Notes: generated by a model from the letters alone, not told the origin. A stretch of 64,000 bases of DNA from a virus (IMGVR_UViG_3300021431_004083:160001-224000); one strand, 5' to 3'. Shown: positions 1 to 64,000, counted from the first letter of the stretch. Program-made: numbers and translations.

Positions 1-1
1 G

Positions 2-1282
2 CTCAAACAGGTATCACTCGAACTGCAGATTATCATCTGTTATCAGAAAATCGAAAGCATGCTCGAACCGACAGATGTCCAGTCTAAGTATCTCATCATT
101 GATGAGGTACAGGATAACTCCATCTTCGAGTTCGTCTACTTCCTGAAGTACGTCAACAAGCACAAAGAAGCGCTGTTCATTGTAGGCGACGGTTCACAGA
201 CACTCTACGAGTTCCGCGCGTCAAACCCCAGAGCGCTGAACATTATGGAAGCGTCCGGCGTATTCAAGGCATATCAGCTGAATACGAATTATCGCTCCAA
301 TCAGGAGATTCTGGACTTCGCCAATGTGTATCTCGACAAAATCGAGGCAAACCGTTACGCGAGGATTCAGCTGCAGTCGAATAATATCCTGAACAAAGTA
401 ACGCACAAGTCTTTCACCGAAAAGGTAAAGCTTCATTACGAGTTCATCCCGAAGCTCAGAGGTATGAGCGACGCACTCGACACATGGCTGTCACTGTATG
501 TCAAAAAGTATATCGACGACAAGCTCAAATATAACGAACCTGTGACGTTCCTTGCGTTCCGCCGCGAAACAGTTTTTCAGGTACAGAACTGGCTTGAACA
601 GAATTACCCCGGTTATACGATCGCAAACCTCGTTCCCGAGAGACCGTTCAGCTCCGACGTCTTGTCGAAGTTCATCGGCAAGTATTGGAACGACGTGAAG
701 TTCATGCCCTCTATGAACATCACCGTTGACATCTGTCAGGCCATTCTGAGAAGACTCGACTATCTCGTAAGAGACGCTCAAAAGGCATTACCGCCCACAC
801 AACGCATGCTCAATGACTGGGCGGACGGCGTCATCAACGACGTCAACGTCTGGTATACACAGTATACCAACAAGCAAATCACACAGGACGAATTCCTGTC
901 GTTGATTCAGCAGAGCATGATTCAATATGAAATCGAGAACAACAATATCCGCAGAAGCTTGATTTCTCAGAAGAACGAAGAAACCAAACGTCAGCAGGCT
1001 GCTATGACAGCAAACTTTGTTCTCTCGACAATTCACTCCGCAAAAGGTCTTGAGTTCGAAAACGTTGTTGTCATTTACAGAAACGACAACAGCATGGGAG
1101 AAGAGCAAAAGAGAATGTATTATGTGGCTCTCACAAGAGCCATGAAGAGCGAGTATATCCTCGCTTTCGATAATACGAATTCTCCGCAAATCAAAGCCGA
1201 TTACGACACGATTTGCAAGACGCTGAAAGACAAAGCAGCAAGAGCAAAAGCCGCCGGAACAACCGTCGGCACCGATAATTAA
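2..1282 (+). CDS. UvrD/REP-family SF1 DNA helicase (5'-partial, open to window edge)
   Basis: Motifs IIDEVQD, VGDGSQTLYEFR, LNTNYRS, STIHSAKGLEF, YYVALTRA; frame open upstream of the ATG at 59. Confidence 0.93.
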   Translation, partial: LKQVSLELQIIICYQKIESMLEPTDVQSKYLIIDEVQDNSIFEFVYFLKYVNKHKEALFIVGDGSQTLYEFRASNPRALNIMEASGVFKAYQLNTNYRSNQEILDFANVYLDKIEANRYARIQLQSNNILNKVTHKSFTEKVKLHYEFIPKLRGMSDALDTWLSLYVKKYIDDKLKYNEPVTFLAFRRETVFQVQNWLEQNYPGYTIANLVPERPFSSDVLSKFIGKYWNDVKFMPSMNITVDICQAILRRLDYLVRDAQKALPPTQRMLNDWADGVINDVNVWYTQYTNKQITQDEFLSLIQQSMIQYEIENNNIRRSLISQKNEETKRQQAAMTANFVLSTIHSAKGLEFENVVVIYRNDNSMGEEQKRMYYVALTRAMKSEYILAFDNTNSPQIKADYDTICKTLKDKAARAKAAGTTVGTDN

Positions 1283-1286
1283 AACG

Positions 1287-1321
1287 AGCCCTCACCATCA
1301 CGGTGAGGGCTTTTTTTTTTT
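1287..1321 (+). terminator. Rho-independent terminator
   Basis: AGCCCTCACC-atcac-GGTGAGGGCT followed by a long T run after the helicase stop. Confidence 0.9.
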
Positions 1322-1534
1322 CGCAAAAAAGAACAGAGGTTTGGTTTTCCTTTATAAGCGGCGCTGTCTGCGCCGCCTCTCAGCAGACTATTAATAAAAA
1401 GGATTCATTTTATAGACTACAGCGCAAACGCATGGTTGGAAATGTGAAGAATTTTATATGCGTTTTAACGCAAGAATTCAAATAAAAAATATAAAGAAAC
1501 ATGTTCGTTTCGATAAGAAAAGGAGTTGTATAAA

Positions 1535-3001
1535 ATGAAACGAACACTTATCAGAACACTGGCTTCAATCATGGTCATCGCCATCGTTCTCTCAATCACA
1601 CCGCTCGTCGGAGCCGCAAACAAGAGTGATGAAAAAGAAATCACCGCGCTGTTCAAAGGCGGCGATACCGATATGGACGGTACTGTCAACATCATGGACG
1701 TTACCACGCTCCAAATGAGCATGTTGAACATGCGTACCCCCATTGACGCGTCTCTGATCGCGAATGTCGGCGACGTAGACCAAAGCAACAGCTTAGACAT
1801 CACCGACGCTACTTTTATTCAGCGTAAACTCACAGGAATAGAAACGCCTGATTATGTCAAGGTCAACGAGTACACCCATGAGGTGACCTTGCCCGAGAAC
1901 AACACGCTCTCGCAGCCTAAACTCAAGGCGACAACAGGCGCATCCGATATTACGCTCTCATGGAATAAAATCAGCGGCGCGGACTGCTACCGTGTATTCA
2001 CTAAGAAATACGGAAAGTGGAGACACTTAGCCGACACCTCCGCTAATAATTGTACCGATATCCCCGAGGATATCAAAGAGGGCGGTTCCTATGCCGTCTG
2101 CTGTATGAATGACAGTAAGAACGAATACGTCAGCGAGGTCGCCGAAACAAGCGTCAATAGCAAGTATCCTTACCCCGCGCCTATTATTCAAACGGCAGAG
2201 CAAGATAATAACACCTACTTCTCACCCGTTGAAGGAACAAAGACCTTAGGGAAACGCGTTTCCGAAACAAGAATCTTTATCGGATGTGACTATAACAAAA
2301 ACGCAAGATGGTATGTTTACGAGATAACAAACGACAAGAACGACGAAGTCAAAACGTATAGCTATTCACAAAACTGTAAATCGTTCTATGCGAATACTTG
2401 CAACTTCATCGACGGCGCCACCTATACCTTCCGTGTATGGTGCGTTGACACCCAGCGAAACCAAATAACACCTGCGTCGGAAGCTGTTTCCGTAACGTAT
2501 CACGCAGATGAAGAAAAGGTCTATAACAATCCTCTTGCAAGAGATATCCCTCTGGAGGACTTTGAGCCTTACGAAGAAGAGCTTGAAGCCATCAGGCTCA
2601 TCAATGAGTTCCGTGAAGAAAACGGACTTCATCCGCTCGTATACGACAAAGAGCTGTCGAGACTCGCACGTATGCGTGTTGAAGATACCGTTGAATATGA
2701 CTATTACGGACACAGCTCACCTGTATACGGAGATGCTTTGGCATGGGTTTACAGAGAAGGCTCAAACGGCAGATTCCACGTCCTTACAGGCGAAAACCTC
2801 ACGGGCTCATGTGATACAGCAGAAGACGCTATCGAATCATGGAAAGCGTCACTGCACGGTCACAGAGAAAACCTGCTTGATATAAACTTTGAGCTTGTTG
2901 GCATCGGCTACCACCGTGAAACAGGACGATGGATTTACCTCGGCGCACATGACATCAATCAGCCATATAAGCACACCGTCAAACCTGTAACAATCAACTA
3001 A
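1535..3001 (+). CDS. Secreted dockerin + FN3-like + CAP (SCP) domain protein
   Basis: Signal peptide; GDTDMDGTVNIMDVTTLQ / GDVDQSNSLDITDATFIQRKL dockerin repeats; LINEFREENGL...GENL...W..S..HRENLL CAP motifs; AAGGAG RBS. Confidence 0.85.
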   Translation: MKRTLIRTLASIMVIAIVLSITPLVGAANKSDEKEITALFKGGDTDMDGTVNIMDVTTLQMSMLNMRTPIDASLIANVGDVDQSNSLDITDATFIQRKLTGIETPDYVKVNEYTHEVTLPENNTLSQPKLKATTGASDITLSWNKISGADCYRVFTKKYGKWRHLADTSANNCTDIPEDIKEGGSYAVCCMNDSKNEYVSEVAETSVNSKYPYPAPIIQTAEQDNNTYFSPVEGTKTLGKRVSETRIFIGCDYNKNARWYVYEITNDKNDEVKTYSYSQNCKSFYANTCNFIDGATYTFRVWCVDTQRNQITPASEAVSVTYHADEEKVYNNPLARDIPLEDFEPYEEELEAIRLINEFREENGLHPLVYDKELSRLARMRVEDTVEYDYYGHSSPVYGDALAWVYREGSNGRFHVLTGENLTGSCDTAEDAIESWKASLHGHRENLLDINFELVGIGYHRETGRWIYLGAHDINQPYKHTVKPVTIN

Positions 3002-3012
3002 CAATGAATAAG

Positions 3013-3051
3013 CAAAAACCGTATCCTCAAAATGGGGATACGGTTTTTTTT
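3013..3051. terminator. Bidirectional terminator between convergent genes
   Basis: AAAAACCGTATCC...GGATACGGTTTTTTT. Confidence 0.85.
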
Positions 3052-3062
3052 ACTATAAAAGC

Positions 3063-4208
3063 TTACGTTTTATTTTTATCAGAGGGCACATTCGTTTTGT
3101 TCTCAGTATCCTGCATAGGAACAACAGGACGTGTGTTTAGCGGATTATTACCCAAAGGCTGCGATTGTGCGAATTTCTTACCCGCCATTGCGTTCATCAC
3201 GGGTTTATTATCTTTTTTCTTACGGTCCTTATGAACTTGAGTGATAATAATTTTGACAATCACAGCAACTAAAATACCAAAAACAATAAGATACGGCAAA
3301 GCCCTGATACAGAAAAACAACAAACCTTTCAATATAGAAAGGAAATCAGACCAAGCGCCGGAGAAATTCTCACCGAGCTCTTGCCAGAACGTAGGTTTCT
3401 TCGTTTCTGTATATTTCGCTACTTCCTTCACTGTCAAAACAACGCTCGAATAAGCGACATCCTTGTCCATAGCAGCCTTGGACGTCTTATCACGGTTCAA
3501 CTGTTGCTCAACCTCTTCAAGCTTGCCTGTGATTTGAATCATCGCATCAATATCATTTGTTTCGTCCAACATAGCAAGCAAACGAGACTTCTGTGTTTCA
3601 AGTGCCTTAATACTCGCGTCATTGTCCGCATAAACAGTGCTGATATTCTCAACATCTATTTGCTTATCAATAACATGCGCAACCTCTGATACATCATTAA
3701 TGAAAGCAAAAAACTTATCAGAAGGAACACGAACGGAAAAACGACAATACAAAGAACCCGCTTCGGGAGAACTCGTCTCCTTTTTGCCCGAAATAAGATA
3801 AGTATCGTCTAAATAATCAGAATCTCGCTCCGTTTGTGATTCGAGAATACACTCATATGACTTAATATAAGTCTGAAGCTGTGATATCGTATCGGAATAA
3901 TCAAGGGTTTGAATGTCGATACCGGCTTTATACACAAGCTTATCATCGGATTGAGACGTGCTTTCCGTTTTATCTGACGACGTGTCATTAGAATTTGACG
4001 GTGTGTCATTAGAATCAGAAGCGATCGACTTATCAGAACTGTCGTTTTCAGCGGACGCGGAATCTCCCGCAAAAGCGGCAATAGAATTATGAGAACCCGG
4101 CGAAGAAGAGCCTGACGAAGAACAAGCAGCAAGACTCAAACATAACACAAGAATCAACATAAAAACGACAGCGCTTCTCATAAAACTCTGTTTCTTTACA
4201 TAATTCAT
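3063..4208 (-). CDS. DUF4349-like lipoprotein with C-terminal TM helix
   Basis: Lipobox LAAC; KLVYKAGI, VRVPSDKF, coiled coil, VAYSSVVLTVKE, C-terminal hydrophobic segment. Confidence 0.8.
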   Translation of the reverse strand: MNYVKKQSFMRSAVVFMLILVLCLSLAACSSSGSSSPGSHNSIAAFAGDSASAENDSSDKSIASDSNDTPSNSNDTSSDKTESTSQSDDKLVYKAGIDIQTLDYSDTISQLQTYIKSYECILESQTERDSDYLDDTYLISGKKETSSPEAGSLYCRFSVRVPSDKFFAFINDVSEVAHVIDKQIDVENISTVYADNDASIKALETQKSRLLAMLDETNDIDAMIQITGKLEEVEQQLNRDKTSKAAMDKDVAYSSVVLTVKEVAKYTETKKPTFWQELGENFSGAWSDFLSILKGLLFFCIRALPYLIVFGILVAVIVKIIITQVHKDRKKKDNKPVMNAMAGKKFAQSQPLGNNPLNTRPVVPMQDTENKTNVPSDKNKT

Positions 4209-4361
4209 TAAAAATACCTCACATAATAAAAATTATCAACACATGCTCTAAAACGCTCAGATTTGCGCCACAGCGGGCTTTATCTAAAATAATACACGTA
4301 TACTATTTTATACAAAACGTGCAACATGACGCAAACCTCGCGAAAAGAGGGCACATCCTAC

Positions 4362-5606
4362 TTAAATAAGCTCAGCGTTCGTAGCGTCAATAGAATTATA
4401 CCATGACAATTCATAATGTCCGTGTGCAAAACGACCGTTATTAAACGCCAAGTCAACAACACGATGGTCCTTTTCTCTTATACGCGTATCGACATAAGAC
4501 GGGTAGGGCACAGAAGAAGCGTCACAGTCGAACGTTTGACGGAAATAATCATCGTCCGAAGAGAAAGAAACGGCAAAAGCCATCGATTCCATATCCGAAG
4601 ATATTGTCAGACCTTGTTTCTTATAAAACTCATTGGAATACTCCGTCAGAAAAACTTTATCGCCATCAACGGCAGAGCTGTTCGATTCAGAAGTCTGCCA
4701 ACCGGGCTCATTCGCAAACGACATCTCAAAACCGCCCCTGTCCTTCGGAACCAAACGAACAGCATCATCAACAGACAGACCGAGATAATCCGCAATATCG
4801 TAAAACGAATCGAAGTAAAAAGAATTATGGACAATAGTGTCACGTCCCGGCGCATCAACATAGAAAAGATTATCCCATGACGCGGGAACATCCAACACAA
4901 CAGAACAAGAATTGAGAGAACCGGCTGTACTGATATCGTATTCAAAATAATCCTCAGATTTATTTTTACCGGAAGCAAACGAAGAAACACGGCAATCCAT
5001 GACCAACTTGAAATCAGAAAAGCCTGTCTTAGTATATGTCGCGGTATAACACGTCACATCAGTATCATAAGACAATGTATTCGTCTTGTAAGACACGTCG
5101 TCAAAAACATCAAACAGCTGATACTTGTCTTCAAAAGACGAAAAACCATCCTTATCGAGCAAATCAGCACACAATTCCACTTTATCATCGGCACTGAAAG
5201 GAATTCCGTTCAAAACAACAGTCTTACTATCAGCATCGCCAATCAAGAACGAACCGGCGTCCGAGAGGTCATGTTTCGAATTATCAGGGTTATCATATTC
5301 TATATAACGAAGCTTGGACAAATCACCCGGCAACATCATATGAGCGAGATAGCGCTGCAACAACGTCGCGTCGCTGATTTCTATAGCGCCGTTGCCGTCA
5401 AAATCCGCAGCGAAAACATCAAACGACGAACGAGAAGAACCGACAAGATATCGTTGAAGAAACGTCACATCGGAAATAGTCAGAAAATCATCGGAGTCGG
5501 CATCGCCACGCAATCCTCTCTTGACAGACGTTGCGCCATGAACAGGCACAATGAACAAAGAAACACATAAAACCAAACACAAAAACAAACAAACCAATCT
5601 TTTCAC
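4362..5606 (-). CDS. Secreted N-terminal dockerin protein with unknown passenger
   Basis: Signal peptide; GDADSDDFLTISDVTFLQRYL / ADFDGNGAIEISDATLLQRYL. Confidence 0.85.
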   Translation of the reverse strand: MKRLVCLFLCLVLCVSLFIVPVHGATSVKRGLRGDADSDDFLTISDVTFLQRYLVGSSRSSFDVFAADFDGNGAIEISDATLLQRYLAHMMLPGDLSKLRYIEYDNPDNSKHDLSDAGSFLIGDADSKTVVLNGIPFSADDKVELCADLLDKDGFSSFEDKYQLFDVFDDVSYKTNTLSYDTDVTCYTATYTKTGFSDFKLVMDCRVSSFASGKNKSEDYFEYDISTAGSLNSCSVVLDVPASWDNLFYVDAPGRDTIVHNSFYFDSFYDIADYLGLSVDDAVRLVPKDRGGFEMSFANEPGWQTSESNSSAVDGDKVFLTEYSNEFYKKQGLTISSDMESMAFAVSFSSDDDYFRQTFDCDASSVPYPSYVDTRIREKDHRVVDLAFNNGRFAHGHYELSWYNSIDATNAELI

Positions 5607-5645
5607 AAAAACACCTTCTTATGATATTTAATTATTACACACTAA

Positions 5646-5716
5646 GTATACTGCGAAACCACTGTGTTTGTCAATCAAAAAAAAATCGCCCACGATAAAC
5701 ATCGAAGGCGATTTGC
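5646..5716 (-). promoter_or_regulatory. Terminator abutting a sigma-A-type promoter (recurrent cassette type)
   Basis: Minus strand AAATCGCC...GGCGATTT + T run, then TTGACA-N18-TATACT. Confidence 0.7.
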
Positions 5717-5729
5717 AAAACCGACAAAT

Positions 5730-6347
5730 TTACTTGTTCCAATCTATAACACCTGCATACGCGCAGTCACGTAAAACAACAATTGCCGGTATATTATTAA
5801 AAGAAGCAGCGGGCTTGTCAATAGAACACACATGCACATCATGCTTTTTCATATCTGATTTCAAAGAACTCAAAGGAGGCGCGAAAACAGAAGAAAAAAC
5901 AGAACGAGGTTTTCCCGTAACACTCGACTGAAGCGTTCGTAAAAAACTTTCGCAAGAAATAATACCGAGAAAACGCTTGTCATCATTAGAAACAACAGGC
6001 AACCAAGAACGACCTGTCGATACAAGTCGACTCATAACGGATTCCATCGTATCAAAATCGTAAACAACAGGCTTCAAACGAACGGTAAAATCCTTCAGGG
6101 ACTGATAACGAGATTTCGCGACAACAATCATCCTGTCAATAAAAGCACACTGTTCAGCGGAAACGGAAATGAACACATTTCCGTCGACATGATGGACTGC
6201 GTAATTTCGTAGAATACGACAAACACGAAGCGCTTCGGTATCCTCCTGAGACAATGTCGCCTCGAAATCAAGAACAGAAAGCGACAACGGATTCAAACTC
6301 TGCTCCAATTCTCTATATTTTTGTAAAAACGAATCAACTAATGCCAT
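5730..6347 (-). CDS. HEPN-like + CBS domain protein
   Basis: N-terminal FLQKYRELE...RNYAVH (Rx4H); C-terminal LPVVSNDDKRFLGII CBS-like strand pattern. Confidence 0.65.
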   Translation of the reverse strand: MALVDSFLQKYRELEQSLNPLSLSVLDFEATLSQEDTEALRVCRILRNYAVHHVDGNVFISVSAEQCAFIDRMIVVAKSRYQSLKDFTVRLKPVVYDFDTMESVMSRLVSTGRSWLPVVSNDDKRFLGIISCESFLRTLQSSVTGKPRSVFSSVFAPPLSSLKSDMKKHDVHVCSIDKPAASFNNIPAIVVLRDCAYAGVIDWNK

Positions 6348-6365
6348 AACAACCTCTTTTGGTCA

Positions 6366-6680
6366 TCAAGAAATCAAAAAATTAATAGGGGAAATCAACA
6401 GATTTGACAACCACGTTCCGAATTTTATCAATGATTCACCAAACCATGTATCAGGAAATAACTGACCAACTGCCGCGAAAACGTCATACTTAAAAATATG
6501 ACGCAACGGAACAATATCGTTAAACCGTGTTTGTCCCAAAATATAAAGAACCTCGATACCAACAATAGCTGTCAACACAAAACGAAGCCATCGAAGCCTT
6601 CTTTTGAAAACGCACCAGATACAAAAAATGATAAGCGCTGACACAATCAGACCTTGGCTCGAACCTACATCGATATGCAT
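6366..6680 (-). CDS. Small membrane protein
   Basis: Two hydrophobic segments, GAGGTG RBS. Confidence 0.7.
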   Translation of the reverse strand: MHIDVGSSQGLIVSALIIFCIWCVFKRRLRWLRFVLTAIVGIEVLYILGQTRFNDIVPLRHIFKYDVFAAVGQLFPDTWFGESLIKFGTWLSNLLISPINFLIS

Positions 6681-6773
6681 AAGAATACACCTCTTTGTAT
6701 TTAATTACAGCAACGCTCTCATTCTATGCAATCACACTATATCACAAAAATCACAAATAATCAAGACAAATTG

Positions 6774-7808
6774 TTAAAAATCATGTTTAGAATAAACAGG
6801 GTTCTCGATTTTATTATTTTGCACCTCATCAAGAAAAGCATCAAACGACACATATCCATGGATAAATGTCGACGAAAATATCTTAGAATGCCCAACCTGT
6901 TGAATTTTATCATATGAAAATTCGCCGTTCGATTTAATCATTGCGTTCTTATACTCAACAACAAGCACATAATCTCCGAAATCATGATTATAAACATTCA
7001 CATGAATCGTATAAACATCCCATAAATAATTCGTATCATCCATAGGATTGTACCGCATATACAAACACTTACGTCGCAAGGATTCGTATTCATCTGATTC
7101 AATACCGGAAGCGTCTTTCAAAAGCGCTTTGCTCGACTTTTCAATCCGACTCATCATATCAGACGTAACATTGTCTAAATTTTTCTCTACGCTCTTTAAC
7201 CCCGATACGGTATACGTTTTGGTCATATTACGAATAAATTTCTCCTCAGAACGGGACTCGAACTTAACTTGAACGGAATCTCCGTTAGAAAGACCATCCG
7301 TTTCATCACTATGGACATAAACCTCTCCGGAGGAAAAAGGCGCATCATCATGATAAGTTACGGCAAGCCGACCATTCCCGTTAACACCCTCAAAACCGAT
7401 ATCGATATATTCAGTGGGATTAATCATATATGAATTCAATTTATCAAGCATTTTCGGACCAAACGCAACACAGAGTACAATAAGCCCAACAATGATAATA
7501 ATAGGAGTAAGACAACCGAACACTTTACTTGTACCGCGACGAACGCTTCTTTGGAGCTCTCTACGAGATTCTTGTTTGTAACGCTCGTTTTCAAATTCCC
7601 GCTGAGCACGACGCTCCGCTTCGTTATACTCTTGCTGCGCTTTGTACTTCCCTTTAAAAGCCTCATATGCCTTCTGTTCAGTAGACCGCGTATCAAGCTT
7701 TAATAATGTACCGCAAAACGGACAATAAGTTTGTTCCTTTCCGTCATCACCCAAAACAATATTGCCGCCGCAACTCGGACATTTTAACCCTTCGACTTCC
7801 TTTGACAC
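6774..7808 (-). CDS. Zinc-ribbon + coiled-coil + TM protein with extracellular domain
   Basis: CPSCGG...CPFCG, single TM, FEGVNGNG...LSNGD...YTVSGL. Confidence 0.75.
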   Translation of the reverse strand: MSKEVEGLKCPSCGGNIVLGDDGKEQTYCPFCGTLLKLDTRSTEQKAYEAFKGKYKAQQEYNEAERRAQREFENERYKQESRRELQRSVRRGTSKVFGCLTPIIIIVGLIVLCVAFGPKMLDKLNSYMINPTEYIDIGFEGVNGNGRLAVTYHDDAPFSSGEVYVHSDETDGLSNGDSVQVKFESRSEEKFIRNMTKTYTVSGLKSVEKNLDNVTSDMMSRIEKSSKALLKDASGIESDEYESLRRKCLYMRYNPMDDTNYLWDVYTIHVNVYNHDFGDYVLVVEYKNAMIKSNGEFSYDKIQQVGHSKIFSSTFIHGYVSFDAFLDEVQNNKIENPVYSKHDF

Positions 7809-7865
7809 AATTGCTCTCTCCTTTTAACTTAATGTCAAATATATTGTAACACACACAAAAAGAAA

Positions 7866-7976
7866 AAGCAACAAAGAAATACCCCCACCTGCGATAAATA
7901 CAGGTGAGGATAAAAGAAAGGAAAGGTGTTGTGTGATTATATAATAACATAAACACACTAACACCCTACCAACACA
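7866..7976 (-). ncRNA. Candidate structured 3'UTR/sRNA with anti-SD segment
   Basis: Hairpin GGTAGGGTGTTAGTGTG.../...CACACAACACCTTTCC then terminator hairpin CCTCACCTG...CAGGTGGGG + T-rich tail. Confidence 0.35.
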
Positions 7977-8009
7977 TAAACCATTTTTTCGAAAAAAACC
8001 GATAATTTT

Positions 8010-8984
8010 TTACGGCAGCTTGGTATCTTGAAAGTCATCCGGCTTATCGTCAGGCAAAGAAGGACGCGGTCTCTTTTGGATATCAGTCCGCTGAAACCCG
8101 AAATACTGACGACCATTCGGGAGAGTACCCTCTCCAAGCTTTCCCGTAATATCAATCACACGACCATCCTTTGTCTGAAAACCACTGACCGCAATCTCGT
8201 CGCCTTGAATAAGAGAACTGATTTCATTGGCGTCGAACGAATGCGAGCCGAAAGACGCCTTAAACGATTGTCCGCTAAACAAGCCGCTTTGTATCATTAC
8301 TTTATTGTTCTGTACAACAAACCCCTTGTTTTGAGTATCCAAAAGATTTAACTGCTGCGCTTTTAACAAAGGGTCATAAAGACCGGAAAATTCAACAAGC
8401 GTCATTCCTCTATGTTGAATGTCCGCTTGTAAATGCTTAAAGCACTCATTACAAAAGAAACAATCATTGATTGCACGATGGGCGCCTGTCGTATCAATTC
8501 CATACGATTGTGACAACTCCGTCAATTTACACTTACGACCGTTCAGTTTCTGAGCAATACTCATAACGTCTATATACTCATTCTTAAAATCTTGCCCGGT
8601 CAAAGCCTTCCATTTATCGTACATGAAATTCATGTCGAAACTAACACCATAACCAACAACGGGACTGTCGCCGATAAAAGACATCGCGGCATTCATAGCC
8701 GTAGACAAACGAATCCCGGTCCGACGCACGCTGTCATCGATTCCTGTCAAAGCGACGACCTCCTGAGAGACAAAAGGAACCTTGTCAGGCTGAACTAATG
8801 TACTGAAACTGCGCCATACGTCGCCGTTATGGCAACGCAATATCGATATTTCCATAATGTCATCATTTGTCGGGTCGAAACCTGTCGTTTCCAAATCAAG
8901 AACGACATAGTCATCGGGAAAGATAACACGATTCAAACCCTTATGACGCTCAACATTCTTATTAACATCTGTCACAAAAAACAC
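8010..8984 (-). CDS. DEDDh 3'-5' exonuclease (DnaQ/PolC-exo-like) with extra C-terminal domain
   Basis: VLDLETTG, FDMNF, AHRAINDC motifs. Confidence 0.9.
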   Translation of the reverse strand: MFFVTDVNKNVERHKGLNRVIFPDDYVVLDLETTGFDPTNDDIMEISILRCHNGDVWRSFSTLVQPDKVPFVSQEVVALTGIDDSVRRTGIRLSTAMNAAMSFIGDSPVVGYGVSFDMNFMYDKWKALTGQDFKNEYIDVMSIAQKLNGRKCKLTELSQSYGIDTTGAHRAINDCFFCNECFKHLQADIQHRGMTLVEFSGLYDPLLKAQQLNLLDTQNKGFVVQNNKVMIQSGLFSGQSFKASFGSHSFDANEISSLIQGDEIAVSGFQTKDGRVIDITGKLGEGTLPNGRQYFGFQRTDIQKRPRPSLPDDKPDDFQDTKLP

Positions 8985-9008
8985 CCCCTCATACCTTTTG
9001 GTAGGGAA

Positions 9009-9197
9009 TTATCCGAACGACATCTCATCGTCATCTTCGACAATCTCTTCTATCGACGTAGGGAGAGGTCTTTTCCGAACAGGTTTATCAAGCTTAGCGG
9101 CCTCACGCAAAGCATCCTCGTCTACCTGCGTATACAACGCTTCGGATTCCTCAGGTGTTACCTGCGTATCGAAAGGGTCGGTGTAATGTTTATCCAT
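9009..9197 (-). CDS. Small acidic hypothetical protein carrying C-terminal RPLP tag
   Basis: GAAAGGAG RBS before MDKHY; own TTGATT/TATAAT promoter. Confidence 0.75.
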   Translation of the reverse strand: MDKHYTDPFDTQVTPEESEALYTQVDEDALREAAKLDKPVRKRPLPTSIEEIVEDDDEMSFG

Positions 9198-9260
9198 GAT
9201 ACAATCTCCTTTCCATTTTACTAAAAACATTATACAGCAAACTAAAAGATTAATCAAGAC

Positions 9261-9350
9261 AAAAAAAATGGACCAAGACAGGTCTCGGCCCAACAAAAAT
9301 CTATTCTCTGCAACCAATATCCATTTAGCAGAGATTACTTTATACCGTGT
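9261..9350 (-). ncRNA. Candidate small RNA or structured 3'UTR
   Basis: TATAAT at 9355-9360, hairpin TCTCTGC/GCAGAGA (9305-9334), terminator 9261-9292. Confidence 0.3.
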
Positions 9351-9398
9351 TTTAATTATATAATTGACTGAAGCAAAAACAAAATGTCAAGCGTTACA

Positions 9399-10565
9399 TT
9401 ACCAATCACTTGTGAAGCTATTACACTCGCCGAACAGACCTTCGTCTGTCAGCTGACTGATTTTGTAACCATCATCCGTTTTCTTTAAAATAATGTTAGA
9501 AAAACGAGTCATATCCTGATTCCAGTCAGCGAGCTTATAATGCCACGCAAGCTTATAACCGAAATTCACGAGAATCAAATCGTCAGTGATATATTGAACG
9601 GTTCCGTCAGGACGAGCTTGTACAGTAACCATATTGAACTTATCGTTACCGCTCGAACCTTGGTTGCTCATACTCTTGAAGCCGTCAACGATACGTGTTG
9701 CAATATCGGGGTCAGCGTCAGAAGAAAGGTAAGAATTCAACAAATCATTCGCGTTCTTACCGTCAAGCCAGTCTTTATACATGGCATTCCATGTATCCTT
9801 AATATACGTAAATATTTTATCTTTCTCAGCTGCTTCCACGTCATAAAACAGCATATAAGTATCCTCACCTTTACTCGCGAGCTCATTATTCGCTGTCGTC
9901 GGCAACGATTTCTCAATCGTGTAATTCGGACAGGTGAGCTTCACATTAACGCCCTTTTTTCCGACATAAGGCAACGTCCAATCACAAGACGTACCGCAAC
10001 CCCCGGTATTGGACTTTGAAACGAATTCCGGACCGACGGTTTTGCCGTTGACGGTAACTGCCACCTTTCCCGGTGTTCTGAACGAATAATTCTGATAATA
10101 AAAATCAGAAGTATCGACCTTCCACTCATTCTTATCATTCAACACCGTGTTGATTTGAACATGAGCGACCTCAGTCTCGTCCTTCATACAAGCAGCTGTA
10201 ACGACACTGTGGTCGTCACCGGACTTATAAGAAGATGATAAGTCCACTGTCGTGTCCCGCACAGACTCATCTGTCAAATCAGCAAACGAACTTCTCGGCA
10301 AGGCAAACTCAATATCTTCGTCTGACAAAAATGCCTTATCAGCGTCAATATTCAGACACTGAATAACGGAAGCATAATCTTTTGCTTTAATAGCGTCGAC
10401 AAACGACCGTACAACCTCAACATCCTTAGATGTCTTAACTGCCTTTTCGTTTGCCGTAACAGAAGAACCTTCTGCAGGCTGCTCCTCTTTTGCCTTACCG
10501 CAAGCAACCAATGTACCGGCAGCGACTACGGCACACAAACCGAGCGCTAAAATCCTTTTTAACAT
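9399..10565 (-). CDS. Lipoprotein of unknown function
   Basis: Lipobox LVAC; strong RBS GAAAGGAAAGG. Confidence 0.8.
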   Translation of the reverse strand: MLKRILALGLCAVVAAGTLVACGKAKEEQPAEGSSVTANEKAVKTSKDVEVVRSFVDAIKAKDYASVIQCLNIDADKAFLSDEDIEFALPRSSFADLTDESVRDTTVDLSSSYKSGDDHSVVTAACMKDETEVAHVQINTVLNDKNEWKVDTSDFYYQNYSFRTPGKVAVTVNGKTVGPEFVSKSNTGGCGTSCDWTLPYVGKKGVNVKLTCPNYTIEKSLPTTANNELASKGEDTYMLFYDVEAAEKDKIFTYIKDTWNAMYKDWLDGKNANDLLNSYLSSDADPDIATRIVDGFKSMSNQGSSGNDKFNMVTVQARPDGTVQYITDDLILVNFGYKLAWHYKLADWNQDMTRFSNIILKKTDDGYKISQLTDEGLFGECNSFTSDW

Positions 10566-10792
10566 AAAACCTTTCCTTTCTTACTTAAGCTTTTTCTATA
10601 GCTTCTAAAATACGTTTTTTTAGAATCGTTAGGATTGACAATAGCTTCAACTCCGCCGAAACAGTCATAATCTTCAAGCTCGATGCTGTTGTTCATGCAC
10701 CACTGAGACACGATCAAATCATACTTATTGAACATCTCAGCGGCTCTTTTTCGCTTGTCGAGTGAATCTCTGATATAACGAGGAACCTCCAA
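10559..10792 (-). CDS. Small hypothetical protein (possible +1 frameshift in A7 run near 3' end)
   Basis: GAAAGGA RBS before TTG; alternative frame gives ...KRILEAIEKA*. Confidence 0.55.
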   Translation of the reverse strand: MEVPRYIRDSLDKRKRAAEMFNKYDLIVSQWCMNNSIELEDYDCFGGVEAIVNPNDSKKTYFRSYRKSLSKKGKVLC

Positions 10793-10925
10793 CAAAATCA
10801 ATCCTTTCACAGCAAAATTGTAACATAACACATAACAAATTGCAATAGTTTCTGACAAAAAAGACAGGGAGAAAATCTCCCTGTCAAACATCCTTTCATA
10901 TATAAATCATAAGCTGATTATATCA

Positions 10926-11543
10926 CTAACAATCAAACGAAGGGACGGCGTCGTCACAATCCTTCAAATCAGATACATCAGGCATACGTCGCTCGTCCTT
11001 CTGTTCCCCGAACTCTTCGGCCAAAGAATCAAAAAGAGATGTATCATCCAAAAAGGACTGAACGATATCAGATGGCGCAAAGCCTGTCCGCTCATAAAAA
11101 CAAGCCAAGCTGCCGCGCACAAGCGATTGCGAATCATAAGAAGACCGCCGCCACTCTTTTGTTGTATCAAAGACCGTATCAGGAGAATAAGCGGGTTCTT
11201 TATAAGAAGACAATGCTGTTTTGCAGCGAGCATCCTTTTTGATGACAGCCATATCAACATCACTATCATATCCGAAAACGCGAATCGCGTCAACAAACTC
11301 TCTTGTATTTTCATCAAGAACTCGACTCTTTTCCACAAGTCTCGCTTGAGATTCAACATAATGTCCGACGTAATCTGATAACTCAGTATCAGCACCACTG
11401 ATAACATTACCGATAGCTTTCTTAAACAAACGCATCTCGGCAAACATAACAGCATCAGATCGAGACAAACCGGAAGTTTGCATCTCATCCGCGCAATGCT
11501 CCATGATTCTCACCCACTCAGGGTTGATTTTCAAATTACCCAT
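10926..11543 (-). CDS. Hypothetical protein carrying C-terminal RRMP tag
   Basis: Long ORF, GAGGTG RBS, own TTGACA promoter. Confidence 0.75.
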   Translation of the reverse strand: MGNLKINPEWVRIMEHCADEMQTSGLSRSDAVMFAEMRLFKKAIGNVISGADTELSDYVGHYVESQARLVEKSRVLDENTREFVDAIRVFGYDSDVDMAVIKKDARCKTALSSYKEPAYSPDTVFDTTKEWRRSSYDSQSLVRGSLACFYERTGFAPSDIVQSFLDDTSLFDSLAEEFGEQKDERRMPDVSDLKDCDDAVPSFDC

Positions 11544-11606
11544 ATAACATACACACCTCAATATCATTCAACGAAAATTAATTTTTATATCATATTGTCA
11601 ATGTCC

Positions 11607-12380
11607 TCAGCAACAATCCCACGTGAGAACAGCCTTTTCAAAATTACGATTCTTCAGGTCGTTTTCGGACATCAGCGCACACAAAATGCCCGCGTCACCG
11701 ATATCAAATTTCTTCATATCAACACAGGAATCAAGCTTGAACAAACAAACATCCATTCCGTCAGCTTCTCTCGGACGGATATCCTCTTGTGTGAAATCAG
11801 CGTACCCACCAATTGTGACATAATTTCCGACAACATTGTTGTAGAAAATCTCGGAAGCACTTTTACCGTTTTCTTGCGAAAAAATGTCATTCAAACCAAA
11901 ATAACCTTTGATATCTTTCCCTGTAACCTGTTCCGTGATTTCCTCAACCAGATTGTCGCATCGATAGTCTGATATCGGCATGTACTCCATACCCTGCTTT
12001 GTATTGATTTTATAACCACGCAAGCAAACAAAGTCCTTGAAATTAATATAAGGCAAATCTGTTTGATATTTCTGATTCTCGGAATAGTATCTAACAACAC
12101 AATTCCATGGCCATGTGAGCGTTGCCGGAGCAAAAATTTCCAGAATACCGGTCTGTGGAAAATCTCGTACCAAAACGTCTTTACAGTTTATCTGGAGCAG
12201 CAACGCCATCGGCTCTCCGCTCTCATCGACAGGATATTTCTCCCCTACAGGGAGATACGGAACTCCGCCGATTTTATTATCAAGAATATCAGGGATTTCT
12301 TCCGTCACTTCAACGGCGCAGCAATTACGTTCCGTCTGTTTTTTATACGCATCAATGATTTGTTGTAATTGTTCATTCAT
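11607..12380 (-). CDS. YwqG/DUF1963-family protein
   Basis: NKIGGVPYLP...YP...G.PM.LLLQIN, IGGYADFTQEDIR, GDAG, C-terminal WDCC. Confidence 0.85.
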   Translation of the reverse strand: MNEQLQQIIDAYKKQTERNCCAVEVTEEIPDILDNKIGGVPYLPVGEKYPVDESGEPMALLLQINCKDVLVRDFPQTGILEIFAPATLTWPWNCVVRYYSENQKYQTDLPYINFKDFVCLRGYKINTKQGMEYMPISDYRCDNLVEEITEQVTGKDIKGYFGLNDIFSQENGKSASEIFYNNVVGNYVTIGGYADFTQEDIRPREADGMDVCLFKLDSCVDMKKFDIGDAGILCALMSENDLKNRNFEKAVLTWDCC

Positions 12381-13051
12381 ACTTCATCACAATCCTCTTC
12401 ATCGATGCGAGCAGTCGGACGTTGTTCAATCACAGCCAAATTGATATCATTCTGTAAACCTACAGGGTCATACTCTCGCCAACTGACAATAGACTTATTT
12501 TGGTCAAAAACCGCATGTATCTCATCATAGATATCTTCCCATCTATAAACACGAACGAGACCGTTTTCTTCACAATTGACGTCCGCATTGTGCGGCATAT
12601 CAAATAACAGCTTGAAAGGACAGCGAGAATTGATAACGTTATTTTTCCAATCGTCAATTATCACGTCACCCGCCAAAATCGACTTATCTCTTGTGACAAT
12701 AACGCTGTCCCAAGAAACAAACGGAAGATAAAATTGAAGCATCTCGAACTTCGGCTTTACATTCATATAATGCGTTGCCGTAGCAAAACGAACGTCATGT
12801 CCTTCTTCCATGAGACGTTTAATGACTGTATCGGCATTCGGCTTGAGACGAACTCTTCGCCACAGCTCTGAGCCTTTCAACGGAGCGTAGATTTCTTCAT
12901 CCGTCAAAGTCGGAAAAAACAATCTCATATCGAAATTGTTAATATTGGAAACCTTCACATCCAAATGGTGCTCCTCATTGAGCATTTCAACCCAGTATTT
13001 GAGTAAATCCCATACAACATCATCAATATCTACAAAAATTAACATACACAT
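12377..13051 (-). CDS. 5'(3')-deoxyribonucleotidase (NT5C, HAD family)
   Basis: FVDIDDV motif I, DKSILAGDVIIDD, LFDMPHN, RVYRWEDI. Confidence 0.88.
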   Translation of the reverse strand: MCMLIFVDIDDVVWDLLKYWVEMLNEEHHLDVKVSNINNFDMRLFFPTLTDEEIYAPLKGSELWRRVRLKPNADTVIKRLMEEGHDVRFATATHYMNVKPKFEMLQFYLPFVSWDSVIVTRDKSILAGDVIIDDWKNNVINSRCPFKLLFDMPHNADVNCEENGLVRVYRWEDIYDEIHAVFDQNKSIVSWREYDPVGLQNDINLAVIEQRPTARIDEEDCDEV

Positions 13052-13065
13052 TCACCTTTTTTAAT

Positions 13066-13278
13066 TTAGTCCAAACCGAGTGCGTTATACGGCACTTCGC
13101 AAATCTTTTCGCAATTAAAATCTTCACCTGTGTCTTTGCAGGTGATGACAAATACTGTTTCTGCTTTATCACGACGGGCCTTATGTTCAAATACACAATC
13201 AATTATGATATAGAACGACATCACAACAAAACAGATAACCAGAAGAGCAAGTATAATAAAGAAAACTGTAATAATCAT
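13066..13278 (-). CDS. Small single-TM protein
   Basis: N-terminal hydrophobic helix. Confidence 0.55.
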   Translation of the reverse strand: MIITVFFIILALLVICFVVMSFYIIIDCVFEHKARRDKAETVFVITCKDTGEDFNCEKICEVPYNALGLD

Positions 13279-13299
13279 TCTTTTACCCCACTCGTCAAA

Positions 13300-13760
13300 C
13301 AGGAAGATTGCGATACACATCTAACAACGTTTCATCAGGTTCATCTGTACAATCCAAATAACTGTCTGTCCTAACACCTGCGTTCAAAACAGCTCGATGG
13401 TCAACAAATTCATCAGTAGGGTATGACGGCTCACCCTGAGCATGTCTTATCACAGCTCCGTATCGTTCGGGACCAACACCACCAATAAGCATATATATCA
13501 ACTCCGTTTCTTTTTATAAAAATCGTCATCGATGCGAACCCAAACTGTCAAATATCACACACCAAAACCATTTTGATATGTATTGACTGCGTTTGCTCGC
13601 CGCTACTAACAGACAGATATCGACAGGACGTCATCTTTCATTGCCGAAGCCAACCATCCGCACCGATGCTTAGTCACGCCGTTGCACAGCTTCAGCTCCA
13701 TGCTCAGGCAAAAAATTATCAAGAACCGCGATAGACAAATTCGAACGTACCTTGGTTCTT
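13300..13760 (-). ncRNA. Candidate large structured ncRNA
   Basis: Promoter TTGATT-N17-TACAAT (13795-13767); long-range helix CCTGAGCATG/CATGCTCAGG (13699-13708 with 13435-13444); long G-U-containing hairpin 13534-13600; 3' end uncertain. Confidence 0.55.
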
Positions 13761-13810
13761 GATAATATTGTATCACATTCTCTCTCGAAAATCAAGGGTT
13801 TTTGCACATA

Positions 13811-14272
13811 TTACTCGATAGAAAAAGACAATGCATTAAACAACTTTTCAGCAAGCGCTTTATCGCAATTATAATCAACAAGGATATATGTATTATCACT
13901 GATAACACCAATGAACCCTGTAATATTGTTCGTACCGTCATTATATGTACGCTCATAACAATCACGCAAGCTCTTATGTGAAAAAACTGTGCCGGACGCC
14001 GAAATGGTCGACAGCAAAGAAGCCCCGTTTTCTTTTCCCATAAAAATGCCGCCTGCTACCTGTTTCGTCTCATCCGTCCCCTTAACTAAAAACGTCACGC
14101 CGTCGACATTACTCTGAGACAAATGATATCCGTCAGTATCAACCATCGATACATTAACAGAATCACCTGTTTCAACATTAAACGTATACGAACGACTCGT
14201 TGACGACGAACAAGCGACTAACGAAAAAACCAACACGAGCGCACACAAAGATAAACATACAATCCGTTTCAC
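13811..14272 (-). CDS. Lipoprotein of unknown function
   Basis: Lipobox LVAC after GTG start with AAGGA RBS. Confidence 0.75.
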   Translation of the reverse strand: MKRIVCLSLCALVLVFSLVACSSSTSRSYTFNVETGDSVNVSMVDTDGYHLSQSNVDGVTFLVKGTDETKQVAGGIFMGKENGASLLSTISASGTVFSHKSLRDCYERTYNDGTNNITGFIGVISDNTYILVDYNCDKALAEKLFNALSFSIE

Positions 14273-14363
14273 AACAACACACATCCTTAAAAAAAATATT
14301 GCCGAGGGAAAATACCCCTCGGCAATACTATAACATATCTTTATAATAAAATCAAGAAAACAA

Positions 14364-17156
14364 TTAGCGTGTAAATGTATAACCGTCTTTCTTGAAATAC
14401 GACAAATGGTTGCCGTTTTTGTCAAGCGCTCTTATCGTATAAGTACGAGTTTCACCTTTCGCGATAGACGTATCAAGATACTTAGTTTTCTTTATGTCCT
14501 CAAGCTTTGTCCACGAACCCTTATCGTTCTTATAATAGATACGATAAGACGCGGCGCCCTTGTATTTATCAAAGGACAACTCAAGTCCCTTAGATAAACT
14601 ACGAGCTTGAGTGATTTGTGGATAGAAAGACAACGCATAAGGTTCCCTGACGTCGCCAATACGATTACCCTTTGCGTTCAAGGCTGTAATACGATAATAA
14701 CGAACAGGGTCGTTTCTGTTTTCACTGTCGGTATAGGTGAGAGAAGACGTTGTTGTGAGCGTCTTATAAGAAACGCCGTCATAACTCCGCTCAACACGAT
14801 ACTTCGCAGCCTGCGGATAAAAACGCCAAACCAAAGTAGCCTTATTGGCAGCGATATCCTTAGCGGACCTCAAATAAGGGAAACGAGGACCAATAACAGA
14901 GGACTTTCCGTTAATCTTAACCAACTCCGGATACGACCAAGGATGACCTGTATAAATCTCATAACCCTTCGGGTCACCGTACACGGTTTTGTTTTTGTTC
15001 CAAATGGTCTTTACATTTTCACCGAAATTGATAGTACCGCCGTCAATCGCAATTGCGTTCATCTCACCTTCAATAACAGAATTCTTGATATTAAAAGTGA
15101 TATTAGCAGAACCGCCCCACTTAACACGAAGACCATGTGTACCGCCCTTGATATGCGTGTTTTCGATATTAACGGTTCCTTTAGCACCTGTATACGAATA
15201 AAAACCGCCATGACGTGTCACACGAGGTGTACCGTCATCAAGGTGACCTTCATTATAATATTCAGCGCGTTTATCTGTCACAGGCGTTGACTCAAAAAGA
15301 CCACCCTTGACATTCAAAGTACCATTCATGGTGGCATAAATACCGCCATGCTCAAAATCATGGTAATGACCGTCATAAATGTTCAGTGTACCTTCGCCGG
15401 AAACGCCCATAGCGGCGTTACCACCGAACATCTCACACGGCTTTTTATAACTAATATCATTTACGCCTTTTTCGGGAACACAAATAACGAGAGCATTACC
15501 CGCAGCAGTAATACCAGAGCTACCGTCTGAATCAACACACTTACCACCGACCAATCGATTGATAGCCGAATCGCAACCGTCGATATTGACACGAGAACAA
15601 CCATAAATATTAATACCATCAGTCCATCTTGTGTCATTACCGGAAAATTGACAATCTACAAAGGACGCTGAACGATAACAATTAACCGTAAAACCTGATA
15701 TTGACTCAGAACCAGAAGAAACCTCAACCTTACGATTTGTATCATTCACATTGATCGTACACCGCTTTATCTCAGCGTCCTTATTATCAGACAAACGACA
15801 AGAGAGATGAATGACATCGGTAGATTCAATACAAGATGCTGTGTAATCAATATACAAATCACACAACTCTATGTTGTCAAAAGAAACAATAGCATCAGTT
15901 GTAGAACTCTGACCAAAGGAAACACCGTCACGCTGCAACTTAAAAGATTCTGTCTTAGATTTATTACAACGCAACTTACCGTTTTTCACAAAGCCACCAT
16001 TTTCCAAAACAATAAGCTTAGTATCGTTACAAGTCAAAGTCTTACCGTTCAAATCAATCGTAACAGGACAATCAAAATGGACACGAGAACCCAACGCAGT
16101 ATTTGACAAAAGCTTAATGACAGGCTCACCATATTCGCCCTTATATGTCATCACCTTTTTATTTGCATTGCTTTCCGAAACATTATTACCTGCGTTGTTA
16201 TTAACAATGGCCTTTGCCGCAGCGTCAAACGACGTATAATAACGAACCGAAGATGGCTTGACTGAATTGGAATTCACATAAGTAACAGTGAATCCCGCTG
16301 CTTTACCTGTTGTCGCATTACCTGTTTTGTTTGTGTACACATCAGCTAATTTCTTATCAACAACAAACGCTGAATCGCCGAAATACGTACCCCTGTAGTT
16401 ATCGCCGCTTTTTCCTCGCAGCGTAAACTCATACTTAGTTCCCGAAGGCACATATTTGTTAAGAGCGGCTTTCTCAAGGTCAATCACACATGCGTAACGA
16501 TTATTGCCGACAGAAACATACTTATCAACAGCGCTTGAAATATTTACCCACACCTTTTTAGTGGGATTCCAAACGTGCGGTATGTAACCCTTAAAATGAG
16601 CACCATTGGCATAAGAATCATTAGCGTAAATTGCCATATACCACTTACCGTTTTTCGACTTTTCGCTCTTATCATTCAGTTTAACGAACTCGACCGAATC
16701 AGCCTTCGGTGTGGGCAGCCAATAAACATACTTTGTCAAATTACTATCCGTAATATGCTTCTTGGAAGAATTCAACGCTCTGACGTCATAACGAACACAA
16801 TAGCCCTCATTCGGGTACAAATGATAAGTCGAAGACAACGTCGTGAGATTTGCGTACGGAGACAATTCGGAAACATACATCGAATATGTCAGTTTACCGT
16901 TTTTCGCAGTAAGAGAACCCGGCGTCTTATCATAGGACTTCCAACCCGTCCAACTGCCGTCTTTCTTTTGGATACTGTAATAAAAACGATAATAACCCGC
17001 GTTCTTCACAGTCGATGTCGTCACGTCAAGACTATGACGATTCGCTGTCGCGTTTATCGACAAGACACTCGCCGCAGAATACGGCGTGATACCAACAGAT
17101 GCCAACATGATACACATAACCAGACACAAAACCAAACTTGCGACCTTTTTCCCCAT
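14364..17156 (-). CDS. Large secreted protein with central beta-helix-like region and FN3-like C-terminal domains
   Basis: Signal peptide; repeated GTLNIYDG/GTLNVKGG/GTVNIEN strands; ASYRIYYK...W...YTIRA FN3-like repeats. Confidence 0.75.
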   Translation of the reverse strand: MGKKVASLVLCLVMCIMLASVGITPYSAASVLSINATANRHSLDVTTSTVKNAGYYRFYYSIQKKDGSWTGWKSYDKTPGSLTAKNGKLTYSMYVSELSPYANLTTLSSTYHLYPNEGYCVRYDVRALNSSKKHITDSNLTKYVYWLPTPKADSVEFVKLNDKSEKSKNGKWYMAIYANDSYANGAHFKGYIPHVWNPTKKVWVNISSAVDKYVSVGNNRYACVIDLEKAALNKYVPSGTKYEFTLRGKSGDNYRGTYFGDSAFVVDKKLADVYTNKTGNATTGKAAGFTVTYVNSNSVKPSSVRYYTSFDAAAKAIVNNNAGNNVSESNANKKVMTYKGEYGEPVIKLLSNTALGSRVHFDCPVTIDLNGKTLTCNDTKLIVLENGGFVKNGKLRCNKSKTESFKLQRDGVSFGQSSTTDAIVSFDNIELCDLYIDYTASCIESTDVIHLSCRLSDNKDAEIKRCTINVNDTNRKVEVSSGSESISGFTVNCYRSASFVDCQFSGNDTRWTDGINIYGCSRVNIDGCDSAINRLVGGKCVDSDGSSGITAAGNALVICVPEKGVNDISYKKPCEMFGGNAAMGVSGEGTLNIYDGHYHDFEHGGIYATMNGTLNVKGGLFESTPVTDKRAEYYNEGHLDDGTPRVTRHGGFYSYTGAKGTVNIENTHIKGGTHGLRVKWGGSANITFNIKNSVIEGEMNAIAIDGGTINFGENVKTIWNKNKTVYGDPKGYEIYTGHPWSYPELVKINGKSSVIGPRFPYLRSAKDIAANKATLVWRFYPQAAKYRVERSYDGVSYKTLTTTSSLTYTDSENRNDPVRYYRITALNAKGNRIGDVREPYALSFYPQITQARSLSKGLELSFDKYKGAASYRIYYKNDKGSWTKLEDIKKTKYLDTSIAKGETRTYTIRALDKNGNHLSYFKKDGYTFTR

Positions 17157-17348
17157 AACATACATCCTTTCTGAAATAAAATAAAAAGGACACAAGAGCA
17201 ACAGGGAAATTGCAATTGTGCCCTCATAAACCATTTTATGTTAATTTTGCAGAAAAGTCAACAAAATTTTGGAAATTATTTATGCGAAAATGAACCAACT
17301 TATTCTCTTTTATTAAAAATACCCCGCAGACGTATCTGCGGGGTCATA

Positions 17349-18356
17349 TCAAACGTTGGCACCCATAATGAAATAACTGATGTCACAATCCTTCAGCATA
17401 ACATGAGGCCCGTCTGGTTTGTCAACAAGAACCGGCAGGTTGTCAAGGTAATACTCCAAAAAATTACCTGCCTTGAGCTTTACAATTATGTTCTGCGGAA
17501 TAAAAGCCTGCATCTTATTGCAAACAAATGGAAACGTCAGTTTGTAAAACTCACAAAGCTTAGAAGCGTATACAGAAACATTATCGAAGAAAACCTTATG
17601 AGACGGGTCATTACGCTGCAGCATAACAGCAGCAATAGGAGAAATATCCCTCGCCGTCTTAAAGAACAACATCATCAACTCATTACGGTCTTTCTCGTCA
17701 CGAGGAGACATATCCCTATCGTTTAAATACTTTACCGTAGCGTCAAACTGTTCCAATGCCCCCGCAATCGGGTCACCGTCTTTCAGATATACGCCGTTCG
17801 GCTCTTCGAGCAGGACATTCAAAGGGCTCTCGTTCCCTTTGACACGTCCGGGATATTCCGCAAATTCAGGAACAAACCACACACCCGCAATCTTGACGGC
17901 TTTTTCAACACGGCCAAGTTGACACTGACGTTTCGCAGCAGGAACAGACTTACCGTGCTTTTCCGCCCAATCAGAAAGCGGAACATAAAATGTCGCCTCG
18001 TTCATGAAAACATTGAAGACCGCATGGTCAAGAATAACCATAGGACAATCTGTTTTTCTATAAAGCTCGACGACATAATTGTCGTGAATCTGACTTTCTG
18101 TCATGTAATAGACAAAATCACTCTCGTCCCAACAAACAGGACCGTCTTCCGTTGCTAACGGACCAGTCCGCTGTTGTACAATCTCAGACAGATTGTCAGG
18201 GTCGCACAGAACTGCTCTCAAAAGCATTTCATCAAACTCGTACACCTTGCCATCCGGTGCGTACAGATAAAATCTGTCATTCTCAATACCGCACTCCTTT
18301 TCAAGCTCAGTGCGTTTACTTCTTAATACATAAAATTCAACTGCCACTCTACTCAT
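17349..18356 (-). CDS. Hypothetical protein with internal excisionase-like HTH
   Basis: PLSDWAEKHGKS...CQLGRVEKAVKIAGVWFVP. Confidence 0.6.
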   Translation of the reverse strand: MSRVAVEFYVLRSKRTELEKECGIENDRFYLYAPDGKVYEFDEMLLRAVLCDPDNLSEIVQQRTGPLATEDGPVCWDESDFVYYMTESQIHDNYVVELYRKTDCPMVILDHAVFNVFMNEATFYVPLSDWAEKHGKSVPAAKRQCQLGRVEKAVKIAGVWFVPEFAEYPGRVKGNESPLNVLLEEPNGVYLKDGDPIAGALEQFDATVKYLNDRDMSPRDEKDRNELMMLFFKTARDISPIAAVMLQRNDPSHKVFFDNVSVYASKLCEFYKLTFPFVCNKMQAFIPQNIIVKLKAGNFLEYYLDNLPVLVDKPDGPHVMLKDCDISYFIMGANV

Positions 18357-18514
18357 TCACTCCTTCTTTACTATAGTAGAGATTTTAATACAAAAATATT
18401 ATCGCAAACGTAAAATATAATCATGATTACATTTATATTTTAATCGAAAACGAAACTTTTGTCAAGAGGTTTTGCAAAAAAAAAAATCCCCTCGTAAGAG
18501 GGGACTTTAATATA

Positions 18515-20962
18515 TCACTTATGCCACGCAACAGTAAAGACAATACGTCCAATTTCTTCATCCGAAATGGCATTAGACTGAATTGCCACATTCGCATCAT
18601 ACAACAGACAAATATGGTCATTGCCATTAATAGTACTAAAGACAGACGTATTGATACCATCTGAAACGTTATCGCCGTTTAGCTCAAAACCATACTGTTT
18701 CGTATCAACCGGAACTTTGGTAAAGTCCGTATTAAAATCGACAACAGACCATTTATCTGTTTGAATCTCAGCATTGGTAATGTCAACCTGACCGTTACTT
18801 AAGTTACTTATCTGAGCATTATCAGCTACTGTTACATTATTGTTACTGTCCACGTTAACAGGAAGCACCGTAGGAACTGTAACCTTAAGATTAGCCGGGT
18901 CATAATCGAGAACCACAATAGCCTCTTTAGAACCGCCTGATTCAGTAATAGGGTCGAGAACATTAAGAGTAATAGAATTACGTCTTGCATACTCAATAAC
19001 ATTTGTATTAGTTACAGGAGTGGTAATTGACATATTATCATTGCCATAAAAAGCATATTTATTTGTGATTCTTACATCACCACCAAGTTTTATATCACCT
19101 TCAACAGCCCCACCAGACAATAAAGGAGTGTCAATATTTGTTAGATTTTCACCTAATACAAAATTGCCAATTGTATCATAACAAAAAGCTAAACTATCTA
19201 TTTGAGACAATGAATGATTGTTTAATACTACCTCTGGAATGTATCCAATGTCTGCAAAAGCCAATTCTCCGACCCATGTTACCGACTGTGGTATAGTAAT
19301 TGTAGAGTTTGCCAAACCATTACAATGATTAAATGCTCTATCTCCAATTTCAACAACAGATTCTGGAATTATTATTTGAGATATATTTGAACAATTTTCA
19401 AATGCCCCATCGCCAATATGTGTTACATTGTTTCCTATTGTTATTGAATCAAATCGGCAGGTAGCGAATGCCCACCCTCCAATATCAGTAACTGAATCTG
19501 GAATAATAAGATTACCAGCTAAGGGATAAGAAAAGGCATGTTCTCCGATAGTTTTAACATTATTTCCTAAAATTAATCCTGTGTAATTGGTTGGGTAAAA
19601 AGCTCTTTCACCAATCTCGACTACGGAATCAGGGATAACTAATAATCCAGTCAAACTATCGCAATTCGCAAAAGCCCATCTCCCGATTTTGACAACAGAA
19701 TTAGGGATATTAACTGAATTAAGATTGGTACAATCTTGAAAAGCAAATTGACCTATTGAAATAACGGAGTCAGGAATTACGACACTTGTCAAATCTGAAC
19801 AGTATTCAAAACCACTTACACTAAGAATTGGTTTTCCGTTATATGTATCCGGCACAACTACTCTTCCACTAAGACTTGAAGAACCATCCTCACGATTCGG
19901 ATAAATAGAATATCCATCTAAATATCCATAGCCACACCAAGAAACACCGTTATCATCTGTAAAAGAAATTTCATCTGTTTGAACTGACTCGCTTTCTTTT
20001 GTCGAAGCTATTCCCAAAGATTCAGGAAAAGCCTTAATACCTATTTCTTCTACAGAATTTGGAATTGAAACAGAAGACAATCTACTACAATTATAAAAAG
20101 CGTAATCATCAATTGTTTTTAAACCTTCATTAAATTCCACCCCTTCTAAATTCTCACATCCCCAAAAAGCTGAACTCCCTATCTTAGTTACTGATTGAGG
20201 AATAATTAAAGTTCCAGACAATGAAGTTAAATACCTAAATGCTCCGCCACCAATTTCAACGACAGAATTTGGAATTTCAAGGGATTCAATATTCTTACAA
20301 TAAGCAAAAGCACTAATCCCTATTTTTTGAACATTATTTCCTAATCGAACTCTGGTCAAACCAGAACAATTAGAAAAAGTCTGAGAACCAATTTCTATCA
20401 TTCCATTTCCTATAATAACTTCTTCAAGAGCTAAGTTATCACCAAGATTTCTTCTTTCTATTTTCTTTAACCCGTCGCCAAAATCGATTTTAGACAATGA
20501 AGAACAATCCTGAAACAAATAGTCTCCAATACTTTTTAAGGTATCCGGAAATTCAATACTTGTCAATTTCGAACATTCTCTAAACGCATACAATCCGATT
20601 GATTGTAAACTATTGCTTAAATCAATACTCTCTAAATTAGTACAACATTCAAAAGCATGTTGTCCAATACTGGTTACCGAATCGGGAATTGTTATTGATG
20701 TCAACCCATCACAATTACTGAATGCATACTCAGATATAGACGTGATAACCTTATTATTATAAGTTTCAGGCAATACAATGTTGCCACTAATGGAATCTCT
20801 ATCAATTGGATAAATAGCCCATCCCGGATAAGATTCAACTAAACCCCAACTGATTCCATTACCATCGACAAAAGTTTCAGCACGTCCCGTCACAACACCC
20901 ACAACTATCAATGACAGAACCACCATTATGACTAAACCTATACTTACAATTCTTTTTAACAT
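18515..20962 (-). CDS. BspA-type LRR surface protein with shared ~130-aa C-terminal domain
   Basis: Signal peptide; many IPDSVTSIG..AF..C..L repeats; C-terminal NLKVTVPTVLPV...IVFTVAWHK. Confidence 0.9.
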   Translation of the reverse strand: MLKRIVSIGLVIMVVLSLIVVGVVTGRAETFVDGNGISWGLVESYPGWAIYPIDRDSISGNIVLPETYNNKVITSISEYAFSNCDGLTSITIPDSVTSIGQHAFECCTNLESIDLSNSLQSIGLYAFRECSKLTSIEFPDTLKSIGDYLFQDCSSLSKIDFGDGLKKIERRNLGDNLALEEVIIGNGMIEIGSQTFSNCSGLTRVRLGNNVQKIGISAFAYCKNIESLEIPNSVVEIGGGAFRYLTSLSGTLIIPQSVTKIGSSAFWGCENLEGVEFNEGLKTIDDYAFYNCSRLSSVSIPNSVEEIGIKAFPESLGIASTKESESVQTDEISFTDDNGVSWCGYGYLDGYSIYPNREDGSSSLSGRVVVPDTYNGKPILSVSGFEYCSDLTSVVIPDSVISIGQFAFQDCTNLNSVNIPNSVVKIGRWAFANCDSLTGLLVIPDSVVEIGERAFYPTNYTGLILGNNVKTIGEHAFSYPLAGNLIIPDSVTDIGGWAFATCRFDSITIGNNVTHIGDGAFENCSNISQIIIPESVVEIGDRAFNHCNGLANSTITIPQSVTWVGELAFADIGYIPEVVLNNHSLSQIDSLAFCYDTIGNFVLGENLTNIDTPLLSGGAVEGDIKLGGDVRITNKYAFYGNDNMSITTPVTNTNVIEYARRNSITLNVLDPITESGGSKEAIVVLDYDPANLKVTVPTVLPVNVDSNNNVTVADNAQISNLSNGQVDITNAEIQTDKWSVVDFNTDFTKVPVDTKQYGFELNGDNVSDGINTSVFSTINGNDHICLLYDANVAIQSNAISDEEIGRIVFTVAWHK

Positions 20963-21080
20963 AAAAACCTTTCCTTTCTTTTTAAAAATCATTTCATATA
21001 TACAAAACCTCTCATAAAAATATAAGCCCACCATCAAAACAACAATAAGTTTCAACGGCAGGCTTAAACATCAAATTGTA

Positions 21081-22667
21081 TCACTTATGCCATGCGACAG
21101 TAAATACGATTTGACCGATATCCGAACCATCAATCGCTTCACTTTGAATTGCGACATTCGCATCATACGGCAACGCCATACTGTCGTCACCGTTAATCGT
21201 ATCGAAATTATCCAAAGCAATCGTTCCGTTATTCTGAGCAACAGTATTTTTCAACTTAAAACCATACTGCTTTGTATTAACAGGAACCTTTGTAAAATCA
21301 GTACTAAACGGAACAATAGACCATTCATTTTGACCTGACAGAGTACAACCTGTCACGTCAACCTGACCGTTACTTAAATTACTCACCTGAGCGTTATCGG
21401 CTACTGTCACATTATTATCGCTGTCAACATTAACGGGAAGCACTGTAGGAACGGTAACCTTAAGATTAGCTGTATTATAATCAAGCGTTACGATAGATTT
21501 ACCGTTATTTCCGGATACTAATATTTCATTCTCAGCAATAGGTTCAGGCGCACGCATAATAACATAGGGAATAGGCTTAGATACAGAATAACTATGCTGA
21601 GTCGGACTATACGGGTCGTCTTCAAATACATATTCTTCGATATAATCTTCATATGCATCACAATAATCTATTACTTGACTCGCCGTTTCGTATGTATAAA
21701 CTGTAACTACAGTCGTATAATGATATGTCATCCCGTCGTTTTCTGACTTAAAAACACTAAAAGCATCCTTACCAATAGTAGTTACGTGATCTGAAAGAGT
21801 AATCGAAAGTAGATTGGAACAATTGTAAAATGCCGATTGACCAATTGTGGTCACGGAATCAGGAATTGTCACCGAGGTCAGAGATTCGCAATCAGAAAAC
21901 ATCGCTTTACTAATCTCAGTAACGCCATCGGGAATTTTTATTGATGTGAGTGATTTACAACCAAAAAACGCCCATCCACCGATACTCGTGACGGAATCAG
22001 GAATCGTCACCGAGGTCAGATTATCACAACCATCAAATGCCTGAACACCAACAGATGTTACGCCATCGGGGATTGTTATTGATGTGAGTGATTTGCAATC
22101 TTTAAACGCCGTATAACCAATAGAAGTTACGGAATTAGGAATTGTCACCGAAGTTAAAGATTTACAACGAGCAAACATCGAATCACCAATCGAAGTTACG
22201 CCATCGGGGATTGTTATTGATGCAAGAAGGTAACAAGAACTAAATGCCGCCGAACCAATAGAAGTCACGGAATTAGGAATAGAAATGGTCGTCAGGTTAT
22301 TGCAACCAAGAAACGCCTCATTACCAATCGAAGTTACGGAATCAGGAATCGTCACCGATGTGGCATATCTACAGTGAAACGCGCTATTACCAATATGCGT
22401 AACACCATCTTCTATAACAATGCGCCGCACCTTATTCTGGTCCAAATTAACTGTATACCACGGAGCATACCCAGTAAAAGTATAATCAGTCATAGCACCA
22501 GAACCGCTAATAGTAAGAACACCATCACTATCAAGCGTATAAGTAAGATTATCACCGCAGGAACCTTGCTGAACAATAGTCGCCGCGCTTACATTAACAA
22601 CACCGACAGTCATCAATGACAGCACCATCACCAACGCAACCATCAGACTTACAATTTTCTTAAACAA
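21081..22667 (-). CDS. BspA-type LRR surface protein with the same C-terminal domain
   Basis: Signal peptide; GSCGDNLTYTLD cap; LRR_5-type repeats; C-terminal NLKVTVPTVLPV...IVFTVAWHK. Confidence 0.9.
   Translation of the reverse strand: MFKKIVSLMVALVMVLSLMTVGVVNVSAATIVQQGSCGDNLTYTLDSDGVLTISGSGAMTDYTFTGYAPWYTVNLDQNKVRRIVIEDGVTHIGNSAFHCRYATSVTIPDSVTSIGNEAFLGCNNLTTISIPNSVTSIGSAAFSSCYLLASITIPDGVTSIGDSMFARCKSLTSVTIPNSVTSIGYTAFKDCKSLTSITIPDGVTSVGVQAFDGCDNLTSVTIPDSVTSIGGWAFFGCKSLTSIKIPDGVTEISKAMFSDCESLTSVTIPDSVTTIGQSAFYNCSNLLSITLSDHVTTIGKDAFSVFKSENDGMTYHYTTVVTVYTYETASQVIDYCDAYEDYIEEYVFEDDPYSPTQHSYSVSKPIPYVIMRAPEPIAENEILVSGNNGKSIVTLDYNTANLKVTVPTVLPVNVDSDNNVTVADNAQVSNLSNGQVDVTGCTLSGQNEWSIVPFSTDFTKVPVNTKQYGFKLKNTVAQNNGTIALDNFDTINGDDSMALPYDANVAIQSEAIDGSDIGQIVFTVAWHK
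21840..22360. repeat. Near-identical intragenic LRR-coding repeats (69-bp units)
   Basis: Recurrent GTTACGCCATCGGGGATTGTTATTGATG and GGAATCAGGAATCGTCACCGA blocks. Confidence 0.75.
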
Positions 22668-22752
22668 TTTATTAACCTCCTTTTTATAACACTAAAGCCT
22701 ACCACTATGGGGTTCCTGTACCACCAGTGGTAGGCTTTTTGATTACATTACT

Positions 22753-23319
22753 TTACGCAGTATGCCAAGCACAAGTGAAGATTACATTAGCAATCTGACC
22801 GGCGTCGATAGCCTCAGACTGAACCGCAAAGTCACCGGCGTAAGGCAGCGGCAGAGAATCATTACCGTCAATGGTAGTCCACGCGGAACCCAAAGTCAGG
22901 TCCACAGAAGTACCCGCGCCGAAGTTATCACCGTTAAGAGTCATAGTGAACTGCTTCGAATCAACGGGAACCTTAGTAAAATCGGTACCGTTAGCAACGA
23001 TTTCCCAACCATTTACAGTATCTGCGTGTACAGCAGTAACGTCAACCTGACCGTTGGACAGATTCTGGATTTCCAGATTATCGGCAACCGTTACATTGCC
23101 ATCGCTGTCAACTGCATACGGAATAACTGTAGGGACAGTCACACGGAAATTAGCGCCGTGGTCAACAACACCGTCATTATCGGTATCCGTACCATATGTA
23201 AGCTCTACACGTGTAGTATCAGAACCGCCCGGTGTGGTGATTTCAGCGCTGGCACTCGCGACAGCAACCGATGCAAGCATCGCAATCGCCATCACAAACG
23301 CAGCAATTTTCTTAAACAT
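22753..23319 (-). CDS. Secreted stand-alone copy of the shared domain (putative major subunit)
   Basis: Signal peptide + NFRVTVPTVIPY...TDFTKVPVDSKQF...VIFTCAWHTA; very strong RBS. Confidence 0.85.
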   Translation of the reverse strand: MFKKIAAFVMAIAMLASVAVASASAEITTPGGSDTTRVELTYGTDTDNDGVVDHGANFRVTVPTVIPYAVDSDGNVTVADNLEIQNLSNGQVDVTAVHADTVNGWEIVANGTDFTKVPVDSKQFTMTLNGDNFGAGTSVDLTLGSAWTTIDGNDSLPLPYAGDFAVQSEAIDAGQIANVIFTCAWHTA

Positions 23320-23531
23320 AACAAAACACTTTCCTTTCCTCCCCAGACAGGGGATAATTTATGCTTTAGCACAAAAAGGACATTTACGCATTGTGCCCAA
23401 TAGCCATAACTTTATCAACACCTATACTAACGCAAAACTAACAAAAAGTCAAGCGTTTTTGGAAAAAAGTACAAAAAAATCAACAACAAAATTTCAATCT
23501 CGACTCATCAAATAAATCCCATTCTTTTTTA

Positions 23532-24032
23532 TCAACCGTCACTTTTAGCAATCGTAAACACAACATGGCCGATATCCATATCGCTGAATGTCGTCGACTG
23601 CACAGCAATGCGAGCATCATAATTAAATAATAAAGAACTATTTGCCTCAATTAAAGGAAAAGCTTCCCACAAGTCGCACAAACAGCGATGGTCTTTATTA
23701 TAAAAATCAACACCATTGAGCATAAAACCATATTGTTTTGTGTCTACGGGAACTTTCTTAAAATCAGTATCCATAGCTACTACATGCCAATCGTCTGAAG
23801 GATTCAATACAACAGCGTCAACTTGTACATCATAATCACTCTCATTAATAATTGCCACACGATTCGCCACAGACGTCGTACCGTCGCTGCTAACCGCTAC
23901 AGGTAATACTGAGGGAACGGTCACTTTCATCGCCAAGGCGTCCCCATCTGCGGCAGAGACAGGAAAAAGCGCAAAGGCCAAAACGATAAAGGTGATGAGA
24001 AGTACAGTAAGAAAACCTTTTATAATCGACAT
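23532..24032 (-). CDS. Secreted stand-alone copy of the shared domain (minor subunit)
   Basis: Signal peptide + MKVTVPSVLPV...TDFKKVPVDTKQYGF...VVFTIAK. Confidence 0.8.
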   Translation of the reverse strand: MSIIKGFLTVLLITFIVLAFALFPVSAADGDALAMKVTVPSVLPVAVSSDGTTSVANRVAIINESDYDVQVDAVVLNPSDDWHVVAMDTDFKKVPVDTKQYGFMLNGVDFYNKDHRCLCDLWEAFPLIEANSSLLFNYDARIAVQSTTFSDMDIGHVVFTIAKSDG

Positions 24033-24087
24033 AAAAAACCTTTCCTTTTCTAAAAAAGGGAGCCGGAAAACCGACCCCCTCTAACAA

Positions 24088-24684
24088 TCAATTCAAAACA
24101 TGAATCACGATATCGGCGCCTGCGGTACCCACAATATTATCATTGTCATCAATAGCGTTAAAACCAACCCATGCTTTATGGTCACCTTTCGACAAATCCA
24201 TATTCAATTTAACATTGTGGATTTTACCGCCAACAGGGATTTTACCTGAACGATAAATCAATTGATTCTTATTGATTTTACCATCAGAACCCTTGAGATA
24301 GACCTCTATCACCTGCGGACGTGTGTTTGACACATCATTCTCAAGCTGTAAATTACCTTTAGATGAACCGTCCTTAAACACAGGGTCGGCGTTAACAGAT
24401 ATCGTTATCATACCATCGGCAACCTTTTGATTTAACGCGTCTACATCAGCTCTGTATTTATCCTCATCCCACTCCACATTCTCGTCCCACGGAATATGGT
24501 TTCTGTCGTCAAATTGACAATGACAATTACATGGTCTGAACCAAGCTAAGATGATAGCCGCGATTATCAAACAGATAACCAAAACACGATATATAATGAC
24601 AACATTGCGTTCTTTCTTAGACATCACGTTGCCATATTCATCGTAATATACTTTTTTATTTACTACAGTGACTTCGTCATGCAC
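24088..24684 (-). CDS. Membrane-anchored beta-rich protein in the surface cluster (assembly factor candidate)
   Basis: N-terminal TM, RPCNCHC, then NADPVF...GNLQLEN..SN...IYRSGKIP. Confidence 0.7.
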   Translation of the reverse strand: MHDEVTVVNKKVYYDEYGNVMSKKERNVVIIYRVLVICLIIAAIILAWFRPCNCHCQFDDRNHIPWDENVEWDEDKYRADVDALNQKVADGMITISVNADPVFKDGSSKGNLQLENDVSNTRPQVIEVYLKGSDGKINKNQLIYRSGKIPVGGKIHNVKLNMDLSKGDHKAWVGFNAIDDNDNIVGTAGADIVIHVLN

Positions 24685-24719
24685 ACAACAGCCCTCCTTT
24701 AAAAATCAATCAAGATTGA

Positions 24720-24947
24720 TTATTCGCCTGTCGGCGTTTGAATGGGGGCTGTCGGCGCGACAGAAGTCGTAGAAACAGAACTGTATGCCTGTTGCGCTTT
24801 CTTCTCGCAATCACAATTGCACGGTTTGAATAAAAGAATCAAAACAACGGCAATCAAACCGAGAAGCGCAACAATACGATACGCCCATGTTTTCTTTTTC
24901 GCCTTCTTGATCTCGTCCTGAGGAACCAAATTTTTGTTATCTGACAC
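24720..24947 (-). CDS. Small TM protein, paralogous to N-terminus of the next gene
   Basis: YRIV...FKPCNCDC vs YRVL...FRPCNCHC. Confidence 0.7.
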   Translation of the reverse strand: MSDNKNLVPQDEIKKAKKKTWAYRIVALLGLIAVVLILLFKPCNCDCEKKAQQAYSSVSTTSVAPTAPIQTPTGE

Positions 24948-25188
24948 TTACAATCTCTCCTTTGTTTTAATAATAATAAATTCATATTTGAATTCAAAAA
25001 AAGCTTGAATCCGTATGACAAAATAATTATATCATACTGTTTTAAGAATTGCAAGTATTTTTAACAAAAATATACAATTTTTTTATTCAACTTTTTTAAT
25101 CAAATACCATGACACGGCTGACACAAACAAATTTCTCATAGAATTAAGTATAACACGAAAATACATGAAAAACAACCAACGTTTCACA

Positions 25189-25224
25189 AAAAAAAAAGGA
25201 ACCCCCGTAAAACGGGGGTTCCGA
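25189..25224 (-). terminator. Rho-independent terminator
   Basis: GGAACCCCCGT-TTT-ACGGGGGTTCC + T run on minus strand. Confidence 0.9.
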
Positions 25225-25241
25225 TAAACTTTATCTTTCAA

Positions 25242-26339
25242 TCAATAAGTGGCACTCCACACGACAGCTTCACCAAAATGATTATACGAAACAGATGTCT
25301 CATTTGACCACTCACGGCATTGAGCATACCATTCGTCCGCTTTTTCATTAAGTATATTTTCCGTAACCTGCGGAACGTGACGCTCGCCCCAAGAAAAACT
25401 ATAAGTCAATGAAGAGTAAGCGCATGCCGCAGCATCATGTGCGTCCGAAAGTGCTAAATTCTTATACCCCTCAAGACTGCTATTGTGACCGACACCTCTG
25501 ATGATAGCCTCAAGCTGCACATCGAGATCATACCAATGTCTATAACTGCTGCAAGTATTGCAAGTATCGGCAAATTTCATCAGCTCGATACCATTTGCTC
25601 CGGTCCAACCGAGTAAACCGATACCGAGACAATAATGCACTGCACCGTATTCATCAGTATAAGAAAAGGCGTCTTTGTTGATGTAAAAACCGTAACTGTC
25701 AAACAAACGTTCACAATACGCGTCAAGAGCGTCCTTATCCAAATTAGACAACCGCGCGTCATAACCGTTATATAACAACTGTTTTATATACGGGTCAAAC
25801 GCATAATTATCAACAGTACCGTCAGTTTTGCCGGATACTGTACTGATATAAGAACCCTCAATTGCGTTAGGAGACATTGACGAATTCATGTCCAAAACAG
25901 CTAACAAGCCCGCAATATGTATATCATCAAGACCGTAAGCCTTGAATGTATCATAACACAAACAAGCGTTTTCCATCAATGTAGACGGCTGTGAATCGTC
26001 GACAGTAGCTAAAGGAACAGGCTGACCGACATGGCAAAACGACGGAAGGTTCATATTCACAATGTGACGTTGAATAAATGTCGCGTCAATAACGGACAAA
26101 GTATCATCACCGTCAACATCACCGAGAACATACGCTGTTTCCAAAGACTCAACCAAACGAGAAACGTCAACGTCGATAGTCAATCGTTGTATAACGGTAA
26201 CGTCACAGGCGTCAACAGTACCGTCGTTTGTAACATCGCCCGAAAAACCATAACGAACAACTCTTGCCGACGACGGTAACACACAAAGAATAGATAATGC
26301 AACAACCATACACAAAAACAAACTAACAAACCGTTTCAT
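25242..26339 (-). CDS. Dockerin + phage-tail-lysozyme-like domain protein
   Basis: Dockerin repeats; YGLDDIHIAGLL...SSMSP, GIGLLGWTG, WYDLDVQL. Confidence 0.7.
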   Translation of the reverse strand: MKRFVSLFLCMVVALSILCVLPSSARVVRYGFSGDVTNDGTVDACDVTVIQRLTIDVDVSRLVESLETAYVLGDVDGDDTLSVIDATFIQRHIVNMNLPSFCHVGQPVPLATVDDSQPSTLMENACLCYDTFKAYGLDDIHIAGLLAVLDMNSSMSPNAIEGSYISTVSGKTDGTVDNYAFDPYIKQLLYNGYDARLSNLDKDALDAYCERLFDSYGFYINKDAFSYTDEYGAVHYCLGIGLLGWTGANGIELMKFADTCNTCSSYRHWYDLDVQLEAIIRGVGHNSSLEGYKNLALSDAHDAAACAYSSLTYSFSWGERHVPQVTENILNEKADEWYAQCREWSNETSVSYNHFGEAVVWSATY

Positions 26340-26376
26340 AATAAAACAAACTCCGCCTCTTTCACAGCCAAATCAA

Positions 26377-27603
26377 TCAACGAACAGAAATCTCAAAGTC
26401 CAACATCTCATTAACGCCCGAATAATGATAAGTCGGTGTCTCAGTATATCTATCGACGTCATTAACGGACAACGCTCTGCAATAATGATACTGCAACGGC
26501 GCATTTGCGTCACGAGAAACATCACGAATATTTGAACTGCACGAAACAATAAAAGACTTACGACCGGTACCATGGTCTCGATAACGAAGATACGCATCAA
26601 TAGATTTGAATAAAACACTATCATCACCGTTCTTTAATGCAGCCTCGACATCGTCACCATTATTCGTATAAAAATCACCATAAAACTGTGAACTATCATC
26701 ATCGGAACGATAACATGAATCAATAGAATCAAAATCAGAAACATCATATCCGAATTCATCCATAAATGATTTATAAGAACTCATATCAAATGAAAATACA
26801 GACGAACCATCACCGAAAAAAGACTTAGCATTACCGAAAGAAATAGGAGCATTAAAATCACACACAACAGCTTGCTGTCCGGCATATGCCTGACTGACCT
26901 GATTGTGATTGGACAGCCTCAAAGAATCTCCGTCACACCTAAAATACAAACTACTATATTGATGGCTGTCAACGGAAAAACAGAATAAATCTAAAGCATA
27001 AAGATTCTGCGACGTTGTGGCGGCGTATTCATCATCAGACAAAGTCTCATCAAAATAAGGACCTTCTTTTGAATCAACCTGCCATCCATTCGCCTCAGTC
27101 AAATGATACTTCTCAAAAAACCAATCGACAGAATCACGCGCGACTACATCATCACAAAAAGCACGCGCATCGTCGGCTGTCAATAAAAGACCGTTTATGT
27201 AAATAGTACCGTCACCAACTAAAGGCGTCGACAATTTATCAAAGCGTTCATTAGAACAACGCAACTCATCATTACCGTCATCACATTTGACAACAATCTG
27301 TTTTGTACCGATACCATAAGGAACAGTCAAACCCACAGTATAGCGCTGAATAAACGTAGCGTCAATAATGCTGACATAACCGTCACCATCAACGTCCGCG
27401 CCCAAGAAAGAAACAAAACTTCTTCCCATATTGACACAATACCGCTGAATAACAGTCACGTCAACAATATCCACATCGCCATCGGTATTAGCGTCGCCGA
27501 GAGGAACCGATACGTCGTTATCTGCCGCTGATGCGGGAACCACACCTACAGCACAAATGGTAAACAAAACGAAAACTAACAATAAACTAACAAACCTTCG
27601 CAT
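26377..27603 (-). CDS. Secreted N-terminal dockerin protein with unknown passenger
   Basis: GDANTDGDVDIVDVTVIQRY / ADVDGDGYVSIIDATFIQRY; passenger start similar to 4362..5606 (GD...NG...AD...C.D...D...F.EKY.L). Confidence 0.85.
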   Translation of the reverse strand: MRRFVSLLLVFVLFTICAVGVVPASAADNDVSVPLGDANTDGDVDIVDVTVIQRYCVNMGRSFVSFLGADVDGDGYVSIIDATFIQRYTVGLTVPYGIGTKQIVVKCDDGNDELRCSNERFDKLSTPLVGDGTIYINGLLLTADDARAFCDDVVARDSVDWFFEKYHLTEANGWQVDSKEGPYFDETLSDDEYAATTSQNLYALDLFCFSVDSHQYSSLYFRCDGDSLRLSNHNQVSQAYAGQQAVVCDFNAPISFGNAKSFFGDGSSVFSFDMSSYKSFMDEFGYDVSDFDSIDSCYRSDDDSSQFYGDFYTNNGDDVEAALKNGDDSVLFKSIDAYLRYRDHGTGRKSFIVSCSSNIRDVSRDANAPLQYHYCRALSVNDVDRYTETPTYHYSGVNEMLDFEISVR

Positions 27604-27668
27604 AAAAAACACACTCCTAAAATATTAATACACATATTATATGTCTATTGCGAAATATTGTCAACAAA

Positions 27669-27881
27669 TTATACCAAATGTTTTACAACCCAGTCATATG
27701 TAACAGACGGAACGGGCAAAACCGTATAAGAAAAAAGCTGAACGTAAGGATATCCATCGGATTTTAACTGATTTGCAAAGGCAACGGCCTCTTGTTTTTC
27801 GTTAAAATCTGTATTAATCCAAGGCTCACTCTCTGAAAAGCCTTTACCGTTTTTATCTCTGTACGCTACACCATAAAGCAT
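27669..27881 (-). CDS. Small hypothetical protein
   Basis: GGAGGTG RBS, 70-aa ORF. Confidence 0.65.
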   Translation of the reverse strand: MLYGVAYRDKNGKGFSESEPWINTDFNEKQEAVAFANQLKSDGYPYVQLFSYTVLPVPSVTYDWVVKHLV

Positions 27882-27936
27882 TGTTAAAACACCTCCGCAT
27901 TTCGCTCACATGCGTCACTCTAAATCCGAAAAACTT

Positions 27937-28740
27937 TTAAAAGCCATCGTGCTCAACAACTTTATCATTAACAGGATTTGAACGCTCACGAGATGCCTGA
28001 AATGTATCCTGCACTTCAGGAAACGCTTTATCAAAAACAGCATCACCATTCGCCAAACACATCGTTTGATGACCAACGCCCATAAACTCAAATGACTTAA
28101 GCTCAGCAAGCTCAATATCCGCTCTTACAACCTTACGGTCATATTCAGGTAGCTCGTCGATAAACTCATTGTCCATAGCACGATTCTCCTCTTGAACGCA
28201 CCGAACGAAACTCTGATATGACGGTGCTGAAAACCGACGGTTCAACTCATCCTGCACATTGTCTCTGGCTTTTTCTACAGCGCCTATTTTCATATCACGA
28301 ACAGCCGTCTCAGGTAAGTCTTGGAACCTGAGGGGATGTTGTAAAAACTGAGTGACAGCGTCATCAAACGAAACAACAGGACGCTGCGGGTTTGACCTGA
28401 CGTCACGAATAGCGGCACGCCACACACGCCTCTCAAATTCACTGTTATACAATAAAATATTATCGTCATAAACATAGACGTCGTCGTTTTGAGCATCATA
28501 AGCCGACTGATTGCCGACCGGACACAAAAAAGACTCCTCGTGCATAGATGACGTACCCTTGACAGGAGAATTAGGCTCCTCCCATGGGTGTTTCTTCAAA
28601 AAAGCATTTACTTTTGATATTGCCTGCGAAGCATGATTTGCGACAGCGCAATAAACGCTGCCAAAAGCAGTGCAAACATCATTGTCAACATCACCAAAAT
28701 TATAGCCCTTAACGATATACCAAAGTCTATTCTTTTCCAT
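27937..28740 (-). CDS. Hypothetical protein
   Basis: Long ORF, GAGGGG RBS, own TTGACG promoter. Confidence 0.75.
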   Translation of the reverse strand: MEKNRLWYIVKGYNFGDVDNDVCTAFGSVYCAVANHASQAISKVNAFLKKHPWEEPNSPVKGTSSMHEESFLCPVGNQSAYDAQNDDVYVYDDNILLYNSEFERRVWRAAIRDVRSNPQRPVVSFDDAVTQFLQHPLRFQDLPETAVRDMKIGAVEKARDNVQDELNRRFSAPSYQSFVRCVQEENRAMDNEFIDELPEYDRKVVRADIELAELKSFEFMGVGHQTMCLANGDAVFDKAFPEVQDTFQASRERSNPVNDKVVEHDGF

Positions 28741-28861
28741 ACAAACACAACCCCTCAATTCTATCTAAATACAATATATAACAAAACAAAAAATCCGTCA
28801 ATAAAAAAATAGAGCGCCGTTCTAAACGACGCTCCAATAAATCAAACAACAAAGGAAACAT

Positions 28862-29080
28862 TTATATATTTATACGATAACCGATAAACGAAGATAACCA
28901 CTTATAATTTTTATCCAACGCTCTTGCCGCTAACACATAACTGCCGTCTTGGGTAAAAATTTTACGATAAGACACGTTCACTTCAACCATATTTCTATTA
29001 ACTGATATCACAGGTACATCTTCATACTTCGTCCAACCGCCCTTTTCGTTCTTATCACAGAATAATAAAACCGAAATCAA
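28862..29080 (-). pseudogene. FN3-like domain fragment overlapping the end of the dockerin gene
   Basis: KNEKGGWTKYED...RALDKN..WLSSF resembles last domain of 14364..17156 (KNDKGSWTKLED...RALDKN..HLSYF); no clear RBS. Confidence 0.55.
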
Positions 29081-30209
29081 AAGGTGTATACATTCCTATA
29101 AGATGACGTTGAATCAACGCCGCGTCAACAATGGTCACATCACCGTCTCTATCAACATCCGCCGCAATTTTATTGAACGACGGAACAGACAAACCGACAA
29201 TATGACGTTGCAAGACAGTCACGTCGACCACAGTTAAACTACCATCGCCATCAACATCACCGATAGTGATATATTCAGGTATAGTGACCTTATAGCCTTG
29301 CACATCATAAAAACTCAAGAAAGTAGACTCATCATCGCTGACGCATCTGATTGAAAACTTATACGAACCTACGGTATCAGGATGATAGTCAAACTGCGTA
29401 TCTGCGGTACAACCGATACGCTCCCAACCGTTTTCTGTTTTCTCATAAATGGCATACTTAGGGGAACCCTTAACAGCCTTCCATGAAAAATGAATATCAT
29501 TACTGCCAAGCGTAAGCTCGACAGAATCAAACACAGGATTCGGCAAATACGTCAACTCACGACCTCGGATAAAGTCCGTATAAAAAAGAGTACCTTCAGA
29601 GTTCATACCTCGAACCGTCACATTGTGCGTACCATACGGAATATCGGAAGTGACAAACGACGTACCTGACGTAGCACCGATTTTCTGCCACACACCGTTA
29701 TCATCCTTGTAATAAATACGATATTTTGACACGTCCGCCAAAGGCTTCCAGACGAATTTGACACCATCGGCTGTAATCGACGTCACAAACTCAGGAGGCG
29801 TTTGCCAAACCATTATCGCAGCGTCGCTCAATCCTGTAACAGCTGTCTTATAGGCCGCATCCGTAACCTGAACAGCGAACTTATATGTGCCGGGATACGT
29901 CGGCTTATAAACATAAGACAACTTGTCAGTAAAAGCAATACGTGACCACTCTTCAATATCGTCCCTATACACAAAAAGCGCATAGCGAACAGGCGCGCTT
30001 GACGGTAAACCGTACGCGGCGACAGCACTCCATTTCACATGGATACCGGATGCGTCACTGCTGCTAAACGATACCTTGACAGGGTTCGAAACAACAGAAG
30101 AAGAAGACAGCTTTATCGGATGAATATCAGACTCAGCTGAAACAGAAACAGCCCCGATTGAACTCACGATCAGACATAAAACAAAAATAAACGATAAAAA
30201 ACGTTTCAC
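29055..30209 (-). CDS. Secreted protein with three FN3-like repeats and C-terminal dockerin
   Basis: Signal peptide; W...KY.IY....W..IG repeats; GDVDGDGSLTVVDVTVLQRHI / ADVDRDGDVTIVDAALIQRHL. Confidence 0.85.
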   Translation of the reverse strand: MKRFLSFIFVLCLIVSSIGAVSVSAESDIHPIKLSSSSVVSNPVKVSFSSSDASGIHVKWSAVAAYGLPSSAPVRYALFVYRDDIEEWSRIAFTDKLSYVYKPTYPGTYKFAVQVTDAAYKTAVTGLSDAAIMVWQTPPEFVTSITADGVKFVWKPLADVSKYRIYYKDDNGVWQKIGATSGTSFVTSDIPYGTHNVTVRGMNSEGTLFYTDFIRGRELTYLPNPVFDSVELTLGSNDIHFSWKAVKGSPKYAIYEKTENGWERIGCTADTQFDYHPDTVGSYKFSIRCVSDDESTFLSFYDVQGYKVTIPEYITIGDVDGDGSLTVVDVTVLQRHIVGLSVPSFNKIAADVDRDGDVTIVDAALIQRHLIGMYTPFDFGFIIL

Positions 30210-30415
30210 AACAAAACACCCCTTTAAATTATCTCATACTTGCGTACAAATACCAAGAACGGCTAATCCTATATCAACAAACAACATACTATATGTTTCA
30301 TGACACGGAGATTCCCCCTTCACGAAACATATTTCTCTCAATAACATAATAACAAGAAAAATACCGACTGTCAACAAGAAAAGCAAAAAGTCCGAGGAAA
30401 ACCCCGGACCTACTA

Positions 30416-32323
30416 TTAATAATTAAGTTGATTATGAGACTGATTATTACCCGCATCAGGTACATCAGGAACCCTACGAGAATCTATATCAGCGGCAGGT
30501 TCGTCGAATTGATTCGGCTTCAAACCGAAAGCGTCAAGAAACCGCTGAACCTCTTTACTCTCACCGTAAAAATCCCGTTTCAAACCGTGACGAGACATCG
30601 TTTTCTTATAATCCTCTCTGAGACCTTTGGACATATGCTCACCGCCATGACAAGCCGCCTCGAAATACTTATCGATTTCCGATTTCGGCGTACCCGTAAG
30701 ACGGAACGCGACGCCCATCGCCACGCTGTTCTTCGCAGGGAAATTAGAGAAATACGAATACTTAATTGTCTGATTATACTTATCATCCAAGAAAGGTTTA
30801 TATAAATCTCTTTTACCCTCAGGCATATATTCTAATGCCTTCTCAAGATTCAAACAATCCATAACGGATTGGATATGATACGGAATATCCCCGTCGCTGA
30901 GATAATCCCGCGCGTCTTGCGAACCAGTATGCGTCTGACTTATCATCTCAGTATGATAATCACGCAACTTCGGTAAAGGATAATGCTCGAACCCAACAAA
31001 AGGCGTCTTGACAACAGCCGACGCATCGACTTCTGTATCCTTAATGTTTCTGTAATTCCTTATCAAATGCCCCTGATAAGTTAATTGCGTAGACGCCACT
31101 AAATTACCATCCGTACCCTTTACATAATTCCGCTGATAATCGTCCGCCAAATGACGAGACGGCGCCTCACCTGAAGGCATACGGGTAAATACAGTCATAT
31201 CGCAACCGGAATAACAAAACTTGTCTTCGTCACCGTTCTGATATGCGCCTGCTTTGAGCATAGCGTTCGTCTTCGGGTCATGCATGATGACACAACGAAC
31301 AGCCTTATCCTTTGTCCACGGCGCGTCACACTTAACGTCAATAGGACGGTCAAGTACTTTTTCGAAACCATTCGCTTCAAGAATCTTCATAGCATCGTCA
31401 TAAGACGTACCGCTATGTATCTCGCGTACAGCATAATCGACCTTTAAAGGCTTGATGTTCTTTATAATAAGCAACGACGCCTGTTCATAAGGCAAAAGAG
31501 CAGAATTCCCGTCAAAACTGGCGCCGGACGTCACTGCGAGGGGAGCACCGACCAAACCCTCTACAGGATTTAATGCTGTTTGTTGATTAACATAATCAAC
31601 CATTCTCACATCTCTTTGTTTGATACAAGAAAGGAGCGTCGCCATATCGTTATCACAATATTCATAGGCTGATACAAGTTGATCTCCGCGAATGTTCATG
31701 TCATCGAGTCCGAGAAGGCTCATACGACCGACCATCAAATGAGAACCGAGACCACCTGTTCTTCGCCACTCAGCCGCCGCTTCTGTATCAATCTCATACG
31801 CATGATACAAAATAGAGTCGTAAATCTTCGCGGCGTCCTCGTTACCCTCCGTCATCTGAGCACGAAACAAAACAGCATTATCAGGATACATAAGCTTTGC
31901 GCGCTGTATCGATTGTCTTGTATACGAGTCGGATTCGTATTTCATATCAGGAGAAGAAAGGAAATCCAACGTCTTGCACAATATCGTATCGATATTATCA
32001 TCAGGATATCGTGCAGCGGCAGACGTCGCCTTGTCAATCAATTCAGGACAATCGCTGTTCAACGCATAAAAAGCCTCACGTGTATCCCAACCGCCGAACT
32101 TATCAGGATACTCTTTATCGGCACCACGCGTACCCATAGCGTTGACGAAACGATAAAACTTCTGATAAGGAATATCCCCGTGCACGTCGGGACGGTCAAA
32201 AATGGAACCAATCGTTTCCATGAAAAACGGAAACCAAGAAGGGTTGCCTTCGCAAAACGCTTTCGCGGTTCCCGATTGTATTCTGTCTATCACTTCTTGT
32301 TGCTTTTTATCTAAACCCGGCAT
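30416..32323 (-). CDS. Hypothetical protein with duplicated N-terminal EGN domain and C-terminal RRVP tag
   Basis: 635-aa ORF, GAAAGGTG RBS. Confidence 0.8.
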   Translation of the reverse strand: MPGLDKKQQEVIDRIQSGTAKAFCEGNPSWFPFFMETIGSIFDRPDVHGDIPYQKFYRFVNAMGTRGADKEYPDKFGGWDTREAFYALNSDCPELIDKATSAAARYPDDNIDTILCKTLDFLSSPDMKYESDSYTRQSIQRAKLMYPDNAVLFRAQMTEGNEDAAKIYDSILYHAYEIDTEAAAEWRRTGGLGSHLMVGRMSLLGLDDMNIRGDQLVSAYEYCDNDMATLLSCIKQRDVRMVDYVNQQTALNPVEGLVGAPLAVTSGASFDGNSALLPYEQASLLIIKNIKPLKVDYAVREIHSGTSYDDAMKILEANGFEKVLDRPIDVKCDAPWTKDKAVRCVIMHDPKTNAMLKAGAYQNGDEDKFCYSGCDMTVFTRMPSGEAPSRHLADDYQRNYVKGTDGNLVASTQLTYQGHLIRNYRNIKDTEVDASAVVKTPFVGFEHYPLPKLRDYHTEMISQTHTGSQDARDYLSDGDIPYHIQSVMDCLNLEKALEYMPEGKRDLYKPFLDDKYNQTIKYSYFSNFPAKNSVAMGVAFRLTGTPKSEIDKYFEAACHGGEHMSKGLREDYKKTMSRHGLKRDFYGESKEVQRFLDAFGLKPNQFDEPAADIDSRRVPDVPDAGNNQSHNQLNY

Positions 32324-32344
32324 AACACACAACACCTTTCTTGA

Positions 32345-32848
32345 TTATATCAACGAAAACAAATCGACATCGTCACGGGACAATCCTTCACCTGCATTAT
32401 CATCTGGCACCTCGATTTTACGGCGAGCAGGACGAGATGATTCAACATACCCATGAGACGCCGCAAATTGAGAATACGAATCCTCGTAAGCTTTCAACTC
32501 TTCCGCAGATACGTACTCCGCCAAAACATCCTTATCGAACTCATAAAGAGGGTATGCAACAAAGCCTGATAAACGCATGTCCTCAGTTGACTTCACAATA
32601 CCTGCCCCCTTCAGTATATCCTCCGCTTCAGGCATATTGTTGACGTCGACATACGCATGATATTTCGGCAAAAGCTCATTGTCATCCGCAAGATTGACTG
32701 TCAAAGTGCCATAAGGCTCGTCGGGATAATCTCCGCCCTCAGCCATTAACAATGATATTGCCATACAAGAAGGATTTGTCATATACGTATCCAATGTCAA
32801 CTTCATTTTAGCATCCGTATATGTATCGTTCCAATCTAACAGTTTCAA
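32345..32848 (-). CDS. DUF4313-like protein
   Basis: EPYGTLTVNL...AYVDVNN...SGFVAYPLYEF. Confidence 0.75.
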   Translation of the reverse strand: MKLLDWNDTYTDAKMKLTLDTYMTNPSCMAISLLMAEGGDYPDEPYGTLTVNLADDNELLPKYHAYVDVNNMPEAEDILKGAGIVKSTEDMRLSGFVAYPLYEFDKDVLAEYVSAEELKAYEDSYSQFAASHGYVESSRPARRKIEVPDDNAGEGLSRDDVDLFSLI

Positions 32849-32975
32849 AAGAAACACCACCCTTTCAACTTGATAAAACAAGTATATCATACATACACAA
32901 ATTTTACAACAAAAAAAAATTCTCGTTACCGCACAAACGATAACGAGAACCAAAATATACACAAATGTAAATATA

Positions 32976-33521
32976 TTATATCACCTTTGACTGCAACTCA
33001 GGAGAAAGTTCCCAATCAGAACAAGGATATATATTAGACAGACCTTCAAAACCTTTAACAAAAAATCCATAATAAGCCTTGCCTATTTCTTCATTAGACC
33101 AACCATGACGGAACCATTTAGAGCCGTCATCAAAAATAATCTTAGTCTGATGCTCACTTGAATCATGGTGCCTATGCACATAAACATGTTCAAATGACGC
33201 AACCCTCACAATTTTGATATGGAAACGATTCTCCTGAATAGCTGTTCTCATAGTTTTGGTTTTCTTTATCAAACGCCGGATGCCATAACAAAACACGCCG
33301 ATAAATAACAAGAAAAACACACCGATAAATAAAAAACTCGAAATTCGTTCTTTAGAACCGATATCAGCAGATGTTGGACCGAAGAACATACCGAAGAACA
33401 TAAATAAAAAAATACCAAAAAATATTAAAAAGGAAACGATGAACACACCCGACACACACCCAATAAAAGGAACTGTGCCTTTCATCAAATTCTCTTGCGT
33501 CAACACACGTTTCTCTTTCAC
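32976..33521 (-). CDS. Membrane protein (2 TM)
   Basis: Two Phe-rich hydrophobic helices. Confidence 0.7.
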   Translation of the reverse strand: MKEKRVLTQENLMKGTVPFIGCVSGVFIVSFLIFFGIFLFMFFGMFFGPTSADIGSKERISSFLFIGVFFLLFIGVFCYGIRRLIKKTKTMRTAIQENRFHIKIVRVASFEHVYVHRHHDSSEHQTKIIFDDGSKWFRHGWSNEEIGKAYYGFFVKGFEGLSNIYPCSDWELSPELQSKVI

Positions 33522-33618
33522 AGCAAAAACCCCTTTCGACAAATTATAACATACCAATCAACAGAACGCGAACCCTTATCGGAGAAACAAAAACGGCTGT
33601 AAAAACAGCCGTTTCCAA

Positions 33619-34212
33619 TTAAGCATATATCGAACCGACGCCATACAGCGCAACGGCCATGAAAATAACGCAAAGCAGAATACAGGAGCCAAACAAAACA
33701 AGACCTGCGATACCGAAATGACGCGCTTTCTGTCGTTTTGCCTGTGTCTCTTTTCCGGACATCACTAAACCGATAATGCCGAAAACCAAACACGGCAACG
33801 GGCACAAAGCCAAAAGGAAAGTTGAGATAAAGCCAAAAATAACAGTAAACGGCGACATAGATGTCAACGAGCCTGACGCCGACAAAGCGACCACGATCAG
33901 CCAAAACAGCATAGAAAACGCTGATAAAATACCGCAAACCAAAGATACAATGGAAAATGCGTACGCTGTCTGTTTCAAAGGCTGCGGTGCGAACTGACCT
34001 TGATAATAAGACGTCGGCTGTGAATATTGAGGCGCATACTGTTGTTGGTACTGCGGCTGCTGATAATCCACAGGCTGATAAGGCGCCGTCGCCGAATCAG
34101 GCGGACGATAACCGTTATTACTCGCAAAATCCTGCGGCATATTATATTCAGGCAAATCCTGCTGCGGAACAGTCCCCTCGACTGTATCATGCTTTTGATT
34201 GAAATCATCCAT
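33619..34212 (-). CDS. DUF4190-like membrane protein with Q/P/Y-rich N-terminus
   Basis: AFSIVSLVCGILS...FGIIGL...A..GIAG. Confidence 0.7.
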   Translation of the reverse strand: MDDFNQKHDTVEGTVPQQDLPEYNMPQDFASNNGYRPPDSATAPYQPVDYQQPQYQQQYAPQYSQPTSYYQGQFAPQPLKQTAYAFSIVSLVCGILSAFSMLFWLIVVALSASGSLTSMSPFTVIFGFISTFLLALCPLPCLVFGIIGLVMSGKETQAKRQKARHFGIAGLVLFGSCILLCVIFMAVALYGVGSIYA

Positions 34213-34227
34213 AATAAAAAACCTCCG

Positions 34228-34593
34228 TTATATGATATACCAGTTACCGTTTTCAACAATAATACTGGGCTCATTAAGACGCTCGACTGACGTAACATAA
34301 ACAAACACATAACCATTATCGAAAACAGCAACAACAATATCAATACCTTTTTCTAAAAAAACATCGGTATAAGTAGAAACAATATCATACTTACCCGAAG
34401 ACGTATCAACGTCGCAAACCAAAGGATAAAGCTGCATATCGTCATCATTATCAATAAGAGGACGTGAATCATCATACAAAAGGCCATCAAAATCGTTAAA
34501 CGACGCGCCCGAAAACGGAACGATACCTTTCCCGCTGCGCTCGGCCAATTCATTTAACGTCGCAATAAACGCGACAGTTTCCATATCAATCAT
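34228..34593 (-). CDS. Hypothetical protein
   Basis: GGAGG RBS, 121-aa ORF. Confidence 0.65.
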   Translation of the reverse strand: MIDMETVAFIATLNELAERSGKGIVPFSGASFNDFDGLLYDDSRPLIDNDDDMQLYPLVCDVDTSSGKYDIVSTYTDVFLEKGIDIVVAVFDNGYVFVYVTSVERLNEPSIIVENGNWYII

Positions 34594-34616
34594 ACAAACC
34601 TCCGTGACTCCTTAGA

Positions 34617-34964
34617 CTAAACAGGAGAAAACGCGCCGTCGGGAACACCCGTATCAACATGGTTCTCCATAATAGAAATCGTAACTATCTGCCGCAAAAC
34701 ATCGTAACGAACTTTTGTCATCGTTTCATCCTCAAGATAAGAAAGAGGAAAACGACTAACACGTGATATCAAAGAATCCATGTGCGGAATCACATAACAC
34801 GATTTCGTATAGAAACAGTAATCCGCCGTACCGATGCGCAAGTAAATAAACGACACAGGAAACCCGTTTATGGAAACAGCCTGATTACTGAAAGCCAAAC
34901 GGCGAGTATTGTTCAAAAAATCGAGCACATCAATATGCTTTAATCGCATAATTCTCAACTCCAT
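34617..34964 (-). CDS. Hypothetical protein
   Basis: 115-aa ORF, weak RBS. Confidence 0.5.
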   Translation of the reverse strand: MELRIMRLKHIDVLDFLNNTRRLAFSNQAVSINGFPVSFIYLRIGTADYCFYTKSCYVIPHMDSLISRVSRFPLSYLEDETMTKVRYDVLRQIVTISIMENHVDTGVPDGAFSPV

Positions 34965-35028
34965 GTACTATTTTATCCCGTAAAGCCTTACGCGACTAAA
35001 GTCACGGACGTCCGAATAATCGACAGAA

Positions 35029-35580
35029 TCAATCCTCTACATCCGCAGCGGCGAAAACATGCTCATATAAAACATTACCGTCAGCATCCATGTACTTATA
35101 CCCAACCTTCGGGTCGGAAATGCTTGTCTCTGCGGCAATCGAACGAATCGCGGTCTTTGCGCCGTATTTCAACGAACTCTCCTGACCGGCAAGAGCTTCT
35201 TTGACACGCTCCGCTGTATCACCCGAATAAGATTGAGGGAAAACATACTCAAACATAACTGTACTCTCATCCAGAGCATAGAACCTCATATCCTTATATG
35301 TCGATTCAAAACCGGATGAAGCGTCTTCGAACTGCTTTTTGACATCAGCATCCGCCAGATAGTCAAACATATTAGCATAGCCTTTACTCTTACCAGAAAC
35401 AACCGACTGTGTTTCAGAAACAGAAGGCGTCACAGGTAATGTCTCAGCGGAAACGGTCTCAGCCGCATACGCTTCTGTAGGAGCGGGCTCAGTCGCCTGA
35501 TTTTGATTCTTAGCGCAACCTGTCAACATCGCAACAGCGGCAAGACAAACAGCGCAAACACAAATAACACGTTTAAACAA
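35029..35580 (-). CDS. Lipoprotein (DUF4854-like)
   Basis: Lipobox LTGC; C-terminal YMDADGNVLYEHVF. Confidence 0.7.
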   Translation of the reverse strand: MFKRVICVCAVCLAAVAMLTGCAKNQNQATEPAPTEAYAAETVSAETLPVTPSVSETQSVVSGKSKGYANMFDYLADADVKKQFEDASSGFESTYKDMRFYALDESTVMFEYVFPQSYSGDTAERVKEALAGQESSLKYGAKTAIRSIAAETSISDPKVGYKYMDADGNVLYEHVFAAADVED

Positions 35581-35653
35581 AATAATCAGAACCTTTCTAC
35601 TATTTATTTATTATTTATTACAAAAGATATTATCACATATTACAGCACAAAAG

Positions 35654-36190
35654 TCAATCGATTTCCGTAACTTTTTTCAAAAAACTGCATGGCAGCTTAT
35701 ATTTATATTCCTCTCGACCGTGATTAAAACCACGGTCGCACAAAATCATTCCCAATTTCTCACAAAAACGACGAGACGGAACGTCTCTGACGTCACAGCG
35801 AGCATAGAAACAAGACGCCTCATATGTATTATACAGCCATAACATAACGGCATCAACAGCTTCAGCGGCAACATGCTGCCGTCTGTATTCAGACCTCACA
35901 AGCCAACCGAGTTCAATCGACAAATCGCTCATGAACGAATCAAAATAAGCCGTTACGATTCCGATACACTTACCGCCCTTCACTACCGCGAAATCGAGAT
36001 ACAACGGAATGACCATTTTCCACATACTCATCGACTTCGACACATAGGATATCACATTACTCTTTCTTTCCATAGGATAGTGGACCATATAACTTATGGA
36101 AGAATCCATGGCAAAAGCCGCGAAATCATCAAGATGGTCAAAACAAAGCTTCTCAATACTCAAATGTTCTGTTTTTATCAATTCAGCCAT
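35654..36190 (-). CDS. GNAT acetyltransferase (RimJ/RimL type)
   Basis: IKTEHLSI, ELGWLVRSEYRRQH.A.EA, PSRRFCEKLGM. Confidence 0.85.
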   Translation of the reverse strand: MAELIKTEHLSIEKLCFDHLDDFAAFAMDSSISYMVHYPMERKSNVISYVSKSMSMWKMVIPLYLDFAVVKGGKCIGIVTAYFDSFMSDLSIELGWLVRSEYRRQHVAAEAVDAVMLWLYNTYEASCFYARCDVRDVPSRRFCEKLGMILCDRGFNHGREEYKYKLPCSFLKKVTEID

Positions 36191-36957
36191 TACACTTCAA
36201 ACCTCATTTTCATTGACGAATTCAAATCCTTTCTGTAAGAAAACTCTACGATACTCGGATTTTCCGTTCTGACGATATCGAATCCGACAGGCTTACCGTT
36301 TTCTTCTACAATATGAACCTCGACAGTAAAAAAGTCGTTATAAACCGACTCAACGTCAACAACAAAACGGCCATCAACCAAACGTATAACGCTTTTCTCA
36401 ACAACAAAACCCTGCGGATAAAACCTAAAATAGGCATTTGCCTCATCAACATAAACAAAAAAGTCAGGTAAAGCTTCAACATCAGTCTTATACTCACACG
36501 CCGCAAGCATATCATTATAACCGGACAAAGAACATATCATATCGTTCTCAAAAGCGGAGATAAGCTTGTCCTTGAAATCAAGAAGTCTTATCAACGCCGT
36601 ACCGGAACAGGAAACATTTCCAAACCTCACAGAAGACACGTCTCTTTTGCCCGTAAATGCGTCTCTGTTGCGTTCAATCTCTGAAGTATATCTCATATCC
36701 CCTTCCTTCGTCAGCATCAAAACGGAGTGACCTGCGGACGCACTATGATAAATCAAATCAAAAGCGCCGTCACGCAACGCAAATAACGCACCGTCTGTAA
36801 TAGACAAATTCGCCCTGTTCATCGCGGCATAGAGCCTTAATGCGTCCAACACCGTTTCGCTCGCGGACTTATTATGCTTTTTGCCGCAAGCGACAGCATA
36901 ATTATATACAGCTTTCATTTCATCAGGGATATAAATCGTCGTTCTCTCTGCAGACAT
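36190..36957 (-). CDS. Protein with N-terminal ribbon-helix-helix-like segment
   Basis: RTTIYIPDEMKAVY...SASETVLDAL. Confidence 0.55.
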   Translation of the reverse strand: MSAERTTIYIPDEMKAVYNYAVACGKKHNKSASETVLDALRLYAAMNRANLSITDGALFALRDGAFDLIYHSASAGHSVLMLTKEGDMRYTSEIERNRDAFTGKRDVSSVRFGNVSCSGTALIRLLDFKDKLISAFENDMICSLSGYNDMLAACEYKTDVEALPDFFVYVDEANAYFRFYPQGFVVEKSVIRLVDGRFVVDVESVYNDFFTVEVHIVEENGKPVGFDIVRTENPSIVEFSYRKDLNSSMKMRFEV

Positions 36958-37325
36958 TACTGTTCACCCCCGTCAAAAATAATTTGCGTGTTATTGCCAT
37001 CATCATTGTCAGCGAAATCGTTACTCTGCGCAATCCCATCACGCAACATCAAAAGCTGCATAACAGCCAACTCAAAACCCTCATCACGCAGCTCCTTTGT
37101 AGGCGCAATGCGCGTAATAGCGTCAGCGATAAACGACAACGATAACCCGAGAACATCCTCAGGAGAAGCACAGCTGAAAAATTCAGCGGACGAAGAACCG
37201 GTCGGTGCCAACAATACAATAAACGGCGATTTACTACCGGAATCAACTTCCTGCTGCAAACGAGCTATACTCTGCTTGACCGTTTCTTCATATGTGAGAA
37301 AATCTTCCTTCATTTCAACAATCAT
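36957..37325 (-). CDS. Hypothetical protein
   Basis: GAAAGGG RBS; translationally coupled to next genes. Confidence 0.7.
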   Translation of the reverse strand: MIVEMKEDFLTYEETVKQSIARLQQEVDSGSKSPFIVLLAPTGSSSAEFFSCASPEDVLGLSLSFIADAITRIAPTKELRDEGFELAVMQLLMLRDGIAQSNDFADNDDGNNTQIIFDGGEQ

Positions 37326-37447
37326 TCCCTTTCAATTATGTCGTATTACGAAGGTGATACTTTGTTAATACGATAATAACACACGAAAGGAAAAAAGTCA
37401 AGAAAAAAGAACCGTGCAAAACAGCACGGTTCCTTCCTGTCATTTCA

Positions 37448-37792
37448 TCAGAAATCAAGACCATCCATATCAAGCTCCTGAGCGCCTGCGGTAAAAGCGT
37501 CATTATCAAACGCGCTTTTCCCTGCCATACTGAAACGTGCGACATTCGTCTCGGTTTGCATATCCGCCCGGTTACGCTGCGACGCCACATCCTGCATCTG
37601 CTTACCGCGCTCCCCTTTTGCTTTAGCGGACGCCTCTTTTTCATTCGCGATCTGACTCTCATAAGACTCACGCTGGCGACCTTCTCCTAAATTACCGGAA
37701 AAGATATCATCAAAAGCGCTTGTGATTGTTGCTCCGACTTCCTCTGATAACTTACGTTCACTTTGCCCGTAGGCTTTTCCGTATAAACTCAT
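37448..37792 (-). CDS. Hypothetical hydrophilic protein
   Basis: AAGGAG RBS; ends ELDMDGLDF. Confidence 0.75.
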   Translation of the reverse strand: MSLYGKAYGQSERKLSEEVGATITSAFDDIFSGNLGEGRQRESYESQIANEKEASAKAKGERGKQMQDVASQRNRADMQTETNVARFSMAGKSAFDNDAFTAGAQELDMDGLDF

Positions 37793-37822
37793 AATAAATT
37801 ACTCCTTTTCTGTATAAATGAA

Positions 37823-38395
37823 TCAAGGCTCAGGTTGATAATCAGGCGTATCAACATCAGGCGACGGTAAATCAGGAACCATACGAGCAAATGTTTTGTT
37901 CAAACCGTCCTCGACCGACTCATAACCCGGCTTCTCCCGATACTTGCCGACATCACCATCCTTTGTAATTTCACCCGCAAACCGTTCAACAGCGGCATCG
38001 TCAGCCTGATTCTCAGACTGATTGGCCAACTTACGACCATCGCTTACGATTTCCTTCTTGAGCGCCTCAAAACAAGCGTCTTTGATACGATTACGACCGG
38101 CTCGCGTATCGTGTTTCATAGCATCAAGCTTACCTTCGTTATATGCCTCAACAGCACGGGAATCAGACGAAAGCTCCTCTTCATAAGCAACACGCCTTTC
38201 GTCTCGGACGCCCTCGAACTCACCGACGCCCGCTTCTTGTCGCTTTCGCTCGTCGCGCAATTCATCGTAGTCCAAATGACTCGCGTCATACTGATGCTGT
38301 TCCTCCAATGAATGCTGACCTTTCGTATCGTTACCTGCAGCGCCGGTAACACGATTCGCTGTCACCCTTCGCAATACACGCTTCGCTTTACTCAT
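37823..38395 (-). CDS. Hypothetical charged protein carrying C-terminal RMVP tag
   Basis: GAAGGAG RBS. Confidence 0.75.
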   Translation of the reverse strand: MSKAKRVLRRVTANRVTGAAGNDTKGQHSLEEQHQYDASHLDYDELRDERKRQEAGVGEFEGVRDERRVAYEEELSSDSRAVEAYNEGKLDAMKHDTRAGRNRIKDACFEALKKEIVSDGRKLANQSENQADDAAVERFAGEITKDGDVGKYREKPGYESVEDGLNKTFARMVPDLPSPDVDTPDYQPEP

Positions 38396-38416
38396 AAACA
38401 ACACTCCTTCAAGATA

Positions 38417-40087
38417 TTACATTTGATAATCATCATCAAAATCATCAACATCTCTCACATCATCAAAGTCTATTGTGACATACCGACCATGAGGACTATC
38501 CGTATGGCTGTCTTCAACATCTATCGACTGATAAGCAGGCTCATTGACCTCACGAATTGGACGACTCGCTTCATAATCGATTTTGATATCAGGCTTTGCC
38601 TGAGACGAATCAAAACAATCATGGTCCTTCGCAAAATCAACAAGCGTCGCGTAATCGGCAACGAAATTAGGCACATAATTCTCAGGATAGGTGACAAACC
38701 CACGCACCTCGCCGACATGAAGCGGTCTCTCCCTGTACTTACAGGAATCGACATCAACGCCGAATTGCTCTTTGATAGCGTCGCGATTATTTTCCATATA
38801 ATCATTGAAAAACGCTTTATAATACCGCATCATTTGCGGATTATCAACAAACATATCGCAAACCCTTGATGACGGCTGTTCATTCGTCAACACGGCCTTT
38901 GTCTGTTGGACAGCATCGTATTCGCACAACGACTCAAGCGCGGCATACTTCGCAACAACGTTGATGTCCTCAGACAAGTAACCATCTTCCGACATTGACC
39001 ATCCGATATTCTGCGTACGCTTAACAAAAGCGTCATCAATACGAAGGTTCTTAAACTCCTCAACAAACTGAGAGGGGTCGTCCCACTCTCTCATATTGGC
39101 TCGCAAATAAGCCTTCATAACATCAAAATGTGTCGACAAGCCTTGCGGCGGTCTCGGATGGAATGTTCCCGTAAAATCCTCACCCGTCTCAGGGTCGAAA
39201 AACTCGCCATCCCAATGAAGCGTTGTCGAACCGTCAGGATTCGTCACACGACGATACTCGCTTTGCTGTGCCTCTCCTGTCGAAACCTCAGTAAACCAAG
39301 ACATCGTTTCCGGGTCGGCTTCAAACATTTGACCTGCAATAATACGAACCGAACGGTCAATATCCTCACGGGAAACGCCGTCGGCAGCTGCGGCTTCATA
39401 CAAAGCTTCATGCGCTTTCTCCCATGCCTCCTGTAAACCTTCGATATCAGCACCTTTCTTGCGCATCGCATGATATGTCGTTGTGGAAAACGCAATCGAC
39501 TGCATAGCCGCGCGTTCAGCGTCAAGAGGTCGCTGAAACTGAGAATAACGACGACGTCCACTAAACGAATCAAACGATGACTTATCATCGTTTTGTCTTG
39601 CTGCGCGTTGCTTCTTTCTCAAATCAGACACACCATCATGTTTAGCAAACAGCTTCGACACAGCGGTATACGACAAAAACCGACCGAGCGACTCGCCAAA
39701 GCCGCCTTGACGGCAACCGCGCATCATTAACGGAGCAAAGCACGCTAAACGCATTGACCTATCGATATAGTCATGCATAATTAATCGCTGCACATCATAG
39801 AAGCTCAAATGCAAATCGGCATCCTTCAGCGTCTTGTCTTTCTCGTATGACTTAACAAAATCACTGCAATAAGACTCCCAACGATGAGAATCCCAACCAA
39901 ATGTATCTGTCGCAAAATGCAAACTATCTATCAACTGATTGTTATTGATAGCACGGTCAATATTTCTGCGATGCTGCCAATAAACAGCGGAACGTTCGTC
40001 TTCCGTATTCATCGAAACACGACCGCTATTCGCGCTCCGTGAATTATTATTACCTGACGGTCCGTCTCTTCTTAATCGTCGCGCCAT
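38417..40087 (-). CDS. Hypothetical protein with acidic C-terminal tail
   Basis: 556-aa ORF, AAGGAG RBS, TTGATT/TATAAT promoter. Confidence 0.8.
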   Translation of the reverse strand: MARRLRRDGPSGNNNSRSANSGRVSMNTEDERSAVYWQHRRNIDRAINNNQLIDSLHFATDTFGWDSHRWESYCSDFVKSYEKDKTLKDADLHLSFYDVQRLIMHDYIDRSMRLACFAPLMMRGCRQGGFGESLGRFLSYTAVSKLFAKHDGVSDLRKKQRAARQNDDKSSFDSFSGRRRYSQFQRPLDAERAAMQSIAFSTTTYHAMRKKGADIEGLQEAWEKAHEALYEAAAADGVSREDIDRSVRIIAGQMFEADPETMSWFTEVSTGEAQQSEYRRVTNPDGSTTLHWDGEFFDPETGEDFTGTFHPRPPQGLSTHFDVMKAYLRANMREWDDPSQFVEEFKNLRIDDAFVKRTQNIGWSMSEDGYLSEDINVVAKYAALESLCEYDAVQQTKAVLTNEQPSSRVCDMFVDNPQMMRYYKAFFNDYMENNRDAIKEQFGVDVDSCKYRERPLHVGEVRGFVTYPENYVPNFVADYATLVDFAKDHDCFDSSQAKPDIKIDYEASRPIREVNEPAYQSIDVEDSHTDSPHGRYVTIDFDDVRDVDDFDDDYQM

Positions 40088-40371
40088 ACAAATCACTCTC
40101 CTTTATAGCTTCATTATAACATAAAACCATGATTAATCAAGAGAATTTTGACAAACAAAAAGTCCGATATTTATTCAACAATACTACCCTCAATCAATTC
40201 ACAGCGAACGAACCGTCGGCTATCATCTGAATAACCGTCATAAACACGCAAAGAATAAACCCCGCGTGCAAAAATACACGTGGGGTTCATCCTTAGGAGA
40301 AATAAAAATGAAAAAAGCTACGTATAGTAGGTATACTCAATTTGATTTCTTATTAAAAGAAGCACAACACC

Positions 40372-40860
40372 TTATTCATAACGAACATTGCGTTCGTTTA
40401 CATGAGACAGCAAAGCTTTATCGAGAACCTTACGCTTCAAAGCAGACTCGACACGAAACTCATATAAATAACGATATTTCTTACAGTCTATCATTGCGAT
40501 AATACTCTCATCCGCAATATTTAAACCCAGAAGTCGCTTAAAGAAAAACTCCGAATAAATCTTACCGTCTCTGCGAATCCGAACACCCTTATCGCACAAC
40601 ACAGCAACGACCTCACCCTCAACGGGTGTATAGTCGTCGCCCTCTTTTGCCGCGTCGAGTTCACATGGGATTCGATTCAATTCTTCACCGAGGTTCAAAC
40701 CCATCGGAGAAGATAACAATATGACAATCGCCAATATCACAACAGCGAAACCTAACGCTAAAGCGCCGAAGGCGTCCAAATGACGCATGAAACAAATCGT
40801 GCCATAGCCACAAATAACGCCGATAACAATACCCGCGAAAACATAAATCCACTTTTTCAA
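40372..40860 (-). CDS. Membrane protein (2 TM)
   Basis: N-terminal hydrophobic helices, AAGGAG RBS. Confidence 0.7.
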   Translation of the reverse strand: MKKWIYVFAGIVIGVICGYGTICFMRHLDAFGALALGFAVVILAIVILLSSPMGLNLGEELNRIPCELDAAKEGDDYTPVEGEVVAVLCDKGVRIRRDGKIYSEFFFKRLLGLNIADESIIAMIDCKKYRYLYEFRVESALKRKVLDKALLSHVNERNVRYE

Positions 40861-40881
40861 AGAACCGCTCTCCTTCTCTTA

Positions 40882-41166
40882 TTATTCGTTCAGCAACGTT
40901 TTCATCGCAACACTTGTCGTAAAAGCAATAGCCCTGTGCTCAGGTATCAAAATACGCTCCTGCGTCCTCGGGTCGGTGCCGTAACGGGGTTTACGGACAA
41001 CGATATCTAACTTGCCGATTTTCGGCAAAGTCAAATGCTCACGCTCAACAAGTGTGCTCGCCAATGTCTTGATGACAGCGTCATACGCCTTCTCAGCATA
41101 AACTCGCGAAAAGAACACATCAGGGTGCTCCTTCATCAAACGACTCACCATTTCCTGTTTCGACAA
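40882..41166 (-). CDS. HU/IHF-family DNA-binding protein
   Basis: MSKQEMV...LPKIGKLDIVVRKPRYGTDPRTQERILIP...F. Confidence 0.9.
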   Translation of the reverse strand: MSKQEMVSRLMKEHPDVFFSRVYAEKAYDAVIKTLASTLVEREHLTLPKIGKLDIVVRKPRYGTDPRTQERILIPEHRAIAFTTSVAMKTLLNE

Positions 41167-41509
41167 TACCGTTACCCCCTTCCGTCAACTTTTTACGAAT
41201 CTCCTCTTGGGGCTTCGCCGACGCAGCAAACTTCACAACATAATAATCCTTGATTTTACCCTGTTTACCGGACTGAAAATCCATCACGGCGTGTCCTTTT
41301 CGTTTATTCAAATAAAAACGACCGAAATCACGAAGCGATATCTCGTTGCCTTCTGACAACTCAAGGAAAATACGGTTAACGATCGCGTCATAAATACATG
41401 TCACAAGACGACTCAAACCCAAACGCTTCATAAAAGAAGACGGATAAAACGCCTCGACATCCTTTGTTACACGGCGGAGAAACTCCGACCGATTAATCCT
41501 CTGTCTCAT
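41120..41509 (-). CDS. Divergent HU/IHF-family DNA-binding protein
   Basis: INRSEF...LSEGNEISLRDFGRF...VVKFAAS. Confidence 0.8.
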   Translation of the reverse strand: MRQRINRSEFLRRVTKDVEAFYPSSFMKRLGLSRLVTCIYDAIVNRIFLELSEGNEISLRDFGRFYLNKRKGHAVMDFQSGKQGKIKDYYVVKFAASAKPQEEIRKKLTEGGNGIVETGNGESFDEGAP

Positions 41510-41618
41510 AACAAAAATCCTTTCATGACATTAATATAACATATTTCTTCTCGAAAATCAAGGGTTTTTTGAACCAAATTAGAAAAAAATTCCCGAAAGA
41601 AGAACTTTCGGGAATTTT

Positions 41619-42380
41619 TCACACAATACCGAACTCAACCTCGGAAAAACGCTTAGTTACATCAAAGAACGAACGCGGCAGAGGTCGCAAGCGAGCAAGC
41701 CCCGCCGCCTCACGCGCTAATCGATCAGCAACAGCCATCCCGGAGTTCTTTGAACGGGGAACGCCCGCTTTCTCGGCTTGCTTGTTTGTCTTATGACTTG
41801 GGATATGCGTAAACCGAACAATAATATCATTCGCATCAAGCATATTAATACCGTCAAGATAACACTTGCGCAATGAATCGCTCGCTTTTCCGTTCCCCCG
41901 TGCCCAATCCTGACAAGCCATACAATCATGATGGATAGTGATGTCATGAATGTCAAGCTCCTTTACCCTATCAAATAGGGCAAGCATACCGTTCACCTCG
42001 GCTTCCAAAGAACCGCGCCTTTTATTATCAGCAAGCTGAGAGCCCGACAACACATAACGAGAACCGTTATAATCAATAAAACCGCCGTAACCCGATACAC
42101 CTGTTCTCTCATTGAAAGAACCGTCAATAAACGCGTAAGCGCGAGAGCTGTCGTCAATAAAAACATGACGACGTTCCGCGTCAATGATTTCTTCTATTGA
42201 CAGGCCGAAATAATCAGGCTTGCGTAAACAAAGAGCCGCCAACGAACGAGACGGACAGCCCTTGACACGAGAAACAGGCGCGTCTTTTATCTTATCATCG
42301 AACTCGTCATGAGACATAAAAACACCATGAAAAGTAGGCGTCAAAACCGCAAAATAAACAGGCGCCTTTGCTTTTGCCAT
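41619..42380 (-). CDS. rnhA: Ribonuclease HI with N-terminal hybrid-binding-like domain; C-terminal RPLP tag
   Basis: FIDGSF...GYGG, EAE, HHDC, HIPSH, ADRLAR; N-terminal YFAV...GVF. Confidence 0.85.
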   Translation of the reverse strand: MAKAKAPVYFAVLTPTFHGVFMSHDEFDDKIKDAPVSRVKGCPSRSLAALCLRKPDYFGLSIEEIIDAERRHVFIDDSSRAYAFIDGSFNERTGVSGYGGFIDYNGSRYVLSGSQLADNKRRGSLEAEVNGMLALFDRVKELDIHDITIHHDCMACQDWARGNGKASDSLRKCYLDGINMLDANDIIVRFTHIPSHKTNKQAEKAGVPRSKNSGMAVADRLAREAAGLARLRPLPRSFFDVTKRFSEVEFGIV

Positions 42381-42399
42381 CAAAAGGCAACCTCCTTTC

Positions 42400-43290
42400 T
42401 CAATCGTATTGCCTGTCCTGTTCAACAGGCGACGAGAAATCAAAAGAAGGCAAAGGTCTATCGGCACGGTCAAAGCCTGACACGCTGTCCTCCGTTTCAA
42501 CAGAAGGTTCATTGTCGATTTGAACAGACACTTCCGCCGACCGATACGATTGCAAAAACGTTTGATAATCCTCACCGAGAGACAAAATCAAATCATCCGA
42601 CACAGGCAAACCCACCGCCTTATCGGCATGAACGCGAGAAAATAAGGAATATTTCTCCAAGAACAATTGAGATTGCCAGTTCATATAATCAAAAAATAAT
42701 GAACGAGACGAACGCACCGTACCATCTACACGAGCGACATTATCAGGAGATGCTTTCGCCCGAAGAAAACCATCGAAAGAAATGCGCATCTCAGCCTCAG
42801 TTGAACGATAATGACGAACATCACGATTCACACAGCGGGTGAAAACATCAATAAAGGCCTGTCGGTTTTGTTCTGACGCAAACGAACCGTTCGTCACGAA
42901 CTGCGTCTCAAGCGCGTATAATCGATTTTTATCTTCTATCTCCTGTTCGGACACGACAGGTGCTTTCGGCTTGTGCAGCATATCCCCCAATTCACTGAGA
43001 TACTCACCAAACCCCGCGAATTTAGCAAACGAAGAAACATCTTCGATATCACGGTGCGTTATTGCGGAAACACGGGAACAAAGCGACATAAAAATATCCT
43101 CGGAAGAAAAGGAAACAGCCGACATGTCGCAATACTTATCAAAGTCGGTATGAATATTGACGCCTTCGATATCACTCAAATCGTCATAAAGCAAAGAAGC
43201 ATCCGTACGATTATTTCGGTTAAAATATAACGAACGATACAGCTCTCTAACGGCGTCGCCGTAATACCTGTCATAATCATCAACAGCCAT
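42400..43290 (-). CDS. Hypothetical protein carrying C-terminal RPLP tag
   Basis: GGGGGTG RBS, long ORF. Confidence 0.75.
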   Translation of the reverse strand: MAVDDYDRYYGDAVRELYRSLYFNRNNRTDASLLYDDLSDIEGVNIHTDFDKYCDMSAVSFSSEDIFMSLCSRVSAITHRDIEDVSSFAKFAGFGEYLSELGDMLHKPKAPVVSEQEIEDKNRLYALETQFVTNGSFASEQNRQAFIDVFTRCVNRDVRHYRSTEAEMRISFDGFLRAKASPDNVARVDGTVRSSRSLFFDYMNWQSQLFLEKYSLFSRVHADKAVGLPVSDDLILSLGEDYQTFLQSYRSAEVSVQIDNEPSVETEDSVSGFDRADRPLPSFDFSSPVEQDRQYD

Positions 43291-43310
43291 CAAAATCACC
43301 CCCGAATCGA

Positions 43311-44180
43311 CTAAAAATCAGGACCGTCATCGGACAAACCGTCGCCGCCGTCGACATATTGCTCATGCTCCTCATAATCAAAACCATTGTCGCCCTTCTC
43401 AGGACTCCAATTCTCTAACGCGTGTCCGCGGCGCTTATCAAAAGGAACGCGCTTCGCATCGACAGTCTTCGTCTCGACAGCGGCACGATACGCATCTTCC
43501 TTCTCAGCCATTTGGTCACGCAAAGCGGAAAGAGAAGCAGGCAGCGAAATCTCATCATATGTAATAAAACGCATAAAAGCATACGATTCCTTCGGATGCT
43601 GTTGACGGAAAAGAGCAAAATGACCTAACGCGTCATCGAGAAACTCTTCCGCCGAAAACTCGGAATCCGACGAATAACCGTCGATAAAAGGATTCGGGTT
43701 CTCGGGATTGACGAAATAAGAAAACGCGCCTGCGTAACGAACCATATCTTCATCTGCTTTCGACATATCGAAACAGACATCCGACAAATATTGACCAAAG
43801 CTCTTAGCGACAGGCGCACGTTCCGAAATCGCGCTGTTACGATATAAAGAAGCATCGCCGAAAACAGCATCCTTATGATAATCATAGTCAGAGAACAAAT
43901 AATCGCGATGCAACGAAACACCACCGTCAGCGACAGATACACCCTTATCAGAGCACTCCGCTAAAGACCGAGCCGCAGCGTCAACAAGGTCATAACGGGA
44001 AAACGAATACCCATGCACAGACGACGGGTGTGACAGAACAAAACGAACATCATCAGCAAAAAAAGGAACAGCATCCTCTTTGGGACGATAACCACCCAAT
44101 ACTTTGGAATAAAAAGCACTGTAATACTTGCTTTGAACGGACATAGGGGAAACAGGTTTTGTAAAATTAAAATCAGACAT
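43311..44180 (-). CDS. Hypothetical protein with acidic tail
   Basis: GAGGTG RBS before MSDFNF; upstream ORF extension runs through a structured RNA. Confidence 0.75.
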   Translation of the reverse strand: MSDFNFTKPVSPMSVQSKYYSAFYSKVLGGYRPKEDAVPFFADDVRFVLSHPSSVHGYSFSRYDLVDAAARSLAECSDKGVSVADGGVSLHRDYLFSDYDYHKDAVFGDASLYRNSAISERAPVAKSFGQYLSDVCFDMSKADEDMVRYAGAFSYFVNPENPNPFIDGYSSDSEFSAEEFLDDALGHFALFRQQHPKESYAFMRFITYDEISLPASLSALRDQMAEKEDAYRAAVETKTVDAKRVPFDKRRGHALENWSPEKGDNGFDYEEHEQYVDGGDGLSDDGPDF

Positions 44181-44206
44181 GAAAAACACCTCTTTTTTTT
44201 TAAGCG

Positions 44207-44341
44207 CACTCCGATTTTGAGCGGCCGCCGAGGAGGACATGGCCTTGTCGATGGGACGACCATCGCCTGTCCATGTCCGTAAGACCTCGGCAGACACACT
44301 TGTCTTTACACTCAAACAGAAAGCCGCACAAACTCGGAGTG
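44207..44341 (-). ncRNA. Highly structured ~135-nt RNA immediately downstream of RNAP gene
   Basis: Nested helices CACTCCGA/TCGGAGTG, TTTG/CAAA, GCGGC/GCCGC, GCCGAGG/CCTCGGC, GGACATGG/CCATGTCC, CGATGG/CCATCG. Confidence 0.7.
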
Positions 44342-44364
44342 ATTATTGTACAACACCAAAAGAA

Positions 44365-47300
44365 TCAATAATTAGGAGCATCGCTCGCTTTGGACACACT
44401 ATGGAATCCCAAATCAAACGGAGTCTGTATCCTCGGTCTCTGACCGACACTTGCGGACGTTGCCTTCGCAGCAACAGCCTGTGTTTGATAGTCACCCTCA
44501 ACAGAACGACTCTGAACACGCTTATCCTTACTGTGGAGCTGATTGAACGCCTCAGGCGCGGCGTCATGGGCGATGTTCCAAAGAATCAACTCAGGCGCGT
44601 AGACATAGGCGACGTTACCGTCGTTCAACGCCTTATCGAACGTCTCCTTCGCCTTTGACGCATCTTCGATACCGGAAAGCTGTCGCTTTATTGCGTTGAC
44701 ATCGATACCGTAAATATTCAGGCTGCCGCCCGCTTCCGCGATATGAGAAGCAAAACTCTTCAGATTCGGATGATATGCCTGCTCCAGAATCTCAGAACGA
44801 TGCGTTGCCACACGCTCGATACTACCGATATACTTATTACCCTTATTATCGGTCAAAGTCATCGCGCGAGATATCAAATCCATATACTCAGGATTCACAG
44901 CAGCGTCACAACCAAAAGGACTCGTAGCGAAATCAGTAAACTGTTTCTTCCACTCTTCAGGAGACAAACGGTCCTTTGCTCTTGCTTCATCGGCTATCCA
45001 AATAGGGTTGCCGTCAGCATTGACAGACGTTTTGATTGCCTTGCCCGCCCACAACGCTTTCAACGGAGAATCCGATGTCAACACGTTATGTATCAAACGG
45101 CGAGCTTGCTCGACGTTGTGCTTTGCGCTCAAAGCAGACTGTGTCATGCCCTCAGATATATTGATACCGGCACGACACGCGGACTTACCCTCACAAGCAG
45201 ACGGTCCGTCAAAGAACGCACCGAGCGTTGCTGTAATGATATGCTGTGTCTGTTTGCCGTAAGAGCCTGTGAACTGGTTCTTAGCGGATAACGCTGTCTG
45301 AGTAGCGACACGGTCTTCCCATGTCGATAACGTATGACCTTCATCCTTGATGGTCGAATAATCAACCATCAGCTTACCGTCGGCGTCCTTACAAATATGA
45401 CCGTCTTCATCACGCTCCGCGTCAAACGTCACGCCGAGATAACGACAATACTTATCGAATGAATCGGGCTTACCCTTGGAACCGTTCTCGATACAAGCGG
45501 CAACAGAACGGAGATTATTCTCAAGACTATCGAACTGAATGACGTTGATACCGCAGTCAGCTTCCTGCGCGTCAATGTACCAATCATTGAACTCTTCGAA
45601 ATGCTTCTCGTTAGTCGCCATCCATTCAATATAATTCTCATCACGCAGATGATAATCATCATTGAACTTATCACGGAGAGCGGAAAGCCGCTCACCGAGC
45701 TCAGGATGCGCGTCGCACACAGCTTGTATATCAAGACCTGTATCATAATACAAATCGAATTTGCCGTCCTCGGCAACATAATGGGTATCAAGCGCGTTAT
45801 TAACAACGCCGAAATTGCGAATCAACTCATCAAGCGCCTGCTTACCCTTGATTTTAGTAATACCGATCGTATCACCGTCGAAATCACCCGCTAATGACTT
45901 CATCAAAAGCGGACTGACGCCGACGACATCCTCATAATCGGAATCGATATGAATCTTCGGAGCACGGATACCGCCGTCAGACAAAATCGGGTCACGCCAA
46001 ATCATCGCGTAATCGCCGTCAACAAAGCCCAAACGCTCCGCCATCTTGGCGCCCATCGTTATCTCTTCGATTTTGCAACTGGGGTTTGCCACCCAAACAA
46101 CAGTCGCCGAATTCGGCAACGGACGCGCGAGCGTCTGCTTGAACAAACCGTGCTTACTGTGGAATACTCTCGCTTCTAAATCATTTGTGATGGAGTTCCT
46201 GTACTCCTTCTCAATGCTTGCGCGAAGACTGTTCATCTTACCGAAATCATCGACAGAGCTCTGGTTCTCCTGCAACGCCTTATATTCCAACGAATTCATC
46301 AAAATACGCTGATAGGCATAGGTATAACCGTGATAAATATCAGGGCCGTCGCCGTTGCTATCGAAGCCTGAACGCAAATACGGAGGCAACAGCGGCAACA
46401 AATAGTTACCGTTGGGCTGACCGTCATCACCGTAAGATTCCATCAACGGCATACCGGACGGAAGCGTCATCTGGAACGGAACCTCGATAAAACCGCCGTA
46501 AGAATTCAACTGAGAGAACATCTCATTACGCATCGCTTCTTTATCAACAATACGCTCGCCGTTCTCATTAGTTGTATATTGCAGCTCGGGCAAACGAACG
46601 ACCTTACGTTCCTCGCCCTCGTGCTCGGAATAGCCTAAATGCGCGTTGCCGTATTCATCTACGTCAAAGCCGAGAGGAATCAAACTCTCACGCAAACGCT
46701 CAAATGAAGCGACGTCGGAGCCCTTGAACTCACGAACAATCGATTTCGCGTTGTTCGCAATCAAGGCTGCAGTCAGCTGCGCCGAAGCAGAACGTCCCTT
46801 ACCGGAATGAGCGTCATAAACATGAAGCTTGCTGTCAGCTGTCTGCTCATTGATAATGACATCCAAACGGCACAAAGCGCCGGGAATGTCCTTGCCGTCA
46901 ATATGCAAAACACCGCCGTCAGGCACATTACCTTTCGCGTAACCGTCCATCGCCTCACGTGTCGTATAACCGTCAAAACGACCGGGGAAGGTCTGCGGAG
47001 ACATAACAAAATCAAGCGACGGATTATCCTTGAAAAGCTTCCACGGCATATAATGACCGGAATACATAGCATTACGTTCAGGCACATCGGTATCGACGAT
47101 TCGAGCGGCAGTCGCCTTATTACCGCCGCCGACAGACGCCTTGTCACCGGACATAAGAGAACGCATCTCAATCGCGTCATCGAGAGAATCGAGCAGCTTA
47201 TCATCATCAAAGCCGAGCTGTGTCAACACAGCATTGACGCCCTCGACGCCGTTTTCCTCAGCAAAACGCTTCGAAAAAAGCACGGAGTCATTCATCGTAT

Positions 47301-50300
47301 AACAACCGATAGTCGCAAACGCGCCGACAGCAGGAGCGACACGACGACACGAGAGCAAATTGCTTGCGCGCATCATATCACGGTCCGTCGGAGAATACTG
47401 AGCGTAAGGCATATGATTACGCACCAAGCGTGTTTCCTTCAATTCCTCGTCATCCGTCGGAATAATCAAATGACCGCTGTTTTGTCCGCGCTTCTGAAGA
47501 ACGGCGCCGTCAGAAAGACAGCGATTCAAACCCATAGACGAATTGACGCTCGTAACGGTCTTTGAGGTATAACCGTTATCGGTCAGAATAGAAATATCTT
47601 CAAAACCGGAACGTACAAACGGGTCTGTGATATTCAAATCATTCGCAAGCCCCTTACGGTCGGATAACGCGTACAAGGAAGCCGCGCGAATAGTAGAATT
47701 GCCATATATGCTCGGCAAATGAAAACGACGAGACAATGTATAAATCTTATCGTCGAAAAGCTCAGGAGACATACCGGTACGCTTATTCTTCTCAAGAATA
47801 TTGAGCGGAAAACGCTCGCTGCGCAACATACGATATGTACGATTGAGAGCGGTATTGCTCTCGAAATCAGGCACACCCTTTACGATATCCGAACGAACAC
47901 GAGCTGTAATGAAATCATGAAGAACATCGGCATAACCGCGCAGACATAAACGCTCCTCGTATGTCTTATTCTCGCCGGGCTTTTGCGGAAGAATATCCGC
48001 CTCATAGTCAGGTACAAACAAATAATTATCGTCGTGATTGAATTTCGTCTCAATCAAACCCATACCATCAGGCAAAAAGACTTGCCCGATAGTACCTTCG
48101 ACAGGCTCATAAGAGATATTCGTGCCTGTCATCGACTTATTCAAATCATCAACAACGATACGACGTGCTTTATATTTGATGATACCATTATCATCAATAA
48201 AGGCATCCTTTGATAAATCAAAATCACAACCTGTCGCCGTGATAGCGTTCGTAAGCGAATCACAAACAGATTGAATGATTTCCTTCTGCGGACCATCCTG
48301 ATAAGAATCAAGCAGGTTCTTCAGCGAAGTCTGTGAAGCTTCATCAAACTGAACAAGACCTTCGCAAAAAGCATTGAACGAAGAACCCTCGCCTTTGAAC
48401 TTATCACGAGACACATTCGCGGCGAGAAAAGCAGCGGATAACGCTCTATGCGAAATATCGCCTGTCGTATTGGTGGTCGTCATATAGCGAGACACCAATA
48501 ACGGATTGATAAGACAATCATCCGGCGAATTATAATAACCGATGCGCTCCGGCATAAACTGATTGGAAAGCTGACTCATCAAGCGTTCCTTGGTCAGCTC
48601 ACGGTCATAAGAGGAACCATCATCCTCTTGTGCCTGACGAATCAATGCCCAGAACGACTGCTGCACAGAAGAGATGACGCTGTCTTCATCGAAAACAGGC
48701 GTATAATCCATACCATGCGTATCAGCCTCATCCAACAACCTGTCAATATCGACAGAAGAAGCGAACATCAGCTTCGCGGAATCAACAGCTTCCATAATGA
48801 ACTGATTTGCTTCCTCAGCTGAACTGAAGGAAATATTGCGATATCGACGCTTATTGTCGACAATCATGTGTACCTTATTCGTCGTAGACATCTGCGCGGG
48901 CTTATTGCTCGTCGCATAAGAAATCGGCAAACCGTCAATGCCAAGCGCTTGGTTACGGTTATTACGACGAACAAAACAACGATTCGGCAACGGCTTCACA
49001 TCGGCTCTGAACATCCGATGCCCCTGCTTTGTCGTATGATAAAAACTGTTCTGACGGACAGACGGAATATTCATCCTCGCCTGACGGCTGTACATCGTTG
49101 TGTTATAAGAACCAAACTCACCGAGATTCGCGACATCGGGAGTCACACCGACGGCATAATCAACAACAGCTAACCTGTCCTCAATCGGAATCATATATTC
49201 CGCGCGAACCTCACCCTGCCATTGACGACCGTCTTTACCTGTGCGAACCTTCGGTATTTTCTTACCATCCTCCAAACGGTAACGACCGTCTTGACCCAAT
49301 TCATAATCAGGAACCGTTTGATCGGTACTTGCGTAATAAACAAGACCGCCATTATAACAACGACCGATATTATTCTCATAATTCGAAGGACTCGTGATAC
49401 GAATGTGTGTCTTATTGGCTGTAACAGCGTTAACATGTCCCGCGGCATAACTCGTATCAGGCTCAATCGTATAAGAAACACCCTTATCATTCAAATGATG
49501 CAAAATAGCCACACTCGAACGAATCGCTGTTTCAGACATAGGAAACCCGGAGCTTTTTACCCATCTGTCAATATTCTCAATCGACTCGGGATTCTTCTGC
49601 GGAACATACCGGTGCAGATACGAAAGACCATAAAGGTCATTCTCACTGCGAAGAACCATAGGCGCCGTATCACTGTTCGGGGTAACAACGCGACCGTCTT
49701 CTCCCAACATCGAATCAGCGTCGGGCGACGCATAAAGAGGAATTCTCTCATAAAAAGCGTTCATATCGGTATCCATATAAGGGATGCCGGAAGCATTACA
49801 CAACGACATACCGCCGTTTCCGTTATCCTTATCACCGACAGGCGCATAAACAGCAGAACCATTGGATGACAAAGCCCATTCACACATGAAAAAGCGTGAA
49901 TCATAAGGAGACAACGGAGCAAAACCACGAGCGAACGACTGACGAACATCACCGGCTATCTTAGACAGACCGTCATTAGACAAACAGTCAAGGTCATCAC
50001 GACCTGTCTTGGCTTTGATAAACGCACGAAGAGCGTTAGCGAAATTACTTGCCGTGATATTATCCATATCAATCGGCATAGTCTTTCGCATATTAAACGC
50101 TGTCAGCGTATCGTCAGAGAAATAAGACATACCTGTTGTAATAAACTCTTCATGCAGCTGACGAGCGTAAGACAAAGGAATACCTCGCTCTCCTTCGGCC
50201 TGTAATGTCTCGTTTAATGAAAACATCGCCTCACGAAAAACGGATTCGTTCAACAGACGACGTACGAAAGGTGAATAGGTAGACTGACCGCTGTAAACAG

Positions 50301-50406
50301 CGTTCCTACCGGAAACAACACCTCTGTCGGTACGGAGCTGATTACGATAGCAACGCTCGCTCGCTTCGTTACGTCTTTGTATCGGGTCGGCTAACAACAC
50401 ACTCAT
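44365..50406 (-). CDS. Single-chain two-barrel DNA-dependent RNA polymerase (beta and beta' cores fused)
   Basis: Beta-like: YTMNDSVLFSKRF, GDKASVGGGNKAT, DFVMSPQTFPGRFD, TADSKLH; beta'-like: WRDPIL...LAGDFDGD (DFDGD at 45871-45885); GGAGG RBS before MSVLL. Confidence 0.9.
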   Translation of the reverse strand: MSVLLADPIQRRNEASERCYRNQLRTDRGVVSGRNAVYSGQSTYSPFVRRLLNESVFREAMFSLNETLQAEGERGIPLSYARQLHEEFITTGMSYFSDDTLTAFNMRKTMPIDMDNITASNFANALRAFIKAKTGRDDLDCLSNDGLSKIAGDVRQSFARGFAPLSPYDSRFFMCEWALSSNGSAVYAPVGDKDNGNGGMSLCNASGIPYMDTDMNAFYERIPLYASPDADSMLGEDGRVVTPNSDTAPMVLRSENDLYGLSYLHRYVPQKNPESIENIDRWVKSSGFPMSETAIRSSVAILHHLNDKGVSYTIEPDTSYAAGHVNAVTANKTHIRITSPSNYENNIGRCYNGGLVYYASTDQTVPDYELGQDGRYRLEDGKKIPKVRTGKDGRQWQGEVRAEYMIPIEDRLAVVDYAVGVTPDVANLGEFGSYNTTMYSRQARMNIPSVRQNSFYHTTKQGHRMFRADVKPLPNRCFVRRNNRNQALGIDGLPISYATSNKPAQMSTTNKVHMIVDNKRRYRNISFSSAEEANQFIMEAVDSAKLMFASSVDIDRLLDEADTHGMDYTPVFDEDSVISSVQQSFWALIRQAQEDDGSSYDRELTKERLMSQLSNQFMPERIGYYNSPDDCLINPLLVSRYMTTTNTTGDISHRALSAAFLAANVSRDKFKGEGSSFNAFCEGLVQFDEASQTSLKNLLDSYQDGPQKEIIQSVCDSLTNAITATGCDFDLSKDAFIDDNGIIKYKARRIVVDDLNKSMTGTNISYEPVEGTIGQVFLPDGMGLIETKFNHDDNYLFVPDYEADILPQKPGENKTYEERLCLRGYADVLHDFITARVRSDIVKGVPDFESNTALNRTYRMLRSERFPLNILEKNKRTGMSPELFDDKIYTLSRRFHLPSIYGNSTIRAASLYALSDRKGLANDLNITDPFVRSGFEDISILTDNGYTSKTVTSVNSSMGLNRCLSDGAVLQKRGQNSGHLIIPTDDEELKETRLVRNHMPYAQYSPTDRDMMRASNLLSCRRVAPAVGAFATIGCYTMNDSVLFSKRFAEENGVEGVNAVLTQLGFDDDKLLDSLDDAIEMRSLMSGDKASVGGGNKATAARIVDTDVPERNAMYSGHYMPWKLFKDNPSLDFVMSPQTFPGRFDGYTTREAMDGYAKGNVPDGGVLHIDGKDIPGALCRLDVIINEQTADSKLHVYDAHSGKGRSASAQLTAALIANNAKSIVREFKGSDVASFERLRESLIPLGFDVDEYGNAHLGYSEHEGEERKVVRLPELQYTTNENGERIVDKEAMRNEMFSQLNSYGGFIEVPFQMTLPSGMPLMESYGDDGQPNGNYLLPLLPPYLRSGFDSNGDGPDIYHGYTYAYQRILMNSLEYKALQENQSSVDDFGKMNSLRASIEKEYRNSITNDLEARVFHSKHGLFKQTLARPLPNSATVVWVANPSCKIEEITMGAKMAERLGFVDGDYAMIWRDPILSDGGIRAPKIHIDSDYEDVVGVSPLLMKSLAGDFDGDTIGITKIKGKQALDELIRNFGVVNNALDTHYVAEDGKFDLYYDTGLDIQAVCDAHPELGERLSALRDKFNDDYHLRDENYIEWMATNEKHFEEFNDWYIDAQEADCGINVIQFDSLENNLRSVAACIENGSKGKPDSFDKYCRYLGVTFDAERDEDGHICKDADGKLMVDYSTIKDEGHTLSTWEDRVATQTALSAKNQFTGSYGKQTQHIITATLGAFFDGPSACEGKSACRAGINISEGMTQSALSAKHNVEQARRLIHNVLTSDSPLKALWAGKAIKTSVNADGNPIWIADEARAKDRLSPEEWKKQFTDFATSPFGCDAAVNPEYMDLISRAMTLTDNKGNKYIGSIERVATHRSEILEQAYHPNLKSFASHIAEAGGSLNIYGIDVNAIKRQLSGIEDASKAKETFDKALNDGNVAYVYAPELILWNIAHDAAPEAFNQLHSKDKRVQSRSVEGDYQTQAVAAKATSASVGQRPRIQTPFDLGFHSVSKASDAPNY

Positions 50407-50430
50407 AATAAAAAGCCTCCAATCTAAAAT

Positions 50431-50542
50431 AAAAAAGCAGAAACGACAGTGCATTTCTGCTTCGAAACCCGTATTCAATCACAAAGCAAAAATCCGTCTC
50501 TGTCTCTGCTTGTATTATAAACCCGAAATATAAATTTGTCAA
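50431..50542 (-). promoter_or_regulatory. RNAP gene promoter and leader with premature terminator (attenuator-like)
   Basis: TTGACA-N17-TATAAT (50542-50514); leader hairpin AAGCAGAAATG...CGTTTCTGCTT + TTTT (50462-50431) upstream of RBS. Confidence 0.7.
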
Positions 50543-50554
50543 AGAATTTTTATA

Positions 50555-50664
50555 CAAAAATACAATTCCGCCGGTTGCACCAAAACCGACGGAATTGCAA
50601 TATATCAAAATAAGGAGGATTCTGTGCGCGGAGCCCACACGCGCACCATGAAATGAGTAATCAC
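50555..50664 (-). ncRNA. Independently transcribed ~110-nt sRNA with exposed anti-SD
   Basis: TTGACA-N17-TATACT (50699-50671); hairpin GTGCGCG/CGCGCAC; single-stranded AATCCTCCTTA; terminator 50599-50556; no ORF with an RBS. Confidence 0.7.
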
Positions 50665-50717
50665 ATATAGAGTATAAACTATATGTAAAAAATTGTCAAT
50701 ACCTTTTTACAAATTTA

Positions 50718-51647
50718 TTAATCAAAACTGATTTGTTCATACTCTCGCGAAACAGAAGAGTCAGCGGTCGGCGCAACATGCTCCAAAACCGCAGGCATCT
50801 GTCGCTCATTCTTATAGATATTTGCACGACGAAAAGTAGAATCCTCTGCGGAATTCAACGTACTGAACCGAATGTTTGACTGGTCAAAAGAGCCCCGAAC
50901 AACATGAGAACCGTGAAACTGCGAAGAACAAGCGTTCATCCGCTCCAAAGAAGACTGAGAAACTGACGTATGTCCCTGAACTTCCGCGCTGTATAACTTA
51001 CTGTTATAAACTGAAGAATTGCCCCTGACAGAAGATTCATGCACAACACTATCCACCTTTATATCAGAAGCATCGACAGTACTGCCGTCAACATTGCTTT
51101 TAAAAACAGAAGAAGAAGAAATCTTCGAGCCTGACACATGCGCGTTGTCAAGAACGCTCAACATGATATTGGAATTAGCAGAAGGCGAAAATCCCAAATC
51201 AACCGTAGAAGAATCTACAATAGAACCCGAAATGTACGAACCAAATCCAACATTACTCTTCGTAACATAAGAACCGGAAACATCACCGCGCACAAAGCTG
51301 TCGCCGACATAAGAACGACCGGATATGCGTGAGGTTCCCAAAACAACAGTATTGGGGGAGCCATAAGACATATCCTCATAAGAAGAATCAAACGACATAA
51401 AACCGATACAGTCACCCTTCTTTACGGCAGGGGAAAACAAGCCCCTCTTACGCATGAGCTCATTCGCCCAAGGCTGTATATTCACCAAAGCGTACGCGGG
51501 AAAAACAGTATAAGAACAACCGTCCCCATCTGTTATATTACGAGGGTCGTTATAGTCTTTATAATAGTGAGCATGCTCACTCTTGGCAAAATCCTTTGCT
51601 GTTTGTCTTTTAGACTTTATTGCTTTGTTTCTTTTTAAAAAACGCAT
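50718..51647 (-). CDS. Ser/Val-rich beta-solenoid-like repeat protein with C-terminal RQMP tag
   Basis: Short-period S-x-V/I repeats (VSGSYVTKSNV, ISGSIVDSSTV, VDGSTVDASDI). Confidence 0.75.
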   Translation of the reverse strand: MRFLKRNKAIKSKRQTAKDFAKSEHAHYYKDYNDPRNITDGDGCSYTVFPAYALVNIQPWANELMRKRGLFSPAVKKGDCIGFMSFDSSYEDMSYGSPNTVVLGTSRISGRSYVGDSFVRGDVSGSYVTKSNVGFGSYISGSIVDSSTVDLGFSPSANSNIMLSVLDNAHVSGSKISSSSVFKSNVDGSTVDASDIKVDSVVHESSVRGNSSVYNSKLYSAEVQGHTSVSQSSLERMNACSSQFHGSHVVRGSFDQSNIRFSTLNSAEDSTFRRANIYKNERQMPAVLEHVAPTADSSVSREYEQISFD

Positions 51648-51670
51648 AACACATCATCCTTCCCAAAAAA

Positions 51671-51886
51671 TTAACCACCGAACTGATAATCATCCGAAAA
51701 CTCATATTCCTCCGGCAGGTTGCGCGGTAAACGACGAGCCCGCTGACGAGGATTCGCTTCGACATCATGACGAATACGAGCGTTTCCGTCATCAAGCGAT
51801 TTTCTCGAATCAAAACCACGAGATAACGCTTCATCCTCGCTGATATAACGACCGACAGACGCGTCATAAAAACGGTTATTCGACAT
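51671..51886 (-). CDS. Small protein carrying C-terminal RRLP tag
   Basis: AAAGGTGG RBS; own TTGTAA/TATACT promoter. Confidence 0.7.
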   Translation of the reverse strand: MSNNRFYDASVGRYISEDEALSRGFDSRKSLDDGNARIRHDVEANPRQRARRLPRNLPEEYEFSDDYQFGG

Positions 51887-51988
51887 GCGAAAACACCACC
51901 TTTATATCCTACAAAAAAAGTATAACACACAAATCGATATTTTACAAGAAAAAAATCCCCTCCCGTCAAAACGAAAAGGGGATTTTTA

Positions 51989-54900
51989 TCAAAGAATACG
52001 CTTTCGTATAAAAATAACAAAAGGCAAACAACACAAAAGCAAAACAAACGCAATAATATAATACAATGCAGAACCCATACCGCCTGTATCAGGCATTATC
52101 AATTCTACAATATTAGATACACTGACATTTACCTCTGTACGATTACCCGCTTCATCGAAAAGAACAACTGTCTCCTGTCCGTTTTCGTGAAAACGTTTTG
52201 TCAAACGCGTTCCGTCATTCGACAAAACCCAACCGTCAACAGGCTGTACGGTTTCATCCGCATCTATAGTGACGTCAACAGGCTCCGTCGTATAAACATC
52301 TGAACTGTAAGAAACAACAGCGCTCGGTGCGGTGGTATCTGTGCCTGTCTTATTCAGACGCAAGCTCGGACGAAGAACCGTAAAAACGTCCTTGCCGAAC
52401 AACACCTTCAGCTCGTTTGCCGAATTGATTTTCGGTGACAAATCACCAAACAAACGATAGATAGACTTAACAGATTCGCCGTCTTTTTTCTCTTCCTTTA
52501 TACCGATAAATCCAAATAACTCTTCGCCGTTCACCGTGATTTTATCATCCTCTTCCACATACATGAAATAATAAAACCCGCTTTCAGACGGATAAGCCTT
52601 TTTGGCGGTCTGCTCATTGCGATAAACCAAAATGTCACCCGTCTGGAAGTTATCACTGCGAATATTAGGCGCTCTATCGGTCCTCTCACCCAAACGAGAC
52701 GGCTGCTCGTATGTTTTCAGCCGTTGAAACAAACTACCGTCTGCCCTCTCTTTAATGAACAAACCACCATAATAACCGGGAAGAAGCATATCAAAATAAC
52801 TATTATCCTCATTCAGATAAATAGATGACTTCTTCTTGTCCGCATACCAAAAATGATGCCGCATACGCTGTTTCACAAGGTCATCGATATCATAATCAGC
52901 CAATCCGGGAGAAAAACTAAGACCTTTGTTATAGATATCCTCGACAAAATCAGCACCGGACAAACCACCAAACTGTGAATCATGCAGCAACGTTGTCATT
53001 CTCGACAAAAGACTCTGTTTCTGTTCATCATTCAAATTATAACCAATAGTGGTCTCAACAGTAGACGTCGCGATATTATCAACATATCCTTCAGATATGA
53101 CCTTCTTACCGCAATACTCAACACGATCTGACACTCGAACTGTAAAAGTCAACGTCAATCGCTCACCGGGAGATAATTCATCATTGACGTCCCAAACCAC
53201 CTCATTGTCCGAAACAGAAGCGTTTGGCGCTGATTCAAGCGAACTCCACGACGGTATCTTTTCCCGTACAACAAAAGGTCGATAAGTAGACTTACCCCGA
53301 TTTTCAATCAAAAGAGAATATGTCAACGAATCTCCGGGCTGCACCACACCTCTGTTATAATTATATCCATCGGCAGCCTTATTAACTGTTTTCTCGATAT
53401 AAATATCTTCATATCTCAATCTCGACATTGTGGGCGCGGGTATTGTGATGTCTGTTAACGTACGATCAGTACATACACAACCGTAAATGCTGTTATCGTC
53501 GTCCTCATATTTCGTAGCATAATACTGATACGTGGGATTGCCTGATTCATCTCGAAGAACAGGACGCAAAATAGCAAAGCTATTCATATCCCTGCAACTG
53601 TGCAAAGCAGGCGGACGTCTTTCCGAGCCGTAACGATAATAGATAAGATTGCGTTCCGTAATTGTTCCTTCAACGATACCCGTAACACTGTTATTACGTT
53701 CCGCATAACTCAAACCGACAAAAGCGGCTTCACCGTCACGTATCTTTGTCGTGTTTTTGTCATAATTGCTGCCTGACTCTCGTATAAGCGCGTCGACAAC
53801 ATTGTTGTTTTCATCACGAACCAAATCATAAACCATACAAGTATGCCCGCGACCCGAGGCTTCCTCACCATGGGACCAACATATAACATCACCGGGACGC
53901 AGACCAACATCATTTAACAAATAATTACCATACGCAACAATATCATCCGAGATATTCCCGTTCTCATGATAAGGCGAGACAGTTTTTTCGTTGCCCTCAT
54001 TATCGTAAAAAACAAAGGGCTTACTATCCTGTCGTTCCCAATATTCTACAACGCCATTAGCGTCAACGGCACTTGGGTCATAATAAGCCTTAGCATACGC
54101 AAGCATATTCTGCACGGCAAACGGTATTGATATACCAAGCCCGTTATAATATTCCAAGAAAGTAAAGCCCGAACACACGGTATGCATCATATATTGCGAA
54201 GTCGCTTGCTCAGGCGCCATATAATTGGTCTTTCGAGCAGTACAATACTGCAAATCAATTCCCCTGTTATAGTAGGCATCCATTGTTGCCTTTACAGCAG
54301 CCTCAAGCAGAACATCGGCACTGATGGTGCTGATATCAACAACAGTCTTTTCGATATCACCTGCATGAGCTGATATCTTTAAACGGAAATCATGAACACG
54401 GTCCAAAAAATCAGTTATTTTATCTTTTGTCGAAGCCTCTGCATTAAAACAAAGCGAATAAATACCGACAAAACCGCTTTCCAAGCTTCCTTTACTGTGT
54501 TCAGGGTACTCAGTTATTGTTTCCGTTTTACCTGTAGCGCAATCAACCAACTCATACTTGATTTCGCTCAAAGGATAGTTAGAATAAACTGTACCCTTAA
54601 GACCGTCATGAATATCGTCAATTGTATTAGGCTGCAAAACCTCGATAAACGGCAAGTCACGCTCCTTGTTAACAAAGACATTCAATCGAGCAGGAACAAA
54701 ATCAGTATTCAACAGCTTTTGAAAAGATACCTTCCGATTTACATTAAAACATTTCGTCACACCTGAAAGGTCATCAAGTGACGAGATATCTGTATAATCG
54801 GGATTAGGTGTAAACGGAACAATGACATCTGTCGAAGAAAGCCTATATTCGTCGGAAACAGAAGCCTCGGGACCCGCCGTCGAAATAGCGATGTCCGTGC

Positions 54901-56383
54901 AAATCACATAACTCGCTTCCCCGTCGATATTACCCGACTCATCTCTGACAACATGCGGATAGCCTGAAGCCATCCTCACATGCGAATAATTAGACGTATG
55001 TGACGAAATCGTATCAGCAGGCTTTAACTCGGCATACGCCTCAAATAAATCTTGAGCGGTATAATACTCATTAGTGCCCGGTTTATAATCAAACGAATCG
55101 AAAACAACATCAGATGAACCGCCATTAAGAAACGCTGATGGCGGAACTATCTTAGTCGAACGCTTCGTACCGGACAAAATTAGATTGCCAAGCGGAGTAA
55201 CAAGATGGCTGTCGAACGCTCTCGACACACAATCAGTACCGACCATATCACCACAATATCTACCCTGCGCAAAACTCACGGAATAAGAACAATCCTGCCC
55301 CGGCAGCCTATTCATATCATCAGGTACATGTAACACATGCGTCAAAGGTGAATCAGACGTCGTTTCGCAAAGACCGTCAAAAACCCCCAAGGTAACACGG
55401 TTTCGTTGCGTATACGGAAGACCGTAATAAGAAACACCCGGTATATATCGAGCGACAACTCTCTCCGTATCGCCCAACGTACGCACGTCTCGTGCCTCTT
55501 TATCAGGTGTCCACTTATAAGTCGCTTCGTTATACATCTCCTGAACGATTTCAGTGCGTAATTCTTCCTCCTCAGTCTCGTCGATTGTATCGGTTTCTAC
55601 ATACGACGGTTTCTCATAAACAGAATCTTTATAACCAACGAGCTTGACGCCGGAAAAATTAAAGTCACCCGTCGTACGCCAATCGCCCGTAAAAGTTACA
55701 TCTGTATTAATGTACTGAGGATAATTTCCGTAGGGCAAAATATCAATCTGACTGATAGCGGCGCCATCGTCAATTGAAATCGTATCACTTATCAGATTAA
55801 AATTACGCTCATAATATTTGTAATCAGACTGAGATAAAGATGAACGCTCATATAGTCCCGTAAATTCCCAATAATACAAACCAAAAGGACCGTGGCGATG
55901 TCCGTTAGAATCAGTAACAAAAATCTGCAAGCCATCAGTCTTCATCAAAGATGTATGAGAGAAACACGAAAAATAATCAATGACAAGCCTCACATCATTG
56001 TAACGATTCAAAGGCGTTGAACTGATACCTGATGAGATTGTGATTGTCAAAGGCTCGTCATCTGTATTAGACATATTACTTTTAAAGTTCTTACGAAAAA
56101 CAAAAGAACGCTTTAGATTACCGTGATCGTCTGTTTGATTTTTTGCTACGAAACAACCACTGCGATCAGCATTGGACGGCCATTTCCTTCGACAAGCAGA
56201 AACCTCATCCGTATCATCGACACGTGCTTCATAAAGCACGTCGGTAGAATCATCTTCCGCAGCATCGTTGTCAGACGTCGCGGATACCGTCGCAAACGGA
56301 AATGATAAAAATATCAAAAGAACAACCAGAACCAAGGATGAAACCGAAATAAAAAAATTCTTTGATAATGTACTAAACATCAA
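51989..56383 (-). CDS. Large sortase-type wall-anchored protein with two putative papain-like Cys-His domains and a DUF11-like domain
   Basis: Signal peptide; YYGLPY...GQDCS...SHVRM; TVCSGF...PGDVI...GHTCMV; VQPGDSLTYSLLIENRG; MPDTG + TM + RKR tail. Confidence 0.75.
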   Translation of the reverse strand: MMFSTLSKNFFISVSSLVLVVLLIFLSFPFATVSATSDNDAAEDDSTDVLYEARVDDTDEVSACRRKWPSNADRSGCFVAKNQTDDHGNLKRSFVFRKNFKSNMSNTDDEPLTITISSGISSTPLNRYNDVRLVIDYFSCFSHTSLMKTDGLQIFVTDSNGHRHGPFGLYYWEFTGLYERSSLSQSDYKYYERNFNLISDTISIDDGAAISQIDILPYGNYPQYINTDVTFTGDWRTTGDFNFSGVKLVGYKDSVYEKPSYVETDTIDETEEEELRTEIVQEMYNEATYKWTPDKEARDVRTLGDTERVVARYIPGVSYYGLPYTQRNRVTLGVFDGLCETTSDSPLTHVLHVPDDMNRLPGQDCSYSVSFAQGRYCGDMVGTDCVSRAFDSHLVTPLGNLILSGTKRSTKIVPPSAFLNGGSSDVVFDSFDYKPGTNEYYTAQDLFEAYAELKPADTISSHTSNYSHVRMASGYPHVVRDESGNIDGEASYVICTDIAISTAGPEASVSDEYRLSSTDVIVPFTPNPDYTDISSLDDLSGVTKCFNVNRKVSFQKLLNTDFVPARLNVFVNKERDLPFIEVLQPNTIDDIHDGLKGTVYSNYPLSEIKYELVDCATGKTETITEYPEHSKGSLESGFVGIYSLCFNAEASTKDKITDFLDRVHDFRLKISAHAGDIEKTVVDISTISADVLLEAAVKATMDAYYNRGIDLQYCTARKTNYMAPEQATSQYMMHTVCSGFTFLEYYNGLGISIPFAVQNMLAYAKAYYDPSAVDANGVVEYWERQDSKPFVFYDNEGNEKTVSPYHENGNISDDIVAYGNYLLNDVGLRPGDVICWSHGEEASGRGHTCMVYDLVRDENNNVVDALIRESGSNYDKNTTKIRDGEAAFVGLSYAERNNSVTGIVEGTITERNLIYYRYGSERRPPALHSCRDMNSFAILRPVLRDESGNPTYQYYATKYEDDDNSIYGCVCTDRTLTDITIPAPTMSRLRYEDIYIEKTVNKAADGYNYNRGVVQPGDSLTYSLLIENRGKSTYRPFVVREKIPSWSSLESAPNASVSDNEVVWDVNDELSPGERLTLTFTVRVSDRVEYCGKKVISEGYVDNIATSTVETTIGYNLNDEQKQSLLSRMTTLLHDSQFGGLSGADFVEDIYNKGLSFSPGLADYDIDDLVKQRMRHHFWYADKKKSSIYLNEDNSYFDMLLPGYYGGLFIKERADGSLFQRLKTYEQPSRLGERTDRAPNIRSDNFQTGDILVYRNEQTAKKAYPSESGFYYFMYVEEDDKITVNGEELFGFIGIKEEKKDGESVKSIYRLFGDLSPKINSANELKVLFGKDVFTVLRPSLRLNKTGTDTTAPSAVVSYSSDVYTTEPVDVTIDADETVQPVDGWVLSNDGTRLTKRFHENGQETVVLFDEAGNRTEVNVSVSNIVELIMPDTGGMGSALYYIIAFVLLLCCLPFVIFIRKRIL

Positions 56384-56410
56384 TATGACCTCAATCCCGT
56401 ATACAAAAAA

Positions 56411-56953
56411 TCAAAAAGAAAACGAAACAAACAAAAGGATAGAACCGATAAACAGACATCCGATAAAAGCAGCGAGCATTGCCCATTTAATAACAGCGGG
56501 CGCAGAAAAACCTTCCAGATAAAACTCATCGGGGTTATTAGGATTACACCAAACCCACACGTTTTTAGGAAAAGCCTTTGTCTGCCCATAGTTCCATATA
56601 CGCTCATAAACGACGCCGTTAACGACATATCGAACAAGCGGATATTGATTCAAATCCCCTTCGCCTGCCGAACGGTGAACGATATTTCTGCGACCTGTCG
56701 ACAAAATCTCACCGGGAACACGATGAATACAAGCCTTTGTTTTCTTGTTTTGAGAAACGCATAAAAGAATAAACACAAACAGAAAGATAAAACCGATAAT
56801 CAAAATACCGAAAGAAAAAAATCTCAAAACAGAAAAACCCGAAAAAGAGTAAGAACGTGACACAAAAACACCTCGATTATCAACAAAAATTACTGAGATG
56901 ATTATATCACGATGGCAAAACAAATGCAACAAAAATCTCAGAAAAATCAGCAA
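56411..56953 (-). CDS. DUF3592-like membrane protein (start uncertain, probably ~56860)
   Basis: TM-VPGEI...YPLVRYVVNG...CNPNNPDEFY-TM. Confidence 0.7.
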   Translation of the reverse strand: MLIFLRFLLHLFCHRDIIISVIFVDNRGVFVSRSYSFSGFSVLRFFSFGILIIGFIFLFVFILLCVSQNKKTKACIHRVPGEILSTGRRNIVHRSAGEGDLNQYPLVRYVVNGVVYERIWNYGQTKAFPKNVWVWCNPNNPDEFYLEGFSAPAVIKWAMLAAFIGCLFIGSILLFVSFSF

Positions 56954-56991
56954 AAAAAAAACCCCTTGCTAAAACAAGGGGATAAATCTTT

Positions 56992-57666
56992 TTACTTATT
57001 TTGCGAAACACAAGACAACAAAACATACGCGGTCTTCTGTATAGGCATCGTCTGCAGATAAATATTACCAGGACCGGTGACGACCGTATTAAAAAGACCT
57101 TCGCCGCCGAGAAACTTATTCTTCAGACCTTTGACTGACTCAACGGTTAGCTTACAGGTAGCGTCCATCATCACGAGATGACCTGTATCAAGAATAAAAC
57201 GTTCACCCGCTTCAAGCTCATATTCCTGAAGCGCGCCGTCGACTTCCAAGAAAACGATACCGTTACCCGTGAATTGCTGCATCAAGAAACCCTCACCGCC
57301 GAAAAAACCTGCGCCGAGCTTCTTTTGGAAAAACACAGACATATCGACGCCGGGCGTACAGGCTAAAAACGCGCTTTTCTGCGCAATAACGGACCTGCCG
57401 TTCGAGATTTCAATCGCGAGAATCTCACCCGGAAAAGACGAAGCAAAAGCGATATCGCCATCACGATTCGCGTGATAAATATTACGGAACACAGACTCGT
57501 TCGTAAAAGCTCGACCGAGCATTTTGCCGAGACCTCCGCCCTTCGTCTTCATTGAAAAAACATCGTCCATCCACGACATACCGCCGTTTTCACAAACAAT
57601 CTCTTCACCCGCTTTAAGAGAACAAATAACAGCGGGCAGGTTACCGCCTATGATTTCATATTGCAT
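56992..57666 (-). CDS. AIM24/TIGR00266-family protein
   Basis: MQYEIIGGNLP, GFFGGEGF, GGEGLFNTVVTGPG..YLQTMP. Confidence 0.9.
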   Translation of the reverse strand: MQYEIIGGNLPAVICSLKAGEEIVCENGGMSWMDDVFSMKTKGGGLGKMLGRAFTNESVFRNIYHANRDGDIAFASSFPGEILAIEISNGRSVIAQKSAFLACTPGVDMSVFFQKKLGAGFFGGEGFLMQQFTGNGIVFLEVDGALQEYELEAGERFILDTGHLVMMDATCKLTVESVKGLKNKFLGGEGLFNTVVTGPGNIYLQTMPIQKTAYVLLSCVSQNK

Positions 57667-57737
57667 AAACCAAAATCCTTTCTCAAAACTCAATTTTAAT
57701 TATATACAAAATACAAACGATGTCAAGCTCTAACAAA

Positions 57738-57930
57738 CAAACATATTCGCAAGCTCAATGTTTGAGTATCTTTTTTTTTTACAAAAACCTTTATAAACCT
57801 TGACGCTTATACAATAAATGTAACGCGTGAATCCTTAGTCACGATTTAATAAACAAACACATATCCAAACATATTCGCAAGCTCAATGTTTGGATATCTT
57901 TTTTTTACAAAAACCTTTATAAACCTTGAC
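57738..57930 (+). repeat. ~65-bp direct repeat (57738-57804 and 57866-57930)
   Basis: CAAACATATTCGCAAGCTCAATGTTTG..TATC(T)nACAAAAACCTTTATAAACCTTGAC twice. Confidence 0.9.
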
Positions 57931-57954
57931 AAACCTTATAAAACCTTATATAAT
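57911..57954 (+). promoter_or_regulatory. Sigma-A promoter overlaid by four 10-bp-phased AAACCTT repeats
   Basis: AAACCTTTAT AAACCTTGAC AAACCTTATA AAACCTTATA; TTGACA 57926-57931, TATAAT 57949-57954. Confidence 0.85.
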
Positions 57955-57988
57955 GGAAATCACCACGAAAACAAAGGAGAGAGCATTT

Positions 57989-58177
57989 TTGAAAGAACAA
58001 TATTACACTGTCAAAAAATTCGCCGAAAAAATCGGCGTTCATCCGCAAACCCTGCGGAATTGGGACAAAAAAGGAATCCTCAAGCCGTCGGTCACATCAC
58101 CGACAGGCTATCGTTTATATACGGAAGAACAGTATATAAAATACATAAACGGCGAATATAACACCTCCGGCAACTGA
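57989..58177 (+). CDS. MerR/excisionase-type HTH protein
   Basis: YTVKKFAEKIGVHPQTLRNWDKKG...GYRLY; AAGGAG RBS before TTG. Confidence 0.85.
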   Translation: MKEQYYTVKKFAEKIGVHPQTLRNWDKKGILKPSVTSPTGYRLYTEEQYIKYINGEYNTSGN

Positions 58178-58215
58178 GCACGGCGAGCGAATCAGAAAAA
58201 AGAGAGGTGACATAT

Positions 58216-64000: not shown

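Follow-up and report, generated by a model that had tools for sequence, protein, structure and literature searches.

A probable single-chain two-barrel RNA polymerase of the NCgl1702-like class on a conjugative megaplasmid of Clostridia

Transcription is carried out universally by two-barrel RNA polymerases. The window analyzed here (the whole 64,000-nucleotide stretch, IMGVR_UViG_3300021431_004083:160001-224000) contains one very long reading frame that an initial annotation described as such an enzyme, with its beta- and beta'-like parts fused in one chain. This raises the questions of whether the frame encodes an intact polymerase, to which class it belongs, and what it might do for the element that carries it.

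The single frame, put at about 2,010 residues in the initial annotation, is an intact coding sequence of 2,013 amino acids on the minus strand (44365..50406), running from an ATG at 50406 to a stop at 44365-44367. Compared with the genome record, it gave a 100% self-match and no internal stops. A longer alternative start, TTG at 50478, falls within the 5' leader of the gene. The true start is the ATG at 50406, which the sequence GGAGG (50420-50416) precedes by 9 nt. Farther upstream is a candidate host-type promoter, a sigma-70-type TTGACA-17-TATAAT (50514..50542, minus strand) that matches the consensus at 12 of 12 positions; the consensus match is the basis for this assignment. Ahead of it lies a strong terminator (50599-50561). 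Between the promoter and the GGAGG/ATG, a leader hairpin followed by a T-run (50434..50463, minus strand) is a possible attenuator. An enriched-motif search among upstream regions found no enzyme-specific promoter motif; the only enriched sequences were ribosome-binding sites and a CRISPR-like hairpin repeat with a TATAAT-bearing leader. We considered these hairpins as N4-like single-strand promoters and dropped that idea, since they have a repeat-spacer layout adjoining a Cas12a-like gene. The CRISPR-like reading is at least as likely.

Every motif quoted in the initial annotation was found, and in the order given. PYAQYSPTDRDMM occupies residues 1000-1012, YTMNDSVLFS residues 1036-1045, GDKASVGGGNK residues 1087-1097, MSPQTFPGRFD residues 1135-1145, RDPIL residues 1471-1475, and GDFDGD residues 1507-1512. 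In a 58-sequence family alignment, R1009, M1012, D1040, D1088, K1089, N1096, K1097, and R1143 are invariant in the beta-type half, as are R1471, P1473, D1508, D1510, G1511, and D1512 in the beta'-type half. On the evidence of the alignment, this family-wide invariance excludes chance matches. The acidic pair is N1039-D1040 here and D-D in the family consensus. The family is large, with 388 clusters at 50% identity across Actinomycetota and Bacillota, nearly all of them 1,800-2,500 aa long with the core at about 750-1750. An orthologue of 2,003 aa, encoded on contigs of 92-282 kb, is 63% identical and collinear, and actinobacterial relatives, including those on Gordonia and Rhodococcus plasmids, match at an E value of 1e-100. 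Pfam and NCBIfam scans recognized no domain in the polymerase protein; across Pfam, NCBIfam, and PHROGs there was either nothing or a match of only about 1e-3 at the beta' barrel. Both PF00623 and PF00562 are present in some of its relatives.

Searched against the PDB, family profiles matched only RNA polymerase chains (beta, E = 6e-8; beta', E = 4e-21). The initial annotation had suggested comparing an AlphaFold model with RpoB and RpoC by Foldseek. When this was done with a model of the core (residues 860-1900; pLDDT 89.8, pTM 0.88), both halves aligned to their respective subunits. The first 408 residues of the core model matched beta/Rpb2 subunits in VIA-align (Z 14-15), and together with a beta-only profile this defines a beta-like catalytic module with a double-psi beta-barrel at residues 860-1267 (46606..47829, minus strand). 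Its best fold matches were the phiKZ nvRNAP (Z 15.0), the plastid PEP beta subunit (Z 14.2), the AR9 nvRNAP (Z 14.1), and Xanthomonas beta (Z 14.0). The beta-only profile matched 54 PDB chains, all of the RNA polymerase beta/Rpb2 type, with a best E value of 5.7e-8 and four collinear motifs. The module carries DRDMM (1008-1012), ND (1039-1040), GDK..GNK (1087-1097), GRFD (1142-1145), and GKGRSASAQL (1202-1211). By alignment, GDKASVGGGNK (47116..47148, minus strand) corresponds to GDKLANRHGNKG of Thermus beta and supplies K1089 and K1097, the pair of active-site lysines that is invariant in the beta-type barrel. The second-metal acidic residue is the invariant D1040, whose region aligns to FEDAIV of Thermus beta. 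Only 46 residues separate D1040 from G1087, and 11 profile positions cover a span that takes up 134 residues in Thermus beta. The flap/SBHM insertion is absent from this half.

The beta'-like module, assigned by profile, Foldseek, and VIA-align, spans residues 1251-1900 (44707..46656, minus strand) and comprises a lid/switch-2 region, the catalytic double-psi beta-barrel, a funnel, a probable bridge helix, and a trigger-loop-like helical hairpin. The whole-core profile aligned to beta' residues 236-490 and 649-803 at the E value of 4e-21 given above, and the top 50 Foldseek matches to the core model were all bacterial beta' subunits. In VIA-align, core-model residues 392-1041 matched beta'/Rpb1 subunits, with Pol I A190 at Z 15.1 over 510 residues and Mycobacterium tuberculosis beta' at Z 12.3 over 504; bare double-psi-barrel folds matched core-model residues 573-660. 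The barrel has both the R-x-P sequence, in RDPIL, and the D-x-D-G-D loop at 1508-1512, each invariant in the 58 sequences. GDFDGD (45871..45888, minus strand) aligns to NADFDGD of beta', which identifies D1508, D1510, and D1512 as the Mg-binding catalytic aspartates. The alignment to beta' 649-803 takes in the bridge-helix region, where a helix of 32 residues leads into a helical hairpin in the core model; the putative bridge helix lies at about residues 1696-1727, and the trigger-loop-like sequence TQSALSAKH is at 1755-1763. The latter may resemble the trigger-loop sequence TQLTMRTFH of Escherichia coli beta'.

About 900 N-terminal residues had been left without assignment in the initial annotation. 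The figure is closer to 700, since a fold search of the model matched residues 704-898 (47713..48297, minus strand) to the beta/Rpb2 N-terminal protrusion/B1 domain. The matches were to plastid PEP beta (Z 7.2), Xanthomonas beta (Z 7.0), and AR9 nvRNAP (Z 6.3) and also to vaccinia Rpo132 and the second subunits of Pol I/III/IV, with about 155 residues aligned. In the model, therefore, these residues look like the beta protrusion domain. The remaining region, residues 1-700 (48307..50406, minus strand), is family specific. Its conserved blocks lie at about 50-370, 500-595, and 600-700, and its structure model has a pLDDT of 80.6. Searches with it as a multi-domain model in Foldseek pdb, VIA wide, and Atlas returned no convincing fold match. 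That it replaces sigma or alpha is pure conjecture.

NCgl1702-like single-chain polymerases were reportedly predicted as a family in 2003. Searches of the accessible literature found no biochemical data on any family member. The polymerase probably belongs to this already known class, as the initial annotation had proposed, with the placement made by defining features rather than by direct alignment to NCgl1702. It is one polypeptide within the range of about 1,800-2,500 aa, its beta-like module precedes its beta'-like module, its beta barrel has no SBHM/flap insert, and the family is carried on plasmids or integrated mobile elements. Sequence profiles, fold, the missing insert, and the mobile-element context all support the beta-then-beta' reading. 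Absence of the flap/SBHM insert is a property of both the RdRP/YonO group and the NCgl1702-like class (PMC7824862).

What carries the gene? The IMG/VR record is labeled as a virus with direct terminal repeats, 100% complete, and its ends share an 89-bp repeat. However, the viral label is contradicted by the conjugation genes and by the lack of any Pfam match to a terminase or HK97-type capsid in the element. The element is a circular conjugative megaplasmid of roughly 251 kb from gut or rumen Clostridia, not a phage, and the 89-bp repeat is consistent with an overlap left when a circle was assembled. Its genes encode a MobL relaxase, Topo III, M23/lysozyme and CHAP hydrolases, SpaA/Cna_B pilins, a sortase, and a ParM-like actin. 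There is also a coupling protein whose gene is intron split and whose product is collinear over residues 3-1271 of 1,276. A PF12846 search of the element for a VirB4-type ATPase gave no match. Searches with PF00623, PF00562, and PF00940 found no second RNA polymerase elsewhere in the element, and sigma region 2 was not found in it, although there is one sigma region-4 protein (genome 10077-10820).

Taken together, the sequence and model evidence makes it likely that the product of the gene is an intact two-barrel enzyme in one chain, a DNA-dependent RNA polymerase of the NCgl1702-like class that is probably active and serves as the element's own transcription machine. We propose that it would work in the conjugation or establishment phase, making RNA (early transcripts, primers, or both) on element DNA with no need for the host polymerase or sigma factors. 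Template recognition might be supplied by the N-terminal region, by a conserved downstream partner, or by both. Points that weigh against this reading are that neither Pfam nor NCBIfam recognizes the protein, that its acidic pair departs from the D-D consensus, that the coupling-protein gene lies elsewhere in this element, and that the upstream regions yielded no motif specific to the enzyme.

The neighborhood of the gene in its relatives links it to conjugation. In 73 of 80 related genomic loci, a type IV coupling-protein gene lies directly upstream on the same strand, and the polymerase gene directly follows it in nearly all of 27 IMG/VR contigs. The same order occurs in Staphylococcus and Streptomyces plasmids, and the linkage spans Actinomycetota and Clostridia. 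Whether on plasmids or in actinobacterial chromosomes, relatives have coupling-protein genes as neighbors. In the element studied here, about 75 kb of the circle separate the coupling-protein gene from the polymerase gene, and the case for linkage therefore comes from the relatives. The conserved module that includes the coupling protein also contains a ClpB-like AAA+ ATPase. Downstream, a homologue of a 559-aa protein of the element (38417..40096, minus strand) directly follows the polymerase in 66 of the 80 loci. This partner is 450-730 aa in relatives, and searches with the 559-aa protein against PDB sequences, Pfam, NCBIfam, and Atlas gave no match. An HU/IHF-like DNA-binding protein (41120..41509, minus strand), whose kind neighbors the polymerase in 44 of the 80 loci, and an RNase H-like (RVT_3) protein (41619..42575, minus strand) are also encoded here.

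The RNase H-like protein ends in a C-terminal tag (RPLP plus 18 aa). This tag consists of [RK]-x-[LMV]-P followed by an acidic stretch and an aromatic end, and it is present on about ten unrelated proteins of the element, the RNase H-like protein among them. The orthologue of the RNase H-like protein keeps the tag, as does a DnaQ-like exonuclease in a relative. At the C termini of the polymerase family it occurs 14 times, against 1.7 expected. The polymerase studied here has a degenerate copy in its tail, residues 1985-2013 (QRPRIQTP-FDLGF...APNY; 44368..44454, minus strand), and the tail of the orthologue P0003 reads ...STLPDVP...PDF, with a canonical LPDVP tag. Tentatively, it is possible that the polymerase is conjugation cargo and that the tag marks it and about ten other element proteins for export. 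The coupling protein, perhaps with the element's Clp-like unfoldase, would export the tagged proteins, and the plasmid would bring its own tools for transcription and priming into the new cell, acting on the incoming single strand. Delivery of the polymerase into the recipient through a type IV system is our leading but unproven sub-hypothesis.

The polymerase might instead stay in the cell that makes it and transcribe part of the megaplasmid, like a phage non-virion polymerase, with the tag being, for example, a degron or the place where the Clp-like ATPase docks. The consensus host-type promoter would allow it to be made in any plasmid-carrying cell, the ClpB-like ATPase sits in the coupling-protein module, and the polymerase's own tag is degenerate. 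Yet near-obligate adjacency to a coupling-protein gene across phyla is hard to square with a housekeeping role, the tag enrichment in the polymerase family also speaks against this reading, and a purely resident enzyme seems to us rather doubtful.

We think it unlikely that the enzyme is a primer synthase, which would replace primase by priming the transferred single strand, or the vegetative origin, with RNA. Its partners would be the tagged RNase H-like protein, HU, a primase-less D5-type helicase, and, in some relatives, an ATP-dependent ligase. The RNase H-like and HU-like genes directly downstream fit such a role, as do a D5_N/DUF5906/Pox_D5 helicase (58207-59817) with no recognizable primase domain, a DNA ligase in 8 of the 80 loci, and the precedent of the transferred primases TraC1 and SogL (PMC5512222). 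However, the probable bridge helix, trigger-loop-like hairpin, lid/switch, and length of about 2,000 aa better suit a processive transcriptase. The primer-synthase and transcriptase roles are not mutually exclusive.

Very improbable, in our judgment, is an RNA- or single-stranded-DNA-templated polymerase of the QDE-1/RdRP kind, producing antisense or double-stranded RNA against competing elements rather than messenger RNA. The missing flap/SBHM insert is shared with the RdRP/YonO group (PMC7824862), and the alignment to QDE-1 covers the entire core (Z 12.7, 452 residues), with RDR2 at Z 10.4. Against this, the best fold and sequence matches are DNA-dependent multisubunit enzymes (Z 14-15), and RNA-silencing partners are not visible. 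Finally, that this is a jumbo-phage virion polymerase, packaged and ejected like crAss gp66, N4 gp50, or the P23-45 fusion, is scarcely credible: the viral label with its terminal repeat and weak matches to P23-45 gp96 and crAss phi14:2 gp66 speak for it, but the repeat fits a circle, no Pfam match to a terminase or HK97-type capsid was found, a tblastn search of 50,697 phage records gave no match, the element has the relaxase, coupling protein, pilins, sortase, Topo III, and ParM-like actin, and relatives sit beside coupling proteins.

If active, the enzyme favored here would be a polymerase complete in itself, about 230 kDa in size, that has a probable bridge helix and a trigger-loop-like element but does without the flap and without sigma, alpha, and omega. 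Two-barrel RNA polymerases have natural minimal models in their single-chain forms. Neither Pfam nor NCBIfam includes this large class, which is linked to an unusual conjugation module of Gram-positive bacteria. Should the enzyme also travel into the recipient alongside the DNA, a plasmid could establish itself whether or not the recipient RNA polymerase recognizes its promoters, which would bear on host range and on the first minutes of large plasmids in a new cell.

With its NCgl1702-like relatives, the polymerase has in common a chain of about 2,000 aa, a beta-like part before a beta'-like part, no SBHM/flap, and carriage on mobile elements. It differs in that it lies on a Clostridia megaplasmid, apart from the coupling-protein gene and among proteins with a shared C-terminal tag. 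With RpoB/RpoC, it shares the motifs DRxxM, an ED-type acidic pair, GDK..GNKG, GxR..WAL-like, RxP, and DFDGD, a funnel GAKGS-type motif, a probable bridge helix, and the fold (Z 12-14 over 270-500 residues). Unlike them, it is a fused chain of less than half their combined size, with no flap, an unrelated N terminus of 700 aa, and no detectable alpha, omega, or sigma partners. The phiKZ and AR9 nvRNAPs (7OGP and 7S00) are the best structural match of the beta-type module and match weakly in sequence at the beta' barrel. However, they are phage borne and consist of four or five polypeptides, whereas this polymerase is plasmid borne and encoded by one uninterrupted frame.

A precedent for the proposal comes from plasmid enzymes that enter the recipient together with the DNA and are the first to act there. 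The conjugatively transferred primases TraC1 of RP4 and SogL of R64 are established (PMC5512222), and F-plasmid proteins are moved through the T4SS (PMC8406263). The folds of this cargo (Toprim primases, SSB, PsiB, and others) are unrelated to the polymerase, and RNA polymerase is not reported among conjugatively transferred proteins (PMC5512222, PMC8406263). Further comparisons are with crAss-like phi14:2 gp66 (6VR4) and the tape-measure-fused gp96 of P23-45 (8H2M/8H2N), which also have both barrels in one polypeptide and a large extra N-terminal mass and follow the logic proposed here of an enzyme entering a new cell with DNA. They match far less well (Z 7.0 and 10.2, respectively; gp96 sequence E = 8e-4 over about 70 residues), and their context is virion genes, whereas that of the polymerase is conjugation genes. 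If the proposal is true, a cargo polymerase would be the conjugative counterpart of the phage virion RNA polymerase.

The polymerase had been called as one long ORF, and it does run without interruption for 2013 codons on the minus strand (window 44365-50406), with its ATG at 50406. The start in an automatic ORF list, TTG 50478, was rejected because this codon falls within the 5' leader. Four minus-strand features lie 5' of the gene: a strong terminator of the preceding gene (50599-50561), a perfect promoter, TTGACA-17-TATAAT (50542-50514), a hairpin and then a T-run (50463-50434), and GGAGG (50420-50416), with the ATG 9 nt downstream. These predicted elements give the gene host-type expression signals. 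All motifs quoted in the initial annotation were found, in the order claimed: PYAQYSPTDRDMM at residue 1000, YTMNDSVLFS at 1036, GDKASVGGGNK at 1087, MSPQTFPGRFD at 1135, RDPIL at 1471, and GDFDGD at 1507.

The two-barrel active site is complete on this one chain. Single-sequence scans were nearly blind to it. Pfam gave no match, and only about 70 to 90 residues around DFDGD were matched in PHROGs ("RNA polymerase beta subunit," E 1e-3) and among PDB sequences (P23-45 tape-measure polymerase, E 8e-4; AR9 beta', E 7e-3). When residues 860-1900 were used for an exhaustive HMMER search, a family of 388 clusters (50% identity) emerged, of which 283 reached E<=1e-30. Almost all members have lengths of 1800 to 2500 residues and match the core at about 750-1750; some relatives have precomputed matches to both PF00623 and PF00562. 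In a 58-member family alignment (A1), the invariant residues were R1009, M1012, D1040, D1088, K1089, N1096, K1097, R1143, R1471, P1473, D1508, D1510, G1511, and D1512. Judged from this alignment, these are exactly the catalytic positions of two-barrel enzymes. The A1 profile matched bacterial beta' (E 4e-21), covering beta' 236-490 (lid, switch 2, and catalytic barrel) and 649-803 (funnel and bridge-helix region). A profile built from the beta-like first half only (A4) matched RNA polymerase beta/Rpb2-type chains only (54 chains, best E 5.7e-8). Four motifs were collinear: fDRqqM with DDANRALMG, wtfdDgvvvs with YNFEDAIVIS, GDKlsdlhGNKGvis with GDKLANRHGNKGVVA, and GRkasaqlawal with GQRFGEMEVWAL.

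We also modeled residues 860-1900 by AlphaFold2 with A1 (pLDDT 89.8, pTM 0.88). The predicted structure contains the pair of barrels that the initial annotation had proposed. In Foldseek against the PDB, the best 50 matches were all bacterial beta' chains. Exhaustive VIA-align divided the model cleanly into a largest-subunit part and a second-largest-subunit part (model residues count from residue 860). Model residues 392-1041 matched human Pol I A190 (Z 15.1, 510 aligned), Pol IV NRPD1, archaeal A', vaccinia Rpo147, and M. tuberculosis beta' (Z 12.3, 504 aligned), and bare double-psi barrels (Cdc48-N and designed DPBB proteins) matched 573-660. Model residues 1-408 matched the phiKZ nvRNAP chain C (Z 15.0), AR9 nvRNAP (Z 14.1), plastid beta (Z 14.2), Xanthomonas beta (Z 14.0), Pol I A135, and the Pol III second-largest subunit.

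Residues 1-900 contain three blocks conserved across the family, and their model was fair (pLDDT 80.6). About 900 N-terminal residues had been described as unassigned. That description stands for residues 1-700, for which three methods gave no convincing match, but not for residues 704-898. The latter repeatedly matched the protrusion/B1 N-terminal domain of second-largest subunits (Z 5 to 7, about 155 aligned), including those of plastid and Xanthomonas beta, AR9, vaccinia, Pol I/III/IV, and ASFV. The beta-like half therefore begins near residue 700.

A virion enzyme would be one rival role; in tblastn, plasmids of Streptomyces, Rhodococcus, Gordonia, Staphylococcus, and Lactococcus carried relatives, and phages gave no match. 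On pAYP1020 (S. capitis), the polymerase gene is flanked by a 1286-residue coupling protein and by a topoisomerase plus wall hydrolase, and on a Streptomyces plasmid it comes immediately after the coupling protein gene. We clustered neighbors across 80 loci, mostly from Actinomycetota, with some from Clostridia and one from a Muribaculaceae MAG. A PF02534 coupling protein (about 1350 residues) was upstream on the same strand in 73 of them, a membrane protein was upstream of that in 50, and HU was present in 44. Among the relatives, the linkage of polymerase and coupling protein genes is fixed. Directly downstream in 66 of the 80 loci was a protein of about 450 to 730 residues without a known family. 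Its homologue here, a 559-residue protein (window 38417-40096, minus strand) with no detectable family, may serve as an accessory subunit or a specificity factor. The present element retains both this partner and an HU-like gene (window 41120-41509) downstream of the polymerase, which no longer lies beside the coupling protein. We sampled 400 other genomes of the order to which one actinobacterial carrier belongs and detected the gene in none of them at E<=1e-30. Its distribution is sporadic, as expected of a mobile gene. The same conjugation gene order was found in 27 IMG/VR contigs with the polymerase core (67 to 230 kb; loci L100-L126), and their viral label is therefore doubtful too.

The window comes from an IMG/VR "virus" record of 251,549 bp, whose 89-bp terminal repeat fits an assembly overlap of a circle. 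The gene content of the record indicates a conjugative plasmid. It encodes a MobL relaxase, Topo III, M23/lysozyme and CHAP wall hydrolases, SpaA/Cna_B pilins, a sortase, and a ParM-like actin. The coupling protein gene lies outside the window (genome 33597-58641, from 58641 to 33597; loci L006 and L007) as at least 10 collinear pieces over 25 kb with intron-type ORFs in between, and the pieces span residues 3-1271 of an intact 1276-residue relative. The record also encodes a ClpB-like double AAA+ ATPase (genome 61020-64553, L008 2321-5854, minus strand). Its LAGLIDADG/Hom_end-type insert is probably an intein, and in actinobacterial elements relatives of the ATPase lie upstream of the coupling protein. 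In the 251,549-bp record we detected neither a terminase nor an HK97-type capsid, and no second polymerase. Because plasmid and conjugation genes are present and capsid and terminase were not found, the "virus" label looks wrong.

A 99%-identical 10.8-kb contig is present in a Eubacteriales MAG. Several plasmid proteins carry type I dockerins (window 4362-5606, 25242-26339, 26377-27612, and 29055-30209), one with a phage-tail-lysozyme domain. This contig and the many dockerins point to a cellulosome-bearing Clostridia host. Two large BspA-type leucine-rich-repeat proteins are also encoded (window 18515-22667), and the plasmid seems to load proteins onto the host cellulosome or surface. A D5_N/DUF5906/Pox_D5 superfamily-3 helicase without a recognizable primase domain (window 58207-59817, plus strand) lies 8 kb from the polymerase. 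Hairpins of about 40 nt, bipartite (AATCTCTGCT...GCAGAG) and single or in runs with 19- to 29-nt spacers, occur upstream of about 15 plus-strand genes (L014 9580-10713 and 17551-18396, L015 5217-7466; genome ~233.6-251.5 kb). Each run is preceded by a TCAGTCAATCATATAAT leader. Possible readings of the hairpins are CRISPR-like mini-arrays that serve the element's Cas12a-like gene and a promoter/5'-UTR element.

Eleven ORFs of the element carry [RK]-x-[LMVI]-P 12 to 21 residues from the C terminus (3.5 expected). Nine of these have R-[RPM]-[LMV]-P 15 to 19 residues from the end, eight of them in the polymerase arm. The nine proteins are otherwise unrelated (window 9009-9317, 10926-11567, 30416-32335, 37823-38404, 41619-42575, 42400-43299, 51671-51886, and 59908-60570; genome 50316-51008). 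Tagged tails are rich in acidic residues, and most terminate in or close to an aromatic residue. In the polymerase family, 14 of 162 proteins have the tag (1.7 expected) and 8 have an LPDVP-like form (0.57 expected). The 63%-identical orthologue ends ...STLPDVP...PDF; the present copy is degenerate (QRPRIQTP-FDLGF...APNY). At the orthologous locus (L003), 5 of 23 ORFs keep the tag, including an RNase_T exonuclease and an RNase H-like protein. In actinobacterial loci, a different acidic-aromatic ending (for example, DFEL or DLQFE) is common to the polymerase, the downstream partner, and two small neighbors. Because the tail lacks a membrane anchor and its bearers are nucleic-acid enzymes of the cytoplasm, it is unlikely to be a sortase signal.

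We infer that the polymerase would make RNA on element DNA, without host sigma factors, during transfer or establishment. Rival roles would be those of a primer synthase, a resident transcriptase, or an RdRP-like enzyme. Our leading proposal for delivery, which we hold to be less likely than not, is that the tag marks the polymerase and a few other nucleic-acid enzymes as coupling-protein substrates, which would enter the recipient with the transferred single strand. The conserved Clp-like ATPase might unfold tagged proteins before export by the coupling protein. Transferred primases and other F-plasmid proteins are a precedent for delivery (PMC5512222, PMC8406263), and a 2017 survey found RNA polymerase modules in delivered proteins reported from N4-like phages only (PMC5512222).

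The NCgl1702-like class, to which its defining features assign this polymerase, was recognized in 2003 from sequence, and later papers still call it enigmatic (PMC2919709, PMC7824862). Our literature search for the class found no biochemical study. This case adds a trimmed boundary for the N-terminal part without a match (residues 1-700) and proves the beta half at the level of sequence. It also adds a polymerase detached from the coupling protein on a megaplasmid rich in introns, and a family-wide C-terminal tag. Between D1040 of the acidic motif and G1087 of GDK there are 46 residues, versus 134 in Thermus beta. Therefore, the flap/SBHM insert is absent, the trait by which Iyer and Aravind separate NCGL1702-like and YonO/RdRP enzymes (PMC7824862). 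Unlike a bare RdRP core, the polymerase appears to retain a long bridge helix and a subsequent helical hairpin with TQSALSAKH (1755-1763). This sequence may resemble the trigger-loop TQLTMRTFH. Single-chain enzymes matched with lower Z scores (QDE-1, 12.7; P74-26 gp62, 10.9; P23-45 gp96, 10.2; crAss phi14:2 gp66, 7.0) than the best multisubunit ones.
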